Program-made: the position numbers and the translations under genes
DNA from: an uncultured Gammaproteobacteria bacterium
GTDB taxonomy: Bacteria > Patescibacteriota > Patescibacteriia > Magasanikbacterales > GWA2-37-8
Direction of reading: 5' to 3'
Assembly: GCA_964510495.1 (NCBI GenBank)
Contig: CAZECR010000001.1
Location: 3,781 to 67,780, forward strand
DNA length: 64,000 bases
Shown: positions 1 to 64,000 of the stretch, one piece after another
Layout of the letters: the number at the start of each line of letters is the position of its first letter
How positions within the stretch are numbered: the first letter of the stretch is position 1
Notes under the pieces: generated by a model
Told to the model about the DNA's origin: nothing
What the model saw: only the letters and a program-made list of their open reading frames with translations
The model's database searches: none

Positions 1-96
1 TTGAAAGTAATACCAATGTGATCTTCGAGTTTGGCAAAACTTTTTTCTTGAACTTCGGGTAGTTCAGCGACCGAGGGGATAGTGGACATACGCATA
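1..96 (-). CDS. Partial CDS running off the window start (N-terminus MRMSTIPSVAELPEVQEKSFAKLEDHIGITF...); function unknown
   Basis: Reverse-complement of 1-96 reads as an ATG-initiated ORF. It is co-oriented with and downstream of nusB. Only 31 codons are visible. Confidence 0.3.
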
Positions 97-176
97 GGTA
101 TATACCGCATTTCGCGTAGCGCTAACTTTAAAAAAGTAAAAGCGATAGGCGGGAGGCGATACAATAAATAAAAAAA

Positions 177-635
177 TTAAACAGTCGGAGCGGGCGCTGC
201 AGGAGGAGTCGCGGGAGTTTCTTTTTGCAGATCGTTATACATGGATCCAAGCACGCCGTTGATAAATTTGCCACTCGAAGGGCCGCCATAACTTTTGGCA
301 ATTTCAATTGCTTCGTTGATGGCAACTTTCGGAGGAACGTCGCTCGAAAATTTCAGTTCGTAAATACCAATACGTAAAATATTCCTGTCAACGATTGTGA
401 TTTGACCAATAGGCCAGCTTGGGGCGTAGTGGGTGAGGATGGAATCGATTTCACTGCGGTGTTCAAGGACGCCATCGACCAATGTTTTGGCAAATGCCTG
501 TTCTTCAAGCCCCGGACCGAATTCCGTAAGGTTGTGGTCGACGATGGCGGGAACGGCAGCAGTTGGTTCACCACGAAAATCCCATTCAAACAGGGATTGC
601 ATTGCGATGGAGCGAGCGAGATGACGATTGGACAT
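177..635 (-). CDS. nusB: Transcription antitermination factor NusB
   Basis: 152-aa ORF with a typical NusB fold signature ([14 protein letters not shown]..., ...[14 protein letters not shown]...FINGVLG). It lies downstream of rpmF. Confidence 0.85.
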
Positions 636-718
636 AGAACGAGTGTCTAAATCCCTAATAGGCTACTGTCTAAGAATAAATGTTAGACAGTAGGAACTAG
701 GGTTTTCTCTAAAAATTT

Positions 719-928
719 TTATTTTTTAGCAGCTGCTTTTTTCGCAACCTTTTTGGTAACATTTACCACCTGGCGTCCTTTATACATGCCACAGTTAGTG
801 CAAGCGCGGTGCGGAAGAATCGGCTGTTGGCACTTAGGACATTTTTGGATCGTCATTTCGGTAAGCGCGAAATGAGCTGCGCGTTTGCGTTTGTCAGAGG
901 ATGTCCGACGATGACCGGGTAAACCCAT
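719..928 (-). CDS. rpmF: 50S ribosomal protein L32 (bL32)
   Basis: 69-aa ORF with RRTSSDKRKRAAHFAL and the Zn-ribbon C-x2-C...C-x2-C, plus a Lys-rich tail. Confidence 0.85.
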   Translation of the reverse strand: MGLPGHRRTSSDKRKRAAHFALTEMTIQKCPKCQQPILPHRACTNCGMYKGRQVVNVTKKVAKKAAAKK

Positions 929-1074
929 ACGGAGCTATTAGTAAGTAGATATTAGTAATTTGTACTAAAGTAGTATGACTATACACTAAATAAGCCAATT
1001 TGGCAAGAGAAAGGCTCTGAAGAGCCGAAATAATTGATTTTTAGCCTCTTCTCAGGTAGTATTGAGGAAATTAT

Positions 1075-2085
1075 ATGGAAATAGTGCTCGAAAACGATGC
1101 AAAGAACTGGAAAACTAACTCTTTTCCCCAAGCGTGGGAATGGGGTGACATTTTAATTACTGAAGGGAAGCTTGTAGAGCGCTTACGGGTTGTCGAAGGG
1201 GGTGTCACGCTCGCCCAGCTGCAGGTGGTATATAGTAGCCTGCCGTTTGGTTGGCAGTATGCTTTTTGCCCCAAAGGGCCAGTGTTCCCGGAAGGAACAA
1301 GGAACAAGCAACAAGGAACAAAAGTGCTTGAGGTGCTGGGTGCCTATTTGAAAAAAAAGAATTGTTTGTTTTTTAGGATAGAGCCGCAAGAAAGATCCGA
1401 GCTACAGGCTACAAGATACAAGCTGCAAACTTCGATTGACATTAATCCTCGCACTACTATAATTCTTGAGCTCGGCAAAACAGAAGAAAAACTGCTGGCT
1501 GCTATGCATCAAAAAACTCGGTATAATATTCGCTTGGCCGAAAAGAAAAATATACAAATAAGTTCAGAAAAAAACTACGAAACATTTATCGCTTTAATGA
1601 AAAAAACAGGGGAGCGCGACGGCTTTCGTTTGCATGAAGAAAAACATTATCGAGCGATTTTTGATTCGAAGCTTAGCTTGCAACTTACGGCGGTGTATGA
1701 AGAAAAAGATATTGCGACAGCAGTGTTTGTTGGTTCAGGAAATACTTTCACGTATCTCTATGGAGCATCTGATCACGAATATCGCTCGCTTATGGCGCCG
1801 TATTTACTCCAGTGGGAGGGGGTTAAACTTGGAAAAAAATTGGGGTATGAAAAATATGATTTTTTTGGGATTGCTCCGAGTTCGAAGGAACAAGGAACAA
1901 GGAACAAGGAACAATCGGATAATGATTATGCATATGATCCGAAGCATCAGTATGGTGGTGTCACTCGCTTCAAACTTGGTTTTGGGGGGAGTGTGCTTGA
2001 GCTGCCGGGTACATTTGACTTGATTCTTCAGCCGACGAAGTATAGGATATATCAGCTTCTGCGAAAGCTTCGCAGATTAATCTAA
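1075..2085 (+). CDS. FemAB-family peptidyl/aminoacyl transferase (peptidoglycan interpeptide bridge formation, FemX-like)
   Basis: 336 aa. The RBS GAGGA lies 6 nt upstream. Motifs YNIRLAEKK, ETFIALMKKTGERDGF, LYGASDHEYRSLMAPYLLQWEGVKLGKKLGYEKYDFFGI match the FemAB/FemX family consensus. Confidence 0.8.
   Translation: MEIVLENDAKNWKTNSFPQAWEWGDILITEGKLVERLRVVEGGVTLAQLQVVYSSLPFGWQYAFCPKGPVFPEGTRNKQQGTKVLEVLGAYLKKKNCLFFRIEPQERSELQATRYKLQTSIDINPRTTIILELGKTEEKLLAAMHQKTRYNIRLAEKKNIQISSEKNYETFIALMKKTGERDGFRLHEEKHYRAIFDSKLSLQLTAVYEEKDIATAVFVGSGNTFTYLYGASDHEYRSLMAPYLLQWEGVKLGKKLGYEKYDFFGIAPSSKEQGTRNKEQSDNDYAYDPKHQYGGVTRFKLGFGGSVLELPGTFDLILQPTKYRIYQLLRKLRRLI
1294..1321 (+). repeat. Heptanucleotide tandem repeat (GGAACAA)x4, one unit GCAACAA, inside the FemAB CDS
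   Basis: Read directly: ggaacaa ggaacaa gcaacaa ggaacaa. It encodes ...EGTRNKQQGTK... Confidence 0.9.
1887..1914 (+). repeat. Heptanucleotide tandem repeat (GGAACAA)x4, perfect, inside the same FemAB CDS
   Basis: Read directly: four perfect GGAACAA units, encoding ...KEQGTRNKEQ... It has the same unit and orientation as the 1294-1321 tract, 593 bp upstream. Confidence 0.9.
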
Positions 2086-2169
2086 AAAAATGTTCTCGTC
2101 GTTTAATGGATAGGACACTAGCCTCCGAAGCTGGTAATGCGCGTTCGATTCGCGCCGAGAACACGCGTA

Positions 2170-2193
2170 AGACAGGTCTAAGGCCTGTTTTTA
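2170..2193 (+). terminator. Weak intrinsic terminator after the FemAB gene
   Basis: Hairpin acagg-tctaagg-cctgt followed by tttttaattttt. Confidence 0.4.
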
Positions 2194-2279
2194 ATTTTTG
2201 TTTAAAAGGGTTGACAGATGAACGCAACTATGTCAGTATTTTTTTTACACAAAACCAGCAGAAGCTGGAAGGAGGAACC

Positions 2280-3164
2280 GTGAAACGTTTGTTGATGATG
2301 TTGACTGTGCTTTTCGCGCTCGGCGCTGTGCCTGCAGTGGCACAGACACCGCCGCCGGGTGCAGGGAGGTCGATCCTACTTCCCCCGAATGCGCCGACCA
2401 CTTCACCGGCTTGTCCGACGTGTACCGAGCAGGGGCGCACGGGCGTGCTCGAGGTGGGTAGGCGCTGGGAGGTACGCAGATCTGATTCGGCCAGAAAGGC
2501 GTATCGCGCCACATTCGGTCGGACCGTTTTCAACGATCCGACCCGGCCCGGGGCGTTAGTGCCGACAGCCCGGTGCAGTACCTGTGGGAACCTTCACCAG
2601 ATGCCCGGTGTCAAGGAGTTCAAAAAGGCACTGTCAGGTGATCAGCTTCGCGAACAGCAGCGTGTAGCCGCCGACAGGGCGGCAGAGGCAGGCGTAGGCC
2701 GTGATGGCCCTGCGTCTCAGGGCGGTCGCGTCCAAGCAGCCGACCCTCAACGAAACGCCTTCCGCCAGCGGGTTGCTGCAACGCGCGACCCGGCTCCGCC
2801 ACGCCTGCTTCTCGCTCCGCCCCCGGGTGGAGGTGGTGGTCAGGGTGGAAGCAGCAGCGGGCTCCTTGGTGGAGGCCCGAGCGCTGGCAGCGGAAACAAC
2901 CAGGGTAACGATGGCACGAGCCAGCGACGAGCCCTGGTTGCCTACCCCGGCTGCCTCGGCGATTTTGGAGGACCGGGTAGAAGATCCTGCACCGGCGCCG
3001 AAGCGCTGAGCCGGGCAGCGGCGCCGCTCACCGTTGGCGCTGCCGTGGTGGGTAGTCTTGCGACAGGTGGCACTGCACCCGCAGGCGCTCTTCTCCTGCG
3101 GGCGGCTGGCCAGCGCGCTGTCCAAGCCGGCGCCGTACTCGCCCCCGCGCTCGCCGGTCGCTAA
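2280..3164 (+). CDS. Secreted protein, paralog A, with a conserved C-terminal Cys-loop/Gly-Ala-rich module; GC-rich
   Basis: GTG start with RBS GGAGGAA. Signal peptide VKRLLMMLTVLFALGAVPAVAQ. The C-terminus YPGCLGDFGGPGRRSCTGAEALSRAAAPLTVGAAVV...LLRAAGQRAVQAG is shared with the 3480-4319 product. GC content is far above the flanks. Confidence 0.6.
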   Translation: MKRLLMMLTVLFALGAVPAVAQTPPPGAGRSILLPPNAPTTSPACPTCTEQGRTGVLEVGRRWEVRRSDSARKAYRATFGRTVFNDPTRPGALVPTARCSTCGNLHQMPGVKEFKKALSGDQLREQQRVAADRAAEAGVGRDGPASQGGRVQAADPQRNAFRQRVAATRDPAPPRLLLAPPPGGGGGQGGSSSGLLGGGPSAGSGNNQGNDGTSQRRALVAYPGCLGDFGGPGRRSCTGAEALSRAAAPLTVGAAVVGSLATGGTAPAGALLLRAAGQRAVQAGAVLAPALAGR

Positions 3165-3200
3165 CACGACCATCAGCAACTAACTTTTGTTCTTTACCAG

Positions 3201-3289
3201 CGGCCCTCTACAATTATCTCCCCAAGGTCGCCCTATTCTGTATTCAAGTGTCTTGAAACTAGAGTAGGGAGGGATTTGACTTTGGGGAG
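3201..3289. repeat. Conserved ~85-nt imperfect palindromic element, copy 1, downstream of paralog A
   Basis: ctccccaaggtcgccctattctgtattcaa...ttgaaactagagtagggagggatttgactttggggag. A second copy is at 4350-4437. Confidence 0.7.
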
Positions 3290-3335
3290 CGTAATGAGTT
3301 TATGGATTGCTTTGCTGAAAAAATACTACTTAATT

Positions 3336-3366
3336 AGCCCGGTATCTATCGGGCTTTTTATTTTTT
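3336..3366 (+). terminator. Intrinsic terminator
   Basis: agccc-ggtatctatc-gggct followed by ttttatttttt. Confidence 0.6.
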
Positions 3367-3479
3367 AAAATAGTGATTTAAGGTGCTTATAGTGTACATA
3401 GTGTTGACTTTTCTGTCTGGAGCTGCTAGCCTTGCTGCACAATTTTAACTCACTCGGTTCTGAGTGAGAGGTGGAAGAC

Positions 3480-4319
3480 ATGAAAAACATGTACATTGTT
3501 AGCGTGTTGCTGTTTTTGACGGCAATAGCCAACGCTCAGCCAAGGCCCAGGCTTGATCCAACCGCCGTTGATCGAGGTAGAATCAGGCTTGAGGGTCAAC
3601 GGCAGTTTCAGGCTGATACGGTAAAACAAGCAAGGAGGTTCGGCGAGTGGCAAGCGAAGATCGCCGATAAATATCCTGGCCAGCCTTTGCTCACACCGCG
3701 CGAATTACAGGTCGAGTCTCGTAAAGCGGCAAAACAGGATATTAGGGCACAAAAGTTACAGACTGCTAAGGCAAAGGGGTATGTGCCAGAGCTTTCGGAA
3801 ACGGATCAACTGGTGCGAGCTCTGGGTAAGATCCCTGAGGTCAGCGAGGTCTTTGATGAAGAGTTGTTGAGAGCAAAAGGTAAGCGCAAGCTTAAGACGA
3901 CTTTTCACCGGGACAGTCTCACACCTCTTCCTGTTCCTGCTGGCCGCCCTATCCTTCCACAGCTTGGTAGCTCGCCCCCTCCGTCGCGCCCTCTGGTGGC
4001 AACTCCTCTTCTGGGAGGACGTCCAGCGGTGGCTCCAAGTGCCCCCAACCTGGGTACCACGGATACTCGTCCTCGCGTGGGACCGTTCGTTTCCTACCCC
4101 AACTGCCTCGGCGACAGCGGCAATCCGCTCCGCAGATCCTGCGGCGCCGGTGAAGCGCTACGGAGGGCAGCAGCCCCGCTCACACTCGGTGCGGCTGTCG
4201 TGTCTGGTGTTGCTCCGGCAACAGCTGCCGGAGTTGGAACCGGAGTTCTGCTGCGAGCAGCTGGCCAGCGTGCTGCCCAAGCCGCACCCGCACTTGCTCC
4301 ACTGCTGGGAAGCCAGTAG
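3480..4319 (+). CDS. Secreted protein, paralog B, with the same C-terminal module; GC-rich
   Basis: RBS GAGGTGG. Signal peptide MKNMYIVSVLLFLTAIANAQ. The C-terminus YPNCLGDSGNPLRRSCGAGEALRRAAAPLTLGAAVV...LLRAAGQRAAQAA aligns with paralog A. Confidence 0.6.
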   Translation: MKNMYIVSVLLFLTAIANAQPRPRLDPTAVDRGRIRLEGQRQFQADTVKQARRFGEWQAKIADKYPGQPLLTPRELQVESRKAAKQDIRAQKLQTAKAKGYVPELSETDQLVRALGKIPEVSEVFDEELLRAKGKRKLKTTFHRDSLTPLPVPAGRPILPQLGSSPPPSRPLVATPLLGGRPAVAPSAPNLGTTDTRPRVGPFVSYPNCLGDSGNPLRRSCGAGEALRRAAAPLTLGAAVVSGVAPATAAGVGTGVLLRAAGQRAAQAAPALAPLLGSQ

Positions 4320-4349
4320 GCTCGGAAATAAATAGTCCTTGTCATTGGG

Positions 4350-4437
4350 TGGCCTACACTATTTATCTCCTCAAGGTCGCCCTATTCTGTATTCAATTTT
4401 TTTGAAGATAGAATAGGGAGGGACTGACTTTGAGGAG
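4350..4437. repeat. Conserved ~85-nt imperfect palindromic element, copy 2, downstream of paralog B
   Basis: ctcctcaaggtcgccctattctgtattcaa...gaagatagaatagggagggactgactttgaggag. The stem carries a compensatory change relative to copy 1 (ctccccaa/ttggggag versus ctcctcaa/ttgaggag). Confidence 0.7.
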
Positions 4438-4450
4438 AAAAAATAAAAAA

Positions 4451-4477
4451 CATCTCAGCAATCCGAGATGTTTTTTA
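4451..4477 (+). terminator. Intrinsic terminator
   Basis: catctc-agcaatcc-gagatg followed by tttttt. An A-tract lies upstream. Confidence 0.6.
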
Positions 4478-4548
4478 AAAGATTTTTATTATACTCGTCT
4501 TGACAGAAGATCTTTTTTAATCTAGTAGTACCCTATAGGAGGATGGAA

Positions 4549-5124
4549 ATGCAAAGCGAAGCTCAGGTTGACGCAGTAGTCACCACAAAGAAAACGTCTC
4601 AAAGACGTTTGCGAAAAGTAGAAAAACAAGGACAAGAATTTCGCAAACTATCGCGCCTTCCTCAAGGCGTCTTCTGTTCTGACTACCGGGGTCGCGAAGC
4701 GTGTTTTAAAGCGCTGCGTGATCAAACAAAGAAGCCTGCTGGCCTCGTGTACGTGGTTATGGGAACCGGTGCCGAGAATGCTTCGGTGGTGATCTGGAAT
4801 CACCGTGGTCTGCGATTGCTCGGTCAGTGGTCACTCAAAAGCAGCACGGCCAAAGGTGTGCTGTTCGAGGTGCTCCCTGCTTACACCCGGAACTGGAAGC
4901 TGGCTTGGATAAGCTACAACAAAGAGAAAGTTGTGAGTGGCTATTCAGTTGCTACAGCCGGTGGCATCAAGCGCTACTACCCGCTCAGCAGCGAGCAAAC
5001 TGGCGAAGTGGTGTCCGACAGCTGGATAGGGCTCAAGCCTGATAGAGCCCCCGGGTTCTGGGACGTCGAACGTGTGCTCCGGCCTTTTCGTCGCAGTTTT
5101 CCTCGCCCGCTCACCCCCGCCTAA
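4549..5124 (+). CDS. Hypothetical protein (GC-rich island)
   Basis: RBS TAGGAGG 6 nt upstream of ATG 4549. 191 aa with no recognisable motif. Composition matches the neighbouring GC-rich genes. Confidence 0.5.
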   Translation: MQSEAQVDAVVTTKKTSQRRLRKVEKQGQEFRKLSRLPQGVFCSDYRGREACFKALRDQTKKPAGLVYVVMGTGAENASVVIWNHRGLRLLGQWSLKSSTAKGVLFEVLPAYTRNWKLAWISYNKEKVVSGYSVATAGGIKRYYPLSSEQTGEVVSDSWIGLKPDRAPGFWDVERVLRPFRRSFPRPLTPA

Positions 5125-5162
5125 TTCACCCCCCCCGCCTTCCTTCCTTCTTCTCCTTTCCT

Positions 5163-5207
5163 AAAAAAAATCACCCCGGTATTTTCGGGGTGATTTTATT
5201 TTTTTAA
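5163..5207. terminator. Bidirectional intrinsic terminator between the convergent hypothetical gene and gyrA
   Basis: A-tract, hairpin tcaccccg-gtattttc-ggggtga, then T-tract. Confidence 0.6.
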
Positions 5208-7669
5208 ATTAATGTTACACTCACGACTTTATCATCTTCTTCTTTGAATCGCATGAGGCGAACTCCTTGTGTGGCACGTCCGCTCGACGGAATTGATTTA
5301 AACGGCATGCGAATGACTTGGCCTTTGGCGGACATCATGACGATATCGCGTTCATCAGCTTTGGCTGTATCGATGGCGCTGCCATGAATGACGAAGCCGG
5401 TTTTTTCACTGACTTTGGCGGTCTTAATACCACTGCCACCACGACCCTGTACTTTATAGCTCGCAATTTCAGTGAGCTTACCGAGTCCATTTTCACCGAT
5501 CGTCAAAAATTCAATACTTTTATTTTTAGGGTCAACCGTATCCATGCCAATAACTTCGTCGTTACCGTGGAGGCGGATACCGCGCACACCGCTTGCAGTG
5601 CGACCCATGGAGCGGGCATCGCTTTCTTTGAAACGAATAGCCTGACCCTCTTTGGTAGCGATCATGATGTCGTCAGAGCCGCTCGACGGGCGAACCCATT
5701 CCATGCTGTCGTCGAGACGAAGTTTGAGCGCGATAAGACCGTTGCGGCGAACATTGGCATAATCTTCAAGAGCGGTCTTTTTAATAAGCCCTTTTCTGGT
5801 TACCATAACCAAATATTTGAGGTCAGTCAGGTCGGTCATCGAAAGCATGGTGCTTACTTTTTCATTTGGCGCAAGCTGCAAGAAGTTAACCATGGCCTGG
5901 CCTTTGGCGGTGCGACTGCCCTGAGGTATTTCGTAGGCAGACAATTGGAAGACGCGGCCACGGTTAGTGAAGAAGAGAATATTGTCGTGGGTATTGGTAG
6001 TGAGAAGCTGCTCAACGGATTCTTCTTCTTTAGTGGTTACACCGATAACACCCTTACCGCCGCGAGATTGTTGGCGGAAGGTATCAGGAGGTAAGCGTTT
6101 GATATAGCCATCGGTCGTGGTCATGATGATGGTTGGCTCATTAGGAATGAGGTCTTCAACTGTGAAGTCTTTGATTCCATGAGCGATAATCTGGGTGCGG
6201 CGTTCCTCACCATATTTTGCTTTAATTTCTTCAGTTTCAGTTTTAACAATACCCAAGATTTTAGCTTCCGAAGCAAGGATTGCTTCGAGCTCTTTGATGA
6301 TCGCTTTTTTCTCGGCTAACTCGTCTTCAACTTTTTGGCGTTCCAGGTTAGCGAGCTGTTGCAAACGCATTTCCAAAATGGCTGTTGCCTGGCGGTCGCT
6401 AAATTTAAATTTGTCCATCAGTTCAACTTTTGCTTCGTCTTTGTCTTTGGAAGCGCGAATTGTTTTGATAACAAGATCAATTTTATCAAGCGCGATTTTG
6501 AGACCTTCCAAAATATGGGCGCGCTCTTTGTTTTTATTCAAGTCAAATTCCGTGCGAGCGCGAATAACGACGCGGCGGTGCTTGATAAACTCTTCGAGAA
6601 CATTTTTAATGTTGAGGACGCGTGGTTGAATACCGTCAACCAGCGCGAGCATATTTACGTGAAACGTGGTCTGAAGCGCAGTTAGTTTGAATAATTGGTT
6701 GAGAATTTTTTTCGGGTAAGAATCTTTTTTGAGATCAACCACCACACGAACACCGTCTTTGTTGGATTCGTCGCGCAGGTCCTTAATGCCTTCGATTTTT
6801 TTCTCTTGTACCAGTGTTGCAATTTTTTCGATCATTTCGGCTTTGTTGACCTGGTAGGGGACTTCGGTGACAATGATCTGGAATTGTCCGGCTTTAGTTT
6901 CTTTAATATCAGCTTTTGCACGCATCACAATACCGCCGCGGCCTGTAACATAGGCCGAAAGAATGTCTTTTTTGTTATAAATAATACCGCCAGTTGGAAA
7001 GTCCGGTCCTTTGATGACCTCGGCTAAGTCTTCGACAGTAGCTTCTGGATTTTCAATCAGTTTAATAACACCGTCACAAAGTTCGTTCAGGTTGTGGGGT
7101 GGAATACTGGTCGCCATACCAACAGCGATGCCCATCGTACCATTGAGGAGCAGGTTCGGAATTTTGGTTGGTAAAACGGTTGGCTCAATATGCGAACCGT
7201 CGTAGTTTGGAATAAATCGAACTGTTTCTTTTTCAATATCAAGCAGCATTTCTTCGGCTGCAGCCGTAAGCTTCGCTTCGGTATAACGCATAGCAGCCGC
7301 TGCGTCGCCGTCCATGGAGCCAAAGTTTCCTTGGCCGTTCACCAATTGATGGCGCATGGAAAAATCCTGAGCCATACGGACGAGTGAGTCGTAGATGGCG
7401 CTGTCACCGTGAGGGTGGTACTTGGCCATCACCTCACCGACTACATTGGCGGATTTACGATACTTCGCGTTATGGCGTAAACCAATTTTCCACATGGCGT
7501 AGAGAATACGGCGGTGTACAGGTTTAAGTCCGTCGCGAACGTCGGGGAGGGCGCGCGAAACGATAACGCTCATGGCGTATTCGAGGTACGACTGTTTAAT
7601 TTCGTCAACGATAGCAGCGGGCGTGATCTTGCCGGCTTCCTGGACAATCAATTTGGGTTGCTGGGACAT
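5204..7669 (-). CDS. gyrA: DNA gyrase subunit A
   Basis: 821 aa. N-terminal ...[15 protein letters not shown]..., the active-site Tyr region, and C-terminal beta-pinwheel repeats. Confidence 0.95.
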
Positions 7670-7688
7670 ACGGGGTACTATTCAATAG

Positions 7689-8231
7689 CTAATGTTTGGT
7701 AGTAGTAGAGTTTGGTGTTGTTGGGGTTGAGCTGGCAGTGGTAGTGCTGTTTGAGTTTGCAACAATCAGCGCAAGCGCTTCTTTAATTTTTTCCTGGGGT
7801 GATGGTGTGCTCGTTGTTTGATTTCTGGGAGCAAAAGCGTTCTGCCAGTTTTTTTGATTTGCCTCAATGAGTTCTTGCTCCGGTGATCCGGTCCAACGGA
7901 ACGAACTGATCTGAAGTTTGAGCGACCAGCCCCATAGTACACCAATGATGATCATAAACGAAATGACGCCCACCCAGAGGTAGCGCTTAGCGCTCCGGTT
8001 ATGGGCAACAAAACGTTCATAGGATCGAATCTCCTCCGGAGTCGCTTTTTCAGATTCAAAGGATGCTTGCTGGGCAGTTTGTTTTTTAGGTTCTTTAAAG
8101 TTTGCCTCATTAAAAACCAGGCTCGGCATTGGTTTTGCTGCGCTTTTACGCATGGAGCGTTTTGGTTTGGCAGCAGTTTCAGAAATAATTTTTTTTCGTG
8201 GCATACGAATGAGCGCATGAGGCGGGCTCAA
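7689..8231 (-). CDS. Hypothetical single-pass membrane protein
   Basis: 180-aa ORF with one TM segment (WVGVISFMIIIGVLWGW) and a Thr/Ser-rich C-terminus. It sits between the MBL hydrolase gene and gyrA on the same strand. The start may be the internal MPRKK. Confidence 0.45.
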   Translation of the reverse strand: MSPPHALIRMPRKKIISETAAKPKRSMRKSAAKPMPSLVFNEANFKEPKKQTAQQASFESEKATPEEIRSYERFVAHNRSAKRYLWVGVISFMIIIGVLWGWSLKLQISSFRWTGSPEQELIEANQKNWQNAFAPRNQTTSTPSPQEKIKEALALIVANSNSTTTASSTPTTPNSTTTKH

Positions 8232-8302
8232 GGAGAAAAAGAAACACGGGTGTATCCGTTGCTTCTTGAGCCCCCTTACTGTACGTTCCCGTTTGGTGCG
8301 TA

Positions 8303-8869
8303 TTAAATATTTTTTTCCAAGACCATGAGTTGCATATCTTCTTGAGGTAGGTCCTTGGCTTTGAGAATAACTTTCTTATCGGTTACCGCTGCTTTGAGTC
8401 CGCTCGCCTTAATAAAATCTTCCACGGGTTTTACCTCAGGGTCGCTGTCGGAGGCGTACCCCATAGGGATAACAACACGAGGTTCAAGTTCGTTAATAAC
8501 TTCCGCTGCCGCGCTTGGGGAAAGATATTTTTTTTCACCACCAACGCCAAGGGCAAGGATATCAATTTTACCCAGTTTTTCAACCAGATCAGCTGAAAGC
8601 TGTTCTTGAATGGCGCCAAGGTGCACGAGCGACATGCCTTCGGCAGTAACTTTAAAAATAACGGTCTCGTTTGGGCCGGGCCAGGCACTAATAAGGACGC
8701 CTTTGATGTCGAATTCGCCAAGGGTGCTGATGATAAAAGGGTCTTGCGAGAGGGTGGCGCTATTGTCTTCGCGGTGCGAGTACAGGGCGACGCTGGGGCT
8801 AAAACTACGAGGAAAATCACCCTTTTCAGGTTTGTACGGATCAAAGAGAATAACGACGTCTTCATCCAT
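8303..8869 (-). CDS. MBL-fold metal-dependent hydrolase (COG2220-like)
   Basis: Start moved to MDEDVVILFDPYKPE at 8869. Motifs VHLGAIQ, DILALGVGG and VIPMGY are typical of small beta-lactamase-fold hydrolases. Confidence 0.6.
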   Translation of the reverse strand: MDEDVVILFDPYKPEKGDFPRSFSPSVALYSHREDNSATLSQDPFIISTLGEFDIKGVLISAWPGPNETVIFKVTAEGMSLVHLGAIQEQLSADLVEKLGKIDILALGVGGEKKYLSPSAAAEVINELEPRVVIPMGYASDSDPEVKPVEDFIKASGLKAAVTDKKVILKAKDLPQEDMQLMVLEKNI

Positions 8870-9101
8870 TTGTTTGGTCTGTAATTTAAGACAGGTTTGA
8901 CCGAGCCAGGAGAGGTGCATACAGTAAATGTGGTTAAAGAGTGCGGTTATTCTAGCATACCGTTTCAGGTGCCGCAAGCCTTGACAGCGAAGCAAAACAG
9001 TGTTACTTTACGTCTATACATATAAGTACTTGAAGCAGCTCCATTTTAGCGAGCAGCACTCGACTTAGGCCTAGCCAAGCGGGATAAACAGTATTTTTTT
9101 T

Positions 9102-10262
9102 ATGTCCGATAACGATAAAACAGCTAAAAAACAAGACTTTAAGGCCCTCCTTCAGAGCCATTTTACTGAAATCCCAAAAGTTGGGGCGATTGTTAAGGGT
9201 AAGGTACTTTCGGTAGATAAAGGCGAAATTCACATTGACGTTGAAGGCATGACAACCGGTGTCGTTCGTGGCCGTGAACTTTTTGCTGAATCTCGCGAGT
9301 ACTCTGGGCTCCGTGTTAACGACGAAGTCGAAGCGACTGTGGTTGAACTTGAAAATGAAAACTGTGAAATGGAACTCTCGTTCCGCATTGCCGGCTACCA
9401 GAAGGCTTGGGACGGCATGATTAAACTCATGAAAGACGGCGTTACTATTAAAGGTAAAGTTGTGTCGGCCAATAAAGGTGGTCTCATGATGCAGGTTGAA
9501 GCCCTCGCTGGTTTTATGCCAGTGTCGCAGCTTAACCCAGACCACTACCCACGCGTTACCGGCGGCGACAAGAATCGCATTCTCGATAAACTACGTGAAA
9601 TTGTTGGTCAGGAACTCGAAGTAAAAGTTATCGATGTTGATGAGAAAGAAGAAAAACTCATCGTCTCGGAACGCGCAGTTTGGGAAGATTCTCAGAAAGC
9701 GGTACTCGAATCCTACAAAGTTGGTGACGTTGTTAACGGCGAAATCAGCGCCCTTACTTCATTTGGTGCATTCATCAAATTTGGTGAAGGACTCGAAGGC
9801 CTGGTACACATTTCCGAAATCGCTTGGCAGCGTATTGATCACCCGAAAGATGTTGTAAAGGTAGGGGACAAGGTCAAAGCCCAAATTATCCAGCTCGATC
9901 ACTCCAAGATTTATCTCTCCATCAAACGCCTCGTGGACGATCCATGGAAGAGCGTTAAGGATAAATACAAACAGGGTGAAGTTGTTAAAGGTAAAATCCT
10001 TAAGATCGAACCGTTCGGTCTCATGGTTGGCCTCGACAAGGACATCCATGGCTTGGCTCATATTTCAGAACTCTCCGATACTCCACTGGCCAATATTAAC
10101 GAACACTTCAAAATTGGACAGGAAATGGACTTCGAAATCATGTCGCTCGAACCAGCTGAACACCGTCTTGGCCTCAAGGCTGTTGGTGTGAAAGGCAAAA
10201 GCGGACGCAAAGTAGCTCCAGCTAAAACTGAAACTCCAGAAGCAGAAAAAGCTGCTGAGTAA
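9102..10262 (+). CDS. rpsA: 30S ribosomal protein S1
   Basis: 386 aa with four S1 domains (repeated G-x-V-x-G-x-V...FGAFIK..GLEGLVHISE motifs). Confidence 0.9.
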   Translation: MSDNDKTAKKQDFKALLQSHFTEIPKVGAIVKGKVLSVDKGEIHIDVEGMTTGVVRGRELFAESREYSGLRVNDEVEATVVELENENCEMELSFRIAGYQKAWDGMIKLMKDGVTIKGKVVSANKGGLMMQVEALAGFMPVSQLNPDHYPRVTGGDKNRILDKLREIVGQELEVKVIDVDEKEEKLIVSERAVWEDSQKAVLESYKVGDVVNGEISALTSFGAFIKFGEGLEGLVHISEIAWQRIDHPKDVVKVGDKVKAQIIQLDHSKIYLSIKRLVDDPWKSVKDKYKQGEVVKGKILKIEPFGLMVGLDKDIHGLAHISELSDTPLANINEHFKIGQEMDFEIMSLEPAEHRLGLKAVGVKGKSGRKVAPAKTETPEAEKAAE

Positions 10263-10278
10263 AAGATGCAATTAAAAA

Positions 10279-10311
10279 ATACCCGCTCGATTGTGAGCGG
10301 GTGTTTTTTTA
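10279..10311. terminator. Bidirectional intrinsic terminator after rpsA
   Basis: aaaaaat-acccgctcg-attg-tgagcgggt-ttttttt. Confidence 0.6.
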
Positions 10312-12192
10312 GAGTGAGAATTGTGACTCAGGGGAATTTACCTTTGGTGCTTTGGGAGGTTTGCTTGTTTTTTGTGGAAGGTCGTCGTACTGGGTTTCTC
10401 CCAGAGCTTTGGATATTTCTTCAGGAGCCATAGTTATTGTTTTTTCTGATGCTCTGCGCTCAGATAAGTTTCTACGTAATTTGTCGATATTTTCTTGTGA
10501 CTTTTTAAGTGATTCAGCGGTATCTTTTAAATTTTGCGCTGCATCTTTCTTTAGATTTTCCTTTTCAGTTTCGTTGAGGGGTCTTGTGTAAAGCGGGAAT
10601 TCGCGAAGATGTCTGTCTAACTGATTTCTTCGTTCTTGTAATTCTTCACGCATGATTTTTTCAAATCCAGGGAAAGCCATAGTACGGATGTTGCTATAAG
10701 CAATCTGTCTGCTTAGGGTTAAGCCGGCGTCTTGAATGTTTAAACGCGATTCATTATCTAATTTTTCGCCCGGTGTTAATTCACCAAATTGCGGATTGTT
10801 TATCTGATCTTGCATTGCCTTTTTTTCACGCGCAATTTTATCGCTCAGCGTATCCCAGTTATGTTGTTTTTCAATCGGAATGTTCTCAGATAATTTTTGT
10901 AATTTTGCTTTTTGGACTCTTTGGAACAAGGCCCGTAAAATAGCCTCCAGGTTATCAGGGTGAACTTTAGTGGGATGTGCTTCAAGTGTGTCACGCATCC
11001 ATTCTATTTCGTTGGCAGTTAACCATAATTCTTCAGCAATTTTTTTTGTATCAGCTGTGCTGGTAACTACTTCTTTTAATTTCTGGTATTGTTCTTGGGT
11101 GATGTTATAGAAATTAATTGTGGCGTCAGGACTGTATACTCGGAATTCACCCATGAGCTGGTGTCTTTCCTGGTATGACTTTTGTTTTTCGGGGGTATTT
11201 AAAGTATCAACATCTGCCAATTCTGGTTTGTTAAAATGTTCTTGGATTTTAAGCTGTCTACAAAGTACGGTTAAGTGAGAAAGTTGGTCCGAATACGTTT
11301 CAGTAGGATATTTTTTCCGGTACTCCTGCCATTTTTTTTGCAGAATATTTGTATTTTCTTCGTTAAAAACACTAAAAGAATTATTTTTATTTCCACGTTC
11401 TAGTTGTCTTAGGAGCGCTTCAAGAGTTTCCTTTCCTAGATCAAGATCGTGTTGAATTTTATCGGCATTTTGTTTTCGTTTCCTTTTCTCGATAAAAATT
11501 TTATATATTTCCTCTAAATCAGCAAGGTCGTTACGCAAGCTGTATCCCTTTTGATGATTATTTTTCCATATTTCATGAAGTTGCTTTTGTTCGGTAGAAT
11601 TTAAAATTTTTTCTTCTTGAGGGGATAGCATTTCGCCTTGGGCGATATGAAGAATAGCAAGCATCGCTTCTGGGACAAGCAGGGTATGAACTTTTTTTGG
11701 ACCCAATGCTTCGGCTGTGCGATGCATCGATAATTCAGGCGGTTCTTGAGTGAGTAAATCGTATAGCTCATCCACCGTAGTTGCTCGCCAAAGAATATGT
11801 TTTTTTGGTAGAGCTTGCTCGGAAAGGGTTTCTGGTTTGGCTGGTTTGTAAGGCTGTGTTGCTGTCCTTTCTTTTTTTGGTTCTGAAAGTTCTATGGGCT
11901 GATTCTCTTTTTGAGTAATATGGTGATAGATACCTTTCAGTCTAATGATCTGGTCCGCTATACTGTCATCCGGAAATTGTTCGCGGTATTCTTCCCATTT
12001 TGTGATGAGCATCTCTTCGTCTTGGGCTCCGAGTGAGATGCACGCTCCCGGCATCCCTTCTCTACGTTCCAAATTTTTATGCAGCTCAAAAAGCTCCTTC
12101 CGGCTGAGGTCCCTAGGCTGCTGGGAGCTGTCGAGTCTATTTGTTGCCGCGTAGGCTTCAGAAGAATGCGCGCCACGTCGAAAAGTATGCAT
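10309..12192 (-). CDS. Hypothetical Lys/Glu-rich, predicted coiled-coil protein with internal repeats
   Basis: 627-aa ORF. It carries the repeated motif TKWEEYREQFPDDSIADQIIRLKG / KKWQEYRKKYPTETYSDQLSHLTVL. The start codon is uncertain (alternative MPGACIS...). Confidence 0.5.
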   Translation of the reverse strand: MHTFRRGAHSSEAYAATNRLDSSQQPRDLSRKELFELHKNLERREGMPGACISLGAQDEEMLITKWEEYREQFPDDSIADQIIRLKGIYHHITQKENQPIELSEPKKERTATQPYKPAKPETLSEQALPKKHILWRATTVDELYDLLTQEPPELSMHRTAEALGPKKVHTLLVPEAMLAILHIAQGEMLSPQEEKILNSTEQKQLHEIWKNNHQKGYSLRNDLADLEEIYKIFIEKRKRKQNADKIQHDLDLGKETLEALLRQLERGNKNNSFSVFNEENTNILQKKWQEYRKKYPTETYSDQLSHLTVLCRQLKIQEHFNKPELADVDTLNTPEKQKSYQERHQLMGEFRVYSPDATINFYNITQEQYQKLKEVVTSTADTKKIAEELWLTANEIEWMRDTLEAHPTKVHPDNLEAILRALFQRVQKAKLQKLSENIPIEKQHNWDTLSDKIAREKKAMQDQINNPQFGELTPGEKLDNESRLNIQDAGLTLSRQIAYSNIRTMAFPGFEKIMREELQERRNQLDRHLREFPLYTRPLNETEKENLKKDAAQNLKDTAESLKKSQENIDKLRRNLSERRASEKTITMAPEEISKALGETQYDDLPQKTSKPPKAPKVNSPESQFSL

Positions 12193-12370
12193 AAAGAATT
12201 TTTATTATAGTATAACATATTTGCTGTAAACAGCCCATGCAAGCACATTTCAAGCGTTTTGTCAACCCAATTGAGCTTTATTTTGGCTAAGATATGCCCT
12301 TCTGTACGCCTTGATTTCTTGGCTAAAAGCCTGTATGCTAGCTGAACGGTATAATTCATTAGTCTTATTT

Positions 12371-14239
12371 ATGAAAGATTTTTTAAAGAATTTTTTACTC
12401 ATTTTTGGGGCATTACTCCTGATTGCTGGTGGTCTTAGCCTTGTTAAATGGAATAGCGCGCAGAAGCCGGAGATTGTTGGTGTTAATCAGTTGGCCGAAG
12501 AGATTAATGCTGGCAAGGTTAAGAAGATCGTGGTTCAAGGTGATACGCTCAGTATTGAGCTTAACGATGCCAAAGCTGCTCCGCAGCAAGTGAAAAAAGA
12601 AGCTCAGGAATCGTTTGGCGACATCATGAAAAATTATGGCGTAACCGATGAAGCCCGTGCAAAATTACAGGTAGAAATTAAAGATCAGAGTTCGTGGAAG
12701 TTTTGGCTGGCCAATTTGGTATTGCCGGCTTTGCCGGTACTCATGTTGCTCGGGTTTCTGTACTTCATGACTCGCGGCATGCAGGGAATGAACAATAAAG
12801 CCATGGGTTTTGGACAGAGCAATCCGCGTCAGGTGAAGCCAGACGACAAAGACAAGAAAACATTTAAAGATGTTGCTGGCGCTAAAGAAGCCAAAGAAGA
12901 ACTCGTGGAAATTGTCGATTTTTTGAAAGATCCTAAAAAGTTTGCGGAAATTGGGGCAAAGATTCCTAAAGGCGTCTTGCTGACAGGTACCCCGGGTACC
13001 GGTAAAACTTTACTTGCGAAAGCGGTGGCTGGTGAAGCCGATGTGCCGTTTTTTCACATGAGTGGTTCTGAGTTTGTAGAAATGTTTGTGGGTGTTGGTG
13101 CGAGCCGTGTGCGCGACCTCTTTGCTAAAGCAAAAAAGGCTGCCCCAGCTATTATCTTTATCGATGAAATTGATGCGGTCGGTCGTAGGCGTGGTGCTGG
13201 TATGGGTGGTGGACATGACGAACGCGAACAAACCCTCAACCAGATTTTAGTTGAGATGGATGGTTTTGAACCTAATCTCGGTGTTATTATTATGGCGGCT
13301 ACGAACCGTCCCGACGTGCTTGATCCGGCACTCCTTCGCCCAGGTCGTTTTGATCGCCGAGTGACAATCGATATGCCAGATATTCGCGACCGCGAAGAAA
13401 TTTTGAAGATTCATGCGATTGGTAAACCTTTTGCGCCCGAGGTTTCAATGCGTAAAGTAGCCGAACGTACTCCAGGATTCTCGGGTGCTGATCTCGCCAA
13501 TCTTTTGAATGAAGCGGCGATTTTAACGGTGCGCAAAGGATTGAAAGTAATTACTGAAAACGAAATTTTACCAAGTATTGAAAAAGTCTTACTCGGGCCT
13601 GAACGCAAGAGCCGGGTTATTTCGGATCATGATAAAAAAGTTACTGCCTACCACGAAGCAGGGCATGCGATCGTTGGGTACCTCTTACCAAATTGTGACC
13701 CTGTTCGCAAAGTGTCGATTATTTCGCGCGGTTCAGCTGGCGGGTATACGCTCAAAATGCCGGCCGAAGACAAGCATTATCATACGCTTGCTCAATTCCG
13801 CGACGATCTGGCAATGTCGCTCGGCGGCTACGTCGTCGAAAAAATGGTCTTTGGTGACGGTAATATTTCAACCGGCCCATCAAGCGATTTGCGCAACGCT
13901 ACCAAGCTCGCTCGCGGCATGGTGACGCAGTATGGTATGAGTACGAAACTGGGACCACGTACCTTCGGTGAAAGTGAAGGCATGGTGTTCCTTGGCGGTG
14001 AATCACATGCCGAACGGGATTATAGTGATAAGACGGCCGAGATTATTGATCAGGAAGTGCTGGCGCTTATCTCAGAAGCCGAAACTCGAGCGCGCGACGT
14101 AATGACCAAAAATAAAGCAGCCATGGAACGTATGGTCGCCGCACTTATTGAAAAAGAAACGATTGAACAAGACGAGATTAAAGCAATCATGGGTGAGCCG
14201 CCAAAGAAATCAGAAGTTGTTTTGGAAAATCAAGCGTAA
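12371..14239 (+). CDS. ftsH: ATP-dependent zinc metalloprotease FtsH
   Basis: N-terminal TM segments, Walker [12 protein letters not shown] region, and the HEAGHA zinc motif. The start is set at MKDFLKN (12371). Confidence 0.95.
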
Positions 14240-14252
14240 AATCTGATAACAT

Positions 14253-14288
14253 AAAATCCCGTATTCGATTGAACGCGGGATTTTTTAA
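14253..14288 (+). terminator. Intrinsic terminator after ftsH
   Basis: aatcccg-tattcgattgaa-cgggatt followed by ttttt. Confidence 0.6.
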
Positions 14289-14494
14289 ATAGTGAGGAGA
14301 GCGGCCCGCCAGCTAGCGAGATCCGTTAAGCGAATACGGGTCTCTTGTCTGCTCGAATGGTAGTACTAATCGCCCTGTTTTTTAATGGAGAAATGTGTGG
14401 TGGTGGCAAGGGCGTGTCAATATGTAACTACCTGTAAAAGTGTGGTATACTACTGGTACTCAAAAATTATTTATATTTTTTAATCGCGATTGGT

Positions 14495-15463
14495 ATGCGT
14501 GAGCCAAGCTATGGACGGGCCCTCCTTAAATCGTGGCGCTTTGTCTGGCACAATAAAATTGTCTGGATTTTTGGCTTGTTGGCGCTCTTGGTTGGGCAGT
14601 TCGGATTAAATCATTTTGTAGGGCAGCTTTTTTTGTTAGGTACAAATACAGCTTCTCCCATAAGTTTTATTTCCTGGCCAGCGAGTTGGCCGGTTTGGCA
14701 AATTACTACGGTTGAAGAAGGGTTATTATTTAGCTGGCTCTTAGTTATTATGCTGGCGATTGGTGTCCTGGCACTCGTTATGGGTGTCTTGAGTCAGGGA
14801 GCACTTATTGCGGCAGCAGCGGATTATTTTAAAAACGAAACTCCGCCTCGTCTCGCTCGTGCGTGGCATAAATCAGTGCGTCGGTTTTGGCCGCTCCTCA
14901 GCCTTAATATTATTCAAAAGATTATTAGTGGCGGACTCTGGGTCGTAACTTTTTATCTTCTCAGCATATTTAAAGCCGAAACGGTAAGTGGTTTTTTTGC
15001 TACAGTTATTACGATTGGTATTGCGGGTCTCCTTATGCTCGCTGTTTCCGCTGTCACTATTTACGCAGCCGGTTACATTGTAGAGTATAATTTTTCCTTG
15101 CTAGCTGGTTTGGTAGAAGGGTTTCGTTTGTTTGAAGAGCATGTTCTTGTGTCATTGGAACTAAGTCTTATTTTGGTCGCGTGTAGCCTTGCTTTGTATG
15201 GGGTTGTTTATATTGGAGCACTTCTTACGCTTATCCCATCATGGTTTATTTGGGTTACTGCTGGTTTTACAGGTTCCTTTGGGCTTTTTGCGGTAGGTCT
15301 TGTCGTCGCTGTGTTTTTGTTTGGCGTGCTCGTAGCCATTCTTGGCGCTCTTTTTAACGCATTTACTACGAGTGCTTGGATGTATTTCTTCATGCGTATG
15401 CACCACCAGGGCGTAGCAAGTCGTATTATTAATTTTGTTGAACGCACGATTCGGGTTAACTAA
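14495..15463 (+). CDS. Hypothetical polytopic integral membrane protein
   Basis: 322 aa with about 7 hydrophobic segments. It lies immediately upstream of the PilB-like ATPase, with a 12-bp gap. Confidence 0.5.
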   Translation: MREPSYGRALLKSWRFVWHNKIVWIFGLLALLVGQFGLNHFVGQLFLLGTNTASPISFISWPASWPVWQITTVEEGLLFSWLLVIMLAIGVLALVMGVLSQGALIAAAADYFKNETPPRLARAWHKSVRRFWPLLSLNIIQKIISGGLWVVTFYLLSIFKAETVSGFFATVITIGIAGLLMLAVSAVTIYAAGYIVEYNFSLLAGLVEGFRLFEEHVLVSLELSLILVACSLALYGVVYIGALLTLIPSWFIWVTAGFTGSFGLFAVGLVVAVFLFGVLVAILGALFNAFTTSAWMYFFMRMHHQGVASRIINFVERTIRVN

Positions 15464-15475
15464 CTTTTACGCTGT

Positions 15476-17227
15476 ATGTCTGATTTTCCCTCAATTAATG
15501 ATCTGGTAAAAAAAAATACTGGCAAAACACCTCCAATAACCGGAGGAAAAGCGCTTGCTACGCCTCCGCCTGTGGTTGATGTTGATAGCACCGAAGGCAA
15601 ATTTGATGAAAAAATGAAGGCGATCAGTCTTAAAGAAAAAGAAGATTTGGTCGCAGTTATGGCAGCGTCATACGGCCTCCCGTATCTTGATTTAACTGGT
15701 TTCCCAATATCCGCAGAAGCCTTGCGCGTCTTGCCAGAAGCAGAAGCTCGTGAAAAGCGGGTAGTTTGCTTTTTTTATAATGGTGACGAGTTGCGCCTGG
15801 GTGCGCTTGAAAAAACCAAAGAAATTGACGAGTTGGCCTACCAGCTCGGGGAGCGTGTGCATGCGCGAGTAGGGGTGTATATTGTTTCCGAACATAGTCT
15901 CGAAAAAGCGCTTAGCTTCTACGCCAACTTGCCGATTGTTAAACCGGTGACCAAAGATATTAATATTACCGATGAAGAGCTTGCAAAATTTGGTGTTGGT
16001 ATCGATAATTTATCGAGTCTCCAAGAAAAGTTTAAAAATGTTTCAATCACAGATATTCTGACACTGATGATTGCCTCGGCTTTGAAGGTGAATTCTTCAG
16101 ATATGCACGTGGAGGCGGAAGAGAACGGCATTGCTGTTCGGTATCGTATTGACGGTGTTTTACATGATGTGGCCACGCTCCCGAAAGAGCAATGGAAGCG
16201 CTTTATCTCGCGTATCAAACTTTTGGCAGCACTTAAAATTAATGTTTCGGAGCGTCCACAGGACGGACGTGTTACGCTCAAAGTAACGTCGGGCAGTCTC
16301 GATGTGCGCGTTTCCACGATGCCAACGACATATGGAGAGAGTGTTGTAATGCGTATTTTGCATAGTGGTAGTAAAGGGGTTACTTTTGATGACTTGGGTC
16401 TGCGCGGGGATGCTCATGATCGTTTAAAACGCGAAATCGAACGCCCAAACGGCATGATTATTACAACTGGTCCAACGGGCTCTGGTAAAACAACCACAAT
16501 GTACGCTATCTTGCGCACGCTTAATAAACCGGGGGTAAATATTATTACCCTTGAAGATCCGGTCGAAATTAAGATGGAAGGAATTAATCAAAGTCAGGTG
16601 GAGTCATCGCACGACTATACGTTTGCCAAAGGACTCAAAAGTATTTTGCGTCAGGACCCAGATATTTGTATGGTTGGTGAAATCCGCGATCTTGAAACCG
16701 CTGAGATTTCGATTCAGACCGCCCTTACGGGTCACTTGATGCTTTCGACCATCCATACCAACAGTGCGTCCGGCGCCATTCCACGTTTCTTGTCGATGGG
16801 TGTAAAACCGTTTTTATTGGCTCCAGCGCTTAACTCAGTTATTGGTCAGCGTTTAGTGCGCCGTATTTGTGAAGTGTGCCGTGAAGAAAAAGCCTTAACG
16901 CCAGAACAAGCCGAGCGAGTACAAAAAGTGTTCAGCTCGCTGCCAGAAGCAGAAAAGAAAAATATCGATGTTGCCAACCTTCATTTTTATATGGGAAAGG
17001 GTTGTGAAGTGTGCAGTGGTCTCGGGTATAAAGGCCGTATTGGTATTTACGAAATTTTTACCATGAGCAAGGAGATTGAAGAGGTTATTTTAAGCGCTCA
17101 GGTCTCGGAGTACTTGATCGAAGAATTAGCAGTCAAAAATGGTATGGTAACGATGGTACAGGACGGTCTCCTCAAAGCGCTCGACAAAATTACCAGTGTC
17201 GAAGAAGTGTTTCGTGTCACCGAGTAG
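15476..17227 (+). CDS. pilB: Type IV pilus / type II secretion assembly ATPase (GspE/PilB family)
   Basis: N-terminal T2SSE_N-like domain, Walker A GPTGSGKTTT, the family motif ...LTGHLMLSTIHTN..., and a C-terminal tetracysteine (CEVC...CEVC). Confidence 0.85.
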   Translation: MSDFPSINDLVKKNTGKTPPITGGKALATPPPVVDVDSTEGKFDEKMKAISLKEKEDLVAVMAASYGLPYLDLTGFPISAEALRVLPEAEAREKRVVCFFYNGDELRLGALEKTKEIDELAYQLGERVHARVGVYIVSEHSLEKALSFYANLPIVKPVTKDINITDEELAKFGVGIDNLSSLQEKFKNVSITDILTLMIASALKVNSSDMHVEAEENGIAVRYRIDGVLHDVATLPKEQWKRFISRIKLLAALKINVSERPQDGRVTLKVTSGSLDVRVSTMPTTYGESVVMRILHSGSKGVTFDDLGLRGDAHDRLKREIERPNGMIITTGPTGSGKTTTMYAILRTLNKPGVNIITLEDPVEIKMEGINQSQVESSHDYTFAKGLKSILRQDPDICMVGEIRDLETAEISIQTALTGHLMLSTIHTNSASGAIPRFLSMGVKPFLLAPALNSVIGQRLVRRICEVCREEKALTPEQAERVQKVFSSLPEAEKKNIDVANLHFYMGKGCEVCSGLGYKGRIGIYEIFTMSKEIEEVILSAQVSEYLIEELAVKNGMVTMVQDGLLKALDKITSVEEVFRVTE

Positions 17228-17315
17228 GTCACGAGACTCTGTGCACAGTTCTTTTTTATTGACAATGTGGTATACTTTGAATACACCTTAAATTTTTTAA
17301 GTCTTTTGAAAATCT

Positions 17316-18455
17316 ATGATGATCCGTCGCATGGAAACAAGTCCGGCTCCAGAGCCGCCAGTACGCTTTTATAAAATTATCGCCCTCTCTTTTTTGTTTT
17401 TAACCGTCATTATTTTAGGGGTTGTGGTTTTTATAACTTCTAAAAAAGCAACTATTGTTGTCGTTTCAAAACAAGACAGCCAAACAGTCCCCTTGACCGT
17501 TAAAGTTACCCCCGATAATGCTGGAGGCCAAACGATTCCCGGAACAGTGAGCTCTACATCTTTTGCCTGGTCAAATACATATTATCCAACCGGTACCAAA
17601 GTTATTGAAGGAAGTAGCGGTGGACAGGTGACTATTTATAATAAAACCGGGACCCCTCAGACACTTATTAAAACTACCCGGTTACTTACAGCCAGCGGTA
17701 TTTTGTTCCGTCTTTCCGATACGGTGATTGTGCCGGCAAATGGTGAAGTCAGTGCAACCGTCTATGCAGATAAGGCAGGAGCCGAGAGTGATATTGCGGC
17801 TAGTCAGTTTACTATCCCCGGACTTGCTGAAGAGAAACAGAAAACTATTTACGCGGTAAGCGCCGCGCCAATGTCTGGCGGAGCTAAGAAAGTTGGCGTT
17901 CTGAGCGATGATGATATTGCTAACGCTCTTAAAGATTATAAGGATAAAGTTAAAGATGCTTTTCTTGCGACACTTAAGGACGTTTCGACGAGTCAAGCCG
18001 TAGTTCTCATGAATGAGAATATTGCTGCCAATCACAAGGCAGGGGATGAGGTCGCTGATTTTACCATACAAGGCACAAATACGCTTTTGGTAGTTTCGTA
18101 TAACGCTGCCGATCTTGCTAAAATTCTTAACGATGCTTTAAGCACTAAATTCGACAGTTCATCAGAAAAGTTGTTGTCTCTTAATAAAGACCCGGTTGTA
18201 AATATTGGTTCTTACGATGTTGCCAGTCGTACCGCAGATTTGTCAGTAACTCAAGATGTCGTGGTTACACTTGATTCTAACGGCGACAAGCTCCTTGCCA
18301 AGAACTTTTTAGGCAAAAAGAAAGAAGACATACAGCGTTATATTCTGAGTTTGGATCATGTATCGGGTGTTGATGTGCAGTTTTCACCAGGCTGGATGCT
18401 AAGCGCGCCAAGCGTCCCCGACCGCATCAAAGTAGTAGTCAAGAACATGAATTAA
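17316..18455 (+). CDS. Hypothetical membrane-anchored protein (N-terminal TM, large exported domain)
   Basis: 379 aa. TM segment IIALSFLFLTVIILGVVVFI followed by a Thr/Ser/Val-rich domain. An extended -10 promoter (tgtggtatact) sits at about 17270. Confidence 0.5.
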   Translation: MMIRRMETSPAPEPPVRFYKIIALSFLFLTVIILGVVVFITSKKATIVVVSKQDSQTVPLTVKVTPDNAGGQTIPGTVSSTSFAWSNTYYPTGTKVIEGSSGGQVTIYNKTGTPQTLIKTTRLLTASGILFRLSDTVIVPANGEVSATVYADKAGAESDIAASQFTIPGLAEEKQKTIYAVSAAPMSGGAKKVGVLSDDDIANALKDYKDKVKDAFLATLKDVSTSQAVVLMNENIAANHKAGDEVADFTIQGTNTLLVVSYNAADLAKILNDALSTKFDSSSEKLLSLNKDPVVNIGSYDVASRTADLSVTQDVVVTLDSNGDKLLAKNFLGKKKEDIQRYILSLDHVSGVDVQFSPGWMLSAPSVPDRIKVVVKNMN

Positions 18456-18654
18456 TGAGCGGTTTTTACTACGGTAGCGTATTTGACAGATTGTTCTGTT
18501 TTTGATAAAAATAGCTTAGTACATATAGTTAAGAACCAGCCCAGCCTGTGAAACGGCATGGTACCACTCTTGGCACTGACTGTCGGTCAGGTGTACAAAA
18601 TAACCCATCACAAAGTTAATTATTCGGGTGGAACCGTCTTATATTCTATAAGAC

Positions 18655-18693
18655 CCCGATGTCTCTTCATAAAAGACATCGGGGTATTTTTTT
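18655..18693 (+). terminator. Terminator-like hairpin plus U-tract abutting the hpt start codon
   Basis: ccccgatgtct-cttcataaa-agacatcgggg then tattttttt, with ATG 5 nt later. It is either the terminator of the upstream operon or an attenuator/expression platform. Confidence 0.5.
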
Positions 18694-18697
18694 ACCT

Positions 18698-19237
18698 ATG
18701 GATACATTAAAAATTGACCAGGCCGTTTTTAAAGAGATTTATTCTAATGCCACGATCTTAGAGCGCATCAAGGATCTTGCACTCCAAATCGAAAGGGATT
18801 TGCCGGGTAGTACACCGGTTATGCTGGGGGTTATGAAAGGTTCGGTTATTTTCTTGGCGGATTTAGTGAGAGCTGTAACTGCTATTGACCTCGAGATTGA
18901 TTATGTTCGGGTAAAGAGCTATGGTAATGAAGAAGCTTCGTCAGGCACAATAGAGCTTGTACAGGAGCCGGGGATTCCGCTCATGGATCGTGATGTTGTT
19001 GTGGTAGAAGATATAGTTGATAGCGGTCAAACTGTTAATTTTTTACGCCGATACCTATCTGATCAGGGGGCAAAAAGTGTCCGTGTGGCCACCCTTCTCT
19101 ACAAGCACGAATCCGCCAAGCTGGATGTTCCGGTTGAATATGTTGGTTTCAGTATTCCTAATAATTTTGTCATCGGTTACGGCCTTGATTACAAGCAGCT
19201 CAAGCGTAATTTGCCGAGTATTTATTCAAAACAATAA
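18698..19237 (+). CDS. hpt: Hypoxanthine-guanine phosphoribosyltransferase
   Basis: The PRPP-binding motif VVVVEDIVDSGQT and FVIGYGLDY. The product aligns with B. subtilis HprT when started at MDTLKID. Confidence 0.85.
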   Translation: MDTLKIDQAVFKEIYSNATILERIKDLALQIERDLPGSTPVMLGVMKGSVIFLADLVRAVTAIDLEIDYVRVKSYGNEEASSGTIELVQEPGIPLMDRDVVVVEDIVDSGQTVNFLRRYLSDQGAKSVRVATLLYKHESAKLDVPVEYVGFSIPNNFVIGYGLDYKQLKRNLPSIYSKQ

Positions 19238-19246
19238 TTTTTTACT

Positions 19247-20989
19247 ATGCATAAAGAAGAACTCGACCACCTTCGTCATTCAGCGGCGCACCTTTTGGCT
19301 GCTGCAGTTTTAGAATTATGGCCTAAGGCTAAGCGTACTATTGGTCCGGCGATTGAAAACGGTTTTTATTATGATTTTGATTTCGGCGCTGAAAAAATTG
19401 TCGAAGAAGATTTAATTCGTCTCGAAGAAAAAATGCATGCGCTTGCGCCGACCTGGAAAGGGTTTGAACGTAAAGAAGTAAGTGCTGCAGAAGCGAAAGA
19501 GTTTTATAAAGATAATGAGTATAAACAAGAATTAATTAATGAATTTGCAGGTGAGGGGCAGACATTAACATTCTATACCTCGGGAAACTATGCTGATTTG
19601 TGTCGTGGGGGACATAGTGAAAATCCCAGCCGTGATTTGCAGCATTTTAAATTGCTATCGATCGCTGGAGCTTATTGGCGAGGGGACGAAAAAAATAAAA
19701 TGCTAACCCGTATTTATGGTACGGCCTGGCCAACTCAAGAGGAATTAACTGAGCATCTTAATCGTTTGGAAGAAGCAAAAAAGCGTGATCACCGTAAACT
19801 CGGTAAAGAGCTCGACCTGTTTGTTTTTTCAGATTTAATTGGTCCTGGTATGCCACTGTATACCCCGCGAGGGACAGCGGTCCGCAGTGAAATTATTCGT
19901 TTTTCACGCGAGCTTAATAGTCAGATTGGTTTCGAAGAAGTGCATACTCCCAATGTAAACAAAGCAGAACTCTTTAAGATTTCAGGTCACTATGACAAGT
20001 ACAAAGACGATATGTTTCGTGTTGTATCGCATTATTCTGAAGAAGAATTTTATCTGAAACCGATGAACTGCCCGCAGCACACTCAGATCTATGCTTCTAA
20101 AATGCGTAGCTACAAGGACCTGCCGCTTCGCTTCGCCGATTTTGCGAATTTGTATCGTGATGAACGACCAGGTGAATTATCGGGTCTTACGCGCTTACGT
20201 TGTTTCTCGCAGGATGATGGGCATTGTTTTTGTCGTGAAGACCAGATCGAAACTGAATTTAATGCTGTGCTCGGAGCAATCACCAAAGCGTTAACTACGT
20301 ATGGTCTTAAGTATTCTATTCGTTTGTCGCTCCGTGATCCTCATCAAAAAGAAAAGTATCTGGGTGATGATGCTACTTGGGAAAAGGCCCAGACAACCCT
20401 TACCAAACTTTTGGAAGAAAATAAGATTGATTTCCAAGCGGTAGAAGGGGAGGCGGCTTTCTATGGACCAAAAATGGATATTATGGCGACTGATTCGCTG
20501 GGTCGTGAATGGCAAGTTTCAACAGTACAGCTTGATCTTAATATGGCAGTGCGTTTTGACTTAACGTATGTAGACAGCGACGGTAGTCAGAAACACCCGG
20601 TTATGATTCACCGCGCTCTTATTGGTTCGCCAGAACGTTTTATGGGTATTTTGATCGAACATTATGGTGGTGCTTTTCCGCTCTGGCTAGCTCCAGTTCA
20701 ATTGGCGATTGTACCTGTTTCCTCTAAACACATCGAAGCAGCTAAAGCGTGTGCTCAAATATTTAAAGATTCTGGTATTAGAGTATCTGTCGATGAAGCC
20801 GATGAAACAGTTGGTAAAAAAGTTCGTACTAGCGCTGGACAAAAGAATCCTTACATTGTCGTTGTCGGTGACCGAGAAGCGGCGGGTGAAATCTGGACGA
20901 TTCGGGTCCGTGGGCAAGAAGAACAACTTAAAATGATGCAAGAAGATTTCAAACAGAAGCTTCTTCAAGAAATAGCTGCTCGTAGTTAA
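19247..20989 (+). CDS. thrS: Threonine--tRNA ligase (short form lacking the N-terminal TGS domain)
   Basis: 580 aa. HSAAHLLAAAV, class II motifs, and the anticodon-binding domain. Confidence 0.9.
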   Translation: MHKEELDHLRHSAAHLLAAAVLELWPKAKRTIGPAIENGFYYDFDFGAEKIVEEDLIRLEEKMHALAPTWKGFERKEVSAAEAKEFYKDNEYKQELINEFAGEGQTLTFYTSGNYADLCRGGHSENPSRDLQHFKLLSIAGAYWRGDEKNKMLTRIYGTAWPTQEELTEHLNRLEEAKKRDHRKLGKELDLFVFSDLIGPGMPLYTPRGTAVRSEIIRFSRELNSQIGFEEVHTPNVNKAELFKISGHYDKYKDDMFRVVSHYSEEEFYLKPMNCPQHTQIYASKMRSYKDLPLRFADFANLYRDERPGELSGLTRLRCFSQDDGHCFCREDQIETEFNAVLGAITKALTTYGLKYSIRLSLRDPHQKEKYLGDDATWEKAQTTLTKLLEENKIDFQAVEGEAAFYGPKMDIMATDSLGREWQVSTVQLDLNMAVRFDLTYVDSDGSQKHPVMIHRALIGSPERFMGILIEHYGGAFPLWLAPVQLAIVPVSSKHIEAAKACAQIFKDSGIRVSVDEADETVGKKVRTSAGQKNPYIVVVGDREAAGEIWTIRVRGQEEQLKMMQEDFKQKLLQEIAARS

Positions 20990-21017
20990 TTTCTAGGCTC
21001 TAACAGTTGCGACGTTT

Positions 21018-21962
21018 ATGGCAATTGAAAAATTACCGAAAATTATTGCACTTGCCGGTCCGACCGCTTCCGGAAAAACAGATCTTGGCATTCAACTTGC
21101 CAAGCGGTTTAATGGTGAAATTATTTCGGCTGATTCGCGTCAGATATATAAAAAAATGACGATCGCAACCGGTAAGCCCTTAGGGGTGTGGCAGGAGGTG
21201 GACGGAACATCCGCGTACGTGGTAGAAGGCGTGCCACATTACTTGATGGACTTGATTGACCCGGGGGAAGAATTTACACTTGCGCAGTTTAAAGAATCGG
21301 CACTGAGTGCGATTCGTCATATATTTCAGCGTGGCAAAGTCCCTCTTATCGTTGGTGGAACTGGGCTCTATTTGTGGTCACTCATCGATAATTTATCCCT
21401 CCCACCCGTTGCGCCAAATAAAAAATTACGTGATGGACTAGAAGGCAAAAGCTTGGTTGAGCTCGTTGAGCTCCTCCGTAATATAGATCCTAAATCCGCC
21501 CTTAAAGTTGACCTAAAAAATCAGCAGCGGGTTATCCGTGCTTTAGAAGTGGCAATTTTGACCGGTAATTCTTTTACCGAGCAGCAACTAAAGGGGGATC
21601 CTCTATTTGAGGTGCTGCAGCTTGGAATACGGCGCCCGCAGGGCGAGCTCAACGAACGCATTAATGAACGTATTAAGCGTCAATTTGAAGACGGTATTAT
21701 TGAAGAAACTAAAGATTTAATCAGGCAGCATTACCAGTGGAATTTATCCAGTATGAAGGGTATTGGTTACAAAGAAATTGATCATTATTTGCGCGGGGAA
21801 CTCAGTCTCAAAGAAGTGCGGGAGAAAATTCAAGGAGCAACACGCCGGTATGCCAAACGACAACTAACGTGGTTTAAGCGCGATGATCGAATTATGTGGC
21901 TGCCGCCTGAAAATTTTGACGCGGCAGCCAGATTAATTAGTGATTTTTTAGCTGAAGAGTAA
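21018..21962 (+). CDS. miaA: tRNA dimethylallyltransferase
   Basis: P-loop GPTASGKT and ...ISADSRQIYKKMTIATGKP... Confidence 0.9.
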   Translation: MAIEKLPKIIALAGPTASGKTDLGIQLAKRFNGEIISADSRQIYKKMTIATGKPLGVWQEVDGTSAYVVEGVPHYLMDLIDPGEEFTLAQFKESALSAIRHIFQRGKVPLIVGGTGLYLWSLIDNLSLPPVAPNKKLRDGLEGKSLVELVELLRNIDPKSALKVDLKNQQRVIRALEVAILTGNSFTEQQLKGDPLFEVLQLGIRRPQGELNERINERIKRQFEDGIIEETKDLIRQHYQWNLSSMKGIGYKEIDHYLRGELSLKEVREKIQGATRRYAKRQLTWFKRDDRIMWLPPENFDAAARLISDFLAEE

Positions 21963-21968
21963 TTATTT

Positions 21969-23870
21969 CTATTGTGCTTTCAGCGGAATCTCATTGCCCG
22001 TAAGCTGAAGTGTTTCTCCGGTAACGGTGTCTTCGGCGGTGATAGTCACTTTTGAAATTAAAGTATTTTGAGTAGGGTTTTTGCTACCCAGTGTTACGGT
22101 AAAGGGCCAGGCCAATACATCGACGCTCTCCGGCATCTCTGGAATAGTCCAGGTAAGTTTTTTGGTAGTGGTGTCAAAAGTCGCAGTTCCAGCTGGAACA
22201 GTAGAAGTGCTTATTGCTCCAACACTGCCAAAAACTGTTGCGCTGAGGACTATGTTTTTGAGCGGATGGACAGTGTTATTGATAATCCAATTAATAGCGT
22301 GCTCCTCCTGTCCGCCTTGGGTGGTCGAGGTGTCGCGAGCTTCAAAACTAAGATCGGAGTTTATGGTTACATTGATGGGAGAAGCCGAGGCAGTTTTTTG
22401 AGCTCCGCTTACATCCGTGTAAAGTACCGTAGCTAAACTAGTGATTTTGGATTCAGTAAAGTTTTTGAGATCAATATCGTCATTAGTTTTGAGGGGAAGT
22501 TGGATGTCGATATTTAATTCCTGCCCAGCCTTAAGCGTGGCAAGTTCTGGTATTTTTTTCTTAGTCCAGCTAATTTGGCCGTGGCGGAGTGCCTCACTAA
22601 TTTGTTCTCCTTTTATGTCGCCGTCGTATTTGTCAGTAATTGCGGACCATTTAAGAATACTTTGGTTTTTATACGATGGCCCATCTATAGCAAGAAGCGC
22701 AGAAACATCTTTAATATCGCTGGTGCTGGTATTCTTAATACGCACGGTAAAGTTAAGTGTGTTACCGGGTGTTACAGACTGATTATCGAGCTTGCCGTTT
22801 ATAGCAACGCTTACCAGCGTGCCAGTTTTTACAATAGTGCTTTCGACACCACTATCAACAATTTTATACAGCTCTCCTGTTCCAGGAGTTACGATAGAAA
22901 GATTCGCCCTGATTGGGAAAGTACCACCTTCTTCATCGTTCAAGGTGCCTCGAATAACAAATGTGCGTGGTGATGCATTTGTTAGGGTCGAGGAAGCAGT
23001 ATTTTTAATTATCCACTGCTTACCATCACTCAGTGCAGGAGTTGTGGAAGCGATGGCAAAATTCGCTGGTAAGACAGGGGTTAGACGCAATTCAGAAAAA
23101 CCGGCAGAAGTATTGTTTTTAACAACAAATGTAAATTCAGTTTGACTACCAGGGCTAATTTTATCAGCTGCTTGGATAGCAACCGTAAAAGGCGAATTGG
23201 TTACGGTGGTTACCATATCAGCTGTTTTTTGAAGTGTTGAGTTGATATTTTTAGGCTGGTATTTAAGTGAGAGTCGGAGTGAGCCTGCTTGATTGATCGC
23301 CCCGTACGTTACCCCCGTGATAGTGATAGTGCCTTCGCTGTTAGCCGGAATCGTACCAATTGCTGCCTCATTATGAGTAGCATTACCCAGTGTGACAGAG
23401 CTGCTATTGTAAATAAAGCCAGCCGGGTACCAAATGTCAAGAGTGGCATTTGTGATGTCGGTATCCTGATTATTAGTATAGGTAATTTTATAGGTCGTTG
23501 TGGCACCGAGAGTAACCGCATCAGGTCCTTCGATGCTGAGAGAAACTTGGTTGTCCTGGCCTCTTCCACTATTTGGTACTACAAAAAAGCCGATCCATGC
23601 GGCAAACGCCATGAGCGAGCCGATTATTAAAACAACCATAATGAAACCAAGCACAGGATGCCTTTTTTTGATATCAATTTTTTTCATATCAGGCATGCGA
23701 CCGTTTTCATTTTGGTAAATAGAAGCAAGGCCGCTATCAATCCTTTGTTCAGCTTCGCTTGGAAGTGCTTTTTTGCGCGATACTAATTTTTTAGTACGCA
23801 ACTGGGGTTTTTTGCGTGGTGTCGTTTCTTCTTCGGGTGATTGGTCGTCAATTTCGTGAGGCATAAGCAA
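21969..23870 (-). CDS. Large cell-surface protein with repeated beta-rich (DUF11-like) domains; N-terminal cytoplasmic tail plus one TM
   Basis: 633 aa. TM segment VLGFIMVVLIIGSLMAFAAWIGFFV. Repeated TVT..N.G / TLNFTV / FTFVVKN motifs are typical of conserved-repeat-domain surface proteins. Confidence 0.55.
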   Translation of the reverse strand: MLMPHEIDDQSPEEETTPRKKPQLRTKKLVSRKKALPSEAEQRIDSGLASIYQNENGRMPDMKKIDIKKRHPVLGFIMVVLIIGSLMAFAAWIGFFVVPNSGRGQDNQVSLSIEGPDAVTLGATTTYKITYTNNQDTDITNATLDIWYPAGFIYNSSSVTLGNATHNEAAIGTIPANSEGTITITGVTYGAINQAGSLRLSLKYQPKNINSTLQKTADMVTTVTNSPFTVAIQAADKISPGSQTEFTFVVKNNTSAGFSELRLTPVLPANFAIASTTPALSDGKQWIIKNTASSTLTNASPRTFVIRGTLNDEEGGTFPIRANLSIVTPGTGELYKIVDSGVESTIVKTGTLVSVAINGKLDNQSVTPGNTLNFTVRIKNTSTSDIKDVSALLAIDGPSYKNQSILKWSAITDKYDGDIKGEQISEALRHGQISWTKKKIPELATLKAGQELNIDIQLPLKTNDDIDLKNFTESKITSLATVLYTDVSGAQKTASASPINVTINSDLSFEARDTSTTQGGQEEHAINWIINNTVHPLKNIVLSATVFGSVGAISTSTVPAGTATFDTTTKKLTWTIPEMPESVDVLAWPFTVTLGSKNPTQNTLISKVTITAEDTVTGETLQLTGNEIPLKAQ

Positions 23871-23908
23871 AGAAAAAAAATCAAAAATACTTCAGTGTAT
23901 AAAATTGT

Positions 23909-26545
23909 TTAGTGGTTTTTACTCATAATAATACTCCAAATAGTATCGGTGGTAAGATTCGGGACAGTAATCTCGGCACCGTTCGTAGCCAAGTTTACTT
24001 CATCGCCACTTTTCCAGATTGGGTTCCAATCATTTGGGAAAATAATTTGGCTCGTGAATGAACTGATTGAACCGGATTGTCGTTGTACTACCAGGCTATA
24101 GTCTGCAATCGGAGCCTTGGGTGAAATAAGTTTAACTAAGAAATTACGAGTATCACCATCTGCTTTGGTAACAACCTTAAAAGGTAGACGATAGGTAAAT
24201 TGTACCTGGCTTGTTTGTCCAGCAGGAGTAATAACCCAATTACCAAAGGAGGTTTTGTTGAATTCGTTAATGACGTGGGTGCCGGAAGCGGAGTCAATAC
24301 TAACCAATTTTTCTTGTTCAGTTAAAAAACCATCTTTTTTGTACCAGCTTTCCGGAGCTCTGAAACTGGTGTCATCGGGCCAAGTAAAACCACCTGCCGA
24401 AAGCAGTGTACTTCCCTCAGGAACATACACGCGTAAATAATCGGTATTGGGCGCTCCATATAATTTTTCAGTAGCGTCCCCTTGGTGTGTGCGAGTAATA
24501 GTAACAGTGTCAACGACAGATCCGTCATCTTCGACAAGCGCTTGGTGCGTGATGGTTTGTTTAATTTCGGCATCACTTTTTTGACCTTGAATATTCGTGT
24601 TTACCACCATGAGATAATCTTGACCGTCATGCGTGGCGGTAATGTGACCGCCCCAGCCAAATGAAGTGATGCTTGCTTCGGTAGCCTTATCAGTAAAGTA
24701 GGCTTGAATGTCTTTTTCGTTAAGTGATTCGTGAATATTTTTGAGGAGTCCAAGCATGTTTGCTGAACTAAGTGTGCTGAGGCGGCTAATCAGTGTTGGG
24801 GCCAGGTCACTGAGAATCTGTTTTGGTTTATTAAGTTTTTTTTCAGGACCTTCTTCAACTACCTGTTGAATTGTCGTGAGTGCATTGTCTGCGGTAAGCG
24901 TGAGGCCGCGTTCGTCGTCAACAACGGGTCCAACAAGGTTAAGTAGTTTTTCAAGCACGGTCGCATTGACAGCGATAACGCCATCGAGGGTTACACCGCG
25001 ACTGTGGCGGTAAAACCAGAGCATTTTTTCACTGCTTGCACTAAAATCCGGAAACCAATTGGCATCTTGGAATTCCCAGCGTTTGTTGGTGAGGAGTAGT
25101 GGAGTAGGTGGTTCAACGAATTGATCAAGCTGCCCTTGAAGGTCATAGCTCCCTCCGGGAGGAATATCGAATTTGATAATCTGACCGTTTTTCACTTCAA
25201 CTATTGCAAAACTACCCAAAAAACCACCTGTCGGCCGAATTTCGGCCGGATTTTGAAAGGCGATAAGGTAGCGGCGTAAACCTTCTCCGCCAAATATTTC
25301 ATTAATAGGTTCTTCTAAACTGTTGATATTTTTGAGGTCATGTACAGTGGCAGCAAAAAGTGTTCGGAAATTGCTGAAAGTGTCTTGGTATTCGTTTGGT
25401 AAAACGCTCGGGTCTACTTGGTTTAAGTTTTCGACCGCATTTTCGTAATTAGGCAAGGCAGGTTTGAGCCCTTGTAAGAGTAGATTAATTTTAGTAAGTG
25501 GGGTAGTGCTCGCAGTGCCGGCGGCGGTAACGCTCGCGAGGAGGTAGCTGTTCCCAACGGTAATTTGTTGTCCGGCAATAAGTAATTTTTGGCGGCTGGT
25601 AATTTGATCGCTCACAACCGGAATGGCGCTAACAATTGTTTCAAGCCACTGGTATTTTTGAAGTGTAGTTATAGCTGCGTCAAAGTGAGTGAGGGCGGTT
25701 TGCGTGGAATCGGTTGCGTCAATTAGGTTGGAAGCGAGGAGTTGGTGGGTTGAATCTTCGAGCGCTTTAAAACCGGCTGTGCTATTTTCAACCACGGCTA
25801 CTTTATTTTTTTGAAGCTCGACGTAATAACTGCGAGCCGGCAAGGGGATGATGCCGAGCAGTGTGATGATAAGCAGGGTAAAGGCCGTTGCCCGTTTGCT
25901 GGGTCCGTGGAGTACTAACTCGCGAGCGCTCCTCGCACAGTGGAGCGCTTTCTCTTCGAGTGTTCTGGTAAGGGCGATAATTTTTTGATCATACGTATTT
26001 TGCCAGCTGGAAATTCGTTCACGAAGTGGAAGCTTGTTTTTGGAAGGACTAACTTTTTTGATACGAAGAGTGGTTGTTTTTTTGATTTCAACGACAGGGG
26101 TGTGTGGACTTGGCACAGAGACTTCATTCAGCGCTCGGGATAACCCCGGCAGTGCGGCAGCGGGAGGAAATTTCAAGAGGCGTTTAGCGCTCGTGGCAAT
26201 AGCCTCTAATTTAAGAACCTCGACTCGTGAAGCCGGTGTTTCAGACTGAAGGGTTTTTTCTTGACGATAATGGTAGTTTGGGTTAGAAGATTTTTTGGGA
26301 GAGGCTGCTTCAATATGGTCCCAAAGCGATGAAGATTGTCGTTTTAGATTAATAATATGGGGCGATGCTGGTGGTTCGGTGGTTACATGGTGAACAAAAA
26401 AATGTACCTGAGTAGGAGCAGGAGCGTTTTCGGTTTTTTGCGGAGCGCGGCGGGTGTGTAATGAAGGACACGTAGACTTGTTGTGTCCAACTTTGGTACA
26501 CAGACCGCAGCGGCGTAGCTGAAGATGTTTGCTTTTTTTAGGCAT
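23909..26545 (-). CDS. Very large membrane-anchored protein: N-terminal CCHC zinc-knuckle-like motif, one TM, ~640-aa extracytoplasmic domain
   Basis: 878 aa. N-terminal C-G-L-C-x4-H-x4-C, TM segment FTLLIITLLGIIPLPA, then a large domain. It lies 39 bp upstream of the DUF11-like gene on the same strand. Confidence 0.55.
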   Translation of the reverse strand: MPKKSKHLQLRRCGLCTKVGHNKSTCPSLHTRRAPQKTENAPAPTQVHFFVHHVTTEPPASPHIINLKRQSSSLWDHIEAASPKKSSNPNYHYRQEKTLQSETPASRVEVLKLEAIATSAKRLLKFPPAAALPGLSRALNEVSVPSPHTPVVEIKKTTTLRIKKVSPSKNKLPLRERISSWQNTYDQKIIALTRTLEEKALHCARSARELVLHGPSKRATAFTLLIITLLGIIPLPARSYYVELQKNKVAVVENSTAGFKALEDSTHQLLASNLIDATDSTQTALTHFDAAITTLQKYQWLETIVSAIPVVSDQITSRQKLLIAGQQITVGNSYLLASVTAAGTASTTPLTKINLLLQGLKPALPNYENAVENLNQVDPSVLPNEYQDTFSNFRTLFAATVHDLKNINSLEEPINEIFGGEGLRRYLIAFQNPAEIRPTGGFLGSFAIVEVKNGQIIKFDIPPGGSYDLQGQLDQFVEPPTPLLLTNKRWEFQDANWFPDFSASSEKMLWFYRHSRGVTLDGVIAVNATVLEKLLNLVGPVVDDERGLTLTADNALTTIQQVVEEGPEKKLNKPKQILSDLAPTLISRLSTLSSANMLGLLKNIHESLNEKDIQAYFTDKATEASITSFGWGGHITATHDGQDYLMVVNTNIQGQKSDAEIKQTITHQALVEDDGSVVDTVTITRTHQGDATEKLYGAPNTDYLRVYVPEGSTLLSAGGFTWPDDTSFRAPESWYKKDGFLTEQEKLVSIDSASGTHVINEFNKTSFGNWVITPAGQTSQVQFTYRLPFKVVTKADGDTRNFLVKLISPKAPIADYSLVVQRQSGSISSFTSQIIFPNDWNPIWKSGDEVNLATNGAEITVPNLTTDTIWSIIMSKNH

Positions 26546-26793
26546 GCCAAGTAACTAGAAAATCTAGACTGTAGTATACACTATTTTCAAGTCTTTCCCT
26601 AGCTAAAAATGGCTTATTTATCCACTGCTCGTTCTATGGAAGGTGAATACATTACTTGAAGTAAATTGTGCGTAGTTTGGGTGTCTAAAATTTTTAAAAA
26701 ATATCATGAACACTATTCGTATCCACCCTTTTTTGATCAACGATTGATCTTTTAGCTCTTTTGGCATATACTTACCGAATCTAATTTCTTCTT

Positions 26794-28005
26794 ATGCCGT
26801 ATCTTAGCCAAATTTTGGGAAGCCGTATAGAAGACGGTGCTGACAAATACGTTGGAAAATTAGCCGATCTTGTTGTTAGGCCTGCAGCAGGAGCCTATGC
26901 TTCTTTATTATTTTTGGCCGTTAAACAACCTGGAATAAAACAGTGTCGGTTTATTCCGTACAGTCATGTTGAAAACATGAGTCGGAGCCAGATTGACCTC
27001 AAAAGTTTGCAGGAAAAAATTCCAGCAGTAATGGCTCAAGATGATTGGGTGTATTTATCACGCGATGTTTTGGATCAGCAAATTGTTGACGTTGCTGGGG
27101 CACGTGTGGTTAGGGTCAACGACCTTAGAATAGGCCTCTTTGAAAATCAAATGTCTATTCTTGGTATTGATATTAGTTTTAAAGGATTGTTGCGACGTTT
27201 AGGTTTATCGTGGTTTGATTTCGGTGATTGGTTTAAGGTTAATTTAATTGATTGGCGTAAAACACAGCTCGTGAAAGGAGCTGTAAAATTAAGTACTGTT
27301 TCCAGCGAGCTAACAAGGTTGCACCCAGCAGATTTAGCCAATATTATTGAAGACTTGAGCATTAAGCAAGGTAGTACGCTTGTTGAATCGTTGGACGAAG
27401 CAACGGCGGCAAAAGTTATGGAAGAGATTGATCCTGAGTTGCAAAAGGCGCTGGTGCAGCGCCTCAGCCGCGAAGAGGCAGTTAAAATTATCGGTCAAAT
27501 GTCAATTGATGAAGTTGTTGACCTCTTAAAAATCTTACCCAAGGAGGACGCTCGGGTTTTTATCTCGCAGTTAAAGAATGTAAATCTTAAAAAGATTGAG
27601 AATTTAATTGAATACGAAGACGATACTGCCGGAGGTCTCATGACAACTGAATTTGTGACGGCAGCCATGGAGTGGAATGTTGAGCAGGCTATGGCAGAAG
27701 TGCGCCGCATGTCACCGCAGTTACGATCAATTTTGTATGTGTATGTAGTTGATGCGGAAGGATTCTTTAAAGGTGCTCTATCGCTCCGTCGTCTGCTCGT
27801 TGCTGAAAAAGAGACGGCCTTGCAAGATTTGGTTCAGGAATTCTCGGCTCAAGTAACCCTGCAATTAGACGATGAAATTAACCAGATAATTACTATTATG
27901 ACTAAGTACGACTTGTATTTTGCAGGCGTGCTTGATAAACGCGGAAAGTTACTTGGCGTCGTTTCGATTGATGACGTGATGCGTCAAATCGCACCTAAAG
28001 CCTAA
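26794..28005 (+). CDS. Soluble PRC-barrel/MgtE-N/CBS-pair domain protein (MgtE cytosolic sensor-like, no transporter domain)
   Basis: 403 aa. MgtE_N-like segment DLANIIEDLS...AKVMEEIDPELQ and two CBS-like repeats. There are no TM segments. Confidence 0.65.
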   Translation: MPYLSQILGSRIEDGADKYVGKLADLVVRPAAGAYASLLFLAVKQPGIKQCRFIPYSHVENMSRSQIDLKSLQEKIPAVMAQDDWVYLSRDVLDQQIVDVAGARVVRVNDLRIGLFENQMSILGIDISFKGLLRRLGLSWFDFGDWFKVNLIDWRKTQLVKGAVKLSTVSSELTRLHPADLANIIEDLSIKQGSTLVESLDEATAAKVMEEIDPELQKALVQRLSREEAVKIIGQMSIDEVVDLLKILPKEDARVFISQLKNVNLKKIENLIEYEDDTAGGLMTTEFVTAAMEWNVEQAMAEVRRMSPQLRSILYVYVVDAEGFFKGALSLRRLLVAEKETALQDLVQEFSAQVTLQLDDEINQIITIMTKYDLYFAGVLDKRGKLLGVVSIDDVMRQIAPKA

Positions 28006-28008
28006 GGT

Positions 28009-29256
28009 ATGAAAAAAAGAATAAAAATGTTGTTTGCCAAAATTGCGGCCGTGTTTGCAGTTATTGGGCCAGGTATTATTGCGGCCAATGCCGATAATGA
28101 CGCTGGAGGTATTACTACCTACTCAGTAGTGGGCGCCCAGTTTGGTTTTAAGATGCTGTGGGTTTTATTTTTGTTGACCTTTGCGCTTGCGATTACCCAA
28201 GAAATGGGTGCGCGTATCGGACTTGTGACCCGGCAAGGTCTCGGTGGCGTCATTCGTGAAAACTTTGGTGTAAAGCTGACCGTGTTTGCGATGGTGGCTA
28301 TGCTTATTGCCAATATTGGGACAACAACGGCTGAATTTGCGGGTGTCGCTGCTTCGTTTTCGTTGTTTGGTGTTAGTAAATATATTGCGGTACCTGTTAT
28401 TGCCGTGCTCATTTGGATTATTTTATTCAAAGGCTCGTTCAAAACAACCCAAAAATTATTTTTAATTTTTTCGCTCCTCTACGTGGTGTATATTATTAAC
28501 GGGTTCATAATTCAGCCCGATTTTCACGCTGCTTTTCAGGCTATGGTACACCCGACACTCGAGTGGAATACGACCTATTTAATAACTGTTATCGCACTTA
28601 TTGGTACCACAATTACGCCGTGGGGGCAGTTTTTTATCCAGTCTTACGTTGTTGATAAGGGGCTTGATATAAAACACCTTAAGACCGAAAAAAAAGAAGT
28701 GTACTTTGGAGCGCTGCTTACCAATATTGTTAGTTTTTTTATTATCGTCAGTACCGCTGCTACGCTGTATAAATATGGTATTCATGTGACCGATGCAAGT
28801 GAAGCCGCCGCCGCTCTGCGTCCGCTGGCCGGAAATTTAGCTGAGCTCCTCTTTGGCGCCGGCCTCTTTGCTGCTTCGATGCTGGGGGCATTTATTCTAC
28901 CCGTTGCGACGGCGTATGCACTTTGCGAAGCGTTTGGGTGGGAGTCTGGTTTTGATACGAACTGGAAAACCGGGCGGATTTTTTATAGCATTATTTTATT
29001 CATGATTGCGGTGCCGAGTTTAATCGTATTAATCCCTGGCGTGTCGCTGGTTAAAGTCATGCTATTGTCGCAAGATATTAACGGAATACTTTTGCCGTTC
29101 ATTCTTATTTTTGTGATGAAAATTGTAAATAACAAGCGAGTGATGGGGGAGTATACGAATAAACCCCTTGGTAATATAATCGCCTGGATCACCATCGGGT
29201 CGCTCATTGCGGTAACGATCGCGCTCGTTGTTTCTTCTTTTTTGGGGTATACTTAA
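28009..29256 (+). CDS. NRAMP-family divalent metal cation transporter
   Basis: 415 aa. NRAMP motif GPGIIAANADNDAGGITTYS and about 11 TM segments. The gap to the upstream gene is 4 bp. Confidence 0.85.
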   Translation: MKKRIKMLFAKIAAVFAVIGPGIIAANADNDAGGITTYSVVGAQFGFKMLWVLFLLTFALAITQEMGARIGLVTRQGLGGVIRENFGVKLTVFAMVAMLIANIGTTTAEFAGVAASFSLFGVSKYIAVPVIAVLIWIILFKGSFKTTQKLFLIFSLLYVVYIINGFIIQPDFHAAFQAMVHPTLEWNTTYLITVIALIGTTITPWGQFFIQSYVVDKGLDIKHLKTEKKEVYFGALLTNIVSFFIIVSTAATLYKYGIHVTDASEAAAALRPLAGNLAELLFGAGLFAASMLGAFILPVATAYALCEAFGWESGFDTNWKTGRIFYSIILFMIAVPSLIVLIPGVSLVKVMLLSQDINGILLPFILIFVMKIVNNKRVMGEYTNKPLGNIIAWITIGSLIAVTIALVVSSFLGYT

Positions 29257-29262
29257 GGGTAT

Positions 29263-31068
29263 ATGTCAGAACGTCGACCTAATATTCAAGAAGACTATTA
29301 TCCCGGCAGCAGCGATTACCCCAAGCACAAAAAGGCACCTGATCTGCCAAATTTTTTTGATGCCGCATACCAAGGATTGAACCCTGAACAGCAAGTTATT
29401 TTGAAAGATTTAGTAGAAAAGTGGCGATCAGCCAAAGGTCAAGGTAAACGCGTCTACACTGAAGAACTTAAACTGACCCTAAGGGAATTTGGTGTCTGGC
29501 GTGACGCCGCCTTTGATTTTTTGAACGAAGTAAAACGTCCGTCGGTGAAGAAAGAAACTGCGGTTGCAACTGCCGACCAATCAGAAGAAAAATTGTTGGC
29601 GACGGAAGAAAATTCAGCTATCCATGGTCGTGGTGTGGATCAGCGAACGATAAAAAATATTTTGCCCGATGAGGACAGCGAAGAGGAAGAAGACGCATTC
29701 CCTCAGGAACCGCCTTCGGTTATTGGTTCTCGGCGGTCTGTTGTTAACGAATTTAGTAAAGACTTTGAGGGGAAAGCGCAGTCTCGCCGGCAAGGAATGC
29801 CACATGGACGCGTTCGACGGATTGTGAACAATTCTCAGGTTCAACACATTGGAAAGCATGGTCCCCAGAAGCCTCGCTATAAAGACCACCGCTCGCTTGA
29901 TGGCCGACTCTCGGTAGACGACCAAGCGACTGTGAAGCGTTTTAAAAAAACTCTTGAAATTGAGCACCCGGAGCGCCCGCTGCGTAAGAAACCGCTGCGT
30001 GAGCCCTTACCTATTTTGGCCGATTCCGAGCCGGCTACTGGGCCAAACCCTAAACCTTTTTTAAAACCTGAAGTTACTCCAGCCCAGATGCTGGACCAAA
30101 CACCGCTTGCAGGAAGAGGTTCTTCGCGACCACGAAATACTGGGTCGCGTCCGGCGTATCTTGAACAATTTCCTGATCGTCCGAATTTTTTACATGATGC
30201 GCGCAAAGCCTGGGGTCAGGCAATAGTTGAAAAGCCACCCATTTCTCGAGCTAAGACCGTCTCTTCGAAAGCGGAATCGGCAGTGTTGGAGCATGCCGTA
30301 AGGCCAAGCGAACAGCTGCTGGATGCTGTCGAACAGCCAAGTGACGTGTCTACGACTGAAGCTCGGGAAAGCCATCAAAACTTTTTAGATAAACTAACGT
30401 CGCCGCTGCAGGATTTTTTGGAGCGCCTACGCGGTCGAGAGCGTGATTTGCGTTCAAAGGAAGCAAATGAAAAAAAAGTCGCGCTACGTTTTCGAATACA
30501 TCTTGAATGCGACCGTCCGTTTCAATTTCCGTCGAGCCCTGAAATGTATCCAACCGAGGCTGAACATACACACAAGCGACAAGAGTTGGCAGCAAAGCTC
30601 GGCATGACGGCGGTGCGCTACGGCTCTGCCGAAGACAAATTGCTCGAAGGGATTACAACGTTACTTCTTGCTCGTTTGGGCGGTAGTAAGGATGTTATGT
30701 ATTATGCAACTGATGATGAGCTCAAAAAGGTTTGTGCGCAGCTACGCGGTTTAGGATTAAAAATCCGTACTGAAAAGGCTCCTGTAGTGGAGTTTGATCC
30801 GCGCCGGAGATATAAACTTGTTGTACAAGGACTTTCAGAGCAGGGTCAAAATTATAAGATTAGTTATGTTAAAACTATTCGTGAAGTCTTGGGAATATCG
30901 ACGCTCGAAGCAAAATTAATTGTCGATATGCAGGTGGCGATGGAAAAATCTACTCAGCCCATGCCCACAGAATTACCTGGTCGCTTCGATGGTACTCGAG
31001 TGCGTGCGATTGAAGAAGCACTGCTTGCAGCAGGTGCAAAATCCGTGCAGATTCAGCCCGTTGCTTAA
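29263..31068 (+). CDS. Hypothetical 601-aa charged, low-complexity protein with a C-terminal bL12 (L7/L12) C-terminal-domain-like module
   Basis: The C-terminus YKLVVQGLSEQGQNYKISYVKTIREVLGISTLEAKLIVD...RVRAIEEALLAAGAKSV resembles the bL12 CTD (FDV.[30 protein letters not shown]...KALEEAGAEV). The gap after the NRAMP gene is 7 bp. Confidence 0.5.
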   Translation: MSERRPNIQEDYYPGSSDYPKHKKAPDLPNFFDAAYQGLNPEQQVILKDLVEKWRSAKGQGKRVYTEELKLTLREFGVWRDAAFDFLNEVKRPSVKKETAVATADQSEEKLLATEENSAIHGRGVDQRTIKNILPDEDSEEEEDAFPQEPPSVIGSRRSVVNEFSKDFEGKAQSRRQGMPHGRVRRIVNNSQVQHIGKHGPQKPRYKDHRSLDGRLSVDDQATVKRFKKTLEIEHPERPLRKKPLREPLPILADSEPATGPNPKPFLKPEVTPAQMLDQTPLAGRGSSRPRNTGSRPAYLEQFPDRPNFLHDARKAWGQAIVEKPPISRAKTVSSKAESAVLEHAVRPSEQLLDAVEQPSDVSTTEARESHQNFLDKLTSPLQDFLERLRGRERDLRSKEANEKKVALRFRIHLECDRPFQFPSSPEMYPTEAEHTHKRQELAAKLGMTAVRYGSAEDKLLEGITTLLLARLGGSKDVMYYATDDELKKVCAQLRGLGLKIRTEKAPVVEFDPRRRYKLVVQGLSEQGQNYKISYVKTIREVLGISTLEAKLIVDMQVAMEKSTQPMPTELPGRFDGTRVRAIEEALLAAGAKSVQIQPVA

Positions 31069-32210
31069 AGTACGCTTAAAAAGTGCCGAGCGGCTTTTTC
31101 CCACGTATATTTTTTTACCTGCTCTAAACCGTCTCTGCGGAGGCGGTTTTTTAGTTCGGGATTTCTGGTTAAACGAATGAGTGCTTCGGCGATTGTCCAG
31201 GGTTTATTGGGGTTGCTATAATACGCGGCTTTCTCGGCGATTTCGGGTAGGGATGAGCGGTTCGAGGTGATAACTGGCGTGCCACTGCCCATAGCTTCAA
31301 TGACCGGGAAACCAAAACCTTCATAAAAACTGGGGTATACAAATAGTTCGGCCAGGCTGTAGAGCGCCTGTTTATCCGCTGCTTCCACAAAACCAATATA
31401 TACGATGCGGTTTTTAAACGGTGAAGTGGAGAGGTGCTTAAAAATAGGCTTGTTTTCCCACCCGACAGAGCCGGCAATAACCAGTGAGAGATCGTTGGGT
31501 AGCTGTGGTGCAGCTTGTTCGAAGCCTTCAATCAGGCCCAAAATATTTTTGCGCGGTTCGATGCTCCCTAAAAATAAAATATATTTTTTTGGTAGAGCAT
31601 ATTTTGTACGGATTGTTTCGTCGGTGGTTGCCTGTGGAAGTAAGCGCGGCAGAGGAGCAAGTCCGTGTGGAATAACAGTGATGGTTGCCGGGTTGCTATG
31701 GTACGCTGCAATCAAATCACGTTTAGTGTTTTCGGAAGGCGCTAGAATATGCTGGGCATTGCGGCAGCTTACTTGTGGTTTAATTGCCCAGTGCCATAAG
31801 CGCTGTTTTTTGGAAAAGAACTGTGGAAAAAACTCAAATGAAAGATCGTGAATTGTTAGAATGTGCTTCGTTTTTTTGGATAAGGCCGTAAAGTTGAGGT
31901 TGGGTGAAAAAAAATAATCGAGCCCTGAAATTTTTTCGTGCTTGATAATAAGTTCGTCGATTTTGGGAAAATGAAATAGCTTGGTCGCAGTGTTAAAAAG
32001 TTTATTGGGATAGTGGGTGATAATGAAGTGAACATTGCTTTGCTGCCAGACAGGCAATAGAGCGGTAAGTCTCGGTTTGGAATTGGCAAACAAATAGTAC
32101 TGATTCACCGTGTCAATCGCAAAAAGCGCGTTGAGGAGTTCAAACGTGTATTCGCCAACCCCGGTGCGAACAGGAGAAGCGAGGGAACGAATGTCGATAC
32201 CGATGTGCAT
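31065..32210 (-). CDS. Glycosyltransferase family 4 (GT-B, group 1)
   Basis: Motif FVYPSFYEGFGFPVIEAMGSGTPVI. Confidence 0.8.
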   Translation of the reverse strand: MHIGIDIRSLASPVRTGVGEYTFELLNALFAIDTVNQYYLFANSKPRLTALLPVWQQSNVHFIITHYPNKLFNTATKLFHFPKIDELIIKHEKISGLDYFFSPNLNFTALSKKTKHILTIHDLSFEFFPQFFSKKQRLWHWAIKPQVSCRNAQHILAPSENTKRDLIAAYHSNPATITVIPHGLAPLPRLLPQATTDETIRTKYALPKKYILFLGSIEPRKNILGLIEGFEQAAPQLPNDLSLVIAGSVGWENKPIFKHLSTSPFKNRIVYIGFVEAADKQALYSLAELFVYPSFYEGFGFPVIEAMGSGTPVITSNRSSLPEIAEKAAYYSNPNKPWTIAEALIRLTRNPELKNRLRRDGLEQVKKYTWEKAARHFLSVL

Positions 32211-32265
32211 AATACAGATTGACGTTCAAAAATTGTCGTGGTTTACTTTGGCGTATGGAGGATCT

Positions 32266-32442
32266 ATGAGTGAAAAACCGCCTGTGCCACAGGGCAATGA
32301 AGTTATTCCGGCTGGTATACTTCCGCCGGAGAAAACCACCTTGGGGGTGGGCGGTGATAAACAGCCCACCCCCGAAGCTCTTTCAGAGCAGCTCGCACGT
32401 GAGCGCGGTCACGCTGAGCCGCGACCCGACGGGTTGTTCTAG
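32266..32442 (+). CDS. Candidate small ORF (58 aa, Pro/Gly-rich), antisense-side of the glycosyltransferase operon
   Basis: RBS GGAGGA 5 nt upstream of the ATG. GC-rich. A plus-strand intrinsic terminator follows directly. Confidence 0.3.
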   Translation: MSEKPPVPQGNEVIPAGILPPEKTTLGVGGDKQPTPEALSEQLARERGHAEPRPDGLF

Positions 32443-32462
32443 CCGCGGCTTGGCCGCTTTCC

Positions 32463-32495
32463 AGGGTCGCCACGACATGTGTGCGACCCTTTCCT
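32463..32495 (+). terminator. Intrinsic terminator (plus strand)
   Basis: gggtcgc-cacgacatgtgt-gcgaccc followed by tttccttttttt. Confidence 0.4.
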
Positions 32496-32498
32496 TTT

Positions 32499-33617
32499 TT
32501 ACACCAGTGTTGTTTGATTTAATTTTTTCTTAAATTCTTCGTAACGGTCATCAACATATTTTTTAATACTTGTCTTGAAAGCGTTATTTGAAAATTTTAG
32601 GGCGTGTTCTCGGATATGGGTACTGTCCCAGCCTTCCGAAGTGAAGTGGAGTACGGCGTTCAAGAGTGACTCCCAATTTTGTTCGTAGAAAAATTCACCC
32701 GTATCATGAGCAACAACGGTTTCGGTGGCACCTCCCGCAGCAAAGGCGATAACTGGCCTACCACTTGCGAGTGACTCAACGGGAGTAATGCCGAAATCTT
32801 CGAGTTGCGGATGGATAAAGGCCTGAGCCCGGCTAAGAAGTTTGGCTTTGGCCGCGTCATCAATACGGCCCAGGAATTCAATATTAGGCCGGGCTTGTTT
32901 TTGAAGATTTTTAAGCTCTGGACCCGTACCAAAAATTTTAAGTGGGTACCGCAGACGATTAAACGCCTGAACAACCAGGTCAAGGCGTTTGTAGGGAACC
33001 AGACGACCGCCAGCGACAAAATAATCGTCTACTTCGGGCGAAATAGTAAAGCGTTCGGTGTCGACTGGTGGGTAGATAACGTCACTGGTGCGACGATAAT
33101 ATTTTTGAATACGACCCTCAACTGTGTGTGAGTTGGCAATAAAATGATCGACGCGGTCAGCGCTCATTTTATCCCATAGGCGCAGGCGAAAAATAATCTG
33201 AGGCAAAAATGCTTTTACGAGCCAATTGGAATTAAGGTCGGCTAAGTATTCATGCCGATCACTCCAGAGATATCGTGGGGGAGTGTGGCAATACGAAATG
33301 TGCAGTGTTTCGGGGGGTACAATCACGCCTTTGGCGAAGGCGCTGGTTGACGAGATGACAAGATCAAAATCGTTGAGATTATAGTTTTCGGTTGCGTTCG
33401 GCATCCAGGGTAAATACCACTGGTAATGGCTTTTTACAAAAGGAAGCTTGGCCAGCCACGATTCGCGAATAAGGTGCTTGGGAAAGGAGCTGATTTTTTT
33501 AGGATCATGAAACAAAACAAAGAGTGGTGCGTTGGGCCACAGTTCGTGAAGTGTTTGTAGTACCCGCTCCGCCCCTCCGTCTTGAGCAAGATAATCGTGT
33601 ACTAAAGCTAATTTCAT
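32499..33617 (-). CDS. Glycosyltransferase family 4
   Basis: Motif FIHPQLEDFGITPVESLASGRPVIA. It overlaps the upstream sugar transferase gene by 4 bp. Confidence 0.8.
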   Translation of the reverse strand: MKLALVHDYLAQDGGAERVLQTLHELWPNAPLFVLFHDPKKISSFPKHLIRESWLAKLPFVKSHYQWYLPWMPNATENYNLNDFDLVISSTSAFAKGVIVPPETLHISYCHTPPRYLWSDRHEYLADLNSNWLVKAFLPQIIFRLRLWDKMSADRVDHFIANSHTVEGRIQKYYRRTSDVIYPPVDTERFTISPEVDDYFVAGGRLVPYKRLDLVVQAFNRLRYPLKIFGTGPELKNLQKQARPNIEFLGRIDDAAKAKLLSRAQAFIHPQLEDFGITPVESLASGRPVIAFAAGGATETVVAHDTGEFFYEQNWESLLNAVLHFTSEGWDSTHIREHALKFSNNAFKTSIKKYVDDRYEEFKKKLNQTTLV

Positions 33618-35035
33618 ACAATCGCACCGTCTTTTTTGACAACAATGAAAGGTGTTTTAACGAGAATAATCAGGTCGAGGAATAAATTCCAGTTTTCAAT
33701 ATAGAATGTATCGAGGCGAACTTCGTCTTCAAAACTGAGATTGCTCCGCCCGGAAATTTGAGCGAGTCCGGAAATACCGGGTTTAATGGCGAGAACAATG
33801 CGGTGATGCTTTTGATATTGTTCAACTTCACGCGGTTGGTGGGGGCGTGGCCCGACCAGGCTCATGTCGCCGCGTAAGACATTGTAGAATTGCGGTAATT
33901 CATCCAAGCTCCAGCGGCGAATAAAACGGCCAAACGGGGTGATGCGAGGGTCGTTTTTAATTTTATAGACCGGCCCGGTTTTGATACTATTGGTTTTGAT
34001 TAGTTTTTTTTCTTCTTTAAGAGCAAGATCCCCATCTTTTCCGAATTGTTCACCGGTGCAATATTTCTGGTACATGGAACGGAATTTGAGGGTAGAGAAC
34101 GTGCCGCCTCTTTGTCCGACGCGCGTATTTTTGTAAATGATCGGAGTACCGCTTTCAACTAAAATAATCAGACTTACGATGATATAAATGGGCCAAAATA
34201 TAAGTAGGAAAATAAGACTGCCGACAATATCAATCAGGCGTTTAATAATTCGCCCCCAGGCAGTCAGGCGCGTGCGGCGCAGTTCAATAATCGGAATTCC
34301 AGCGATAGTCGACACTGCCGTGTTGGTCGCGATGGTTGCAAAAAGGTCGGCTGAATATTTAAAAATAATATGATGTTCATTGGCAAAATCAATGGCGCGC
34401 AAAACTTCTTCTTCACTCTTTTGTGGATTAGTAAAAATGATTTCATCTGGTAGTTTGCCTTTGAGACGCTTGAGTGCGCTCGGATCAAAATGATCGAACG
34501 TGCCAACGATAGCGTAGCCAAGGTGTGGTTCATTCCGGAGTGTTTCAATAATGCTCTCGGCGATAGCCTGACTACCAATGATTACTGTTTGGCGAAGGCC
34601 AATACCGGAGCGGTACAAAAGTGCTTTGAGGCCACGAATGACGAGACGGCCAAAGATAACATAGAGCATGGCAAGTATCCAGCCGATCAAAACAAGAAAA
34701 CGAGAGTCAAATTTTTGGAGCGTGAAGAAAACATAAATAGTAATAGCGGCAAATCCGGTTGAACAGGCGCTAATAATGCGGGTGATCTCGCGAGAAAATT
34801 TGCGATTGGGGTTGGTACTGTATAATCCGGAAATGCTAAAAAGCACTAACCAGGCCAATCCGACCCAGAGCACTGTTTGTGTGTAGCGTGACCAGGAGAG
34901 GGCGAAGAGTACCGGTCGAACTGCTGTAACCGTAGGATGAAAACGTAAAATATAAGCGCTAATACCTGCTAAAATAAGCATGAGATAATCAACAGGTAGT
35001 TGGAGGAACGTAAATGTAAGTTCAAAACGCTTCAT
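33614..35035 (-). CDS. Polyprenyl-phosphate sugar phosphotransferase (bacterial sugar transferase, WbaP/priming type)
   Basis: Multi-TM N-terminus. C-terminal bacterial sugar transferase domain ...SLDELPQFYNVLRGDMSLVGPRP... Confidence 0.85.
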   Translation of the reverse strand: MKRFELTFTFLQLPVDYLMLILAGISAYILRFHPTVTAVRPVLFALSWSRYTQTVLWVGLAWLVLFSISGLYSTNPNRKFSREITRIISACSTGFAAITIYVFFTLQKFDSRFLVLIGWILAMLYVIFGRLVIRGLKALLYRSGIGLRQTVIIGSQAIAESIIETLRNEPHLGYAIVGTFDHFDPSALKRLKGKLPDEIIFTNPQKSEEEVLRAIDFANEHHIIFKYSADLFATIATNTAVSTIAGIPIIELRRTRLTAWGRIIKRLIDIVGSLIFLLIFWPIYIIVSLIILVESGTPIIYKNTRVGQRGGTFSTLKFRSMYQKYCTGEQFGKDGDLALKEEKKLIKTNSIKTGPVYKIKNDPRITPFGRFIRRWSLDELPQFYNVLRGDMSLVGPRPHQPREVEQYQKHHRIVLAIKPGISGLAQISGRSNLSFEDEVRLDTFYIENWNLFLDLIILVKTPFIVVKKDGAIV

Positions 35036-35076
35036 AGCCCCCTGGTTTTACGAAAAAATAACGAAAATCTGCACCT

Positions 35077-35105
35077 ATTGTATGCTAAGCAGCTATAAGC
35101 GTCAA
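35077..35105 (-). promoter_or_regulatory. Sigma-70-type promoter for the sugar-transferase operon
   Basis: Minus strand reads TTGACG-17 bp-TACAAT. RBS AGGGGG lies upstream of ATG 35035. Confidence 0.45.
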
Positions 35106-35149
35106 TCAGTTTTTAGGAGTAACGACAAAACCTTCCCGAAGGAAGGTTT

Positions 35150-35615
35150 TGCGCCATTATTATAAGCCGAATTTTGTTCCCATCTTGCGAGGGGCGATAA
35201 TCATTTCTCTGGTTCGGCCATTGCTGGCCGAATCTAGCGAGCGAACTTTTCGCGCCACTTTTACTGCGTCTCTCGGGCGCTCGTAACAGGCACGCTGCTC
35301 TTGCACCAGATAGGGTTTAGCACTGCTCTATTTCGCAATAGAGCGAGTATGGTAGCTTTGATCTCGAGAATCAGAACCTCCATACACTTTTCACCTTTTG
35401 TCCCGACGAAAGCCTGCCTATCAGCAGGTACACGGGATTAGTATTGTCTCTGTGCCACTGTCCCGCTCCGAAACTTTACAGCTCGGAGGGTGGGGGTTAC
35501 CCACTATCCTTGTCCATTCTTCAAAAACCGGCCAGGTGGCCTATTTTTGGATCAAATGGGGTGTTCGGACTTTCCTCTCCGGTTTAAGGGAGCGATTATC
35601 CATAATGGAAGCTGC
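35150..35615 (-). ncRNA. rnpB: RNase P RNA (bacterial type), masked in the ORF track by a spurious 76-aa ORF
   Basis: On the minus strand: GAGGAAAGTCCGAAC (5' P4; E. coli has GAGGAAAGUCCGGGC), GGTAACCCCCACCC, AAAAGGTGAAA, ...ACAAAATTCGGCTTAT (3' P4; E. coli has ACAGAACCCGGCUUAUCGG). The two P4 halves are in the correct order, about 400 nt apart. The 5' (ccattat) and 3' (ataatgg) ends can pair as P1. Boundaries are ±15 nt. Confidence 0.7.
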
Positions 35616-35728
35616 TAGTATACTATAAAGCACTGCTCATGTCAATCGTTTGGGAGGTGAGTTTGTCAATAGTCAAAACTGATTTTTTACGGTATACTTA
35701 CGCTATAGATTAAACTTCCATTTTTAGT

Positions 35729-36685
35729 GTGCTTAATATTTATAATGCTAATAATCATGAGACAACGTCCGAGGTGGGGCGTCCGTTAGCGTTGCAAAAA
35801 AAAGCAGATTATCAAAAATATACTGATCCGACAGGGGAATTTAGCGGGCAAGAATTAAAGTATAGTTTTTGGTATGTGCGACACCGTCTCGCGCTCTATA
35901 AGATAATAATTGGAGCCTTGCTCGCGGTGTCGGCGGTTACCGCCCTGTACTCGCTTTTTCAGCTTGGAAATTATCTTATTTTTGGCTTACAAGAAAGTAG
36001 TGCTGTCGACAAAGGATTAACGAGCTTTGAAAATTATGCAGCGATGCAAGATCGTTTTGCTCCTCAACCGATCCAGGTGATTGATACGGCTGTTTTTCCG
36101 GGGGGTAGTGGTAAGTATGATTTTGTGGCCGAAGCGAGTAATCCGAATAGTAATTTTGTTGTGACGTTTGAATATTATTTTACCTATAATTCTAATCAAA
36201 AAACACCTTCTGAAACCACTACGTTGCTGGCAGGAGAATCACGGCCAATTCCATACCTTGGCCTGGAGGCTGATGGTTACCCAAGCTCAGCTGCAATTGT
36301 AATCGAACGTATTGCTTGGAAACGTTTGTCGGGGCACGAGTATTTGGATCCGGCAGCCTTTCAAAGTACACGACTTAATTTCTTGGTCAGTAACTTTGTT
36401 TTTATTTCGGGCACAGATGGGGCGGTGGCGAATGCGGATAGTATTCAATTTAGTTTAACCAACCAGAGTGCCTATAGTTATAAGTCTGCTCGATTCTATG
36501 TAGGGCTTTATTTAGATCAAAATTTGGTAGGAATAGCGCCGCTCACTATCGATGCATTTAAATCACTTGAAACAAAACAGGTGGACTTACGTAGCTTTGG
36601 AGCAAATCTCACTGTTACTGATGTGCGCATATTTCCGCTCATTAATACGTATGATGCGGAGGTGTACCTACCGCCTGATAGATAG
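35729..36685 (+). CDS. Hypothetical membrane-anchored protein upstream of the FtsW/RodA-like gene
   Basis: 318 aa. One TM segment (LALYKIIIGALLAVSAVTALYSLF), then an exported domain. Confidence 0.5.
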   Translation: MLNIYNANNHETTSEVGRPLALQKKADYQKYTDPTGEFSGQELKYSFWYVRHRLALYKIIIGALLAVSAVTALYSLFQLGNYLIFGLQESSAVDKGLTSFENYAAMQDRFAPQPIQVIDTAVFPGGSGKYDFVAEASNPNSNFVVTFEYYFTYNSNQKTPSETTTLLAGESRPIPYLGLEADGYPSSAAIVIERIAWKRLSGHEYLDPAAFQSTRLNFLVSNFVFISGTDGAVANADSIQFSLTNQSAYSYKSARFYVGLYLDQNLVGIAPLTIDAFKSLETKQVDLRSFGANLTVTDVRIFPLINTYDAEVYLPPDR

Positions 36686-36723
36686 GTGATCTGGTCTCTG
36701 GTTATTTTTGATGTCTGACGGAT

Positions 36724-37818
36724 ATGCTGAATTTTCATAAATTTTCTTCACGCAGTTTTGATTGGATTTTAATGATTGCCGTACTCCTCCTTATCGCTAT
36801 GGGAATGGAGGCGGTGTATAGCGTCGACTTGTCGAGGGGGCCAGAATTAGTTTTGTTTAAAAAACAATTTATTGCGTTTGGTATTGGTATGGTGTTGGTG
36901 GTTTTTGCCAGCATGCTTCACTATAGCTGGTTTCGTTCTGGGGCAAAACTGGCCTACGCGTTTGCCTTGTTTTTACTAGGCTTTGTATTAGTGTTTGGTC
37001 AGACAATTCGCGGTACACGTGGGTGGTTTGTTTTAGGCGGCTTTTCTTTTCAACCGGTTGAATTTGCCAAAGTAGCCATTATTTTGATTTTGGCTGCTGT
37101 AGTAGCTCATTTTGGACGTCGTTTTGAACGGCCGCTTTTCTTTTTTGGTACTGGTGCGATGGCGCTCATTATGATGGTGCTCGTCATGAGCCAGCCAGAC
37201 CTAGGTTCGGCAGTTTTGATTGGTACGATTTGGTTTGGCCTCATGTATTTAGTTGGTGCACGCGCCAGACATATTGGAGGGCTTGTTGTGGTGGGCTTGT
37301 TTTTTTCAGTTGTCGCTTGGTTTTTTTTATTGCAGCCCTATCAAAAAGATCGTCTGCTCAATTTCGTTCATCCTGATCGTGACCCGCTTGATACTGGTTA
37401 TAATGTGACGCAATCAACCATTGCGGTCGGAGCCGGAAAATTATTTGGTCGCGGCCTTGGTTTTGGTTCGCAGAGTCAATTACGTTTTTTGCCTGAAGCT
37501 CAGACTGACTTTGTTTTTTCAGTTATTGGTGAAGAGCTGGGGTTTGCTGGTTCGGCCATTCTGGTTATTCTCTATGGCGTCATGCTCTGGCGTTTGGTAA
37601 TTATTATGAAAGATACCAACGATGATTTTGTGTCGGCAACGATCGCAGGGATTATTGTGCTTTTTTCGAGTCAATTTTTTATTAATATTGGGGCCGAGAT
37701 TGGGCTTTTGCCGGTAACCGGGGTAACCTTGCCGTTTGTCAGTTATGGCGGGTCTTCGCTTATGATTAATCTCTTGCTGATTGGGATTGCGGAGAGCATG
37801 GTGGTAAAGAAGTATTAA
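36724..37818 (+). CDS. ftsW: SEDS-family peptidoglycan glycosyltransferase (FtsW/RodA)
   Basis: QPVEFAKVAIILILA, ...QSQLRFLPEAQTDFVFSVIGEELGFAGS..., and 10 TM segments. Confidence 0.8.
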   Translation: MLNFHKFSSRSFDWILMIAVLLLIAMGMEAVYSVDLSRGPELVLFKKQFIAFGIGMVLVVFASMLHYSWFRSGAKLAYAFALFLLGFVLVFGQTIRGTRGWFVLGGFSFQPVEFAKVAIILILAAVVAHFGRRFERPLFFFGTGAMALIMMVLVMSQPDLGSAVLIGTIWFGLMYLVGARARHIGGLVVVGLFFSVVAWFFLLQPYQKDRLLNFVHPDRDPLDTGYNVTQSTIAVGAGKLFGRGLGFGSQSQLRFLPEAQTDFVFSVIGEELGFAGSAILVILYGVMLWRLVIIMKDTNDDFVSATIAGIIVLFSSQFFINIGAEIGLLPVTGVTLPFVSYGGSSLMINLLLIGIAESMVVKKY

Positions 37819-37850
37819 AAAAAGCCATCTATTTAGATGGCTTTTTTTTA
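37819..37850. terminator. Bidirectional intrinsic terminator
   Basis: aaaaaa-agccatcta-ttt-agatggct-tttttttt. Confidence 0.65.
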
Positions 37851-39247
37851 TTTCCGAATTTACCCGCGAAGGCTGCTTGAAATGAACTGAGGTCGGCTGG
37901 TGCGGCAGCTGTTGTCGGTTCTGGTGTCGGGGTTGATTCGGCCCTGGGTGTAGCAACCGGAGTTTCCTTTGGCGCGCGACTTCTTTCTAGTCGCTCGTAG
38001 AGCTTATCGAGTTGGGCTTGAGTGGTACGCGGCTCGCCGAGCGCATCTTGAGTGTCAAAAAAAAGTCTGGTGTCTCGCGTCGGATGTTGGGCGACAAATT
38101 CGGCGAGTGCTGGACGAATTTTTTGTCGCTTTTCTTTTTCCCGTTCTTTATAGTTTAATTGTTCATGTATTTCAGCGAGATAGGCGCGTGCTTTAGTTTC
38201 ACAATCCTCCAGTGTTGCCTTGGAAATCCAGTCGTTACCTTCGGCATAGGCTTCTTCTGCTTTCGAAAAAGCGCTTTTTGCCTCAAAGTCTAGGTTGCTG
38301 AAATAACCCAGCGAACCTTTGCTCTCAACGAGCTTTCTTTGGGTCGCTGCCTCTTCGAGGATAGTCTGAATGTCCTTAAGTCGTTTGGGAATTTCGGCAT
38401 ATTCTCCCTTGGTTGGGTCGGTTGCTTCAAGACGCGTTGCGACAAGCTCGTTGCATTTTGGCAAACTATTTTTAATAGCAAAAAAAGCTTCCTCATTTTT
38501 AGTGTATGCTTCTACTGTTTCTGGGTACTCTGATTCGGCGGCGATCTCTTCGGATACGGTCAGTTCTTTTTGCACATACCCCTCCAGCTCTTGTAGGTAC
38601 TGAAGTTTTTTGGTCAAACATTTTCGCTGAAGGGCGATTGGCTGTTCACGTTCTTCGACAGTAAGGGCAGCGCTTGTCTCAACAAATACCGGTACCCCTT
38701 CGTCGCTAATCAGGTAAACATCTTCAATGGATTTATACGCTTCACTGGAAAATTTTAATCCCCAGTCATTCTCTTCACCTGCGGCAATTTGTCGATATAC
38801 AAAACAAATCTTAGGCTTTTCGCTGCGAGCGAGTGATTCTGTCTGAAGAATGGTTTCAGACCAGAGTGCTAAGAGGGAAGTAATATTAAGTGAGCCTTCT
38901 CTGCCCTGTGCGTGTTCGTCGGGCATGAGTTCTTGAAGTACTCTTGAGAGCATCTCGTCATCCAATCGTTTGGCAACAGGGCGGATGCAATGTGGGCTTT
39001 CGGTGCGCCCTCCCGAGGTGGTTCGTGCAAAATCTGCGACGGGCAGTTTTATAAAATCATCACGGTCGGGCCTCATGCCCTTTTTTTTGATCGCTAGGGT
39101 CATATTGAGGTGTTCGTCCTGGTAACCACGCATTTCCAGTGATCCTATATCAAAATCAGCGCCTTCGCTAATCAAACGAGCAATTTCTTCAGGTGAATGT
39201 TTTGGTTGTTCGTGCAGCTCGTGTGGCTGAGGAGATTCTCTCATCAT
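37829..39247 (-). CDS. Hypothetical acidic protein
   Basis: 472 aa, Glu-rich, coiled-coil-like, with a Pro/Thr-rich C-terminal tail. No recognisable catalytic motif. Confidence 0.5.
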   Translation of the reverse strand: MMRESPQPHELHEQPKHSPEEIARLISEGADFDIGSLEMRGYQDEHLNMTLAIKKKGMRPDRDDFIKLPVADFARTTSGGRTESPHCIRPVAKRLDDEMLSRVLQELMPDEHAQGREGSLNITSLLALWSETILQTESLARSEKPKICFVYRQIAAGEENDWGLKFSSEAYKSIEDVYLISDEGVPVFVETSAALTVEEREQPIALQRKCLTKKLQYLQELEGYVQKELTVSEEIAAESEYPETVEAYTKNEEAFFAIKNSLPKCNELVATRLEATDPTKGEYAEIPKRLKDIQTILEEAATQRKLVESKGSLGYFSNLDFEAKSAFSKAEEAYAEGNDWISKATLEDCETKARAYLAEIHEQLNYKEREKEKRQKIRPALAEFVAQHPTRDTRLFFDTQDALGEPRTTQAQLDKLYERLERSRAPKETPVATPRAESTPTPEPTTAAAPADLSSFQAAFAGKFGNKKKPSK

Positions 39248-39397
39248 ATAACCGGGTAAATGAGTTTAGATTTTTAAATTGTCACCAGTCAAATGTGGTT
39301 CTATATGTAGACGATACTATAAAAACTGAACTTGTTCAATCCTGGGCCATTTTAAAATTGTCGGTGAGGAGTTGCCTAGAGCGAGGTGGTAAAAAAT

Positions 39398-39422
39398 AAA
39401 ACGACTCGTCGTGAGTCGTTTT
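39398..39422 (-). terminator. Intrinsic terminator for the 39429-39959 gene
   Basis: aaaacgactc-gtcg-tgagtcgtttt. On the minus strand it is followed by a U-tract. Confidence 0.5.
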
Positions 39423-39428
39423 AAAAGT

Positions 39429-39959
39429 TTACTTTGATTTGCTTTTCCAGCCGGTATATAAGCTCGCGGCTTCCACTTTTCGCATTTCTAGCCTGCGACG
39501 TTGCCACAGAAGTTCTTTCAGATTAATCATGGCCCTTAGTCGTTCAATATCTCCGGCTGCAGCTGTAGCAATTTTTTTATCAAGCTCAATAAGGTGTGTG
39601 TCTTGAAGTAGATTAAATATTTTCTCATCAGCGGGTAAATGCAAATTTTTTAGTTGCTCCACAATCTCTTCATCTTTGTAAATAATTGCTTCTTCAACGG
39701 CGGCTAAGGTTTTTTCATGTTGAGCCGCCTGAGGGTTTTCGTTTTCTTGTTCAGTAAGCTGGGGCAATAGTGCTTCGCTGACTGCATCAATTTTATCTAT
39801 AAGGTTGCCTGGTTTTAAATGCTGTGCTTCTACCCGCTTGCCTAAATCTTTTAGGTCGGGCATTATACGAGCTTCTTTTGGTTTGCTGCGTAAATTTTTC
39901 AATTCTTGCAGTTGAGGGGCGAGCTTTGAGCTTTCTGGTTGGTATGATTGTGTTTCCAT
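39429..39959 (-). CDS. Hypothetical coiled-coil protein (177 aa)
   Basis: This is the 3' part of a 466-aa ORF in the track. Only the region downstream of METQSYQPESS... has protein-like composition. The upstream part is antisense to uvrB. Confidence 0.45.
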   Translation of the reverse strand: METQSYQPESSKLAPQLQELKNLRSKPKEARIMPDLKDLGKRVEAQHLKPGNLIDKIDAVSEALLPQLTEQENENPQAAQHEKTLAAVEEAIIYKDEEIVEQLKNLHLPADEKIFNLLQDTHLIELDKKIATAAAGDIERLRAMINLKELLWQRRRLEMRKVEAASLYTGWKSKSK

Positions 39960-40031
39960 AGGATTATGATTATACTTACATAATAACATAAACAGGCCAG
40001 TATAGCATAAAAAAGTCATTTTGTCAATCCT

Positions 40032-42116
40032 ATGCCATTTAAAATTGTTTCTGAATACGCGCCAGCAGGGGACCAGCCCAAAGCAATTAATCAGCTGGTG
40101 GAGGGTCTTAAAGAAGGGTTTAAAAAACAAACCTTGCTTGGGGTAACTGGGTCGGGTAAAACGTTCACGATGGCGAACGTTATTGAGCGTGTCCAAATGC
40201 CGACTTTGGTAATTGCGCATAACAAGACACTGGCAGCTCAGCTCTGTAATGAGTTTCGTGATTTTTTCCCCAACAACGTGGTTGAGTATTTTGTAAGTTA
40301 CTATGATTACTATCAGCCAGAAGCATATATTCCAACCAGTGACACGTATATTGAAAAGGAAGCGCAGATCAACCAGGAAATTGATCGTTTGCGTCATGCT
40401 TGCACTCAGGCCCTGCTTACCCGCAAAGACGTGATTGTTGTTGCTTCTGTTTCCGCGATTTATGGTTTGGGTTCGCCAGCTGCGTATGAAAAAGATGTTT
40501 TGCATATGCGCGTGGGCGATGCGCTCGACAGGCGCGGTATGATGGAGCAGCTTATCGGCATGCAATTTGAACGCACGACTGCGGATATGCGCCGCGGAAC
40601 ATTTCGGATGCAGGGACAAGTGTTTGAAATTATGCCGGTTAACGAAGAAATGATTTATCGTTTTGAAATTAGCGCGCATATTGATCGTATTGAACAAGTT
40701 GATCCAGTGACGCGTAAAATAAAACGCGAGCAAGAAGATGTGTGGCTCTTCCCGGCGAAGCATTATGTCGTCGGCGCGGAAGCTCGGGAGCGCGCGTTTG
40801 TGCGTATCAAAGATGAACTTGAAAAACAATTAGAACTGTTTGATCGTCAAGGAAAATTACTGGAACGTGATCGTCTCAAACGCCGGGTCAGTTATGATTT
40901 AGAACTTATTAAAAATATTGGCTACTGCAACGGTATTGAAAATTATTCTCGTCACTTTGAAGGACGTGCGGAGGGCGAACCATCGTTTACGCTCCTCGAC
41001 TATTTTAAACATGGAGCAAAAGAATTTTTGACAATCATCGATGAGTCACATGTGACGGTGCCGCAGGTGCGGGCGATGTACAATGGTGACCGAGCGCGTA
41101 AAGATACGCTGGTCGAACACGGCTTTCGTTTGCCAAGCGCTCGCGACAATCGGCCGCTGCGTTATGAAGAATTTGAAAAATTAGTTGACCAGGTGGTATA
41201 TGTTTCAGCTACGCCAACGGAGTATGAACTGAGTGAAAGTAAGCAGGTGGTGGAACAAGTTGTTCGTCCAACGGGTTTGATTGATCCGGAGGTTATTATT
41301 CGCCCCATTACACCAAGCAGGTCCGATAACGGACTCTCGCAAATTGAAGACTTGATGGTTCGAATTGATGAGCGCATCGCAGCTAAGGAACGTGTTTTGG
41401 TAACCACGCTCACCAAGCGTATGGCCGAAGACCTGACGCAATTTTTGGAAGAGAAGAAAGTGAAAGTAAAATTTTTGCATAGTGATGTCCAGACGCTGGA
41501 TCGTATTACGGTCATTATGGAATTACGCCAAGGCAAGATTGACGTTTTGGTGGGAGTTAATCTTTTGCGCGAAGGGCTCGACATGCCGGAAGTGTCACTG
41601 GTTGCTATTCTCGACGCAGACAAAGAAGGATTTCTGCGTAGTGAAACGAGTTTAATTCAAACCATTGGCCGCGCCGCGCGTAATGTGAACGGGCAAGTTG
41701 TGTTGTATGCCGACCACAGTACCGGTTCGATCGAGCGCGCGATTGCCGAAACAAATCGTCGCCGCACCATTCAGCTCGCGTACAACGAGGAGCGTGGCAT
41801 TACACCAAAAACAATTCAAAAAACTATTCGGAATATTTTGGAAGAATTTGGTATTAGTGAAACGTCGCCCGGGGGAAACAGCAAAGAACATAAACGCCGC
41901 CGCGCGGAACTTGCGAACCTCGATACGCTCGGTGACGACCGGCCACTCAGCGTCATCATCAAAGACAAAGAGGCGCAGATGAAAGATGCGGCGAAAGGAC
42001 TTGAGTTTGAACTTGCGGCAATACTGCGAGACGAGATTCGTGAGTTGACCGCAAGGCAGAAATCGAGTGGGGAAGTAGAGAAAAGTAAAAAGGGACGACC
42101 GGCGAAAAAGAAGTAA
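40032..42116 (+). CDS. uvrB: Excinuclease ABC subunit B
   Basis: 694 aa. Walker A GVTGSGKT, the beta-hairpin region, helicase motifs, and the C-terminal UVR domain (ILRDEIRELTARQK). Confidence 0.95.
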   Translation: MPFKIVSEYAPAGDQPKAINQLVEGLKEGFKKQTLLGVTGSGKTFTMANVIERVQMPTLVIAHNKTLAAQLCNEFRDFFPNNVVEYFVSYYDYYQPEAYIPTSDTYIEKEAQINQEIDRLRHACTQALLTRKDVIVVASVSAIYGLGSPAAYEKDVLHMRVGDALDRRGMMEQLIGMQFERTTADMRRGTFRMQGQVFEIMPVNEEMIYRFEISAHIDRIEQVDPVTRKIKREQEDVWLFPAKHYVVGAEARERAFVRIKDELEKQLELFDRQGKLLERDRLKRRVSYDLELIKNIGYCNGIENYSRHFEGRAEGEPSFTLLDYFKHGAKEFLTIIDESHVTVPQVRAMYNGDRARKDTLVEHGFRLPSARDNRPLRYEEFEKLVDQVVYVSATPTEYELSESKQVVEQVVRPTGLIDPEVIIRPITPSRSDNGLSQIEDLMVRIDERIAAKERVLVTTLTKRMAEDLTQFLEEKKVKVKFLHSDVQTLDRITVIMELRQGKIDVLVGVNLLREGLDMPEVSLVAILDADKEGFLRSETSLIQTIGRAARNVNGQVVLYADHSTGSIERAIAETNRRRTIQLAYNEERGITPKTIQKTIRNILEEFGISETSPGGNSKEHKRRRAELANLDTLGDDRPLSVIIKDKEAQMKDAAKGLEFELAAILRDEIRELTARQKSSGEVEKSKKGRPAKKK

Positions 42117-42123
42117 ATAATGT

Positions 42124-42158
42124 AAAACACCTTCAGAATTCATGAAGGTGTTTTATTA
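42124..42158. terminator. Bidirectional intrinsic terminator between the convergent uvrB and sigma-factor genes
   Basis: aaaa-caccttca-gaattc-atgaaggtg-tttt. Confidence 0.6.
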
Positions 42159-42170
42159 TGAGGTGGGTAG

Positions 42171-42920
42171 TTATAAGGCAATGTTTTTTTCGACTGGTTC
42201 TATGGGGTCGGCAAGTTCAATGGTAAGTTTTCTGACTCCCTCTTGAAAACGTGATTTAGCCGCTTCTTCAGTAATGGTAAGCTGCTTTGCGATTTCTTTC
42301 AGCTCTAGCCCCTCTTTTAAACGAAGGTCGATTACGGCCCTTACTTTTGGCGAAAGTGTGTTGAGCGCGGCATTGAGACGGTTTGTTTTATCTGACTCAT
42401 GGATTTTTTTAAAAAGAGAGGCCTCAGGGGTTTCTAAATGACTGGAGCTGCCCACAGCATGAATTCGATTACGTCGAGTTATGTTGACTATCTGACGCTG
42501 CTTTTTGGGTAAACGATGTATGCCAAACTTATTCTTATGTTCTAAAGTCGCGCTGCGTTCTTCAAGTATTTTTATGTCAGGCATTAATATTTCATTTCTT
42601 CGTTTAAGTGTGTTTTGTAAACGAAGTACTTTTTTTGCTGCATTAATGGCCACATCCACGCACCAGGTTTCAAATTTTGCCGGTCCATTAGGGTCGAATT
42701 TATTTTCTCGTAATGTTCGAGCAATACTTGCTAAAGCATCTTGGGTAGCTTCTTTACACTCTTCAGTTTTTAGAATTTTTCCGAAATTTCTTGTTATATA
42801 TAAATATATTCCGGTATAAAATTGTGGCGAAGCGAGCTTGTCCCACAAATTTTGTAGATCAGGATTGGTTTCGGTATGTACACTTTTATAGGGAGGCGCA
42901 CCTCTTTCGACTGCCATATG
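42171..42920 (-). CDS. Sigma-70 family RNA polymerase sigma factor (regions 2 and 4)
   Basis: The region 4 HTH ...LKEIAKQLTITEEAAKSRFQEGVRKL... and a region 2-like segment. The start is set at MAVERGAPP. Confidence 0.65.
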   Translation of the reverse strand, partial: HMAVERGAPPYKSVHTETNPDLQNLWDKLASPQFYTGIYLYITRNFGKILKTEECKEATQDALASIARTLRENKFDPNGPAKFETWCVDVAINAAKKVLRLQNTLKRRNEILMPDIKILEERSATLEHKNKFGIHRLPKKQRQIVNITRRNRIHAVGSSSHLETPEASLFKKIHESDKTNRLNAALNTLSPKVRAVIDLRLKEGLELKEIAKQLTITEEAAKSRFQEGVRKLTIELADPIEPVEKNIAL

Positions 42921-43107
42921 CAAAAATTTAAAAAATATTTGAGTAAGTATACTTGTCTTACACATTATGTAAAGAAGTAGAAATAAAAAATACTCTGTTC
43001 TAGAACAGAGTATTTTTTATTTCTACTCAACACCTCTAAAGATGGGTAGTGGAAAGTGTGGAGCGCTCCTTGCTAAAGGGAGCGCTCCACGAAGCGGTAT
43101 GGGGGGG

Positions 43108-45111
43108 TCAGAGAACGTGGAGTAGTCCGTAGATGCCGATGGTCAGGATACCAAGGGCCTCGCCGGCGATGATGCCTCCTCCGATGAGGGGGCTGGTGCT
43201 CATGTCGTCGAGACCCTCGTTTGCGGAGTCGGGCTCGTCAATATTGCTGCTCGTCGGCCGCGGGGTTGTTGTTGATTCCACGTGGAGTGGTTCGGCACTG
43301 TAGCCAGCGGAGATCACGTTGGTTTTGATCCCGCTGCCCTGACAGGTGTGGCAGGCGTCTTTTTCATCGGGCAGCTTGGAACGAGACTCGGCAGTGGCTT
43401 CGGCGCGCGCTTCGCTTTCGATGAAGCGAGAGTAGCTGGCGAGAACGCCGCCGATCATGTACCAGAGCGAGGTCGAGAGCTCGACGAAGCCACCGAAGGA
43501 CGAGGCGTAGGGTGAGGGCAGGATGATCGCGTCGATCATGAACCGGACGAATTTGGACGACCGGGTGCCTCGCTTCAGATACCGACGGTAGCGCTGGCTG
43601 AGGGCCAGGAGTTCCCGGAGGAGCTGGGTCACGAAGCCGATCGCGAGGCCGAGCAGCACCGCCTTTTTCGCGACCTCACGCTTTTGCATGATTTTCGCGA
43701 GTTTGGCGGGCGGTGCATTCTGGTCGATCGGGACGATGAAGGTGTCGATCGCCCCTTTCAGCTTGTACGTCATTGCTGACTGCCAAGCGGTGGGGCGTTC
43801 TTCCTTCTTCATCACGGTCTGATCTTTTTGCAGAATGGGGTAGGCCTTCATGAAGAACAGGGGGAGGAGGACGGACAGCGCCGCGGCCATGGGGATCCCC
43901 ATGACCTGGTACCAGAACTGAGTCCGCCGGGGCGTCGACAGGCGCTTGCCAGTCGACCTGTCCTGCTGCATATCGCCGCCGATGCTCATGTTGAGGAGCA
44001 TGATCGAGGCGCAGAGGAGGGCAGTGTCGACGTTCGTGAGCTTGGTCATGGCCATGACGTAGATGGCGAATACGGTCGCGCTCGAGACGGGGTTTGAATC
44101 CGTCATGCCGAGCGAGAGGCCGTTCACCAGGAGGAAGATGGCGCTGAGGGCAAGCGCGAGCGCGAGATACGCGATCGGCTGGTAGAGGAAGAAGTGTCCG
44201 ACGACGATGACCGCCACGGCCGAGCCCAGGATCCAAAGCGCGAGGAACGACGACTTGATCTTCTGCTTGTCCTCCTGTCGCAGGATCTCGAGACCGATGA
44301 TGCTCGTGGTCTCTTTGACCTTGCGGGTAACGAGCTTGTGGATGATGCCGAGGAGTTGTGCGATGAAGGCTCCGAGGATCATGCCGAGCATGATGATGAA
44401 GAAGACCTTGCGGAAGGGGTCGCCGGGCTCGAGCCACTCGATCTTGACTAGGTAGGGAACCAGTTGCTCGCCGGTAAGACCGAGCAGGAAGGCGGGTAGC
44501 GTGAGGGTGACGCCGAGGATCATGCCGACGCCGATCGTAGACGCGGATAGGCCGAGCGGCTCAAGGGCTGTCAGCTTCATGCTGGCGATACCCATGGCGT
44601 AGCCGAGGCCGGTGCCAGTCGCAAGCTTCGCGAGGGACTTGTTGAGCAGTAGCTTGTTGCACAGAGCGCGCAGGATGTTGGCCGCCCCAAGTCCCGAGGG
44701 GAACTTGAGGTCCATCTTGTCCACCAGGAGTGGCGTGTACGCCATCCCGACACCGATCCCGAACAGGGAGATGCAGGCGTGGAACAAGATGAGCGGCATG
44801 ATGGGAGTGGGAAGTCCGTACCAGACACGTACCTGGATGAGGATACCCATACCAGTCACCGAGGCGACGCTCGCCGCCAGGGTCTGGATGTAGTTACCCA
44901 TGTGCATGCCTTCCGGTCCGTACCGGTAGGTGACCACGCTGCCGAGGATGGAAGCGAAGATCTGCGCCCCGATCGCGAAGCCGATCGAGAAGTTCATGTA
45001 GAGCGCGGTCACCGCTGCGAGAGGTCCGAGGATGAGCATCGAGACGAGGATCAAGAGGATGTGGAGCTGGGGCGTGCCGACTGCCGGCCAACCAAACTTC
45101 GGGATTTTCAT
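43108..45111 (-). CDS. OPT-family oligopeptide transporter (GC-rich island)
   Basis: 668 aa from MKIPKFGW, with RBS GGAGGT. It has about 16 TM segments and is a paralog of the adjacent 45497-47506 product. GC content is far above the genome background. Confidence 0.7.
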   Translation of the reverse strand: MKIPKFGWPAVGTPQLHILLILVSMLILGPLAAVTALYMNFSIGFAIGAQIFASILGSVVTYRYGPEGMHMGNYIQTLAASVASVTGMGILIQVRVWYGLPTPIMPLILFHACISLFGIGVGMAYTPLLVDKMDLKFPSGLGAANILRALCNKLLLNKSLAKLATGTGLGYAMGIASMKLTALEPLGLSASTIGVGMILGVTLTLPAFLLGLTGEQLVPYLVKIEWLEPGDPFRKVFFIIMLGMILGAFIAQLLGIIHKLVTRKVKETTSIIGLEILRQEDKQKIKSSFLALWILGSAVAVIVVGHFFLYQPIAYLALALALSAIFLLVNGLSLGMTDSNPVSSATVFAIYVMAMTKLTNVDTALLCASIMLLNMSIGGDMQQDRSTGKRLSTPRRTQFWYQVMGIPMAAALSVLLPLFFMKAYPILQKDQTVMKKEERPTAWQSAMTYKLKGAIDTFIVPIDQNAPPAKLAKIMQKREVAKKAVLLGLAIGFVTQLLRELLALSQRYRRYLKRGTRSSKFVRFMIDAIILPSPYASSFGGFVELSTSLWYMIGGVLASYSRFIESEARAEATAESRSKLPDEKDACHTCQGSGIKTNVISAGYSAEPLHVESTTTPRPTSSNIDEPDSANEGLDDMSTSPLIGGGIIAGEALGILTIGIYGLLHVL

Positions 45112-45161
45112 GGCTGTACCTCCGCCATATGCTGTTGAGTTATCGGGGAGTTTGGTCTCAT

Positions 45162-45180
45162 CTATCAAAAAAATTGATAG
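45162..45180. promoter_or_regulatory. Perfect inverted repeat CTATCAA-N5-TTGATAG upstream of the first OPT gene (candidate operator)
   Basis: Read directly. It lies 50 bp upstream of the start codon. Confidence 0.35.
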
Positions 45181-45220
45181 GCGATTCCGTTTCTCACCGC
45201 TAACATTGTAAAAGGGCTTT

Positions 45221-45245
45221 GTTACAGTTGTATGAAAACTGTAAC
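45221..45245. promoter_or_regulatory. Perfect inverted repeat GTTACAGTT-N7-AACTGTAAC (candidate operator)
   Basis: Read directly, in the same intergenic region. Confidence 0.35.
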
Positions 45246-45321
45246 ACCTGAACGTAGCAAAAAATAGAGCAAATGTCAAGATAGGTTGTGGGTATAGTTT
45301 GATAGCATTGTAAAACAAAAA

Positions 45322-45348
45322 TTAAAAATCCCCTAGTGGGGATTTTTA
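45322..45348 (-). terminator. Intrinsic terminator downstream of the second OPT gene
   Basis: aaaaatcccc-tagt-ggggattttt. A U-tract follows on the minus strand. Confidence 0.55.
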
Positions 45349-45496
45349 AGGTACCTTCCTTCTAATTCCTATCTGGAACCACAAGGAAGGGGACAAGTGA
45401 ATACTTACCGTGTTCAAGAGGCAGACGCGGCCTCTTGTTGGCCAAGAGAATAACGCGATGAAGCGTATATTCTCAGGGTCACCTTCCGTGTGGCGG

Positions 45497-47506
45497 CTAG
45501 GCGGAGGCCTTGATCTCGCTGAAGAGGCGCTTCGCGGCTCCGCTCAGGTAGTGCATGAAGAGACCGGCGAGTGCGAGCATGAGCGCCATGGACGTCCAGG
45601 AGGCGATGTGATCGAGCCGAGCAGGGATCGCGGTCAGTGGAAGTGGTACCTTGAAGGCCACCGCACCCGATTGGAAGATACCGACCACGACTTCACCCGC
45701 GATGATCACCGCGGCTGGAGCTGCGATGAGCGCTTCGAGACCGGTCTCATAGGTGCGCCGCGGGGTGGGGAGCATGCTTTCTTCGAGGGTTTGCGTCTCT
45801 TCGTTGGCGTCGTCGACGCCCGGCACGATCGGCAGTTCGTTCTTCTTCACATTCAGCTTCTTCACTGCCCAGTAGGCGATGAGTCCACCGATTGCGATGG
45901 GGATGGTCGCCGAGATGCCGAGGTAGATGCCGACGGCGACAGCCATCGGCGAGAGGCGGAAGGGTGGATTCTTGCGAGTGCGGAGGAAGATGTCCGCTGC
46001 GGCGAGTAGGGCACCGAGGATCATGCCCTTCAGGATCATGTCGCCGAAGGGCAAGGGTTTCCCTTGAAGCCAGGCGAGGAATGCCTCGACCAGTTCCTTG
46101 AAGAGGCCGGCTTGAGGCGCCTCAAGACCCACCCCGATGCCCCGCGTGTGGTGCAGGCTCATGAGGAATGGGTGGAGGATAGGGGCGACACAGACGATGC
46201 TGAGGAGCATCGCCCACTGCTGGCGCCGCGGAGTCGCGCCGAGCATGTAACCGGTCTTGAGGTCCTGGCTCACCGAGCCGGCCGTCGAGGCGGCGCAGCA
46301 GATACATCCAGCGACAGCAAGGAGGATGACGTTCGCGGTCGCGGTGTTCGCAAGGAGCTGCTCACGGAAGATGCCGAGGATGCCGCAAGTTGCGATGAGA
46401 CCAGTGATAGTCATTCCGCTTGTTGGCGACGAGGTGCTGCCCACCTGGCCGACGATGTAGCTCGCGACGAGCGACAAGAGACTGCCGATGATGAACACGC
46501 CGAGAGCAGCTGTCAGGCTGAGGAGCAGAGAGTGCGAGATGTCGTAGAAGAGCCAGACGAAGCCGAGAGCACAGATGGTCAGAACACCGACCTGGTGGAT
46601 GGGTCGCATGTCGTCGTTCTTGGACGCCTGGGTCTTCTTCTGGTTCGTCTGCTGGCCCCGCGAGCGAAGCTTGCTCCGGACGATGCCGCCAACGATCCAG
46701 ACGAGTGAGTAGAAGGCGGCGACGACCATGACTCCGATGCCGAAGAATTTGGACATGCGCTTCAGGTCAGTTGCTGTGCTGAAGTCCGGGTGCCAGGCTG
46801 CATAGGCAGGCCACGAGATCAGACTGATCACGCCGCCTGACAGCATGAGGAGAGCTGCATTCGTGCCGATCAACATGCCGACAGCGAGGAGAGCGAGGGA
46901 GATGGTGCTCTTCAGGCTGAAGAGCTCCTGGGTCCTGCCGCCGGCGACTAGGCGCTTCACCGTGTACAGCGTGCTTTTCTCAGGCACGATACCCACGATG
47001 ACATTGAGAGCGCTCATGGCCGCTCCGATGAGGGTCGCGATCACGAGCGTCAACGTGTTGATCTTACCCGTCTTGGTGAGGACCTGGAGGAGGCGGGCGC
47101 AGGCACGCCCTTCTGGGTAGCGGAGCTCACGGTCACGCTCGACGATCAGGATCGGCCTGATCCAGATCATGGAGACAACGCCGAGACTGCCACCGAAAGC
47201 GGCGACACCAGCGACGTGGTACCAAGGGATCGAACCCTTGCTAGCTCCGATCAGGAGCGCTGGCATTGTGAAGATAACACCGGCGGAGATACTCTCGCCG
47301 GCGCTAGCGACGGTTTGCACTGTGTTGTGTTGGAGGAGGTTGCCTCGCCGCATGAAGATGAACGACAGCACCGCGGCGGGGATGCTGGCGCTCAAGGTCT
47401 GGCCAGCGCTGAGCCCCACGTACATCGTGCTCACGGCGAAGAACGCTGAGAGCACAACGCCGAAGAGCAGCTCACGCAGACCCCATTCTCTCTGAGATTG
47501 TTGCAT
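45497..47506 (-). CDS. OPT-family oligopeptide transporter, paralog 2 (GC-rich island)
   Basis: 669 aa. OPT motifs (...SAGESISAGVIFTMPALL...). Polytopic. Confidence 0.75.
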   Translation of the reverse strand: MQQSQREWGLRELLFGVVLSAFFAVSTMYVGLSAGQTLSASIPAAVLSFIFMRRGNLLQHNTVQTVASAGESISAGVIFTMPALLIGASKGSIPWYHVAGVAAFGGSLGVVSMIWIRPILIVERDRELRYPEGRACARLLQVLTKTGKINTLTLVIATLIGAAMSALNVIVGIVPEKSTLYTVKRLVAGGRTQELFSLKSTISLALLAVGMLIGTNAALLMLSGGVISLISWPAYAAWHPDFSTATDLKRMSKFFGIGVMVVAAFYSLVWIVGGIVRSKLRSRGQQTNQKKTQASKNDDMRPIHQVGVLTICALGFVWLFYDISHSLLLSLTAALGVFIIGSLLSLVASYIVGQVGSTSSPTSGMTITGLIATCGILGIFREQLLANTATANVILLAVAGCICCAASTAGSVSQDLKTGYMLGATPRRQQWAMLLSIVCVAPILHPFLMSLHHTRGIGVGLEAPQAGLFKELVEAFLAWLQGKPLPFGDMILKGMILGALLAAADIFLRTRKNPPFRLSPMAVAVGIYLGISATIPIAIGGLIAYWAVKKLNVKKNELPIVPGVDDANEETQTLEESMLPTPRRTYETGLEALIAAPAAVIIAGEVVVGIFQSGAVAFKVPLPLTAIPARLDHIASWTSMALMLALAGLFMHYLSGAAKRLFSEIKASA

Positions 47507-47585
47507 GGTTCCCTCGTTTTGCTTCGTTTTCGCTAGAATCGTTGTGACGGACCGTGCGCCAAATTTTTCTCCTATTATTTGTTTG

Positions 47586-47640
47586 CTAAGAGATCGAATA
47601 GGGATTATATAATTTATAAAAACACTATTCGATCTCTTAG
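47586..47640. repeat. 16-bp perfect inverted repeat with a 23-nt loop (ctaagagatcgaatag...ctattcgatctcttag)
   Basis: Read directly, in the AT-rich region upstream of the OPT operon. Confidence 0.6.
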
Positions 47641-47684
47641 TTTAAGAAGGTTTATAGTAAGTATTCACTTGTCAAAGATCATTT

Positions 47685-47713
47685 TATTTTAAAAAATGCT
47701 GATGCGCATTGCA
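47685..47713. repeat. 9-bp inverted repeat aatgctgat-N11-atcagcatt
   Basis: Read directly. Confidence 0.5.
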
Positions 47714-47884
47714 AATCAGCATTATGTGAACATATCATAAAAAATGATGAAAGTCAATGCTTCATAAGCCGTGGATCGAGTGGTAAGCCTTTTGTAAAAA
47801 ATAAGGATAATTGTAAATATTTTTTCAAAACTATTGACCGTTATGCTGTTGTAGCGTACCACATAAGCATAGGAGGTCCCCGCC

Positions 47885-48052
47885 ATGACGATGATCCGTA
47901 CCCTCAGTATCTTTGCTGCCCTCAAGCTCTTCTTCACGTTCACCTCGGCGTTCGCCGCCGACAACCTCGAGGCCAAGGCCAGGGCAAAGGCTGCTGCCGA
48001 GAAAGCCAAGGAGAGTGCTGCCGCGAAGGACAAAAAGAGCGACAAGAAGTAG
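47885..48052 (+). CDS. Small secreted Lys/Ala-rich peptide (55 aa; signal peptide plus ~30-aa mature peptide)
   Basis: Strong RBS AGGAGG 7 nt upstream. Signal peptide MTMIRTLSIFAALKLFFTFTSAFA, then ADNLEAKARAKAAAEKAKESAAAKDKKSDKK. It is below the ORF-track length cutoff. GC-rich. Confidence 0.45.
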   Translation: MTMIRTLSIFAALKLFFTFTSAFAADNLEAKARAKAAAEKAKESAAAKDKKSDKK

Positions 48053-48210
48053 CTCTCGCCACTTCGTAATCGTCTGTTTGGACGCAAGAATTACCGGTAC
48101 GTTTGACGCTCGTCGGGCGTACTCTCAAGAGCTCTTACTTAAGAGCTCTTTTAGTTTTAAGTGTCGCCGTCCTTGCTCGTAAAACTATTTTTCACTATAC
48201 TACGTCTACT

Positions 48211-48807
48211 ATGTCAGAAAAATCATTCATATCTCGTCGTGAATTTCTCCGTCTCGGTGTGGCGGCAGCAGGCGCTGCAGCCTTATCCCAGTTAGAAAGC
48301 GATCAGGCACCGCGTGAAATTTTTGTAGCAGAAAAATATAAAAATTTTCAGCTGGAAGGTGAACAAATTTTTATCCAAAAAATTAAAACCGCTCTCGAGC
48401 TGCTTGGCACGACCGGCATACTAGAAATTGATGTTGAGCCCTATATTAAGACTATTCGTCAATTAGGAGTGAGTGATGAAAGGGGGACGGGAGTCTATCC
48501 GTTACAAAACCAAACCGCTTTTATCGATCGAGCAGACTGGGAACGTGCAACTGAGTGGTTGGCATCAATTGTTGCGCACGAGGCGCGGCATATGGAATTG
48601 TTTGTCGCTGCAAATGGTCAGGTGGGGGAAGAGCGTGTTGGTAATACGCATGTTTCGGACGCAGCGTGGCGAGTGGGCCCAGGAGAAATTGGGGCGTGCG
48701 AAAAACAGATCGAAGTTTTGAAATTATTACACGCTGAAGAATCAGAAATAATTCGCATGAAAAAGCATTTGGAAAATTTAAAGAAAAAATGGGCAGAAGA
48801 AAAATAA
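48211..48807 (+). CDS. Tat-signal exported protein with an HExxH motif (putative small metallopeptidase-like)
   Basis: Start at MSEKSFISRREFLRLGVAAAGAAALS, a twin-arginine motif. HEARH lies in VAHEARHMELF. Confidence 0.55.
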   Translation: MSEKSFISRREFLRLGVAAAGAAALSQLESDQAPREIFVAEKYKNFQLEGEQIFIQKIKTALELLGTTGILEIDVEPYIKTIRQLGVSDERGTGVYPLQNQTAFIDRADWERATEWLASIVAHEARHMELFVAANGQVGEERVGNTHVSDAAWRVGPGEIGACEKQIEVLKLLHAEESEIIRMKKHLENLKKKWAEEK

Positions 48808-48837
48808 AAAAGAACCTGGGAATCAGGTTCTTTTTTA
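48808..48837 (+). terminator. Intrinsic terminator
   Basis: gaacctgg-gaat-caggttc followed by tttttt. Confidence 0.65.
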
Positions 48838-48952
48838 AATTTCTCAAGTATTTTCAAAAAAATAACTAAGAAATGAAGGCCGGAAATTCGCTGGTGCGTT
48901 TTCCGACCTGGGCGCTGTTAGGTTGTGCGCCGAGACGGGCGTCGAGGCCCGG

Positions 48953-49201
48953 CTACTGCTTGTCGCCAGCCTTCCAGCTGGCGCCGGGGCTGCCGGAGCA
49001 CCCGCTGCCCTTCGTGCCGCTCGAGCCGGCCTTGTCGCCGGAGGACTTGGCGCCGCCATCGGGCTTGGCGGTCGTCGTGGTCGTGGTCTTGGGCTTGTCC
49101 GCGGCCTTGGCGGACTTGATGAAGCTGTCGCCGCCCACGCTGCCGGCGAGGCTGAGGGCCGCGATGAGACAGAGGGCGGAACGCTTGGTGCTGGTCATCA
49201 T
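48953..49201 (-). CDS. Small secreted, lipoprotein-like low-complexity protein (82 aa)
   Basis: RBS GGAAGGAGA. Signal peptide MMTSTKRSALCLIAALSLAGSVGG, then a Thr/Gly/Lys-rich tail. GC-rich. Confidence 0.4.
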   Translation of the reverse strand: MMTSTKRSALCLIAALSLAGSVGGDSFIKSAKAADKPKTTTTTTAKPDGGAKSSGDKAGSSGTKGSGCSGSPGASWKAGDKQ

Positions 49202-49373
49202 GGTGCTTCTCCTTCCAGAGGCTTATGTGCCCTTGGTTGTAGTAATGAAACTAACAAAAAAATACCCCTTCGTCAAGGTGGCAGGCTAGAACGGGTTTCG
49301 TCCTATGTGGTGGACTTGTAGCAGGAGTTGACGGTTCCGATTAAAAATGTTTAGCTGCCACTGGAGGTGCTCC

Positions 49374-49502
49374 ATGCCGAGAAGTTTGTTGGCAGTGGTT
49401 GTTCTATCCGCCCGTCTGTTCGTTGGTGTTGCGAACGCCGACACGAACGACATCCCGGAGTGTGTGCGCGTGCCCACACTCTTCTTCTTTTTTATAGTAT
49501 AA
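49374..49502 (+). CDS. Candidate small signal-peptide ORF (42 aa)
   Basis: RBS GGAGGTG. MPRSLLAVVVLSARLFVGVANA... GC-rich. Weak. Confidence 0.2.
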   Translation: MPRSLLAVVVLSARLFVGVANADTNDIPECVRVPTLFFFFIV

Positions 49503-49540
49503 CGAAGCTGAGAGAAGGGCTTGTAGGACTAGTATGTGAG

Positions 49541-49566
49541 TATAAAAAAACCGCCAAATGGCGGTA
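49541..49566 (-). terminator. Intrinsic terminator (minus strand)
   Basis: accgccaaatggcggt. A U7 tract follows on the minus strand. Confidence 0.55.
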
Positions 49567-49575
49567 GTTGAATTT

Positions 49576-49764
49576 TTATTTTGGGGATTCAGTCTTAGGG
49601 TTCATTCCCGCTATCTTTTCTTGCAATGCGGCAATTTCATTTTGCGTATCGGCAGTGAGCTGAGTGAGGTCAGGTTTAGGCAAGGCAATAATAACCTCTG
49701 GTGCAGGCTCAGCAGGCCGTCTAAAGTCCTGTTTATTTTGCTCTGTTGGGCCTCTTTCGAGCAT
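49576..49764 (-). CDS. Small hypothetical protein (62 aa from MLERGPTEQ...)
   Basis: ORF followed by a minus-strand terminator 10 bp downstream. Divergent from uvrA. Confidence 0.3.
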   Translation of the reverse strand: MLERGPTEQNKQDFRRPAEPAPEVIIALPKPDLTQLTADTQNEIAALQEKIAGMNPKTESPK

Positions 49765-49937
49765 AGAGTAAAAGTAGACACGGTACAAGTATATAGTAGC
49801 ACAAAAACCGGGTTTTGTCAAGTCAATTTTTGGCTTAATTGACAAACAAAATTTCCTCCCGTACACTAACTATAAGGTTCTTTTTCTTTTTCTAAGCTTT
49901 GTTTTGACCTGGTTACACGGGTCTTTTTGTCATTTAT

Positions 49938-52577
49938 ATGCAAGATAAAATTGTTATTAAGGGTGCCCGTGAGCATAATCTCAAAAATATCACGCTCGAA
50001 TTGCCGCGCAACAAAATGATTGCGTTTACTGGTCTGTCGGGATCAGGTAAATCGAGCCTGGCATTTGATACCATCTTTGCCGAAGGGCAGCGTCGGTATA
50101 TTGAAAGTCTTTCCGCCTATGCCCGTCAATTTTTGGGCGGTATGCAAAAACCGGACGTTGACGAGATCGAAGGGTTGTCACCGGCTATTTCGATTGACCA
50201 AAAAGCACATAGTGCTAACCCACGTTCGACCGTAGCAACGATCACGGAGATTTATGATTATCTACGTGTTATGTTTGCGCGCGTGGGGAATCCGTACTGT
50301 CCCGTGTGTGGTACCAGAATCGAAAAGATGACGGTAGACCAGATGATCGATCGCATTATTACCGAAACAAAATCTCAAAATGAAAAAACGAAAAAGATTA
50401 AAGTAGAAGAAAATCATCTGACGATTTTTTCACCTGTCGTACGGGGCCGCAAAGGGGAGTATTACCAGATGCTCTACGATTTGTACAACTCGGGATTTTT
50501 GGAAGTGCGCGTGGACGGCGCAATTAAAAGTTTGCGCGAACGAGTGCTCTTGTCAAAAAATAATAAACATACGATCGAAGTTGTGGTAGATAAAATTCCG
50601 CTCGTTAAAAAATGGGGCGATGACGATTTGCTGCGTTTAACGGAAGCAGTGAATAAAGCAGTCGATTTGTCGAACGGTCTTGCAACCATCAACTATCCGG
50701 GACAAGCTGAACACGTGTACAGTACCGAGTACTCTTGCCCGAACGATGGTTTTAGTTTTCCAGAAATCGAGCCGCGCTTGTTTAGTTTTAACAGCCCCTA
50801 TGGCTACTGCGAAGCCTGCACCGGACTTGGTACTAAAGAATTATTCAGCACCGAAATTTGCGATGTGTGTGAAGGGAAGCGCCTTAATAAAACAGCGCTC
50901 AGTGTGCGCGTAGCTGAAAAAAATATTTGGGAAGTAACCAGCCTCACGATTGGTGAAGCCCGTGAATTTTTTGCGGAAGTAGAATTATCGCTCGATGCTA
51001 AAACTGTTGAGATTGCTGGTGCAGTGTTCAGAGAAATTAGCAATCGTTTGCAATTCATGTTTAATGTGGGTTTGTATTATCTTAATTTAAATCGCAAAGC
51101 CGGAACATTGTCGGGTGGCGAGGCGCAGCGTATTCGTTTGGCCTCGCAAGTAGGTACTCGCCTCGTCGGCGCGCTCTACGTGCTCGATGAGCCGACTATT
51201 GGGCTGCATCAAAAAGATAACGATCAATTAGTAAAAACACTCCGGAGTCTTTGTGATATTGGTAACACCATTATTGTTGTTGAACATGACGAAGATACAA
51301 TTCTCGTCAGTGATTGGATTGTGGATATTGGCCCGGCAGCGGGTAAGCACGGGGGTGAAGTTGTGTATTCAGGCCCACTCGGAAAATTGCTGCAAGGAAA
51401 ACAAATTGCTACGGGCGCAATCAGTCAAACTGCCAAACGCAAGGCTGCAACCGTGGTGGAAGAAAATGAAACCTGGGGCTGCAAGGTTTTGGGTGATCCT
51501 AAAAAATCAATCACGGGAAAATATTTACGTGGCGACCTTAAAATTGAAATTCCCGAGAAGCGTCGCAAAGTGGATGCGTCGACCCCAAAAATTAAAATCA
51601 AGGGAGCGGAAGAACATAATCTCAAAAATATTTCAGTTGAGATTCCACTCCGCCGGTTTGTGTGTTTGACGGGTGTATCAGGATCGGGCAAATCAACGCT
51701 TATGAACGATGTGCTCGAAAAAACGCTGGCAAATCGTTTTTATCACATGAATAAAGAGGTGGGCAAACATAAAGAGATTACGGGTACGGAATACATCGAC
51801 CGTATGATCGTGATTGATCAAAGCCCAATCGGGCGTACACCGCGATCGAATCCAGCAACCTATACCAAGGCCTTTGATTTGATTCGTGAATTATTTGCAT
51901 CAACTGCAGAGTCCAAGCTCCGCGGTTTCAAAAGTGGGCGGTTTAGTTTCAATGTGCCTGGTGGACGATGCGAGAATTGTGAAGGACGTGGAACCTTGGA
52001 AATTGAAATGCATTTCTTGCCCAGCGTTGAAATCGTCTGCGACGTGTGTAAGGGTAAACGGTTCACCAATGAAATTTTGCAAGTGCAGTACAAAGATAAA
52101 AATGTGGCTGAGGTCTTGGCGATGACGGTTGAAGAAGCCGAAGAATTTTTCCGTGACATTCCGCTTATCAATGATAAATTAAAAATTCTGAACGAAGTTG
52201 GTTTGGATTATCTTACGCTCGGTCAGTCTGCGACTACGCTCTCAGGGGGTGAAGCGCAGCGTATAAAACTTTCCAAAGAATTATCGAAGCACGGTACGAC
52301 GAAAACATTGTATCTGCTGGACGAACCAACAACTGGTTTACATTACGATGATGTTCGTAAACTGGTGGGCGTGCTCGATCGGTTGGTCGGACAGGGTAAT
52401 ACCGTGATGGTTATTGAGCACAATCTTGATGTTATCAAATGCGCCGACTGGATTATCGACCTTGGGCCCGAAGGCGGCGACAAGGGTGGTCAGGTAATTG
52501 CAACCGGAACACCCGAAGAAGTATCGATTAAAAAAGGTAGCTTTACGGGTGAGTATTTGAAACGAATGTTGAAGTAA
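49938..52577 (+). CDS. uvrA: Excinuclease ABC subunit A
   Basis: 879 aa. Two ABC ATPase modules (GLSGSGKSSLAF, GVSGSGKSTLM), Zn-finger Cys clusters, and LSGGEAQRI signature motifs. Confidence 0.95.
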   Translation: MQDKIVIKGAREHNLKNITLELPRNKMIAFTGLSGSGKSSLAFDTIFAEGQRRYIESLSAYARQFLGGMQKPDVDEIEGLSPAISIDQKAHSANPRSTVATITEIYDYLRVMFARVGNPYCPVCGTRIEKMTVDQMIDRIITETKSQNEKTKKIKVEENHLTIFSPVVRGRKGEYYQMLYDLYNSGFLEVRVDGAIKSLRERVLLSKNNKHTIEVVVDKIPLVKKWGDDDLLRLTEAVNKAVDLSNGLATINYPGQAEHVYSTEYSCPNDGFSFPEIEPRLFSFNSPYGYCEACTGLGTKELFSTEICDVCEGKRLNKTALSVRVAEKNIWEVTSLTIGEAREFFAEVELSLDAKTVEIAGAVFREISNRLQFMFNVGLYYLNLNRKAGTLSGGEAQRIRLASQVGTRLVGALYVLDEPTIGLHQKDNDQLVKTLRSLCDIGNTIIVVEHDEDTILVSDWIVDIGPAAGKHGGEVVYSGPLGKLLQGKQIATGAISQTAKRKAATVVEENETWGCKVLGDPKKSITGKYLRGDLKIEIPEKRRKVDASTPKIKIKGAEEHNLKNISVEIPLRRFVCLTGVSGSGKSTLMNDVLEKTLANRFYHMNKEVGKHKEITGTEYIDRMIVIDQSPIGRTPRSNPATYTKAFDLIRELFASTAESKLRGFKSGRFSFNVPGGRCENCEGRGTLEIEMHFLPSVEIVCDVCKGKRFTNEILQVQYKDKNVAEVLAMTVEEAEEFFRDIPLINDKLKILNEVGLDYLTLGQSATTLSGGEAQRIKLSKELSKHGTTKTLYLLDEPTTGLHYDDVRKLVGVLDRLVGQGNTVMVIEHNLDVIKCADWIIDLGPEGGDKGGQVIATGTPEEVSIKKGSFTGEYLKRMLK

Positions 52578-52621
52578 CTGTTTCGAGCGCACGTTCCAAA
52601 TTTTTTGGCTGGTAAGCTCGA

Positions 52622-52655
52622 CGGCTGATGGATTGTACTCCGTCAGCCTTTTTTA
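52622..52655. terminator. Intrinsic terminator after uvrA
   Basis: ggctgatgg-attgtact-ccgtcagcc followed by tttttt. Confidence 0.65.
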
Positions 52656-53249
52656 ATAATCCTCCGCGTATGAAGGTGCAAAATATTCGAGCTGCAGCTT
52701 GAAGGCGGCGAGCGAATGGGCAACAACGCGGGGTGTAAAGAGCGGTGCGAGTTTTAGTCGCCGGGCGATTTCAGTAGGCGTTAGTTCTTCAAAGTAATGG
52801 TAGCGAAGAACTTTTTGCTGCTGAGGTGTGAGCGTTCCGAGTACGCGCTCGACTAGTTTTTTTATTTCAACATACTTGAGCCTGGCAGTGATTGACTCGG
52901 CTGCCAACAGGTCTTCGATCGAAAAATGCTCTTGTGTGAGTGGTACTGTTTTGAGCAGCGGCTCTTGCGCGATCGGTGCCGGTCCGTAGAGCTTGCACGG
53001 AAAGAGATCGGTTATGCTCAGGCCAAAGGTGTCGGCGATTTTTTGAGCAAGAGTGCGGTAGGTGTACGGCGAATGCCGCAGTTTGATTAGTGCCCGAACC
53101 ATATTTGGCGAGCAGCAATTTTCTCGGCTAAAACGTTCAACGGATCGATAGTTTGCGGCAATGAGCTGTCGCAGTAGCGTGTTTTCCGGACGCTGGCGTG
53201 CCATTGCAGCCTCCTGTAAGCGTACTAATTTATAAAAGATATACATCAT
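52653..53249 (-). CDS. HTH regulator with a sigma-70 region-4-like C-terminal domain
   Basis: The C-terminal LTPQQQKVLRYHYFEELTPTEIARRL resembles sigma region 4. There is a second HTH near the N-terminus. The start may be MARQRPEN. Confidence 0.45.
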   Translation of the reverse strand: MMYIFYKLVRLQEAAMARQRPENTLLRQLIAANYRSVERFSRENCCSPNMVRALIKLRHSPYTYRTLAQKIADTFGLSITDLFPCKLYGPAPIAQEPLLKTVPLTQEHFSIEDLLAAESITARLKYVEIKKLVERVLGTLTPQQQKVLRYHYFEELTPTEIARRLKLAPLFTPRVVAHSLAAFKLQLEYFAPSYAEDY

Positions 53250-53308
53250 TTTAGAGTTTAGGTCAAGTATTTTTTATCTTATTTTAGCCAAAATATGCCT
53301 TTGGTATC

Positions 53309-53337
53309 TTGACAAATCCTATATAATGTGCTATGCT
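53309..53337 (+). promoter_or_regulatory. Near-consensus sigma-70 promoter (TTGACA-17-TATGCT with TGn)
   Basis: Read directly: ttgaca aatcctatataatgtgc tatgct. Confidence 0.45.
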
Positions 53338-53345
53338 GTGGCATC

Positions 53346-53370
53346 TTCTGCCTGCGCAGAGGATTTTTTT
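53346..53370 (+). terminator. Hairpin plus T7 immediately downstream of the promoter (attenuator-like)
   Basis: tctgc-ctgc-gcaga gg attttttt. It lies about 10 nt after the predicted transcription start. Confidence 0.3.
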
Positions 53371-53503
53371 ATTTAAAACGTTCTTTACTACATGTTTCTT
53401 GGCGGTGAAAAAGGCGTTCTGTGCCTTGTTTTCCGCTAAGAAACCCTTTGCTCTGATCCGCCGTGCGTCGGATACGCATGTTTCTGTTCCAGGAGTACAG
53501 CAT

Positions 53504-53947
53504 ATGGAGAAGTCCGCAGTTATCAATCGTCTCACGTCCGGCCTCGTGGTGCTCGCCACCATCCTCAGCCTCTCCGGCTGCGGACAGGGGTTCGAGCCGG
53601 TGCCGATTTACGACGATGAGATCGAGGACTATTACTACGCCGATCTGAGCGCCAGTGGGCTTATCCCTGAGCAGCCGGCATGGGTCGTGGTGCGTAATAT
53701 TCCGGAGGGCGGAAAGCTTGCTCTCCTGTATGGAAGTGACGCGAGCGATTCGCGTCCGCACCAGATCGGTTTTCTGGTCTGTCTGGCGAATGAGCAGGTT
53801 CACTCGCTCGCCACGGGGGAGATGGGGATGATGGCTTCGGAGCGGATGGAAGTGGGGAGCACCTACTACACAGGTGCAACGATGGTGAAGGTCATCTGCA
53901 CGGTGCAGATCGACGGCGCCTACCACGCAGCAGTTCGCAAGAAGTAG
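53504..53947 (+). CDS. Lipoprotein (147 aa), GC-rich
   Basis: RBS AGGAG. Signal peptide plus lipobox LSLSGC. Confidence 0.55.
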   Translation: MEKSAVINRLTSGLVVLATILSLSGCGQGFEPVPIYDDEIEDYYYADLSASGLIPEQPAWVVVRNIPEGGKLALLYGSDASDSRPHQIGFLVCLANEQVHSLATGEMGMMASERMEVGSTYYTGATMVKVICTVQIDGAYHAAVRKK

Positions 53948-54054
53948 CACTCGACCCCTTCCCGCATTCGAGTGTGTGTTTTCCCGGTCAGGCTGCGATT
54001 CAATTCGCGCCTGACCGATGTTCCTTAGTACTTTTAAAAAAAGTATTGAGGAGC

Positions 54055-54090
54055 AGAATAAAAAACTCCTGGTATCAGGAGTTTTTTTAT
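54055..54090. terminator. Bidirectional intrinsic terminator between convergent lipoprotein genes
   Basis: aaaaaa-actcctg-gtat-caggagt-ttttttt. Confidence 0.7.
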
Positions 54091-54156
54091 TTTTAGTATG
54101 AGGGAGGGGGGTGGAGCGAGAAGAGAAAATATTTCTCGCTCCACAGTAGCGGGGGG

Positions 54157-54621
54157 CTACTTGGCGCTGGCGTCAAGAACCAGCTGGATTTTGGTGCGCG
54201 CCTGGCCGCCGAGCTGGGTTGGTCCGATGCCGGCAATACGTTCTACGCCGGTGACGAACTGGCTGTTCTCGCTCAGGAACGCTTCGGCGGTGATGTCGAA
54301 TGTGAGCAGGCAGGCGAGCGGCGGGACGTGAATTGTCCAGTACGCCGGTAGCACACACTTCGGTGCCCCGAGCTTGAGGTCGGCCATCTTGATGGTCTTA
54401 CCGTCGCAATCAATGGCGATGGCTGTTCCGTTCATGCTGTCGCACTGTTCGAAGCGGTTCGGCGCGCTGTTCGGTGTCCGAAGCTCGATCGCGAGGCAGG
54501 CCTCGCTTACGCCGCACATCGAGAACGGATCGCTTGGTGGTGCCGCAGCAGGGGTGGCGAAGCCGCACCCACCAATGAGGAGACTGATCAAAGTGGTCGC
54601 AATATCAATGGTTCGGGACAT
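54157..54621 (-). CDS. Lipoprotein (154 aa), GC-rich
   Basis: RBS AGGAGA. Signal peptide plus lipobox LLIGGCG. Cys-containing mature domain. Confidence 0.55.
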   Translation of the reverse strand: MSRTIDIATTLISLLIGGCGFATPAAAPPSDPFSMCGVSEACLAIELRTPNSAPNRFEQCDSMNGTAIAIDCDGKTIKMADLKLGAPKCVLPAYWTIHVPPLACLLTFDITAEAFLSENSQFVTGVERIAGIGPTQLGGQARTKIQLVLDASAK

Positions 54622-54708
54622 GGTGTTCTCCTGCGTGAGTTGCTTTGACCCTACCAGGAACCTTATTGCTTTTCAAGTGCCAGTTTTTTGCTATACTACC
54701 TCTACTCT

Positions 54709-55965
54709 ATGGCCTTAGCACTACAGGAATATCTAGCTGATCCAAGTAAGCTCCCCGACACGCCAGGGATTTATTTGTATTATGGTCAAAATAAGGAGTT
54801 GTTGTACGTAGGTAAAGCCACGTCACTTCGTAGTCGTGTGCGCAGTTATTTCCGCGGGAAGCGTACACCACGGCCGATTGAAGAAATGATCCACGAGGTT
54901 GTCAAAATCGATTACCGACAGACTGATTCGGTGCTCGAGGCAATTATTTTGGAAGCTTTATCGATTCGTCGATTTCATCCTAAATATAATGTACTTGGTA
55001 AAGATGATAAAAGTTGGAATTATTTAGTGTTAACTCGAGATGAGTTTTCGTCGCTCAAGACCTCGCGCGAGCATGATCTCGAGGCTATGAGCCGAGCTGA
55101 GATTAAAAAAAAGTATCTCAAAATATTTGGTCCGTTTCCAGGACTCAATGCCAAAGCAACGCTTAAGCTTTTACGCCAGCTGTTTTGTTTTTCCACGTGT
55201 GAGCCCGGTGTGGGGCGGCCTTGTTTTTATTATGAAATCAATCAGTGTTTGGGGGTATGTATGGGTACGGTCACAGCCAAAGAGTATCAGGAACTCGTTA
55301 TCCGTCCTTTAAGTTTATTTTTGGACGGTAAGAAAAAACAAGTTGTCAAAGAGTTTGAAAAGCAAATGAAGCTGGCGAGTCGAGCTCAAAATTTTGAAAC
55401 CGCGGCGCGCCTGCGCAACCAATTGCAATCACTCTACCGCATCCATGATGTAGCGCTCCTCAATAATAGTTTTTACACAGATGAAGGATCAAATGATCCG
55501 AATGCTAAACGGTTACGTATCGAAGGGTATGATATTTCCAATTTGGGCCGGACAGATAAAGTGGGGAGTATGGTAGTGTTTGATAACAGTGGTCCCGTCT
55601 CGAGTCAGTATCGTAAATTTACAATTAAAACAGTCGAAGGCCAAAGTGATGTTGATTCACTTGCTGAAGTAATTAATCGCCGCCTGAATCATACCGAATG
55701 GCCTTTCCCTGATGTATTTCTAATTGATGGCGGGCGGCCGCAAGTTAATAAGGTGAATCAGGTATTGGGTGAACGCCAAATCACTATTCCAGTTGTGGGT
55801 ATTGCCAAAGGACCGGAACGTAAACGCAATGATTTTATCTTGGGCACACTTACCCCGGCGTTTATTGCTTTTGTTGACGAACATCGTACTTTATTGGTAA
55901 AGGTGCGTGATGAGGCGCATCGTTTTGCTATAACTTTTAATAGGAGTAAGCGAAAAATTAAATAA
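54709..55965 (+). CDS. uvrC: Excinuclease ABC subunit C (short form: GIY-YIG plus RNase H-like endonuclease domains, no C-terminal HhH)
   Basis: The GIY-YIG motif GIYLYYG...LLYVGKATSLRSRVRSYF and the UvrC endonuclease-domain motifs. An extended -10 (TGcTATACT) lies immediately upstream, so the mRNA is probably leaderless or nearly so. Confidence 0.8.
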   Translation: MALALQEYLADPSKLPDTPGIYLYYGQNKELLYVGKATSLRSRVRSYFRGKRTPRPIEEMIHEVVKIDYRQTDSVLEAIILEALSIRRFHPKYNVLGKDDKSWNYLVLTRDEFSSLKTSREHDLEAMSRAEIKKKYLKIFGPFPGLNAKATLKLLRQLFCFSTCEPGVGRPCFYYEINQCLGVCMGTVTAKEYQELVIRPLSLFLDGKKKQVVKEFEKQMKLASRAQNFETAARLRNQLQSLYRIHDVALLNNSFYTDEGSNDPNAKRLRIEGYDISNLGRTDKVGSMVVFDNSGPVSSQYRKFTIKTVEGQSDVDSLAEVINRRLNHTEWPFPDVFLIDGGRPQVNKVNQVLGERQITIPVVGIAKGPERKRNDFILGTLTPAFIAFVDEHRTLLVKVRDEAHRFAITFNRSKRKIK

Positions 55966-55970
55966 AATTT

Positions 55971-56672
55971 ATGAAACTCCATTATTTTATCACCCCCTTT
56001 AGTGTGGCTGAAGAAACAGTTGCTGTCGCGGATACAAAAGTTATTCATCACATTAAAGACGTTTTAAAAATAGACGTGGGTGAAAAAATTATGCTGGCCG
56101 ATGGGGCAGGGAATAAAGTATTGATTCGATTGTCTAAACTCGGCAAAGATTTTCTGGAAGGGCAGCTCTTGGAGCATGAAGCTGATTTGCCGCTCGCGCC
56201 GGCCGTAACACTCTACGCGGCAATGTTGAAGCGCGATATGTTTGAGCTCGTGGTGCAAAAAGCAGTTGAGCTTGGAATTACAAAAATTGTACCGCTCATA
56301 ACTGAGCGAACTGTAAAGCTTGGTTTTAATCGTGAACGCTTGGAGAGAATCATTATTGAAGCGGTGGAACAGTCGGAACAAAGTATTGTTCCGATGCTTG
56401 GTGAGCCATTGTCGTTGTCGGGGGCGTTTGCTGGGACTGCCGAAAGTAGTTGTTATTTTTTTCAACAAGAAGGGTCAAAGATTGCAGAGGTTATTCTTTC
56501 CGATAAAAAACCAATTGCACTTTTTATTGGCCCTGAAGGAGGCTTTGCCCCAGAAGAAGTCGGGCTCGCTAAGGCGCAGGGCGCTACCCTCGTGAGTCTT
56601 GGGCCTACCATGCTCCGTGCTGAAACAGCAGCTATTGCAACAGTATTTTGGGCACGCAATTTGCTAAAGTAA
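55971..56672 (+). CDS. rsmE: 16S rRNA (uracil1498-N3)-methyltransferase
   Basis: RsmE-family motifs. The C-terminus is LFIGPEGGF..EE. Confidence 0.8.
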   Translation: MKLHYFITPFSVAEETVAVADTKVIHHIKDVLKIDVGEKIMLADGAGNKVLIRLSKLGKDFLEGQLLEHEADLPLAPAVTLYAAMLKRDMFELVVQKAVELGITKIVPLITERTVKLGFNRERLERIIIEAVEQSEQSIVPMLGEPLSLSGAFAGTAESSCYFFQQEGSKIAEVILSDKKPIALFIGPEGGFAPEEVGLAKAQGATLVSLGPTMLRAETAAIATVFWARNLLK

Positions 56673-56731
56673 CGTGTAAGGTTGTCAGAACGAGCGCAGG
56701 AGTCTATACTACAATAATTAATCACTTTTGT

Positions 56732-57202
56732 ATGAAATTAACAGTTGGCTCCATTGCGCCGGATTTTTCCTTGCCTGATAGTGAAGGGGTCATGCATGCC
56801 CTCAAGGACTATCACGGGAAGTATGTGCTTATCTATTTTTATCCAAAAGACGATACCCCAGGCTGTACGACTGAAGCATGTAGTTTTCGTGATAATGTAA
56901 GTCGTTTTAAGGAGCGTGGTATTACTGTGCTGGGGGTGAGTGCGGATAGCGCGCAAAAACATCAAAAATTTGCCGCTAAGTATAAGCTGCCCTTTACGCT
57001 CTTGTCTGACGAATCGAAAGATATGCTTCTGGCCTACGGTGTGTGGGGAAAGAAGAAGTTTATCGGTCGTGAATATGATGGTATTTTCCGTAATTCCTTT
57101 TTGATTGACCCTGAAGGGAAAATTCTTAAAATCTACGAAAACGTTAAACCTGCCAAACACATCGAAGAAATTTTGCAGGATTTTGCTGAACTCACTGCTT
57201 AA
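56732..57202 (+). CDS. bcp: Peroxiredoxin Bcp (thiol peroxidase)
   Basis: Start at MKLTVGSIAPDF. The peroxidatic motif PKDDTPGCTTEAC. Confidence 0.85.
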   Translation: MKLTVGSIAPDFSLPDSEGVMHALKDYHGKYVLIYFYPKDDTPGCTTEACSFRDNVSRFKERGITVLGVSADSAQKHQKFAAKYKLPFTLLSDESKDMLLAYGVWGKKKFIGREYDGIFRNSFLIDPEGKILKIYENVKPAKHIEEILQDFAELTA

Positions 57203-57213
57203 TTTCTACACTC

Positions 57214-57621
57214 ATGCCTGATCTGTTTACGGTTTCATACGGAGAAATTTTGTGGGATTCTTACGATGGACCAGCACAGCGTATTTTAATAATGGCCACC
57301 TTAGCGAGTCAGTCCAAAGAAGCGATCGGACTTTTGGCTACGGATGGACTCGCTCAATTTGAAGCTAAGCGAGATCGGATACGTTTTCCTAAGCCAGATA
57401 TTCGTTTATTCAAGTGTGAGCGGCAGGGAACAGTGTGGCAACTGGTTGATTATGATGAGCGCCTACCGGGCGACACTATTTCGCTAAAAGACTGGGTTTT
57501 GGAGTATGAATCGGTCCTAGAATCGGATGTGGTTCGGCTGGCCTTACAGGCTAAGATGCCTATGCTGCAGAATGGTTTTTTACAGCAGGTAGCAGGGCGC
57601 CTTGTGTCCCAGAATGCTTAA
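57214..57621 (+). CDS. Hypothetical protein
   Basis: 135 aa, ORF only. Confidence 0.4.
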   Translation: MPDLFTVSYGEILWDSYDGPAQRILIMATLASQSKEAIGLLATDGLAQFEAKRDRIRFPKPDIRLFKCERQGTVWQLVDYDERLPGDTISLKDWVLEYESVLESDVVRLALQAKMPMLQNGFLQQVAGRLVSQNA

Positions 57622-57642
57622 AAAAAGGCTCTACACAAGAAA

Positions 57643-57676
57643 AAGTCTTGACAATTATTGTCAAATTTACTAGTAT
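57643..57676 (+). promoter_or_regulatory. Sigma-70-type promoter TTGACA-17-TAGTAT whose -35 lies in the palindrome ttgacaattattgtcaa
   Basis: Read directly, 12 nt upstream of ATG 57688. Confidence 0.4.
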
Positions 57677-57687
57677 ATTACTGCCTT

Positions 57688-58044
57688 ATGCAGAAACAGC
57701 CGACACCCACAGACTCCTGGCGCGAGGCATTAAAATTCATCAATAAATGCCCGATTTGCTCGAATAGCTATACGCCCGAGCAGGCAACTTTGTTTGGAAA
57801 AAACGAAGCGGCCAGTTTGGTGCATTTAACCTGTACGAAGTGTCAAAGCTATTTTGTGGCAATGATTTTGGTGCTTGGTCAAGGTTTTAGTTCGGTTGGT
57901 ATGGTCACAGACCTCAGTCTCAAAGATGCTGAAAGGCTCTCGACCGTACAGCCTATTACGATGAATGAAGCGATTGCCGGTTTTCAGTTAATCCAAAATA
58001 CAGGAATGTTTAACTCATTAATCCTAAGTGGTACTATAGTATGA
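57688..58044 (+). CDS. Hypothetical Zn-ribbon-like protein (C-P-I-C ... C-T-K-C)
   Basis: 118 aa. Its 4-bp overlap (ATGA) with rplY suggests translational coupling. Confidence 0.45.
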   Translation: MQKQPTPTDSWREALKFINKCPICSNSYTPEQATLFGKNEAASLVHLTCTKCQSYFVAMILVLGQGFSSVGMVTDLSLKDAERLSTVQPITMNEAIAGFQLIQNTGMFNSLILSGTIV

Positions 58045-58742
58045 CATATTCACTCTCCGCTGTTACAAGAACAACGCGAGGAGATACAACGCGTGAACAG
58101 GGCCAAATTCCAGCAGTACTCTACGGTGCTGGCGCGGATCCTCAGTCGCTTGCAGTTGATTTCCCAAGCTTTGTAAAATTATATAAATCCGCTGGTGAAG
58201 CGAGTCTTATTGACTTAACAGTTGATGGCAAGGATGCTGGTAAAGCACTTGTTCAGGACGTTCAGCTCGACCCCGTTAAAGATCGCGTGATCCACGTTGA
58301 TTTGCGTCGTATTGATATGACCAAACCAATGACGGCTACCGTTGAACTTAAGTTCGTTGGTGAAGCGCCAGTTGTTAAAGCTCAGGGTGGTACCGTTGTT
58401 ACCAACGTTAACACCGTTGAAGTTCGTTGTTTGCCAAAAGATTTGGTATCAACACTGGAAATTGATTTAGCAGGCCTCAATTCTTTTGATGATGCTATCA
58501 AGATTAAAGATATTAAACTTCCGGAAGGGCTTCAGATTACTTCTCCAAGTGAAAACGATTTGGTTGTTAAAGCGACTCCAGCCATTACTGAAGATGAAGT
58601 TAAGAAAATGGAAGAAGCTGGAACGAGTGCAGTTGATCTTAGTAAGATCGAGTCTGCTAAGAAGAAGAAAGAAGATGAAGAAGGTGCTGAAGGCGCTGCA
58701 ACAGCCGCCGACGACAAGAAAGCTGCTCCAGAAAAGAAATAA
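58041..58742 (+). CDS. rplY: 50S ribosomal protein L25 / general stress protein Ctc
   Basis: The L25 N-terminal beta-barrel (REQGQIPAVLYGAG...) and an acidic/Lys-rich C-terminal extension. Confidence 0.85.
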   Translation: MTYSLSAVTRTTRGDTTREQGQIPAVLYGAGADPQSLAVDFPSFVKLYKSAGEASLIDLTVDGKDAGKALVQDVQLDPVKDRVIHVDLRRIDMTKPMTATVELKFVGEAPVVKAQGGTVVTNVNTVEVRCLPKDLVSTLEIDLAGLNSFDDAIKIKDIKLPEGLQITSPSENDLVVKATPAITEDEVKKMEEAGTSAVDLSKIESAKKKKEDEEGAEGAATAADDKKAAPEKK

Positions 58743-58751
58743 CATACTTCC

Positions 58752-58786
58752 AAAAATAGAGCGCTATCAGCGCTCTATTTTTTTGT
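58752..58786 (+). terminator. Intrinsic terminator after rplY
   Basis: atagagcgct-atc-agcgctctat followed by ttttttt. Confidence 0.65.
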
Positions 58787-58812
58787 TCGGCCAGTATGGT
58801 ATACTCCTGTGT

Positions 58813-59868
58813 ATGATTACTTCACTTGGTCAGCAATCTAAATATGTGTATGCGGTTGTAGCCGCTATTCTTGTCGTTGCTGCCGTAATCGCAGGGTATT
58901 TTTGGTATCAAGGAAATATACCGCCAGAAATAGATACAGTACCTCCACCAGCAATTTCACCCTGGCACAGTGCGCTAACCGGGCTTCCGGTTGCGAGTGC
59001 CACTGACGAGTATCCGCAGGTCGTGGGGGTGATGTTCGATAATCATGTTGATGCGCGGCCGCAGTCCGGGCTCGACAAGGCAGACATTGTTTATGAAGCA
59101 CCAGTCGAGGGTGGGATCACGAGATTTTTTGGAATTTTTTCAGCCAGCACAACGGTCCTAAAAATTGGTCCGGTTAGAAGCGCTCGGCCATATTTTTTGG
59201 ATTGGCTTCAAGAATATGGTGACGCAATGTATTTGCATTCCGGTGGTTCGCCGGAAGCACTCCAGCTTATCCAAACACGAAATCTGTTCGATGCGAATGA
59301 ATTTTATCGTGGCCCTTATTATTGGCGTGACAACAGTCGTTTTGCTCCGCACAACCTCTATTCAAATAGCGATAACTGGCAAAAGATGGTAGCAAAATAT
59401 GGTGCTACGCGTACCGCGTTGCCCTGGCAGGGCTGGAAATTTGCTAACGAAAGTGCGGTTACGAGTACACCTGGTGCGCACGCCAGTGTTACGGTAAAGT
59501 ATGCAAGTAACTATATTGTTTCTTGGCAGTTTACTTCGTCTACTGGCTGGTATGTTCGCCTTTTAAATACGAAGCCGTATAGTACCGAGGAAGGTGTGCC
59601 GATTGTTGCGGACTCCGTAGTATTCGCGAGCATGAGCGTGGCTACGATTGATAATGAAGGACGGCGTGAAATTCAAACTGTGGGTTCAGGAGACGCCACG
59701 ATATTAACGGGTGGAAATTTACTCAAGGGTACGTGGAAGAAAAATGGTCTTACCGATCGAACACGGTGGTATGATTCAGTGGGTAATGAAATTATTTTGA
59801 TGCCTGGCAAAACATGGGTGCAAATTGTTCCAGCAGAAATCGGACTTACGATCGAGTCGGAAGGTTAA
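58813..59868 (+). CDS. DUF3048-family (YerB-like) membrane-anchored exported protein
   Basis: Start at MITSLGQQ. N-terminal TM segment, then VVGVMFDNHVDARPQSGLDKADIVYEAPVEGGITRF, typical of YerB/DUF3048. Confidence 0.6.
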   Translation: MITSLGQQSKYVYAVVAAILVVAAVIAGYFWYQGNIPPEIDTVPPPAISPWHSALTGLPVASATDEYPQVVGVMFDNHVDARPQSGLDKADIVYEAPVEGGITRFFGIFSASTTVLKIGPVRSARPYFLDWLQEYGDAMYLHSGGSPEALQLIQTRNLFDANEFYRGPYYWRDNSRFAPHNLYSNSDNWQKMVAKYGATRTALPWQGWKFANESAVTSTPGAHASVTVKYASNYIVSWQFTSSTGWYVRLLNTKPYSTEEGVPIVADSVVFASMSVATIDNEGRREIQTVGSGDATILTGGNLLKGTWKKNGLTDRTRWYDSVGNEIILMPGKTWVQIVPAEIGLTIESEG

Positions 59869-60715
59869 TTGCGATCAGGCGCTCGTGCCCGGATAAATCT
59901 TTATGAACCTGAGTACTTGCCGTGGGCAAGTATTTTTTTATGAGTACCAGTATCGAGTTGGTTTGGCTTGGGTCAATTTCAAAATACAAACATACTTCGT
60001 TTGCATGCTGCGGTAAAAATTGCTCAGTAAGTTGTTCAAGCAGTTCGCGGTAGAGGGCCAAACCATGTTCTTCAGCTACCAGCGCATGATACGGTTCGCG
60101 TTGGATACTCGTTTCGGCTCTAAATTGAGCAGCGGTAAGATAGGGGAGATTCGCCGTAATCATAATCACGCCATCAGTGATTTGATTTCCGTGTATTCCG
60201 AAAAGAGGGGCTAAAAGATTCCCATGTAAAAAATGTATAACAGCATTATGAAATTCAGCATTCTTCTTCGCTACTTTGAGGGATCCTAATGAGATGTCAG
60301 TGGCAATAGTTTTTATTTTTTCGTCAGGAAATTTTTTAAGAATGCTGATCGGGATACAGCCCGTGCCTGTACCTACATCAATAAGTAAAATATTTTTTGA
60401 TGTTTTTTTAATTTTTTCAATCACTGCTTCAACCAAAATTTCAGTATCGGGGCGAGGAACAAGTGTGTTTTTAGTAACCAAGAAATCTAAGCCAAAAAAT
60501 TCTTTAGTTCCTCGCAGCGTGGCAATAGAGTAACCATGGTTATATTTAGTTCGGAAATAAAAAAACCGGAGTGTTTCGGTAAGTGACAAACAATACTCCG
60601 GGTGGGCAAAAATATATTCTCTGGATTTCTTAATAGCTAGCCCGAGGAGCGCCTCAAAAGCAGGATAAGGCAGAAGCGCATAGTATTTTTTTTCGAGCGC
60701 TTTAATACTAGCCAT
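59846..60715 (-). CDS. prmC: Release factor glutamine N5-methyltransferase PrmC (HemK)
   Basis: SAM motif IDVGTGTGC and NLPY (an NPPY variant). The start ATG lies 1 nt after the prfA stop. Confidence 0.8.
   Translation of the reverse strand: MASIKALEKKYYALLPYPAFEALLGLAIKKSREYIFAHPEYCLSLTETLRFFYFRTKYNHGYSIATLRGTKEFFGLDFLVTKNTLVPRPDTEILVEAVIEKIKKTSKNILLIDVGTGTGCIPISILKKFPDEKIKTIATDISLGSLKVAKKNAEFHNAVIHFLHGNLLAPLFGIHGNQITDGVIMITANLPYLTAAQFRAETSIQREPYHALVAEEHGLALYRELLEQLTEQFLPQHANEVCLYFEIDPSQTNSILVLIKKYLPTASTQVHKDLSGHERLIAINLPTRS
59912..59940 (+). terminator. Intrinsic terminator, embedded in the 3' end of the convergent prmC
   Basis: tacttgcc-gtg-ggcaagta followed by ttttttt. Confidence 0.6.
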
Positions 60716-60716
60716 A

Positions 60717-61772
60717 TTATTCATCAAGAGCTTGATCTGCCTCTTTAACGGCAGCAATAATGGGGTCTAAATGACCTTCAAGGATGGTATTAATATTATT
60801 CCAGTTTTGATGAATACGGTGGTCGCTGATGCGGTCCTGAGGGAAGTTGTACGTACGGATTTTTTCACTGCGGTCACCCGTCCCAATTTGACTGCGGCGT
60901 TTTTCGGAAAGTTCGGCTTCTTTTTTCTCTCGTTCGAGCTCAAACAGGCGGGAGCGTAGCACAGCCATGGCTTTTTCTCGGTTAGCTGTTTGGGAGCGTT
61001 CGTCCTGACACTGCACCATGGTGCCGGTCGGAATGTGGACAATGCGAACAGCTGAGTAGGTCGTGTTCACGCTCTGTCCCCCAGCACCGCCCGAACAAAA
61101 GGTGTCGATACGCAAATCCTTTGCTTCGATTTTCATTTCGGTTTCTTCGATTTCAGGCAATACTGCTACGGTCACCGTAGAGGTGTGAATACGTCCGGAT
61201 TTTTCGGTATCGGGTACGCGCTGAACACGGTGCACACCCATTTCGTATTTAAGATCGGCATAGACATTGTGGCCGCTTACCGAGAAAATAACTTCTTTGT
61301 AACCACCAATACCAATTTTATTGCTATCAAGTAAAGTTGTTTTCCAGCCTTGATTTTCTGCGTAGCGTTGATACATGCGGCACAACTCAGCGGCAAATAG
61401 TGCTGATTCGTCGCCGCCGACGCCGGCTCTGATTTCGACAATAACATTTTTCTTATCAAGCGGGTCGCGAACGCGAGTCAATTCCACCAATTCATTTTCT
61501 AAAGTTTGTTTTTTAGTCTGGAGTTCAGAGAGTTCAATTTCAGCGAGTCCACGCATTTCGTTGTCAGTTTCGGCGTTAACCATGAGGTCGGTTTCCGTAA
61601 TTCCTTTTTCAACTGCTTCAAGCTCTTTAATCTTTTCAGCTACAATTTTGCCGTCGCTGTATTCCTGTGAAATAGTCTTTAATTTTTGGGTATTACCAAT
61701 AACAGCCGGGTCCTGGAGACTGGCTTCGAGTTCTCTAAAATGTTCGAGAAATAATTGGTACTTAGAAAGCAT
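60717..61772 (-). CDS. prfA: Peptide chain release factor 1
   Basis: The GGQ motif ([12 protein letters not shown]) and the PxT-type decoding region. Confidence 0.95.
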
Positions 61773-61871
61773 ACGAAGATCAAAAATATGGTTTAAGCCT
61801 GAAATGAGTCTTTTTAAAGAAAAAACAGACCAACCAAAGAAAGTATAGTCTGTTTTCGGAAATTATAAAAG

Positions 61872-62174
61872 CTACTTGGTGCTTGAGGCCTCTGCTTCAG
61901 CTTTGGCTTTTTTCTTGGCAGCAGTGGCAGCCTTTTTCACTTTCTTGCCTTTGCGGGTCGCAGCAGCAGCCGAGATTTTTTCAGCGCGTTCTTGGAATTT
62001 CTCAACACGGCGAGCCGTATCAACAAATTTCTGTTTACCGGTGTAGAAAGGGTGGCAGGCACTGCACAATTCCACGCGAATTTCTTTCATCGTACTACCA
62101 GTAACAAAGGTGTTTCCGCAAGCGCAGGTAACAACCGCGTCAATATGATATTCTGGGTGAATGTCCTTTTTCAT
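61872..62174 (-). CDS. rpmE: 50S ribosomal protein L31 (Zn-binding type) with a Lys/Ala-rich C-terminal extension
   Basis: [10 protein letters not shown]...CxC...[12 protein letters not shown]. Confidence 0.9.
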
Positions 62175-62350
62175 ACTCTTTGGTGCTTAAAATGCAGGTT
62201 AAATGTGCGCCTAGTATAGCATGGGGCCGAAAGATTGTCAATAAATGAGGCGTCTGCCCTCGTGTATTGCCAAAAGGCTCTCCTTTAGTGTATACTGAGG
62301 GTAATTAAACGCCTACAAAGGCTCCCGGAAGGGGGATAAAGCGGTGCGGT

Positions 62351-63106
62351 ATGGAAGGTCTGCAGCCAAAAAAAGCTTGGTACAGAAGATGGTGGGGGAT
62401 CGTACTCATTATTTTTTTGGTTTTATTTTTAATTGTTGTTGGTTTTATTGGAGCAACTATCTTTAGTTATTGGCAGCAAATTAAGAATGGCGGCGGCGCC
62501 CTGCTTGAAAGACAGGTCTACGCTGGCTTTACGACAGAAACTAGCAATACCTCTGCGTTTGGCTCAATCACTGCCCCGAGTCGTGCCGACCTCGAGCGGT
62601 CAGATAGTCCGTATCTGGGAAGTGCAAGCGCGCCCATTGTAATTGTAGAGTTTTTGGATTTTCGTTGTCCGAACTGTGACACCGCTGCACCCATCATGCG
62701 TCAAGTGCTACAAAAATATGGAAATAAGGTAAAGCTGATTGTGCGCCATTTTCCAGTTGAATCAACACACCCTGGGGCATCTCGCTATGCGGAGGTTGCA
62801 TGGTGCGCACAGCAGCAAGGTCGTTTTTGGCCAGTCTTGAATTATTTTTTTGATCATCAGGCAGAATTATCGCCCGCGCTCAGCGGAGACGAATTAGCCG
62901 GTATGGCTGCGGCCGCGCAGGTAGATGTTCCGACACTCGCCACTTGTTTAACCGGTTCTTCGGCAGCGCAAACAGCAGTTAATCGTGATTATGTTGACGG
63001 AGCAAAATTTGGTGTACGAGGAACCCCAACTTTTTTTATTAATGGTGAAAAAGTAGAAGGAGTCATCCCGGCAACCGTCTGGGATTCGTTTCTTAAACAG
63101 CAGTAA
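62351..63106 (+). CDS. Membrane-anchored DsbA-like thiol:disulfide oxidoreductase
   Basis: N-terminal TM segment. The thioredoxin-fold CPNC active site within IVIVEFLDFRCPNCDTAAP. Confidence 0.75.
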   Translation: MEGLQPKKAWYRRWWGIVLIIFLVLFLIVVGFIGATIFSYWQQIKNGGGALLERQVYAGFTTETSNTSAFGSITAPSRADLERSDSPYLGSASAPIVIVEFLDFRCPNCDTAAPIMRQVLQKYGNKVKLIVRHFPVESTHPGASRYAEVAWCAQQQGRFWPVLNYFFDHQAELSPALSGDELAGMAAAAQVDVPTLATCLTGSSAAQTAVNRDYVDGAKFGVRGTPTFFINGEKVEGVIPATVWDSFLKQQ

Positions 63107-63112
63107 AATAGT

Positions 63113-64000
63113 ATGTTTAAAAAAATATATCTTCTTATTACAGTCTGCTCATTGCTCCTTGGGCCAGCTGCCGTGGCTCAAACTGAGTCAACTATTCCAG
63201 AACTAAATTCCTTGTGCTGGCACAAAGCAGATTGTATTGATCAGCGTAAAGTTTTAGATCCGGGAGCGTCTCCCAAAGAGCTTGAAGAGGGCTGGATTTC
63301 ACCGGAAGGAGACTGTAAGGGCGAGGATTGGGGCAAATGTTTGCCGGCAGGTCAGACTGAAACCAGTATCTCATTTGGTGGCCGTAGGCAATTTCTGCAT
63401 ATGGGTGATTTTGTGGGGACAATGTATACCTATGCCATTGGTATAGCTGCCGTTGTTGCCGTGCTCATGATCATTGTTTCAGGCTTCCAGTGGGCGCTTT
63501 CAGGCGGAAATAGCGAAACAATTTCAACTGCAAAGTCTCATATTGTGGGGGCGGTTATCGGCCTTTTAATTGTCTATTTGTCCTATTTTATTTTAAACAC
63601 GCTTAATCCTACGTTAGTTAGTTTTCGTTTGCCGAGTGTCTGGATGATCAAGCCCCAAACGTATGTGCCGGCGTTTTGTGCACAATTACCGATTAGCACT
63701 AAGTTTTCATACGCTACTGATTTTAAAGACCAAGCGTCAGTCATTAAGCCAAACGACAAGACTGTCTACGACATGTCGCTCAAAGATACGAGCACTGCTA
63801 ACCTTGAAAAGTTTTATTGTGGCCACCGCTTTTTTGTCGAAGGTGGTGGTGATAAGACGTGCTTTGGCGATTACTGCCCGGCATCGAACGGTAAAAGTGC
63901 GTTTTGTATCTATGATGGCGCTACTCAAAAGTACGGTTGTCATGAAGGTACTATGTTTATTAATATTACCCATAATTCATTAGTAAAAGATTTGTTCCCT
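63113..64000 (+). CDS. Partial CDS (runs off the window end): exported Cys-rich membrane protein with a signal peptide and two internal TM segments
   Basis: Open frame from ATG 63113 to the window end with no stops. Signal peptide MFKKIYLLITVCSLLLGPAAVAQ. TM segments at MYTYAIGIAAVVAVLMIIVSGF and IVGAVIGLLIVYLSYFIL. There are 10 Cys in the extracytoplasmic parts. Confidence 0.5.
   Translation, partial: MFKKIYLLITVCSLLLGPAAVAQTESTIPELNSLCWHKADCIDQRKVLDPGASPKELEEGWISPEGDCKGEDWGKCLPAGQTETSISFGGRRQFLHMGDFVGTMYTYAIGIAAVVAVLMIIVSGFQWALSGGNSETISTAKSHIVGAVIGLLIVYLSYFILNTLNPTLVSFRLPSVWMIKPQTYVPAFCAQLPISTKFSYATDFKDQASVIKPNDKTVYDMSLKDTSTANLEKFYCGHRFFVEGGGDKTCFGDYCPASNGKSAFCIYDGATQKYGCHEGTMFINITHNSLVKDLFP

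Follow-up and report, generated by a model that had tools for sequence, protein, structure and literature searches.

Heptanucleotides are the most abundant class of long SSRs (LSSRs) in bacteria, and slippage has been hypothesised to generate them (PMC4692102, PMC4679880). As cited in those two papers, the bacterial LSSRs of Mrazek et al. (2007) resemble the arrays described here in their tandem 7-nt units, in a period 7 that stands far above the neighbouring periods, and in polymerase slippage as the proposed origin. In the account given in PMC4679880, coding repeats in LSSR surveys have mainly multiple-of-three units, whereas the arrays here are in-frame heptamers in conserved housekeeping genes, with a nearly fixed 4 1/3 units. 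Inverted pairs and dispersed families of heptamer units occur in Xanthomonas, Nostoc and Beggiatoaceae (PMC4692102, PMC4679880). The STRRs of Cyanobacteria and the GGGAATC and GGGGA(T/C)T repeats of Xanthomonas and Nostoc share with our arrays genome-specific families of one unit on both strands, some inverted pairs capable of forming stem-loops, and conserved positions that vary in sequence between relatives (PMC4692102). Those repeats lie overwhelmingly in intergenic DNA, are rich in G and form G-quadruplexes, with about a hundred in each genome (PMC4692102), unlike the three arrays of the window analysed here (the whole stretch of 64,000 nucleotides), which are A-rich and all coding. The TAACTGA repeats of Beggiatoaceae, Cyanobacteria and Bacteroidetes are similar in having two to six heptamer copies per set, in the presence of one unit across unrelated lineages, with a transfer mechanism that is not known, and in an occasional ORF location in the stop-free orientation (PMC4679880). 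Every frame of TAACTGA contains a stop, and the repeats lie mostly 5' of genes, where a translational role has been suggested (PMC4679880), whereas the FemX arrays consist of stop-free units and are translated.

Heptamers also form phase-variable switches. In neuO of E. coli K1, a 7-nt unit lies within the CDS, as it does here, and every third copy number gives a full-length product; tracts have 3-53 units, 65.6% of genomes are OFF, and mixed populations can be measured in single colonies (PMC13001214). The hmw tracts of H. influenzae have 13-38 units (PMC2651432). A literature search found no published report of heptamer arrays in the Candidate Phyla Radiation.

The window comes from a tiny genome of the Patescibacteria, Magasanikbacteria-like, and contains one gene with three heptamer arrays:

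1075..2085, + strand: FemX/FemAB-family transferase gene; ORF of 336 aa, predicted aminoacyl-tRNA-dependent peptidoglycan bridge transferase
1292..1321, + strand: site-1 array, (AAGGAAC)x4.3; 30 nt, one mismatch, C at 1309
1400..1428, + strand: site-2 array, (AGCTACA)x4.1; degenerate, 77% matches
1885..1914, + strand: site-3 array, (AAGGAAC)x4.3; 30 nt, with a perfect core, (GGAACAA)4, at 1887-1914

The ORF product matched the Pfam FemAB family (PF02388, E=2.3e-43, 149 bits against a cut-off of 24), and a PDB sequence search recovered FemX and FemA. An AlphaFold2 model (pLDDT 91.6) matched the FemX structures 6snr and 1xf8 in Foldseek (TM 0.75-0.78, E around 1e-21). The product thus belongs to the FemAB family and has a modeled FemX fold, as the sequence-only reading of this DNA had proposed for the family. 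The gene order nusB - rpmF - femX - (variable) - gyrA is conserved in two relatives, L081 and L083.

That reading had described two identical (GGAACAA)4 tracts. Their coordinates, shared + strand orientation, location in one ORF and 593 bp spacing between starts are correct, but the tracts are not identical, since the site-1 core (1294-1321) reads GGAACAA GGAACAA GCAACAA GGAACAA and matches at 27 of 28 positions. The peptides that it gave are encoded as read: site 1 specifies EGTRNKQQGTK (residues 73-83), in a loop preceding the helix at 78-94, and site 3 specifies KEQGTRNKEQ (residues 271-280), in a different codon phase. The site-2 array, which it did not mention, encodes LQATRYKLQ (residues 109-117), and its 3' end is a β-strand running into the conserved IDINP motif. 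Because a unit length of 7 is not divisible by 3, consecutive units are translated in all three frames, and the resulting peptide repeats every 7 residues (GTRNKEQ) within a loop or a disordered segment. The window array peptide is basic and hydrophilic. All three arrays lie in loops whose length varies among homologs. Residues 273-283 of the site-3 loop have pLDDT <50 in the model, consistent with a predicted disordered surface loop in a non-conserved stretch, and in alignment to the sequences of the solved structures the site-3 array falls opposite gaps in S. aureus FemX and FemA. The suggestion that the encoded segments are lineage-specific loop inserts was borne out by the homolog alignment, in which S. 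aureus FemX/FemA and many homologs lack the inserts.

Within the window, (GGAACAA)2 with at most one mismatch occurs 6 times against 0.05 expected. The only 4-copy period-7 arrays are these three, all coding, while other tandem periods from 4 to 12 give 0-2 matches each. Elsewhere in the 64 kb GGAACAA shows no enrichment (11 matches expected and 17 counted, of which the tracts contain 7), so that a search for further tracts of this heptamer, as had been proposed, yielded no excess there. In JGI metagenome contigs (GGAACAA)3 gave at least 120 matches (GC 0.32-0.71, 3-10 units), none within femX; these are uninformative for the locus because GGAACAA is a common microsatellite in many organisms.

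Comparison with the closest relatives indicates how the arrays change. Arrays are present at all three sites in the window and in L081, L083 and L001 (82%, 72% and 69% identity), with partly different units. Their lengths equal those of the window at all three sites in L081 and at site 1 in L001, and the other length differences among the four are at most 9 nt. At site 1, L081 and L001 carry a degenerate GGARCAA array of the window's length. At site 2 the units are AATATCY (L081), AGATTCA (L083) and ACTATCC (L001), and at site 3 they are a degenerate GGAGCAA array of the window's length (L081), GAATCGT (L083) and TCCAAAC (L001). P0121, a 96% variant of L081, has the window's tract lengths at all sites and differs from P0002 by substitutions only. 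Judged from these alignments, arrays among the close relatives appear to decay through point substitution at constant length.

More than 590 relatives of femX were detected, and we extended the comparison to 80 homologous loci, mostly from Patescibacteria, at 33-69% amino acid identity. Period-7 arrays of roughly 4.3-5.3 units reappear at the three window sites with lineage-specific units, and period 7 predominates over all tandem-repeat periods (81 loci). Strong arrays (four copies or more, with matches of 80% or above) number 30 in the FemX genes (76.6 kb) and 23 in the flanks (479 kb), with other periods near zero. The density of arrays in FemX genes is 8-27 times that of the flanks, and loop tolerance alone may not be sufficient for this enrichment. 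Within the gene, arrays concentrate at relative nt 150-375 and 700-830, which correspond to the three loops occupied in the window, and lag-7 self-identity is 0.41, 0.50 and 0.35 at sites 1-3 versus 0.27 in the rest of the gene. Copy number across 37 arrays is about 4.3 (range 3.4-5.3), with one array at 7.4. Arrays outside long ORFs are also centred on about 4.3 units (n=15), or ~30-32 nt, so frame preservation is perhaps not the only factor that sets length. No array and no lag-7 signal is found at any site in 46 of 79 homologs. The site-1 stretch has 14-15 residues in array-free homologs versus 21 in the window, the 7 amino acids corresponding to 3 units, and the site-3 stretch has 10 versus 19. 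At site 2, L002, L011 and L021 contain perfect or near-perfect (CTACAAG)4-5, the window's site-2 unit. Identical perfect site-2 arrays, (CTACAAG)4-5 and (AATATCC)4, are found in lineages only 47-57% identical and with different junctions, which could reflect selection on the repeat itself or array transfer. The array peptides vary widely by lineage, from KSKVESR to NIQYPIS.

Units are shared within genes more often than between loci (9/29 pairs, inverted pairs included, versus 5.8%; p=2.4e-5). The site-1 and site-3 arrays of the window have one unit in common and are not the two independent tracts first described; for the same reason the suggestion that one motif was targeted twice is broadly right, and alignments of relatives also support this "same thing twice" idea through sharing within the gene. 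Reuse recurs in related genomes, in L027 and, with site 2 inverted, at all three sites of L083. In L046 one unit occupies a coding site and intergenic sites, and L038 has the same or near-identical units in its TsaD, FemX and Mur ligase genes. Site-1/site-2 arrays are inverted in L046, L057, L049 and L083, and the inverted copy in L049 lacks precisely the in-frame TGA. Inverted intergenic pairs lie 3' of femX in L058 and L036. Strong arrays in related loci are mostly within ORFs. In L002 and L016 an array lies in the same linker of transketolase; Mur ligase genes carry arrays in L038, L058 and L068, and others occur in TsaD, U32 peptidase and RlmI-like methyltransferase genes and in intergenic DNA. 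Array-proneness goes with the genome (odds ratio 9.7, p=2e-4), and the unit vocabulary common to genomes shows a modest excess (17 pairs against a composition-based mean of 6.8 and maximum of 24).

Measured against the described systems, these repeats would class with the long SSRs and STRRs by their head-to-tail 7-nt units, copy number of at least three and period-7 excess, and, in a manner that appears STRR-like, a unit recurs at several genome sites on either strand (for the window genome, over 64 kb). They depart from the STRRs and from the Xanthomonas and Beggiatoa arrays, which are mainly intergenic and numerous in each genome. Long heptanucleotide SSRs are in excess in many bacteria, and the cyanobacterial STRRs are their most familiar members. 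We consider it probable that the FemX repeats are STRR-like heptanucleotide long-SSR arrays that arise by slippage and inter-array copying, with selection confining them to loops and to frame-preserving lengths. Generation would take place at the DNA level by two routes. The first would be replication slippage on short native seeds. Site-2 arrays end in a conserved strand motif, aromatic-K-(I/L)-Q, which can be encoded as two heptamer copies (RFKIQ as AGATTCAAGATTCAA, SYKLQ as AGCTACAAGCTACAA) and may be such a seed. The second would be copying or template switching between arrays. Selection would then retain only those arrays that are free of in-frame stops, keep the reading frame intact and fall in loops able to tolerate them. 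Length changes of 3 units at a time (21 nt, 7 aa) would account for the stable 4 1/3 units, and the 7.4-unit array, against ~4.4 elsewhere, fits one such in-frame step. Their later fate would be decay through point substitution, and the perfect site-3 array is therefore young or still subject to homogenisation. The arrays appear to act as tolerated loop filler.

A dedicated copy-and-paste origin, in which ~30-nt arrays of genome-specific unit families are written in either orientation, by a very small non-autonomous mobile repeat or by repair or insertion from a template, and selection only filters the survivors, is in our view rather unlikely. The finding that one gene or genome can carry the same unit at more than one site and in both orientations would fit it, as would the L038 units in three genes, the length preference of ~30-32 nt that holds outside long ORFs too, the identical arrays with different junctions in distant lineages, and the genome-specific array-proneness. 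The dispersed TAACTGA and STRR families are analogous and likewise have no known mechanism (PMC4679880). However, no terminal repeats, target-site duplications or associated gene are seen, unit reuse between loci is modest by the counts given above, and native site-2 seeds account for part of the recurrence. The window holds just three arrays in 64 kb, and gene conversion and template switching suffice in principle. A MITE or insertion sequence was rejected, as there are no flanking duplications or termini and the junctions differ between lineages; DGR and CRISPR-like readings were likewise dropped because no defining feature of these elements is present in the sequence. The broader proposition, that an active process in Patescibacteria writes ~30-nt heptamer arrays with genome-specific units in either orientation and repeatedly colonises tolerant loops and intergenic DNA, is possible but doubtful. 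If true, the arrays would be no passive microsatellites but a minimal "protein-colonising" class of repeats, with targets in the loops of FemX above all and also of transketolase, Mur ligase and TsaD.

The sequence-only reading had favored a classic contingency locus, in which heptamer slippage in the site-1 or site-3 array reversibly toggles FemX; if true, this would provide cross-bridge variation, for example for escape from hydrolases or phage lysins. The 7-nt unit is not divisible by 3 and lies within the ORF, the site-3 array is perfect, arrays are strongly enriched in FemX genes over flanks, and in-ORF heptanucleotide switches such as neuO are known (PMC13001214). The expectation that a change of one unit would frameshift the gene is confirmed by L027, which is frameshifted within its site-1 array and restored by one added unit. 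Single-unit slips therefore happen and can become the population consensus. L027 is nevertheless the only one of 78 homologous genes with a frameshift at an array, compared with the OFF fraction of neuO (PMC13001214), and the ~4 units here contrast with 13-53 in known heptanucleotide switches (PMC13001214, PMC2651432). Two other apparent frameshifts, L030 and L032, are uninformative because site 1 contains stretches of N. A search for truncated OFF-state ORFs with the N-terminal profile A3 gave 6 candidates, and in P0122 (locus L209), the sole A3 profile match, femX is broken by unrelated DNA at nt 149 and not at an array. No length-variant strains were present in 90% protein clusters, which have 1-2 members each. 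Tract length is constant across relatives at 69-96% identity, with substitution decay instead, and the same-length inserts with degenerate repeats in L081, P0121 and, at site 1, L001, together with the lack of GGAACAA enrichment elsewhere in the window, are largely what the reading had itself named as counting against it. The site-1 and site-2 arrays are already imperfect, with one mismatch and 77% matches. The same arrays also occur in genes for transketolase, Mur ligase and TsaD, which are normally indispensable, and an OFF state there would be harmful. On sequence grounds, then, the window arrays do not appear to be the long and perfect tracts expected of hypermutable loci, and frequent out-of-frame alleles are not apparent among relatives. 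Deletion between the tracts, also raised earlier, would remove 593 bp, which is not a multiple of 3, and with it the catalytic core, and no homolog shows it. The arrays probably raise the frameshift-proneness of femX somewhat but do not seem to be an operating ON/OFF switch; phase variation of the window femX is weakly supported, and a true contingency locus is distinctly unlikely.

Very unlikely, too, is a function of the arrays as such, whether as protein binding sites (heptad-repeat operators or centromere-like sites), as mRNA structures, with inverted arrays forming stems of about 30 bp, or as peptide loops that bind tRNA or lipid II. The inverted site-1/site-2 arrays would give long mRNA stems, inverted intergenic pairs lie downstream of femX, perfect arrays are kept in divergent lineages, and the window peptide is basic and hydrophilic. 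However, the window arrays are direct repeats and thus form no stem, and Rfam returned no family for the array region, matching only the neighbouring tRNA. Units, and with them peptides, vary widely by lineage, more than half of the homologs lack any array or lag-7 signal, and the site-3 array is predicted to lie in a disordered, non-conserved stretch. Chance similarity or assembly artefact has nothing in its favor except the small tract size and is already refuted by the excess of (GGAACAA)2 matches, by independent assemblies from different samples (L083-L088) that yield the same arrays, and by recurrence of the pattern in dozens of independent MAGs.

These results remove a tempting, weakly supported annotation, under which an uncultivated episymbiont lineage would have a cell-wall enzyme subject to phase variation. 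They also caution annotators and phylogeneticists against treating such loop segments as homologous residues, since the segments are DNA-level repeats. As a class of bacterial repeats, heptanucleotide arrays are recognised but unexplained, and descriptions come almost only from intergenic DNA. Conserved enzymes of Patescibacteria repeatedly gain in-frame loop insertions from them, with units shared within a genome and turned over at fixed sites. This offers a system for studying the growth of protein loops and the origin and spread of arrays, whether by slippage, by template switching or through a dedicated activity.

The period-7 arrays of the window lie inside a single ORF whose product matches Pfam FemAB (E=2.3e-43) and, at the sequence level, FemX and FemA proteins of solved structure. 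Its AlphaFold2 model, built with 30 homologs as input (pLDDT 91.6), superposes on the FemX structures 6snr and 1xf8 with a TM of 0.75–0.78. Relatives of the protein carry the names Candidatus Magasanikbacteria or Patescibacteria, and the gene order nusB–rpmF–femX–gyrA is kept in the closest of them.

Features of femX and its 3' side in the window
1075–2085, + strand: FemX ORF, 336 aa
1292–1321, + strand: site-1 array, GGAACAA, 30 nt, 4.3 units (Tandem Repeats Finder, TRF, 91% matches)
1400–1428, + strand: site-2 array, AGCTACA, 4.1 units, degenerate (TRF, 77% matches)
1885–1914, + strand: site-3 array, GGAACAA, 30 nt, 4.3 units (TRF, 100% matches)
2092–2164: tRNA-Arg, anticodon CCG (ARAGORN and Rfam), beginning 7 nt past the femX stop codon

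The sequence-only reading described two identical (GGAACAA)4 tracts. Both are present in the one ORF, but they are identical at only 27 of 28 positions, since tract 1 (1294–1321) reads GGAACAA, GGAACAA, GCAACAA, GGAACAA and tract 3 (1887–1914) is a perfect (GGAACAA)4; the 30-nt array length counts two A's before each. The third array in the same gene, at 1400–1428, had been overlooked. A lag scan of the 64 kb found exactly three four-copy period-7 stretches, all inside femX, and 0–2 such stretches for each other period from 4 to 12. Double GGAACAA with at most one mismatch occurs six times in the window against 0.05 expected. Outside the tracts the heptamer is not enriched in the window, where 17 single matches, seven of them within the tracts, compare with 11 expected. 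The encoded peptides, EGTRNKQQGTK (tract 1) and KEQGTRNKEQ (tract 3), differ in codon phase and have a 7-residue period in common because a heptamer array passes through all three frames in turn.

The encoded segments are lineage-specific loop inserts, as had been suggested. In a 30-sequence alignment, each of the three arrays coincides with a region of variable length and sequence. Site 1 spans 14–15 residues in array-free homologs and 21 in the window, the additional 7 aa equaling three units, and site 3 spans 10 and 19 residues, respectively. Staphylococcus aureus FemX and FemA show gaps opposite tract 3 in the sequence alignment, and the modeled tract-3 region, residues 273–283, has a pLDDT below 50.

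TRF was run on 80 fetched genomic loci (L numbers below denote loci of homologs) that carry such genes (33–69% identity). Period 7 was by far the commonest, with 149 of 547 TRF rows; periods 6 and 8 had 31 and 49. With thresholds of ≥4 copies and ≥80% matches, femX genes (76.6 kb) yielded 30 arrays and their flanks (479 kb) 23, or 17 and 4 at ≥90% matches, making femX 8–27 times richer than its flanks; other periods were essentially absent. In-gene arrays concentrate at relative nt 150–375 and 700–830, corresponding to the window's three loops. Lag-7 self-identity in the 33 array-bearing genes was 0.41, 0.50 and 0.35 at sites 1, 2 and 3, against 0.27 for the remainder of the gene, and the 46 femX genes without arrays showed no lag-7 signal. 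Coding arrays have 3.4–5.3 copies (median 4.4), with one outlier of 7.4, three units more, and arrays outside long ORFs likewise center on ~4.3 units. The units themselves are lineage-specific and include GGAACAA, AAGTCGA, AAATCCG, AATATCC, CTACAAG, AGATTCA and GAGTTAC.

Arrays occupy all three sites in the window and in its closest relatives, L081 (82% aa identity), L083 (72%) and L001 (69%). Array length in the window equals that of L081 at all sites and that of L001 at site 1; the remaining comparisons differ by 9 nt or less. In a 96%-identical variant of the L081 protein, length is unchanged and tract 3 shows substitutions only. Tract length is therefore retained in this clade, where the sequence changes by point substitution and, now and then, by whole-array replacement.

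Array units at the three femX sites in the closest relatives
Site 1: window GGAACAA; L081 GGARCAA, point-mutated; L083 GAATCNN; L001 GGARCAA, point-mutated
Site 2: window AGCTACA; L081 AATATCY; L083 AGATTCA; L001 ACTATCC
Site 3: window GGAACAA; L081 GGAGCAA, degenerate, 69% matches; L083 GAATCGT; L001 TCCAAAC

Arrays within one gene are clearly not independent. Sites 1 and 3 both carry the G variant of the unit in L081 and the A variant in the window, and all three sites of L083 belong to a single unit family, which at site 2 appears as the reverse complement. Counting units as shared at ≤1 mismatch in any rotation on either strand, 9 of 29 within-gene array pairs share a unit (p=2.4e-5 relative to the 5.8% of between-locus pairs). 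Of the nine, four join a site-1 array to a site-2 array in inverted orientation (L046, L049, L057 and L083). The inverted copy in L049 is expected to hold TGA in every unit, and the unit that would place it in frame reads TGT instead, which looks like copying followed by selection. The earlier idea that one insertion struck the same motif twice comes close to what the data show, copying between sites, but the arrays are without mobile-element termini or target duplications.

Sharing extends beyond femX. In L046, AAATCCG occupies both femX site 3 and the intergenic DNA surrounding nusB and rpmF, and L038 has identical or nearly identical units in three genes, encoding TsaD, FemX and a Mur ligase. 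Further hosts include U32 peptidases and an RlmI-like methyltransferase, and the transketolase arrays of L002 and L016 occupy the same linker. Loci whose femX bears an array much more often have a flanking array as well (odds ratio 9.7, p=2e-4); array-proneness is a property of the genome.

Heptamer arrays beyond the femX sites
L046, AAATCCG, four occurrences within 1.3 kb: 2520–2551, upstream of nusB; 2617–2632, short copy, inverted, closely preceding the rpmF stop codon; 2866–2897, upstream of rpmF; 3783–3816, in frame in femX site 3
In-frame arrays of 3.4–4.7 units in other housekeeping genes (transketolase, Mur ligase, TsaD, U32 peptidase, RlmI-like methyltransferase): L002 6410–6441; L016 5311–5341; L038 1792–1815 and 4876–4907; L058 4777–4809; L068 5934–5963; L044 1328–1360; L083 1293–1325
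Directly 3' of the femX stop codon, often inverted pairs: L058 4035–4105; L036 3949–4018; L034 3972–4030; L043 3195–3227

The first two L046 copies could pair as a terminator-like hairpin. An identical 33-nt array lies downstream of femX in both L043 and L058.

Nearly all site-2 arrays end, on the 3' side, in codons for the β-strand motif aromatic-K-(I/L)-Q (strand 116–120 in the model), which precedes the conserved IDINP. The coding sequences of RFKIQ (AGA TTC AAG ATT CAA) and SYKLQ (AGC TAC AAG CTA CAA) already contain 2.1 heptamer copies, so native sequence could seed an array, which would then grow upstream into the loop. Such seeding helps to explain why (CTACAAG)4–5 recurs at site 2 of L002, L011 and L021 (47–57% mutual identity), with a degenerate form in the window, yet does not explain units common to different sites and genes. 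Selection or transfer may instead account for identical arrays in such distant lineages. The window's site-2 unit, AGCTACA, is perfect at the homologous site of these three loci.

Slippage at the tracts had been proposed to make femX a classic phase-variable locus. The architecture would permit switching, and in L027 the N- and C-terminal parts of femX lie in different frames, the break falling within the site-1 array (AAGTCGA, 3.6 units, 3165–3189), where one added unit restores the frame. None of the other femX genes, 78 being assessable in all, has a frameshift linked to an array; runs of N make L030 and L032 uninformative. These runs (L032 ~643–652, at site 1; L030 ~1727–1826, ~100 N's, upstream of and into site 1) may be repeat-caused scaffold gaps or collection masking. 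No length variants were found in the 90% protein clusters, which have one or two members each. Arrays here have about four units, only one of the window's three is still perfect, and relatives conserve the tract length. Arrays of the same kind sit in housekeeping genes, which are normally indispensable and where an OFF state would do harm. By comparison, the in-ORF heptanucleotide switch neuO of Escherichia coli K1 has 3–53 units, is OFF in 65.6% of 64 genomes and shows mixed tract lengths in single colonies (PMC13001214), whereas the window's arrays have ~4 units and 1 of 78 homologous genes is OFF. Haemophilus influenzae hmw tracts have 13–38 units (PMC2651432). An adaptive ON/OFF switch in femX is therefore improbable. 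Use of the tracts as direct repeats for deleting the intervening 593 bp can be dismissed, as the product would be out of frame and lack the catalytic core, and no homolog has such a deletion.

The DNA downstream of femX has features of its own. A listed long ORF, 2106–3164, overlaps the tRNA-Arg, and its true start is therefore probably the GTG at 2280, followed by signal-peptide-like sequence. From the tRNA to gyrA, 2165–5130 is GC-rich (51–56%, while most of the window is at ~44%), and none of its three ORFs has a Pfam match. Two of them, 2280–3164 and 3480–4319, encode secreted-looking, Gly/Ala/Pro-rich products with a common C-terminal segment of ~50 aa (56–62% identity). The matching interval in L081 and L083 is 0.7–1 kb with one or two small genes, and 2165–5130 may be an island integrated beside the tRNA. 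The window is GC-rich again at ~44–48 kb. In L209 (1952–2110 and downstream), the contig is 99.95% identical to L083 until femX nt 149 and then continues as unrelated, GC-richer DNA, reflecting either foreign DNA inserted into femX or a chimeric assembly; the break point is not at an array.

Heptanucleotides are reported to be the most abundant long SSR class in many bacterial genomes, with polymerase slippage proposed as their origin and coding regions holding mainly units of multiples of three (Mrazek 2007, as summarized in PMC4679880 and PMC4692102). Families of a single unit that is dispersed and forms inverted pairs have been described from Xanthomonas and Nostoc (GGGAATC type), Calothrix (STRR) and Beggiatoaceae, Cyanobacteria and Bacteroidetes (TAACTGA); the mechanism by which these families spread is not known (PMC4692102, PMC4679880). 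They are nearly all intergenic, whereas the window's arrays are in frame inside femX. A full-text literature search returned nothing joining "Candidate Phyla Radiation" and "heptanucleotide". The window's tracts are heptanucleotide long-SSR (STRR-like) arrays settled in three tolerant FemX loops. Their most likely role there is that of loop filler, with reading frame and loop-size limits holding their length at 4 1/3 units. The setting is what is new: housekeeping enzymes of Patescibacteria carry arrays in frame, at sites that recur, and units are common within genomes.

Follow-up and report, generated by a model that had tools for sequence, protein, structure and literature searches.

Several described systems resemble parts of the locus reported here. 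C-terminal sorting signals of the LPXTG and PEP-CTERM type combine a motif, a span and a basic cluster, and signals such as PEP-CTERM, GlyGly-CTERM, PGF-CTERM, MYXO-CTERM and the T9SS CTD recur on many proteins. Pairs of exported proteins are also found among the glycine-zipper two-peptide bacteriocins, e.g. Cdz of Caulobacter. At the RNA level, 3'-UTR stabilizer stem-loops and REP-type hairpins protect the upstream mRNA from 3' exonucleases. Finally, strain-specific surface genes can be collected in flexible islands, which often adjoin tRNA genes, as in the cell-wall-associated island of Haloquadratum walsbyi (PMC4535781).

The DNA that we analysed, a stretch of 64 kb that we refer to as the window, comes from an uncultured member of Candidatus Magasanikbacteria (Patescibacteria/CPR). 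Between a tRNA-Arg(CCG) gene and the 3' end of gyrA it carries two adjacent genes, p1 and p2. Our best reading, which we infer from the sequence, is that they are an old tandem duplicate of an orphan exported protein that is probably associated with the cell envelope. The features of the gap and its borders are as follows.

2092..2164, + strand: tRNA-Arg(CCG), conserved, anchoring the variable gap on its left side (ARAGORN and Rfam)
2169..2191, + strand: terminator-like hairpin 3' of the tRNA, the last stretch alignable with the closest relative
2280..3164, + strand: p1, orphan exported protein, 294 aa
2940..3161, + strand: C-terminal module of p1 (YPGC-LGDFGGPGRRS-C, uncharged Ala/Gly-rich stretch, LLRAAGQRA, Ala/Pro/Leu tail)
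2952-2990, + strand: Cys225-Cys237 loop, inside the p1 module
3015-3098, + strand: uncharged Ala/Gly-rich stretch (aa 246-273), inside the p1 module
3218..3289, + strand: 3'-UTR hairpin copy 1, following p1, a stem of 28 base pairs whose 3' side has a 7-nt bulge
3336..3366, + strand: intrinsic terminator of p1, a GC stem followed by a T run
3480..4319, + strand: p2, orphan exported protein, 279 aa
4095..4316, + strand: C-terminal module of p2 (Cys209-Cys221 loop and uncharged stretch)
4104-4142, + strand: Cys209-Cys221 loop, inside the p2 module
4170-4256, + strand: uncharged stretch (aa 231-259), inside the p2 module
4367..4437, + strand: 3'-UTR hairpin copy 2, following p2
4444..4477, + strand: intrinsic terminator of p2, palindromic and readable as a terminator on both strands
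4543..5124, + strand: orf3, third strain-specific ORF of the gap, 193 aa, 54% GC
5167..5197, + strand: terminator used by both orf3 and gyrA, which converge on it; it marks where the variable gap ends on the right

Both genes are found where an earlier note on this DNA had placed two paralogous secreted-protein genes (2280-3164 and 3480-4319, + strand), and both products begin with a predicted Sec-type signal peptide ending in A-x-A: MKRLLMMLTVLFALGAVPAVA in p1 (aa 1-22, cleaved before Q) and MKNMYIVSVLLFLTAIANA in p2 (aa 1-19, likewise cleaved before Q). Translation of p1 starts at a GTG located 7 nt after GGAGGA and that of p2 at an ATG, with ribosome-binding sites present for both. A longer call for p1 (352 aa, from an ATG at 2106) is unlikely, as it overlaps the tRNA. 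The signal peptide of p1 is followed by a basic N-terminal region with two CxxC pairs (C45/C48 and C99/C102), a Pro/Gly linker (aa 171-220) and the C-terminal module (aa 221-294); p2 has a helical basic N-terminal region, a disordered Pro-rich linker (aa 157-205) and the module (aa 206-279). The two proteins carry a net basic charge, and Ala, Gly, Pro and Arg account for half of the residues of p1. In the AlphaFold2 models of both, the N-terminus is helical, the middle disordered and the C-terminus helical at low confidence; pLDDT is 46-58, with no alignment depth. A Foldseek comparison of these low-confidence models with PDB entries found nothing similar. The 64-kb window also encodes a DsbA-like oxidoreductase that is membrane-anchored.

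Neither protein has a recognizable relative in the collections that we searched. An exhaustive HMMER profile search of 1.84 billion representative proteins, a check that had been proposed for the module, returned solely p1 and p2, and a word-seeded search of a 5.8 billion-sequence collection with the module and the full proteins gave self-matches only; p1 is a singleton in a 15-billion-protein collection. Peptide-pattern scans for the module in genome, metagenome and viral contigs recovered no other instance, and the window holds no third copy. There is no match for p1 or p2 in Pfam, NCBIfam, PHROGs or PADLOC, and a PDB sequence search produced nothing beyond weak chance similarity to designed PPR repeats. 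On these comparisons, p1 and p2 appear to be a strain-specific orphan gene pair with no homologues in the collections searched, and not the bearers of a new sorting signal.

What the two proteins have in common is their C-terminus. The module (~75 aa) is 58% identical between them. BLASTP aligns p1 with p2 only over the C-terminal ~125 aa (49% identity, E 2e-16; tblastn 1e-24), and the alignment of the last 74 aa has a score of 203, whereas composition-preserving shuffles average 43 and reach 203 in 0 of 500 cases. Similarity in the Pro/Gly linker is marginal (6 of 500 shuffles reach its score), and the mature N-terminal regions compare at chance, with a score of 30 versus a mean of 30.4 for composition-preserving shuffles, in agreement with the earlier description of them as unrelated. 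The module consensus quoted at that time is right except at one trivial position, and the module does indeed match no named domain in Pfam or NCBIfam. The remark that this is not the architecture of polymorphic toxins also holds, since those join a conserved N-terminal delivery region to variable C-terminal toxin domains and the polarity here is opposite: the N-termini are unrelated and the C-termini conserved.

The module evolves under purifying selection. Its dN/dS is ~0.3 (~0.32) with dS ~1.0, third codon positions hold 39 of the 80 differences between the copies, and of the six frames it is the annotated one in which the copies score best against each other. The earlier note had weighed the possibility that the similarity merely reflects a recent tandem duplication of a gene whose tail occurs nowhere else. 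We did find no other instance of the tail in the collections searched, but with dS ~1 between the copies the duplication is old.

A conserved hairpin after the stop codon of both genes is a new observation of this study. Each gene has a ~72-nt, 28-bp hairpin 3' of the stop codon and then its own terminator. Copy 1 has a folding energy of -42 kcal/mol (z -5.6) and is stronger on the + strand, and copy 2 has one of -41 kcal/mol (z -8.6). The copies are 89% identical, against 44% identity at synonymous sites, and are better conserved than the coding sequence; a diverged spacer lies between the hairpin and the conserved coding part, and inter-copy similarity stops at the 3' end of the hairpin. Relative to copy 1, copy 2 has one compensatory C-G to U-A change and one G.U to A-U change, a covariation that amounts to a single compensatory pair in two sequences. 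Four G.U pairs favour the sense strand.

The hairpins belong to no family that we could recognize. With Rfam 15, only the tRNA and RNase P pass the gathering score over the window, and the sub-threshold matches of the hairpins to microRNA-precursor models are those of generic hairpins. Pattern scans of genome, metagenome and viral collections recovered no true copies; the six hits of a looser viral scan lie in coding sequence or are not hairpins, and their number is within chance. The 64 kb contain two hairpin copies, and the core motif is enriched neither in the window nor in 1.34 Mb of relatives. We rejected a dispersed palindromic repeat of the REP/MITE type on this copy number and on the lack of a genome-like spread in the window or relatives. 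An integron cassette with an attC site was rejected too: the arms are without RYYYAAC/GTTRRRY cores, p1 and p2 are each equipped with a promoter-like box and a terminator, and there is no integrase. A 24-codon ORF after hairpin 1 is not kept after hairpin 2 and was set aside for this reason.

The core of the region is an old tandem duplication of one whole transcription unit, comprising promoter, gene, 3'-UTR hairpin and terminator; the duplication period is about 1.15-1.2 kb. The products of both copies are exported by Sec, basic and for the most part disordered, with a high content of Ala, Gly, Pro and Arg. After the duplication, the exposed N-terminal halves diverged beyond recognition or were replaced, and the C-terminal ~75 aa, with a 13-residue Cys-Cys loop, an uncharged Ala/Gly-rich stretch, the basic LLRAAGQRA and a short amphipathic tail, stayed constrained, as did the 28-bp hairpin 3' of the stop codon. 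The sequence shows that the genes are real, carry export signals, lie in a hot spot and stem from an old duplication, that they are under purifying selection and that the hairpin is conserved; the envelope association, the disulfide and the part played by the hairpin are predictions, and to the explanation as a whole we give about an even chance. Following export and signal-peptide cleavage, the module may hold two different N-terminal 'heads' at the cell envelope, by weak association with the membrane or wall or by self-association, and a disulfide is predicted to close the Cys-Cys loop. The hairpin would act on the sense-strand RNA, most simply as a 3' barrier that stabilizes the mRNA ahead of the true terminator.

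The genes lie in a hot spot. The order gyrA, gap, tRNA-Arg, femAB, rpmF, nusB is conserved among relatives, and tRNA-Arg(CCG) adjoins femAB in about 25 of them too. The size of the gap ranges from 52 bp to 6.3 kb. The closest relative, L001 (98% GyrA identity), is without the p1/p2 segment, which is likewise missing from L002 and from all 80 related loci; the gap of the nearest relatives is occupied by a different ORF or empty. Another relative has, at the same site and in the same orientation, an unrelated tandem pair of small secreted proteins. Variable DNA begins at about 2169..2191, because the last stretch alignable with the closest relative ends there. The interval from about 2192 to 5203 is thus a strain-specific accessory segment, in what is probably a recombination-prone gap that extends from tRNA-Arg(CCG) to the gyrA 3' end.

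The only ORFs of the gap are p1, p2 and orf3, with no family or PHROG match, and no integrase, recombinase or transposase was found near p1 and p2. The product of orf3 has no signal peptide and no match to Pfam, NCBIfam, PHROGs or PADLOC families, and the ORF is absent from all 80 related loci; a search for viral or phage relatives found none. Like a tRNA island, the segment adjoins a tRNA gene and is absent from close relatives. An integrase-mediated, tRNA-targeting island or prophage remnant was nevertheless rejected, as there is no integrase and no direct repeat derived from the tRNA 3' end at the far border of the segment. A 16-nt A/T-rich inverted repeat at the gap borders is merely a matter of similar ends of femAB and gyrA. 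The femAB-tRNA-p1 junction is not chimeric, because an independent assembly of SRR12762304 reproduces window positions 902-2972 at 100% identity; this confirmation applies to the left junction, the right-hand one (4.3-5.1 kb) lying outside its coverage. Logan contigs were obtained with the femAB and gyrA sequences. A literature search on the locus or sample found nothing specific.

Among the alternatives, the one that survives best, unlikely as it is, holds that p1 and p2 are released effectors whose Ala/Gly-rich C-terminus is membrane-active or aggregating like a glycine zipper, with orf3 as a possible partner or immunity gene. Two adjacent paralogues with a third strain-specific gene would suit such a role, as would net basic proteins from a strain-specific locus. 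The uncharged stretch of p2 even has a small-xxx-small periodicity that can be read directly from its sequence, but such runs are expected by chance in a sequence so rich in Ala and Gly. Neither a glycine-zipper nor a bacteriocin family is matched, orf3 is without the membrane segment typical of immunity proteins, and p1 and p2 are long and mostly disordered rather than peptide-like.

It is distinctly unlikely that the hairpin is the end of a mobile or recombining cassette, through which secreted-protein genes would be shuffled between intergenic hot spots and the module and hairpin grafted together. Such a boundary would fit the end of inter-copy similarity at the 3' end of the hairpin. Three relatives have, in another variable gap, lipoprotein genes that are GC-rich and Cys-rich and are followed by a hairpin sharing the core TCGCCCTAYTCTGT...ARAGTAGG; in a reciprocal model search, hairpin 2 was the best match in the window. 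However, these three loci are orthologous and add only a single instance, the score of hairpin 1 is a mere 17 bits and falls in the range of ordinary terminators, and the motif recurs nowhere else in 1.4 Mb. The pattern scans above, the lack of a recombinase, integrase or transposase nearby and the lack of an attC-type GTTRRRY core also speak against it. That the module and the 3' hairpin form a transferable 3' cassette, with the hairpin as a DNA- or RNA-level recombination or mobility signal, we regard as improbable. If it were true, the cassette would let Magasanikbacteria graft an envelope-association tail onto different exported proteins, GC-rich secreted-protein genes would move between intergenic hot spots by means of it, and the hairpin behind the Cys-rich lipoprotein genes in the three other genomes would belong to another cassette member.

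The earlier note had favoured a sorting or anchoring signal, and this reading has become very improbable. The common C-terminus would be a new signal, made of an APLT(V/L)G-type motif, a hydrophobic span and a basic cluster, and would be recognized and processed by a sortase-, exosortase- or rhombosortase-like enzyme. It does have a tripartite look, with the conserved motif, 22-23 uncharged residues and then RAAGQR; it is the C-terminus of signal-peptide proteins with different N-termini; and femAB adjoins, in a lineage that builds a wall. A conserved C-terminus behind a variable N-terminus is not in itself a mark of a sorting signal. Instead of recurring on many proteins, the module has two carriers among the 1.84 billion representatives, PLTxG is restricted to p1 and p2 within the window, and no ORF there has an evident LPXTG-type end. 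That no named signal could be recognized was correct, as neither Pfam (including the Gram-positive anchor model) nor NCBIfam, nor any LPXTG, PEP-CTERM, GlyGly-CTERM, PGF-CTERM or other model, matches at E<=1. The span is preceded not by an LPXTG-type pentapeptide (LPXTG, LAXTG, LPXTA, NPQTN and the like) but by AAAPLT(V/L)G, where V or L separates T from G.

The tail had also been called hydrophobic, and here the comparison with real anchors is unfavourable. The uncharged stretch, 27-28 residues in all, has a Kyte-Doolittle hydropathy (KD) of 1.2-1.6, and its apparent insertion energies sum to +4.7 to +5.9 kcal/mol, or about +5, against -5.8 for the anchor of the DsbA-like protein and -0.7 kcal/mol for FtsH TM1 of the same genome (scale values approximate). 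It is a poor candidate for a transmembrane helix, and anchoring is therefore uncertain. The basic cluster is followed by 13-14 more, mostly uncharged residues to the C-terminus. No sortase-like ORF was seen in the window or the 80 related loci, where we found no TLxTC-type ORF and no phmmer match to an approximate S. aureus SrtA query, which is a weak test.

Very doubtful, too, is a recent acquisition from a high-GC organism such as an actinobacterial host, with the GC content as the donor's signature. The GC-rich island is there as described (62-71% along p1 and 51-66% along p2, versus ~44% for the window), and a donor could be argued from 58-67% GC against 44% in a segment that adjoins a tRNA and is missing from the relative with 98% GyrA identity. 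The proposed check of GC3 and codon usage gave a different picture: GC3 is 0.63 (p1), 0.52 (p2) and 0.56 (orf3) versus 0.42-0.49 in core genes, a mild excess, and the choice among synonymous codons resembles that of the host. It is GC1 and GC2 that are high in p1 and p2, because the proteins are rich in Ala, Gly, Pro and Arg. A foreign high-GC pattern in this window looks like that of the OPT transporter genes at 43-47.5 kb, with GC3 of 0.79 and normal GC1 and GC2. With GC3 at only 0.52-0.63, the suggested actinobacterial donor is therefore unsupported. Between the genes the DNA is AT-rich and has promoter-type boxes and terminators like those of the host, no homologue was detected in any organism, neither an integrase nor a tRNA-derived direct repeat is present, and the paralogues split long ago (dS ~1). 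Of the proposed horizontal acquisition, what stands is an accessory segment absent from the closest relatives, and what falls is the use of GC as evidence for a high-GC donor. We would add a word of caution: amino-acid composition alone can produce a 'GC-rich island' in a low-GC genome.

That p1 and p2 are spurious ORFs or an assembly artefact, as low-complexity singletons in GC-rich DNA that yields long ORFs in several frames might suggest, is scarcely credible given the third-position substitution pattern with dN/dS ~0.3, the annotated frame as the best of six, alternative-frame and antisense ORFs without a family match, ribosome-binding sites, signal peptides and terminators in place, and the identical independent assembly over 902-2972.

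CPR/Patescibacteria spend their lives attached to other microbes, by means of surface molecules about which hardly anything is known. Plausible candidates are exported proteins that are strain-specific and encoded in hot spots. The gap is one fixed site with different cargo per lineage, and twice the cargo is a tandem pair of exported proteins. By itself the locus is one more orphan gene pair, and its wider value is small unless the hairpin is part of a recurrent cassette.

How, then, does the locus compare with known systems? It shares with flexible islands a fixed site between conserved genes and a lineage-specific cargo, here including exported proteins. Set against examples such as that of Haloquadratum walsbyi (PMC4535781), it is very small, with 3 kb and three genes, and is without an integrase, an att repeat or recognizable surface-protein domains. 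The module resembles signals of the LPXTG and PEP-CTERM type in its position at the extreme C-terminus, the unrelated N-termini, the short motif, the uncharged stretch and the Arg cluster. It differs from the LPXTG, PEP-CTERM, GlyGly-CTERM and PGF-CTERM signals in having no LPXTG, PEP or GG motif and no model match, in a span that appears far too weakly hydrophobic, in the 13-14 extra residues after the basic cluster, in its two carriers and in that no processing enzyme was seen in the window or the 80 loci. As adjacent paralogous exported proteins with Ala/Gly-rich hydrophobic segments, p1 and p2 recall glycine-zipper two-peptide bacteriocins such as Cdz; unlike these they use Sec signal peptides rather than type I secretion, and they are much longer, disordered, and without a family match or a membrane immunity gene. 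The hairpins, in contrast to REP-type ones, exist in two copies with no genome-wide repeat and no Rfam family match. They are like 3'-UTR stabilizers in being long, stable hairpins between stop codon and terminator, conserved independently of the coding sequence and folding best on the sense strand.

The two orphan genes p1 and p2 most likely arose by old tandem duplication of a transcription unit for an exported protein, within the hot spot between tRNA-Arg(CCG) and gyrA. The interval spans 3,039 bp here (2165-5203) and also contains a third open reading frame, orf3.

Features of the tRNA-Arg(CCG)-gyrA gap
2280-3164, + strand: p1, GTG start 7 nt downstream of GGAGGA
3218-3289: hairpin 1, ~72 nt, about 50 nt past the p1 stop codon
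3480-4319, + strand: p2, ATG start
4367-4437: hairpin 2, ~72 nt, about 50 nt past the p2 stop codon
4543-5124, + strand: orf3, 193 aa, strain-specific, without signal peptide, no relatives detected

Both genes proposed in the earlier note are present on the + strand, and its description of two paralogues with unrelated N-terminal regions and a conserved C-terminus was borne out. In BLASTP, alignment is confined to the last ~125 residues of the two proteins (49% identity, E = 2e-16). Judged against composition-preserving shuffles, the last 74 residues, essentially the shared module, score 203 (shuffle mean 43), the Pro/Gly linker is marginal, and the mature N-terminal regions are exactly as similar as chance predicts. 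No third copy of the module lies within the window. Each gene has a ribosome-binding site, an upstream TTGAC(A/T) box and its own intrinsic terminator, and the N-terminus of each product is a classical Sec signal peptide that ends in A-x-A. A longer p1 from ATG-2106 (public gene call P0002, 352 aa), overlapping the tRNA gene, is unlikely. A sole weak PADLOC match of orf3 to JAB (E = 0.006 over 30 residues) is probably due to chance.

Third codon positions account for 39 of the 80 nucleotide differences between the modules (pS 0.56, dS ~1.0; pN 0.26; dN/dS ~0.32). Of the six frames compared, the annotated one scores highest between the copies, and alternative-frame ORFs match no family. The whole unit, with a period of ~1.15-1.2 kb and encoding a basic, largely disordered protein, would have been duplicated; the N-terminal halves would then have diverged or been replaced, with the module and the RNA hairpin remaining under selection.

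AlphaFold2 models, built with no alignment depth, reach a pLDDT of 58 for p2, with two long N-terminal helices (75-85) and residues 136-253 disordered, and 46 for p1. The C-terminal helices are weakly predicted in both, and a Foldseek search of the models against the PDB found no match. A disulfide closing the module's 13-residue Cys loop is plausible, since the window encodes a membrane-anchored DsbA-like thioredoxin oxidoreductase (62351-63106, +), and extracytoplasmic disulfides are plausible in this organism. The next gene (63113-64000, +) encodes a secreted protein bearing a domain like that of type IV secretion pilins. The module may hold two differing heads at the cell envelope, through weak membrane or wall association or self-association. 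A membrane-active C-terminal ‘warhead’ is an unlikely alternative. After APLT(V/L)G come 27-28 uncharged residues of Kyte-Doolittle hydropathy 1.2-1.6, and their summed apparent insertion energy is about +5 kcal/mol, as against -5.8 (DsbA-like protein) and -0.7 kcal/mol (FtsH TM1) for anchors in the same window on the same scale.

The newly found feature, and the one unusual detail of the locus, is the conserved 3'-UTR hairpin. Both copies form 28 base pairs with a 3'-side purine-rich bulge of 6-7 nt, fold at -42 (hairpin 1) and -41 kcal/mol (hairpin 2; z -5.6 and -8.6), and owe a greater stability as the sense strand to four G.U pairs. They share 89% identity and an invariant 24-mer, against only 44% identity at the synonymous sites of the adjoining genes and a diverged stop-to-hairpin spacer. 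Two changes preserve pairing, one a C-G to U-A double and one G.U to A-U. Similarity between the p1 and p2 copies stops at the hairpin's 3' end, behind which each has a distinct, unrelated terminator of canonical type. No Rfam family matches the hairpins, which would act at the mRNA 3' end. Elsewhere, the window carries a class A bacterial RNase P RNA (35147-35611, -; 126 bits).

A covariance model of the two hairpins recovered hairpins sharing their core in three related loci, and the motif recurs nowhere else in the sequences scanned.

Related long hairpin terminators (core TCGCCCTAYTCTGT...ARAGTAGG)
L044, 4705-4787
L042, 3495-3575
L037, 1292-1381
L036, 3847-3927 (possible further case)

The first three terminate Cys-rich lipoprotein genes (GC 57% vs 38-42%; GC3 0.70) in the gap that separates ftsH from a conserved membrane protein. 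The reciprocal search is only weakly supportive, ranking hairpin 2 top in the window (28 bits) and hairpin 1 among ordinary terminators (17 bits), and we regard the link as tentative. The ftsH gap is a second variable site of the lineage (window 14240-14494; L001 1103-1933), measuring 100-300 bp in many genomes, 2-5 kb in others, and about 1 kb in L001, L036, L037, L042 and L044, which have GC-rich inserts; in L001 it holds a GC-rich membrane ORF of 188 aa.

GyrA relatives place the genome in Candidatus Magasanikbacteria (Patescibacteria/CPR). Many GTDB representative MAGs among the loci compared (L001-L080) are titled ‘uncultured Gammaproteobacteria bacterium’, and one ‘Candidatus Udaeobacter’; they share 70-98% GyrA identity, and often local gene order, with named Magasanikbacteria MAGs, and these titles seem to be placeholders or mistaken taxonomy. 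About 25 relatives keep the order gyrA, gap, tRNA-Arg(CCG), femAB, rpmF, nusB, with gaps of 52 bp to 6.3 kb. In the closest, L001 (GyrA 98%, NusB 97%), the gap is 628 bp with a small unrelated ORF; in L002 (94%) it is 229 bp with no ORF; other relatives carry aminotransferase and transketolase genes. L005 has tandem small secreted paralogues (9234-9725 and 9890-10408, both -; 25% identity, E = 8e-8) in the same site and orientation as p1 and p2, unrelated to them and low in GC. In L003 (GyrA 85%), a gene for a 306-aa Cys-rich lipoprotein adjoins gyrA (12611-13531, +; GC 62%, GC3 0.71; no Pfam match). Alignability with relatives stops just 3' of the tRNA terminator, and the gyrA terminator differs too. 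The gap is a hot spot of recombination whose cargo is lineage-specific, and not a recognisable mobile element: the segment has no integrase, tRNA-derived direct repeat, phage or defence family. A mobile or recombining cassette marked by the hairpin, as the tentatively linked hairpins beside ftsH might suggest, is distinctly improbable.

The earlier note read the module's architecture as that of a sorting or anchoring signal, while finding it unlike any named one. The latter holds: Pfam and NCBIfam, including LPXTG, PEP-CTERM, GlyGly-CTERM and PGF-CTERM models, give no match at E<=1, and APLT(V/L)G is no LPXTG variant. The former is unsupported, given only two carriers, no model match and weak hydrophobicity. 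A module profile matched the two window proteins alone among 1.84 billion representative proteins; each full-length protein retrieved itself alone, as a one-member cluster seen on one 86.9-kb NCBI contig, and metagenome and viral contigs, scanned by pattern, gave no match. The module extends 13-14 residues beyond its basic cluster, and no sortase-like ORF occurs in the window or related loci, a weak test. A dedicated sorting system for two proteins found only side by side is not credible, and a true sorting signal is very unlikely. Of the alternative that the note had itself raised, a tail absent elsewhere and left by recent tandem duplication, the absence holds for the collections searched and the recency does not, the duplication being old.

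Base composition by codon position
p1: GC1 0.74, GC2 0.65, GC3 0.63
p2: GC1 0.68, GC2 0.54, GC3 0.52
Core genes: GC3 0.42-0.49
OPT transporters, 43.1-47.5 kb: GC1 and GC2 normal, GC3 0.79

High GC had also been read as horizontal acquisition, possibly from an actinobacterium; a high-GC donor is not supported by GC3 and codon usage relative to core genes. Ala, Gly, Arg and Pro account for 50% of p1, the choice among synonymous codons for Ala, Gly, Thr and Val is that of the host, the segment's intergenic stretches are AT-rich, and the GC content is mostly not a donor signature. No homologues were detected in any organism searched, nothing supports an actinobacterial origin, and recent acquisition from a high-GC donor is as improbable as a true sorting signal. 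A much stronger candidate for such an acquisition is the adjacent pair of OPT-family oligopeptide transporter genes (43108-45318 and 45497-47506, both -; PF03169), which illustrates how foreign high-GC DNA appears in this genome. A 300-bp patch of 70% GC (48900-49200) holds an 82-aa ORF (48953-49201, -) whose N-terminus resembles a signal peptide and whose body is of low complexity and rich in K/T/G/S; its weak tblastn match to the p2 Pro-rich linker (E = 4e-4) is probably compositional.

An artefact is the least probable explanation of all: a Logan contig of run SRR12762304 is 100% identical over 902-2972, which rules out a chimeric assembly at the femAB-tRNA-p1 join, and a second spans 5139-12618, independent assemblies thus stopping at 2972 and resuming at 5139. 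The earlier note's observation was correct, and its sorting-signal and donor readings were not sustained. The locus holds a pair of strain-specific orphan genes of a well-known general kind: exported accessory proteins at a variable chromosomal site.

Follow-up and report, generated by a model that had tools for sequence, protein, structure and literature searches.

Two adjacent paralogous secreted-protein genes in a 64-kb stretch of Patescibacteria DNA (hereafter the window, meaning the whole stretch that was analysed) are each followed by a long imperfect palindrome, and the question that this locus raises is whether these palindromes are a functional RNA signal, a DNA-level or mobile element, or what a gene duplication left behind. 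The source genome has a GC content of ~46%, the closest named relatives of its FemAB protein belong to Candidatus Magasanikbacteria, and the window represents about 5-6% of a genome of roughly 1 Mb. A Logan contig of 2071 nt from SRR12762304 (L010) corresponds to approximately positions 902-2972 of the window and represents an independent short-read assembly of the source organism; it breaks inside the C-terminal module that is common to both paralogs, as a repeat would predict. Because an identical NusB was also found in sample ERR8482639 (L011), the organism occurs in two or more data sets.

The gene order rnc-nusB-L32-FemAB-tRNA-Arg-[slot]-gyrA is conserved in three related genomes, and the tRNA terminator and the TTGAC promoter that follows it are conserved across the relatives as well, but the content of the slot differs. 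In the window, the slot between tRNA-Arg(CCG) and gyrA holds three genes (ORF1, ORF2 and ORF3), each with its own transcription signals. As its content differs among the relatives, the slot is variable, and the paralogs with their hairpins were added to it specifically in this lineage. The features of the locus are as follows:

2092 to 2164, + strand: tRNA-Arg(CCG), the left edge of the variable slot
2165 to 5203: the slot in the window, with three genes
2280 to 3164, + strand: paralog 1 (ORF1), 294 aa from the GTG at 2280, deposited as 352 aa from the ATG at 2106
2862 to 3161, + strand: shared C-terminal coding module of paralog 1, with its counterpart at 4011-4316 in paralog 2
3480 to 4319, + strand: paralog 2 (ORF2, identical to P0001), 279 aa, with a signal peptide and the C-terminal module found in paralog 1
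4543 to 5124, + strand: ORF3, the third slot gene, without a hairpin and with a homolog in the matching slot of relative L005
5204 to 7669, - strand: gyrA, whose 3′ end bounds the slot
4023 to 4251 of relative L008: the slot, empty
11085 to 11962 of relative L005: the slot, with the ORF3 homolog
11090 to 11717 of relative L003: the slot, with an unrelated 137-aa gene

Right after the complete tRNA-Arg(CCG) of L005, positions 11100-11165 contain the apparent 3′ part of a second, L008-type tRNA-Arg (gcttgcgattgaggttcgattcctcatggaggcacca), which may be the scar of an integration at the tRNA. A C/T-rich tract (cacccccccc...ttccttcc) lies directly 3′ of the ORF3 stop codon (5125-5162), and a similar tract follows the L005 homolog (11855-11890). 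At the other side of the tRNA, the FemAB-family gene contains arrays of the heptamer AAGGAAC at 1292-1321 and 1885-1914 (4.3 copies each) that are absent from the relatives fetched; because the gain or loss of one 7-nt unit shifts the frame, phase variation of this gene is conceivable.

Paralog 1 (67% GC) starts with a signal peptide, continues with a linker rich in Pro and Gly and ends in a conserved C-terminal module that contains Cys and a hydrophobic segment, whereas the GC content of ORF2 is 58%. In both proteins, the C-terminal segment is moderately hydrophobic and is followed by arginines. The N-terminal halves are unrelated, and the C-terminal module of ~100 aa is shared at 57% amino acid identity. 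Nucleotide identity within this module is ~70% at codon positions 1 and 2 and 44% at position 3, and therefore the + strand frame is truly coding. A phmmer search against 1.84 billion representatives returned only ORF1 and ORF2 for this protein family, a homolog search with paralog 2 matched only itself, and a profile search with the C-terminal module gave no further members because Ala-rich words swamped the candidates. Pfam, NCBIfam and PHROGs assigned no family to the three slot genes, and the searches made yielded no homolog with which the conservation of the hairpin could be tested.

The ORF1 frame stays open for 67 codons past its TAA, through the first hairpin to the terminator T-run (3165-3365); because ORF2 meets its next stop after 3 codons, this open frame is probably due to chance. 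A coding reading of the hairpin itself was rejected: a frame is open in both copies, yet the substitutions are mostly non-synonymous, and in copy 2 the frame ends within the element.

Patches of 58-72% GC in the 46% GC genome occur at 2251-3250, 3851-4350, 43051-47550, 48851-49250 and 53401-54650 and include two OPT-family transporters and small secreted-protein genes (47885-48052, + strand, and 48953-49201, - strand). It is possible that these patches are of foreign origin or have a special composition; none of the transporter and small secreted-protein genes in them carries a copy of the hairpin.

We folded each copy alone and together, and we built a covariance model (R1) from the two copies. 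The elements of the two 3′ regions are as follows:

3201 to 3217, + strand: weakly conserved 5′ flank of copy 1 (GGCC...ACA..TTA), with its counterpart at 4350-4366 in the global alignment
3218 to 3289, + strand: hairpin copy 1, -40.6 kcal/mol, z -4.96; model R1 scores 107 bits on the + strand and 29 on the - strand
3336 to 3365, + strand: intrinsic terminator of transcription unit 1, an 8-bp stem plus T-run, 46 nt 3′ of hairpin 1
4367 to 4437, + strand: hairpin copy 2, -40.6 kcal/mol, z -6.43; model R1 scores 105 bits on the + strand and 43 on the - strand
4444 to 4487, + strand: bidirectional intrinsic terminator of transcription unit 2, a 13-15-bp stem with an A-run before and a T-run after it, ~6 nt 3′ of hairpin 2

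The element is 72 nt long and has helix segments of 13 + 10 + 5 bp. From base to tip, copy 1 comprises a lower stem of 13 bp, a 3′-side bulge, a middle stem of 10 bp, an internal loop (2x2) and an apical stem of 5-6 bp that closes a variable loop, and copy 2 has the same architecture. The base of the stem reads CTCC(C/T)CAAGG / GACTTTG(G/A)GGAG, and the core 24-mer AAGGTCGCCCTATTCTGTATTCAA occurs exactly twice in the 64 kb (0 occurrences expected). The bulge comprises 7 nt in copy 1 (AGGGATT, or AGGGAUU in RNA; 3270-3276) and 6 nt in copy 2 (AGGGAC; 4419-4424), with AGGGA common to both; the apical loop is not conserved. When each copy was folded alone as + strand RNA, 1 of 200 shuffled sequences folded as well as native copy 1 and 0 of 200 as well as native copy 2, and both hairpins kept their own structure when the whole 3′ UTR was folded. 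The RNAalifold consensus of the two copies comprises 28 pairs, none of which is broken, and confirms a compensatory difference in the outer stem (C3222-G3285 in copy 1 versus U4371-A4433 in copy 2); a second pair changes from U.G to U-A. The sequence-only reading had described two copies at these places that fold as hairpins, with a compensatory outer-stem change, and each of these points is borne out. Its boundaries hold for the paired parts (3218-3289 and 4367-4437), while the additional 5′ bases that it had included (3201-3217 and 4350-4366) belong to the weakly conserved flank, across which identity climbs from ~0.5 to 0.77 in the global alignment.

The + strand is the sense strand for both paralogs, and it is also the strand that folds better: as RNA, the - strand of both copies is ~10 kcal/mol worse because of the G.U pairs, three of which are present in both copies and a fourth in copy 1. 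DNA energy parameters gave a strand bias in the same direction (top strand -18.7/-22.4 versus bottom strand -14.3/-17.7 kcal/mol), the G.T positions of the top strand becoming A.C mismatches on the other strand.

ORF1 and ORF2 each have their own TTGAC -35 box, ribosome-binding site and terminator, and the hairpin lies between the stop codon and the terminator. Counted from the last base of the stop codon, the distance to the hairpin is about 53 nt for ORF1 and about 47 nt for ORF2 (44-53 nt overall); a recoding signal was rejected because 47-53 nt from the stop codon is too distant. The hairpins are not intrinsic (Rho-independent) terminators, because a U-tract directly 3′ of either one is absent (copy 1 is followed by CGTAATGAG and copy 2 by an A-run) and a consensus terminator scan called separate sites downstream (3336-3355 and 4444-4477) and did not call the hairpins themselves. 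This is what had been concluded from the letters alone, but the distance of 40-50 nt that had been given between hairpin and terminator applies to copy 1 (46 nt, 3336) and not to copy 2 (~6 nt, 4444).

All repeats common to the two units, the hairpin included, are collinear at a spacing of 1149-1155 nt, and in the global alignment faint similarity extends across the T-run of the terminator and as far as the next -35 box. Therefore, the hairpin arose with the tandem duplication of the whole unit, and its collinearity with the duplicated coding module argues for co-duplication rather than independent insertion; together with the sense-strand bias, this upholds the earlier suggestion of a structured element that was duplicated with its gene. 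The duplication itself is old, judging from the low identity at near-neutral sites. Identity between the two units is distributed as follows:

Four-fold degenerate sites of the shared coding module: 19/44 identical
Spacer from stop codon to hairpin: 25/53 identical
Whole hairpin: 62/72 identical
Paired bases of the hairpin: 53/56 identical
Unpaired bases of the hairpin: 9/16 identical

The probability of the identity of the whole hairpin at the rate of the four-fold sites is 5 × 10⁻¹⁴. Paired bases are better conserved than unpaired bases of the hairpin (Fisher p = 6 × 10⁻⁴) and than four-fold sites (p = 1 × 10⁻⁸), whereas no difference separates the unpaired bases from four-fold sites (p = 0.4): the loops change at the pace of neutral DNA, and the stems are frozen. 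The 5′ arm of the hairpin is the best-kept 30-nt stretch in the whole duplicated unit (93%), and all 3 stem substitutions preserve pairing (one swap of C-G to U-A and one change of U.G to U-A). With 53 of the 56 stem positions identical, conservation of sequence is as strong as that of pairing; the earlier claim of selection on structure rather than on sequence, resting on one compensatory pair and one wobble change, was overstated.

A functionless residue of the tandem duplication is what two adjacent copies, collinear with the duplicated coding sequence, might suggest at first, and the sequence-only reading had named equally conserved flanks as its mark, but the stem identity far above that of the neutral sites and the spacer, with changes that shun paired bases and preserve pairing, makes this explanation very improbable. 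What is left is purifying selection or a very local gene conversion or copying.

The best reading of these data is that the hairpin has probably been held by purifying selection after the tandem gene duplication. We propose, with a probability of roughly 45%, that it is a determinant of mRNA 3′-end stability or processing, i.e., a cis-acting 3′-UTR stem-loop of two tandemly duplicated mRNAs, and the sense-strand bias, the position between stop codon and terminator, the neutral loops beside frozen stems and the co-inheritance with the gene all fit such an element. Transcription of each paralog would start at a promoter of its own, pass the stop codon and the 72-nt element and end at the intrinsic terminator, and in the mRNA the element would fold as a 28-bp helix broken by the conserved 3′-side AGGGA bulge. 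It could then form a second barrier to 3′-to-5′ exonucleases that shields the coding region, or it could be a processing site for a double-strand-specific (RNase III-type) enzyme, in which case the terminator would be removed and a defined 3′ end left. We lean slightly towards the protective role. The position is that of a retroregulator, in sense orientation between the stop codon and the terminator of the predicted transcript, and the 28 pairs reach the length of an RNase III substrate (about two helical turns of dsRNA), so that the predicted helix with its asymmetric interruption is long enough for RNase III and is a candidate substrate. Because the RNase III gene (rnc) adjoins nusB in all 3 of 3 relatives, RNase III is expected in the source lineage. 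Its transcription, its action on mRNA stability or processing and the nuclease or protein that would read it are inferred.

Several points speak against this reading. The covariation consists of one compensatory pair and one wobble change, and one template-switch event suffices to create such a pair within an inverted repeat (PMC8794818) and could have done so here. The identity of the stems exceeds structural need and could reflect recent gene conversion over short tracts, a protein that reads the sequence or a role at the level of DNA; together with the AGGGA bulge, it is a hint of a sequence-specific reader or of recent homogenisation. Moreover, the terminator hairpin already guards the 3′ end, and a second barrier is not obviously needed.

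The alternative that survives best is that the identity of the two copies reflects recent copying, either as a small palindromic repeat (REP-, Correia- or MITE-like) or through short-tract gene conversion that has recently homogenised the segment. Besides being palindromic, the element rises sharply in identity above both flanks, as expected for a recently copied unit, and its GC content (39-48%) matches the host genome and not the 67% GC genes upstream. However, the position relative to the stop codon is alike in both copies and collinear with the coding module, and the clustering of the differences in unpaired bases is not predicted by recent copying alone. The flanks (ATTA|...|CGTAA in copy 1 and TTTA|...|AAAAA in copy 2) have no visible target-site duplication, and integrase, recombinase, reverse transcriptase, transposase and RAYT genes were not detected by Pfam among the ~47 ORFs of the window, two results that speak against a MITE/REP-type element.

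A third copy was not found in the 64-kb window, either with mismatch-tolerant patterns or with model R1 (filters on and off), the next-best matches of the model being unrelated generic hairpins of <=17 bits; nor did model R1 detect any in the syntenic regions taken from three relatives (L003-L009, ~90 kb in total). Searches of species-representative genomes, JGI metagenomes and a viral collection with the pattern GGTCGCCCTA-N15-45-TAGGGAGGGA gave no true copy, the chance matches being one in L001 (within coding sequence) and one in L002, neither of which has the stem. Arm-specific patterns matched 51 times in IMG/VR viral contigs and all matches were rejected by model R1; blastn against phage and plasmid records gave no match. 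These scans of public collections required exact matches, and the source contig is absent from the collections, as is evident from the window's own two exact matches not being returned. The hairpins had no match in Rfam 15 at the gathering threshold, and in E-value mode they matched only miRNA precursor models as generic hairpins (16-25 bits versus thresholds of 47-119). The Rfam/Infernal scan suggested by the sequence-only reading thus matched no family, and its option of a dispersed REP or MITE gains no support from the sequence searched, with 2 copies in 64 kb. Further copies are possible, as ~6% of the genome is in view; taking both sides together, we consider recent copying unlikely, though deserving of some weight.

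The window contains other palindromes. A perfect, AT-rich palindrome of 52 bp (26-nt arms, no spacer) at 42976-43027 is flanked by a sigma-70-family gene (42171-42965, - strand) and an OPT transporter gene (43108-45318, - strand). An imperfect, intergenic palindrome at 47586-47640 (27-nt arms, 89% complementary) lies upstream of a small GC-rich secreted-protein gene and is the best non-self match of model R1, at only 16.8 bits. The class A RNase P RNA (35147-35611, - strand) is 465 nt long versus 367 positions in the model and thus has sizeable insertions.

A more far-reaching idea, which we regard as a long shot, is that the mRNAs of a single family of secreted, anchored proteins are handled by a dedicated factor of the Patescibacteria that recognises the hairpin, or that the hairpin is the first REP-like mobile hairpin in a CPR genome. 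If such a factor existed, for example for regulated processing or localised translation of these mRNAs, it would explain the frozen stem sequence and the AGGGA bulge beside saturated neutral sites.

It is rather improbable that the palindrome acts at the DNA level, as a recombination or protein-binding site through which gene units are shuffled or inserted in the slot by tRNA-Arg. The slot from tRNA-Arg to gyrA does differ in gene content in every relative examined, unrelated N-terminal halves are joined to a common 3′ module plus hairpin, and the stem sequence is conserved beyond pairing alone. The better fold and the bulge are nevertheless on the top (sense) strand, with A.C mismatches opposite its G.T positions; RYYYAAC/GTTRRRY core sites are lacking, Pfam detected neither an integrase nor a recombinase in the 64 kb, the units have separate promoters and terminators, and ORF3 and the slot genes of L003 and L005 have no hairpin.

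About equally improbable is a small RNA derived from the 3′ UTR, in which hairpin and terminator would be released together and act in trans, e.g., via the exposed purine-rich AGGGA bulge. A conserved structured segment directly 5′ of a terminator is the usual layout of 3′-UTR-derived sRNAs, and the bulge is kept in both copies, but nearly every conserved base is hidden inside the helix, conservation does not extend to the apical loop, and the terminators and the distances to them differ between the copies. Complementarity to the leaders of the three local genes was not above chance, and no target can be proposed. We also rejected a DGR target (variable region plus IMH plus hairpin), because the window contains no reverse transcriptase and the differences between the C-terminal repeats are not adenine-specific.

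Returning to the cis-acting 3′-UTR stem-loop, its interest lies in the contrast between stems that are 95% identical and the randomised synonymous sites beside them, which makes it a clean candidate for a functional 3′-UTR signal. Almost nothing is known about post-transcriptional control in bacteria of the Candidate Phyla Radiation, which cannot grow alone. The reach of the finding is small: it concerns one uncultured genome with two copies, both beside members of an orphan gene family.

Known systems resemble the element to different degrees. The analogues of a DNA-level site are the integron attC site and the conserved 3′ repeat of antigenic-variation loci. Like attC, the hairpin is imperfectly palindromic; the two are of comparable length, and both end each of several neighbouring gene units on the 3′ side, where gene content varies between relatives. 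Unlike attC, it has no R″ (RYYYAAC) or R′ (GTTRRRY) core sequence at the stem base and no integrase, its units have their own promoters and terminators, and the top strand folds better, whereas the recombinogenic strand of attC is the bottom one, with its extrahelical bases; an integron attC site was rejected for these reasons.

3′ hairpins and REP sequences stabilise the upstream mRNA (PMC7509114), and the reference list of PMC13001229 cites Wong and Chang 1986 (PMC323487) for a stabiliser at the 3′ end of Bacillus thuringiensis cry, termed a 'positive retroregulator'. As with the cry retroregulator and the REP stabilisers of E. coli operons, an inverted repeat follows the stop codon of a gene whose product is exported or abundant, belongs to the mRNA (here the predicted one) and is proposed to block 3′-to-5′ exonucleases. 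In those systems, the hairpin doubles as the terminator or forms a multicopy repeat of 35-40 nt. The present helix, in contrast, is much longer (28 bp) and precedes a terminator that is distinct from it, and only two copies are known.

3′-UTR elements and palindromic repeats can also act via RNase III, as in the S. aureus icaR 3′ UTR (PMC3868564) and the Neisseria Correia elements (PMC2649163). Unlike the icaR 3′ UTR, the hairpin has no complementarity to the ribosome-binding region of its own gene: duplex energies between leader and element were within the range of shuffled sequences (z -1.4 to +1.8), and an icaR-like pairing of 5′ and 3′ UTR was rejected. Unlike Correia elements, it was not seen dispersed and has no terminal repeats with a TA duplication. 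Lambda sib retroregulation and the intercistronic R sites of phage T7 are further elements that are read by RNase III, and how stable the upstream mRNA is depends on whether such a 3′ element is cleaved or bound. With all of these (lambda sib, T7, icaR, Correia), the present element shares a long, here predicted, dsRNA with an internal loop or bulge 3′ of the coding region, and with T7-type sites it shares, in architecture only and as a predicted fold, the succession of lower stem, asymmetric interruption and upper stem. The hairpin has no relative in Rfam or the databases searched, and it belongs to a familiar kind, the structured 3′-UTR hairpin.
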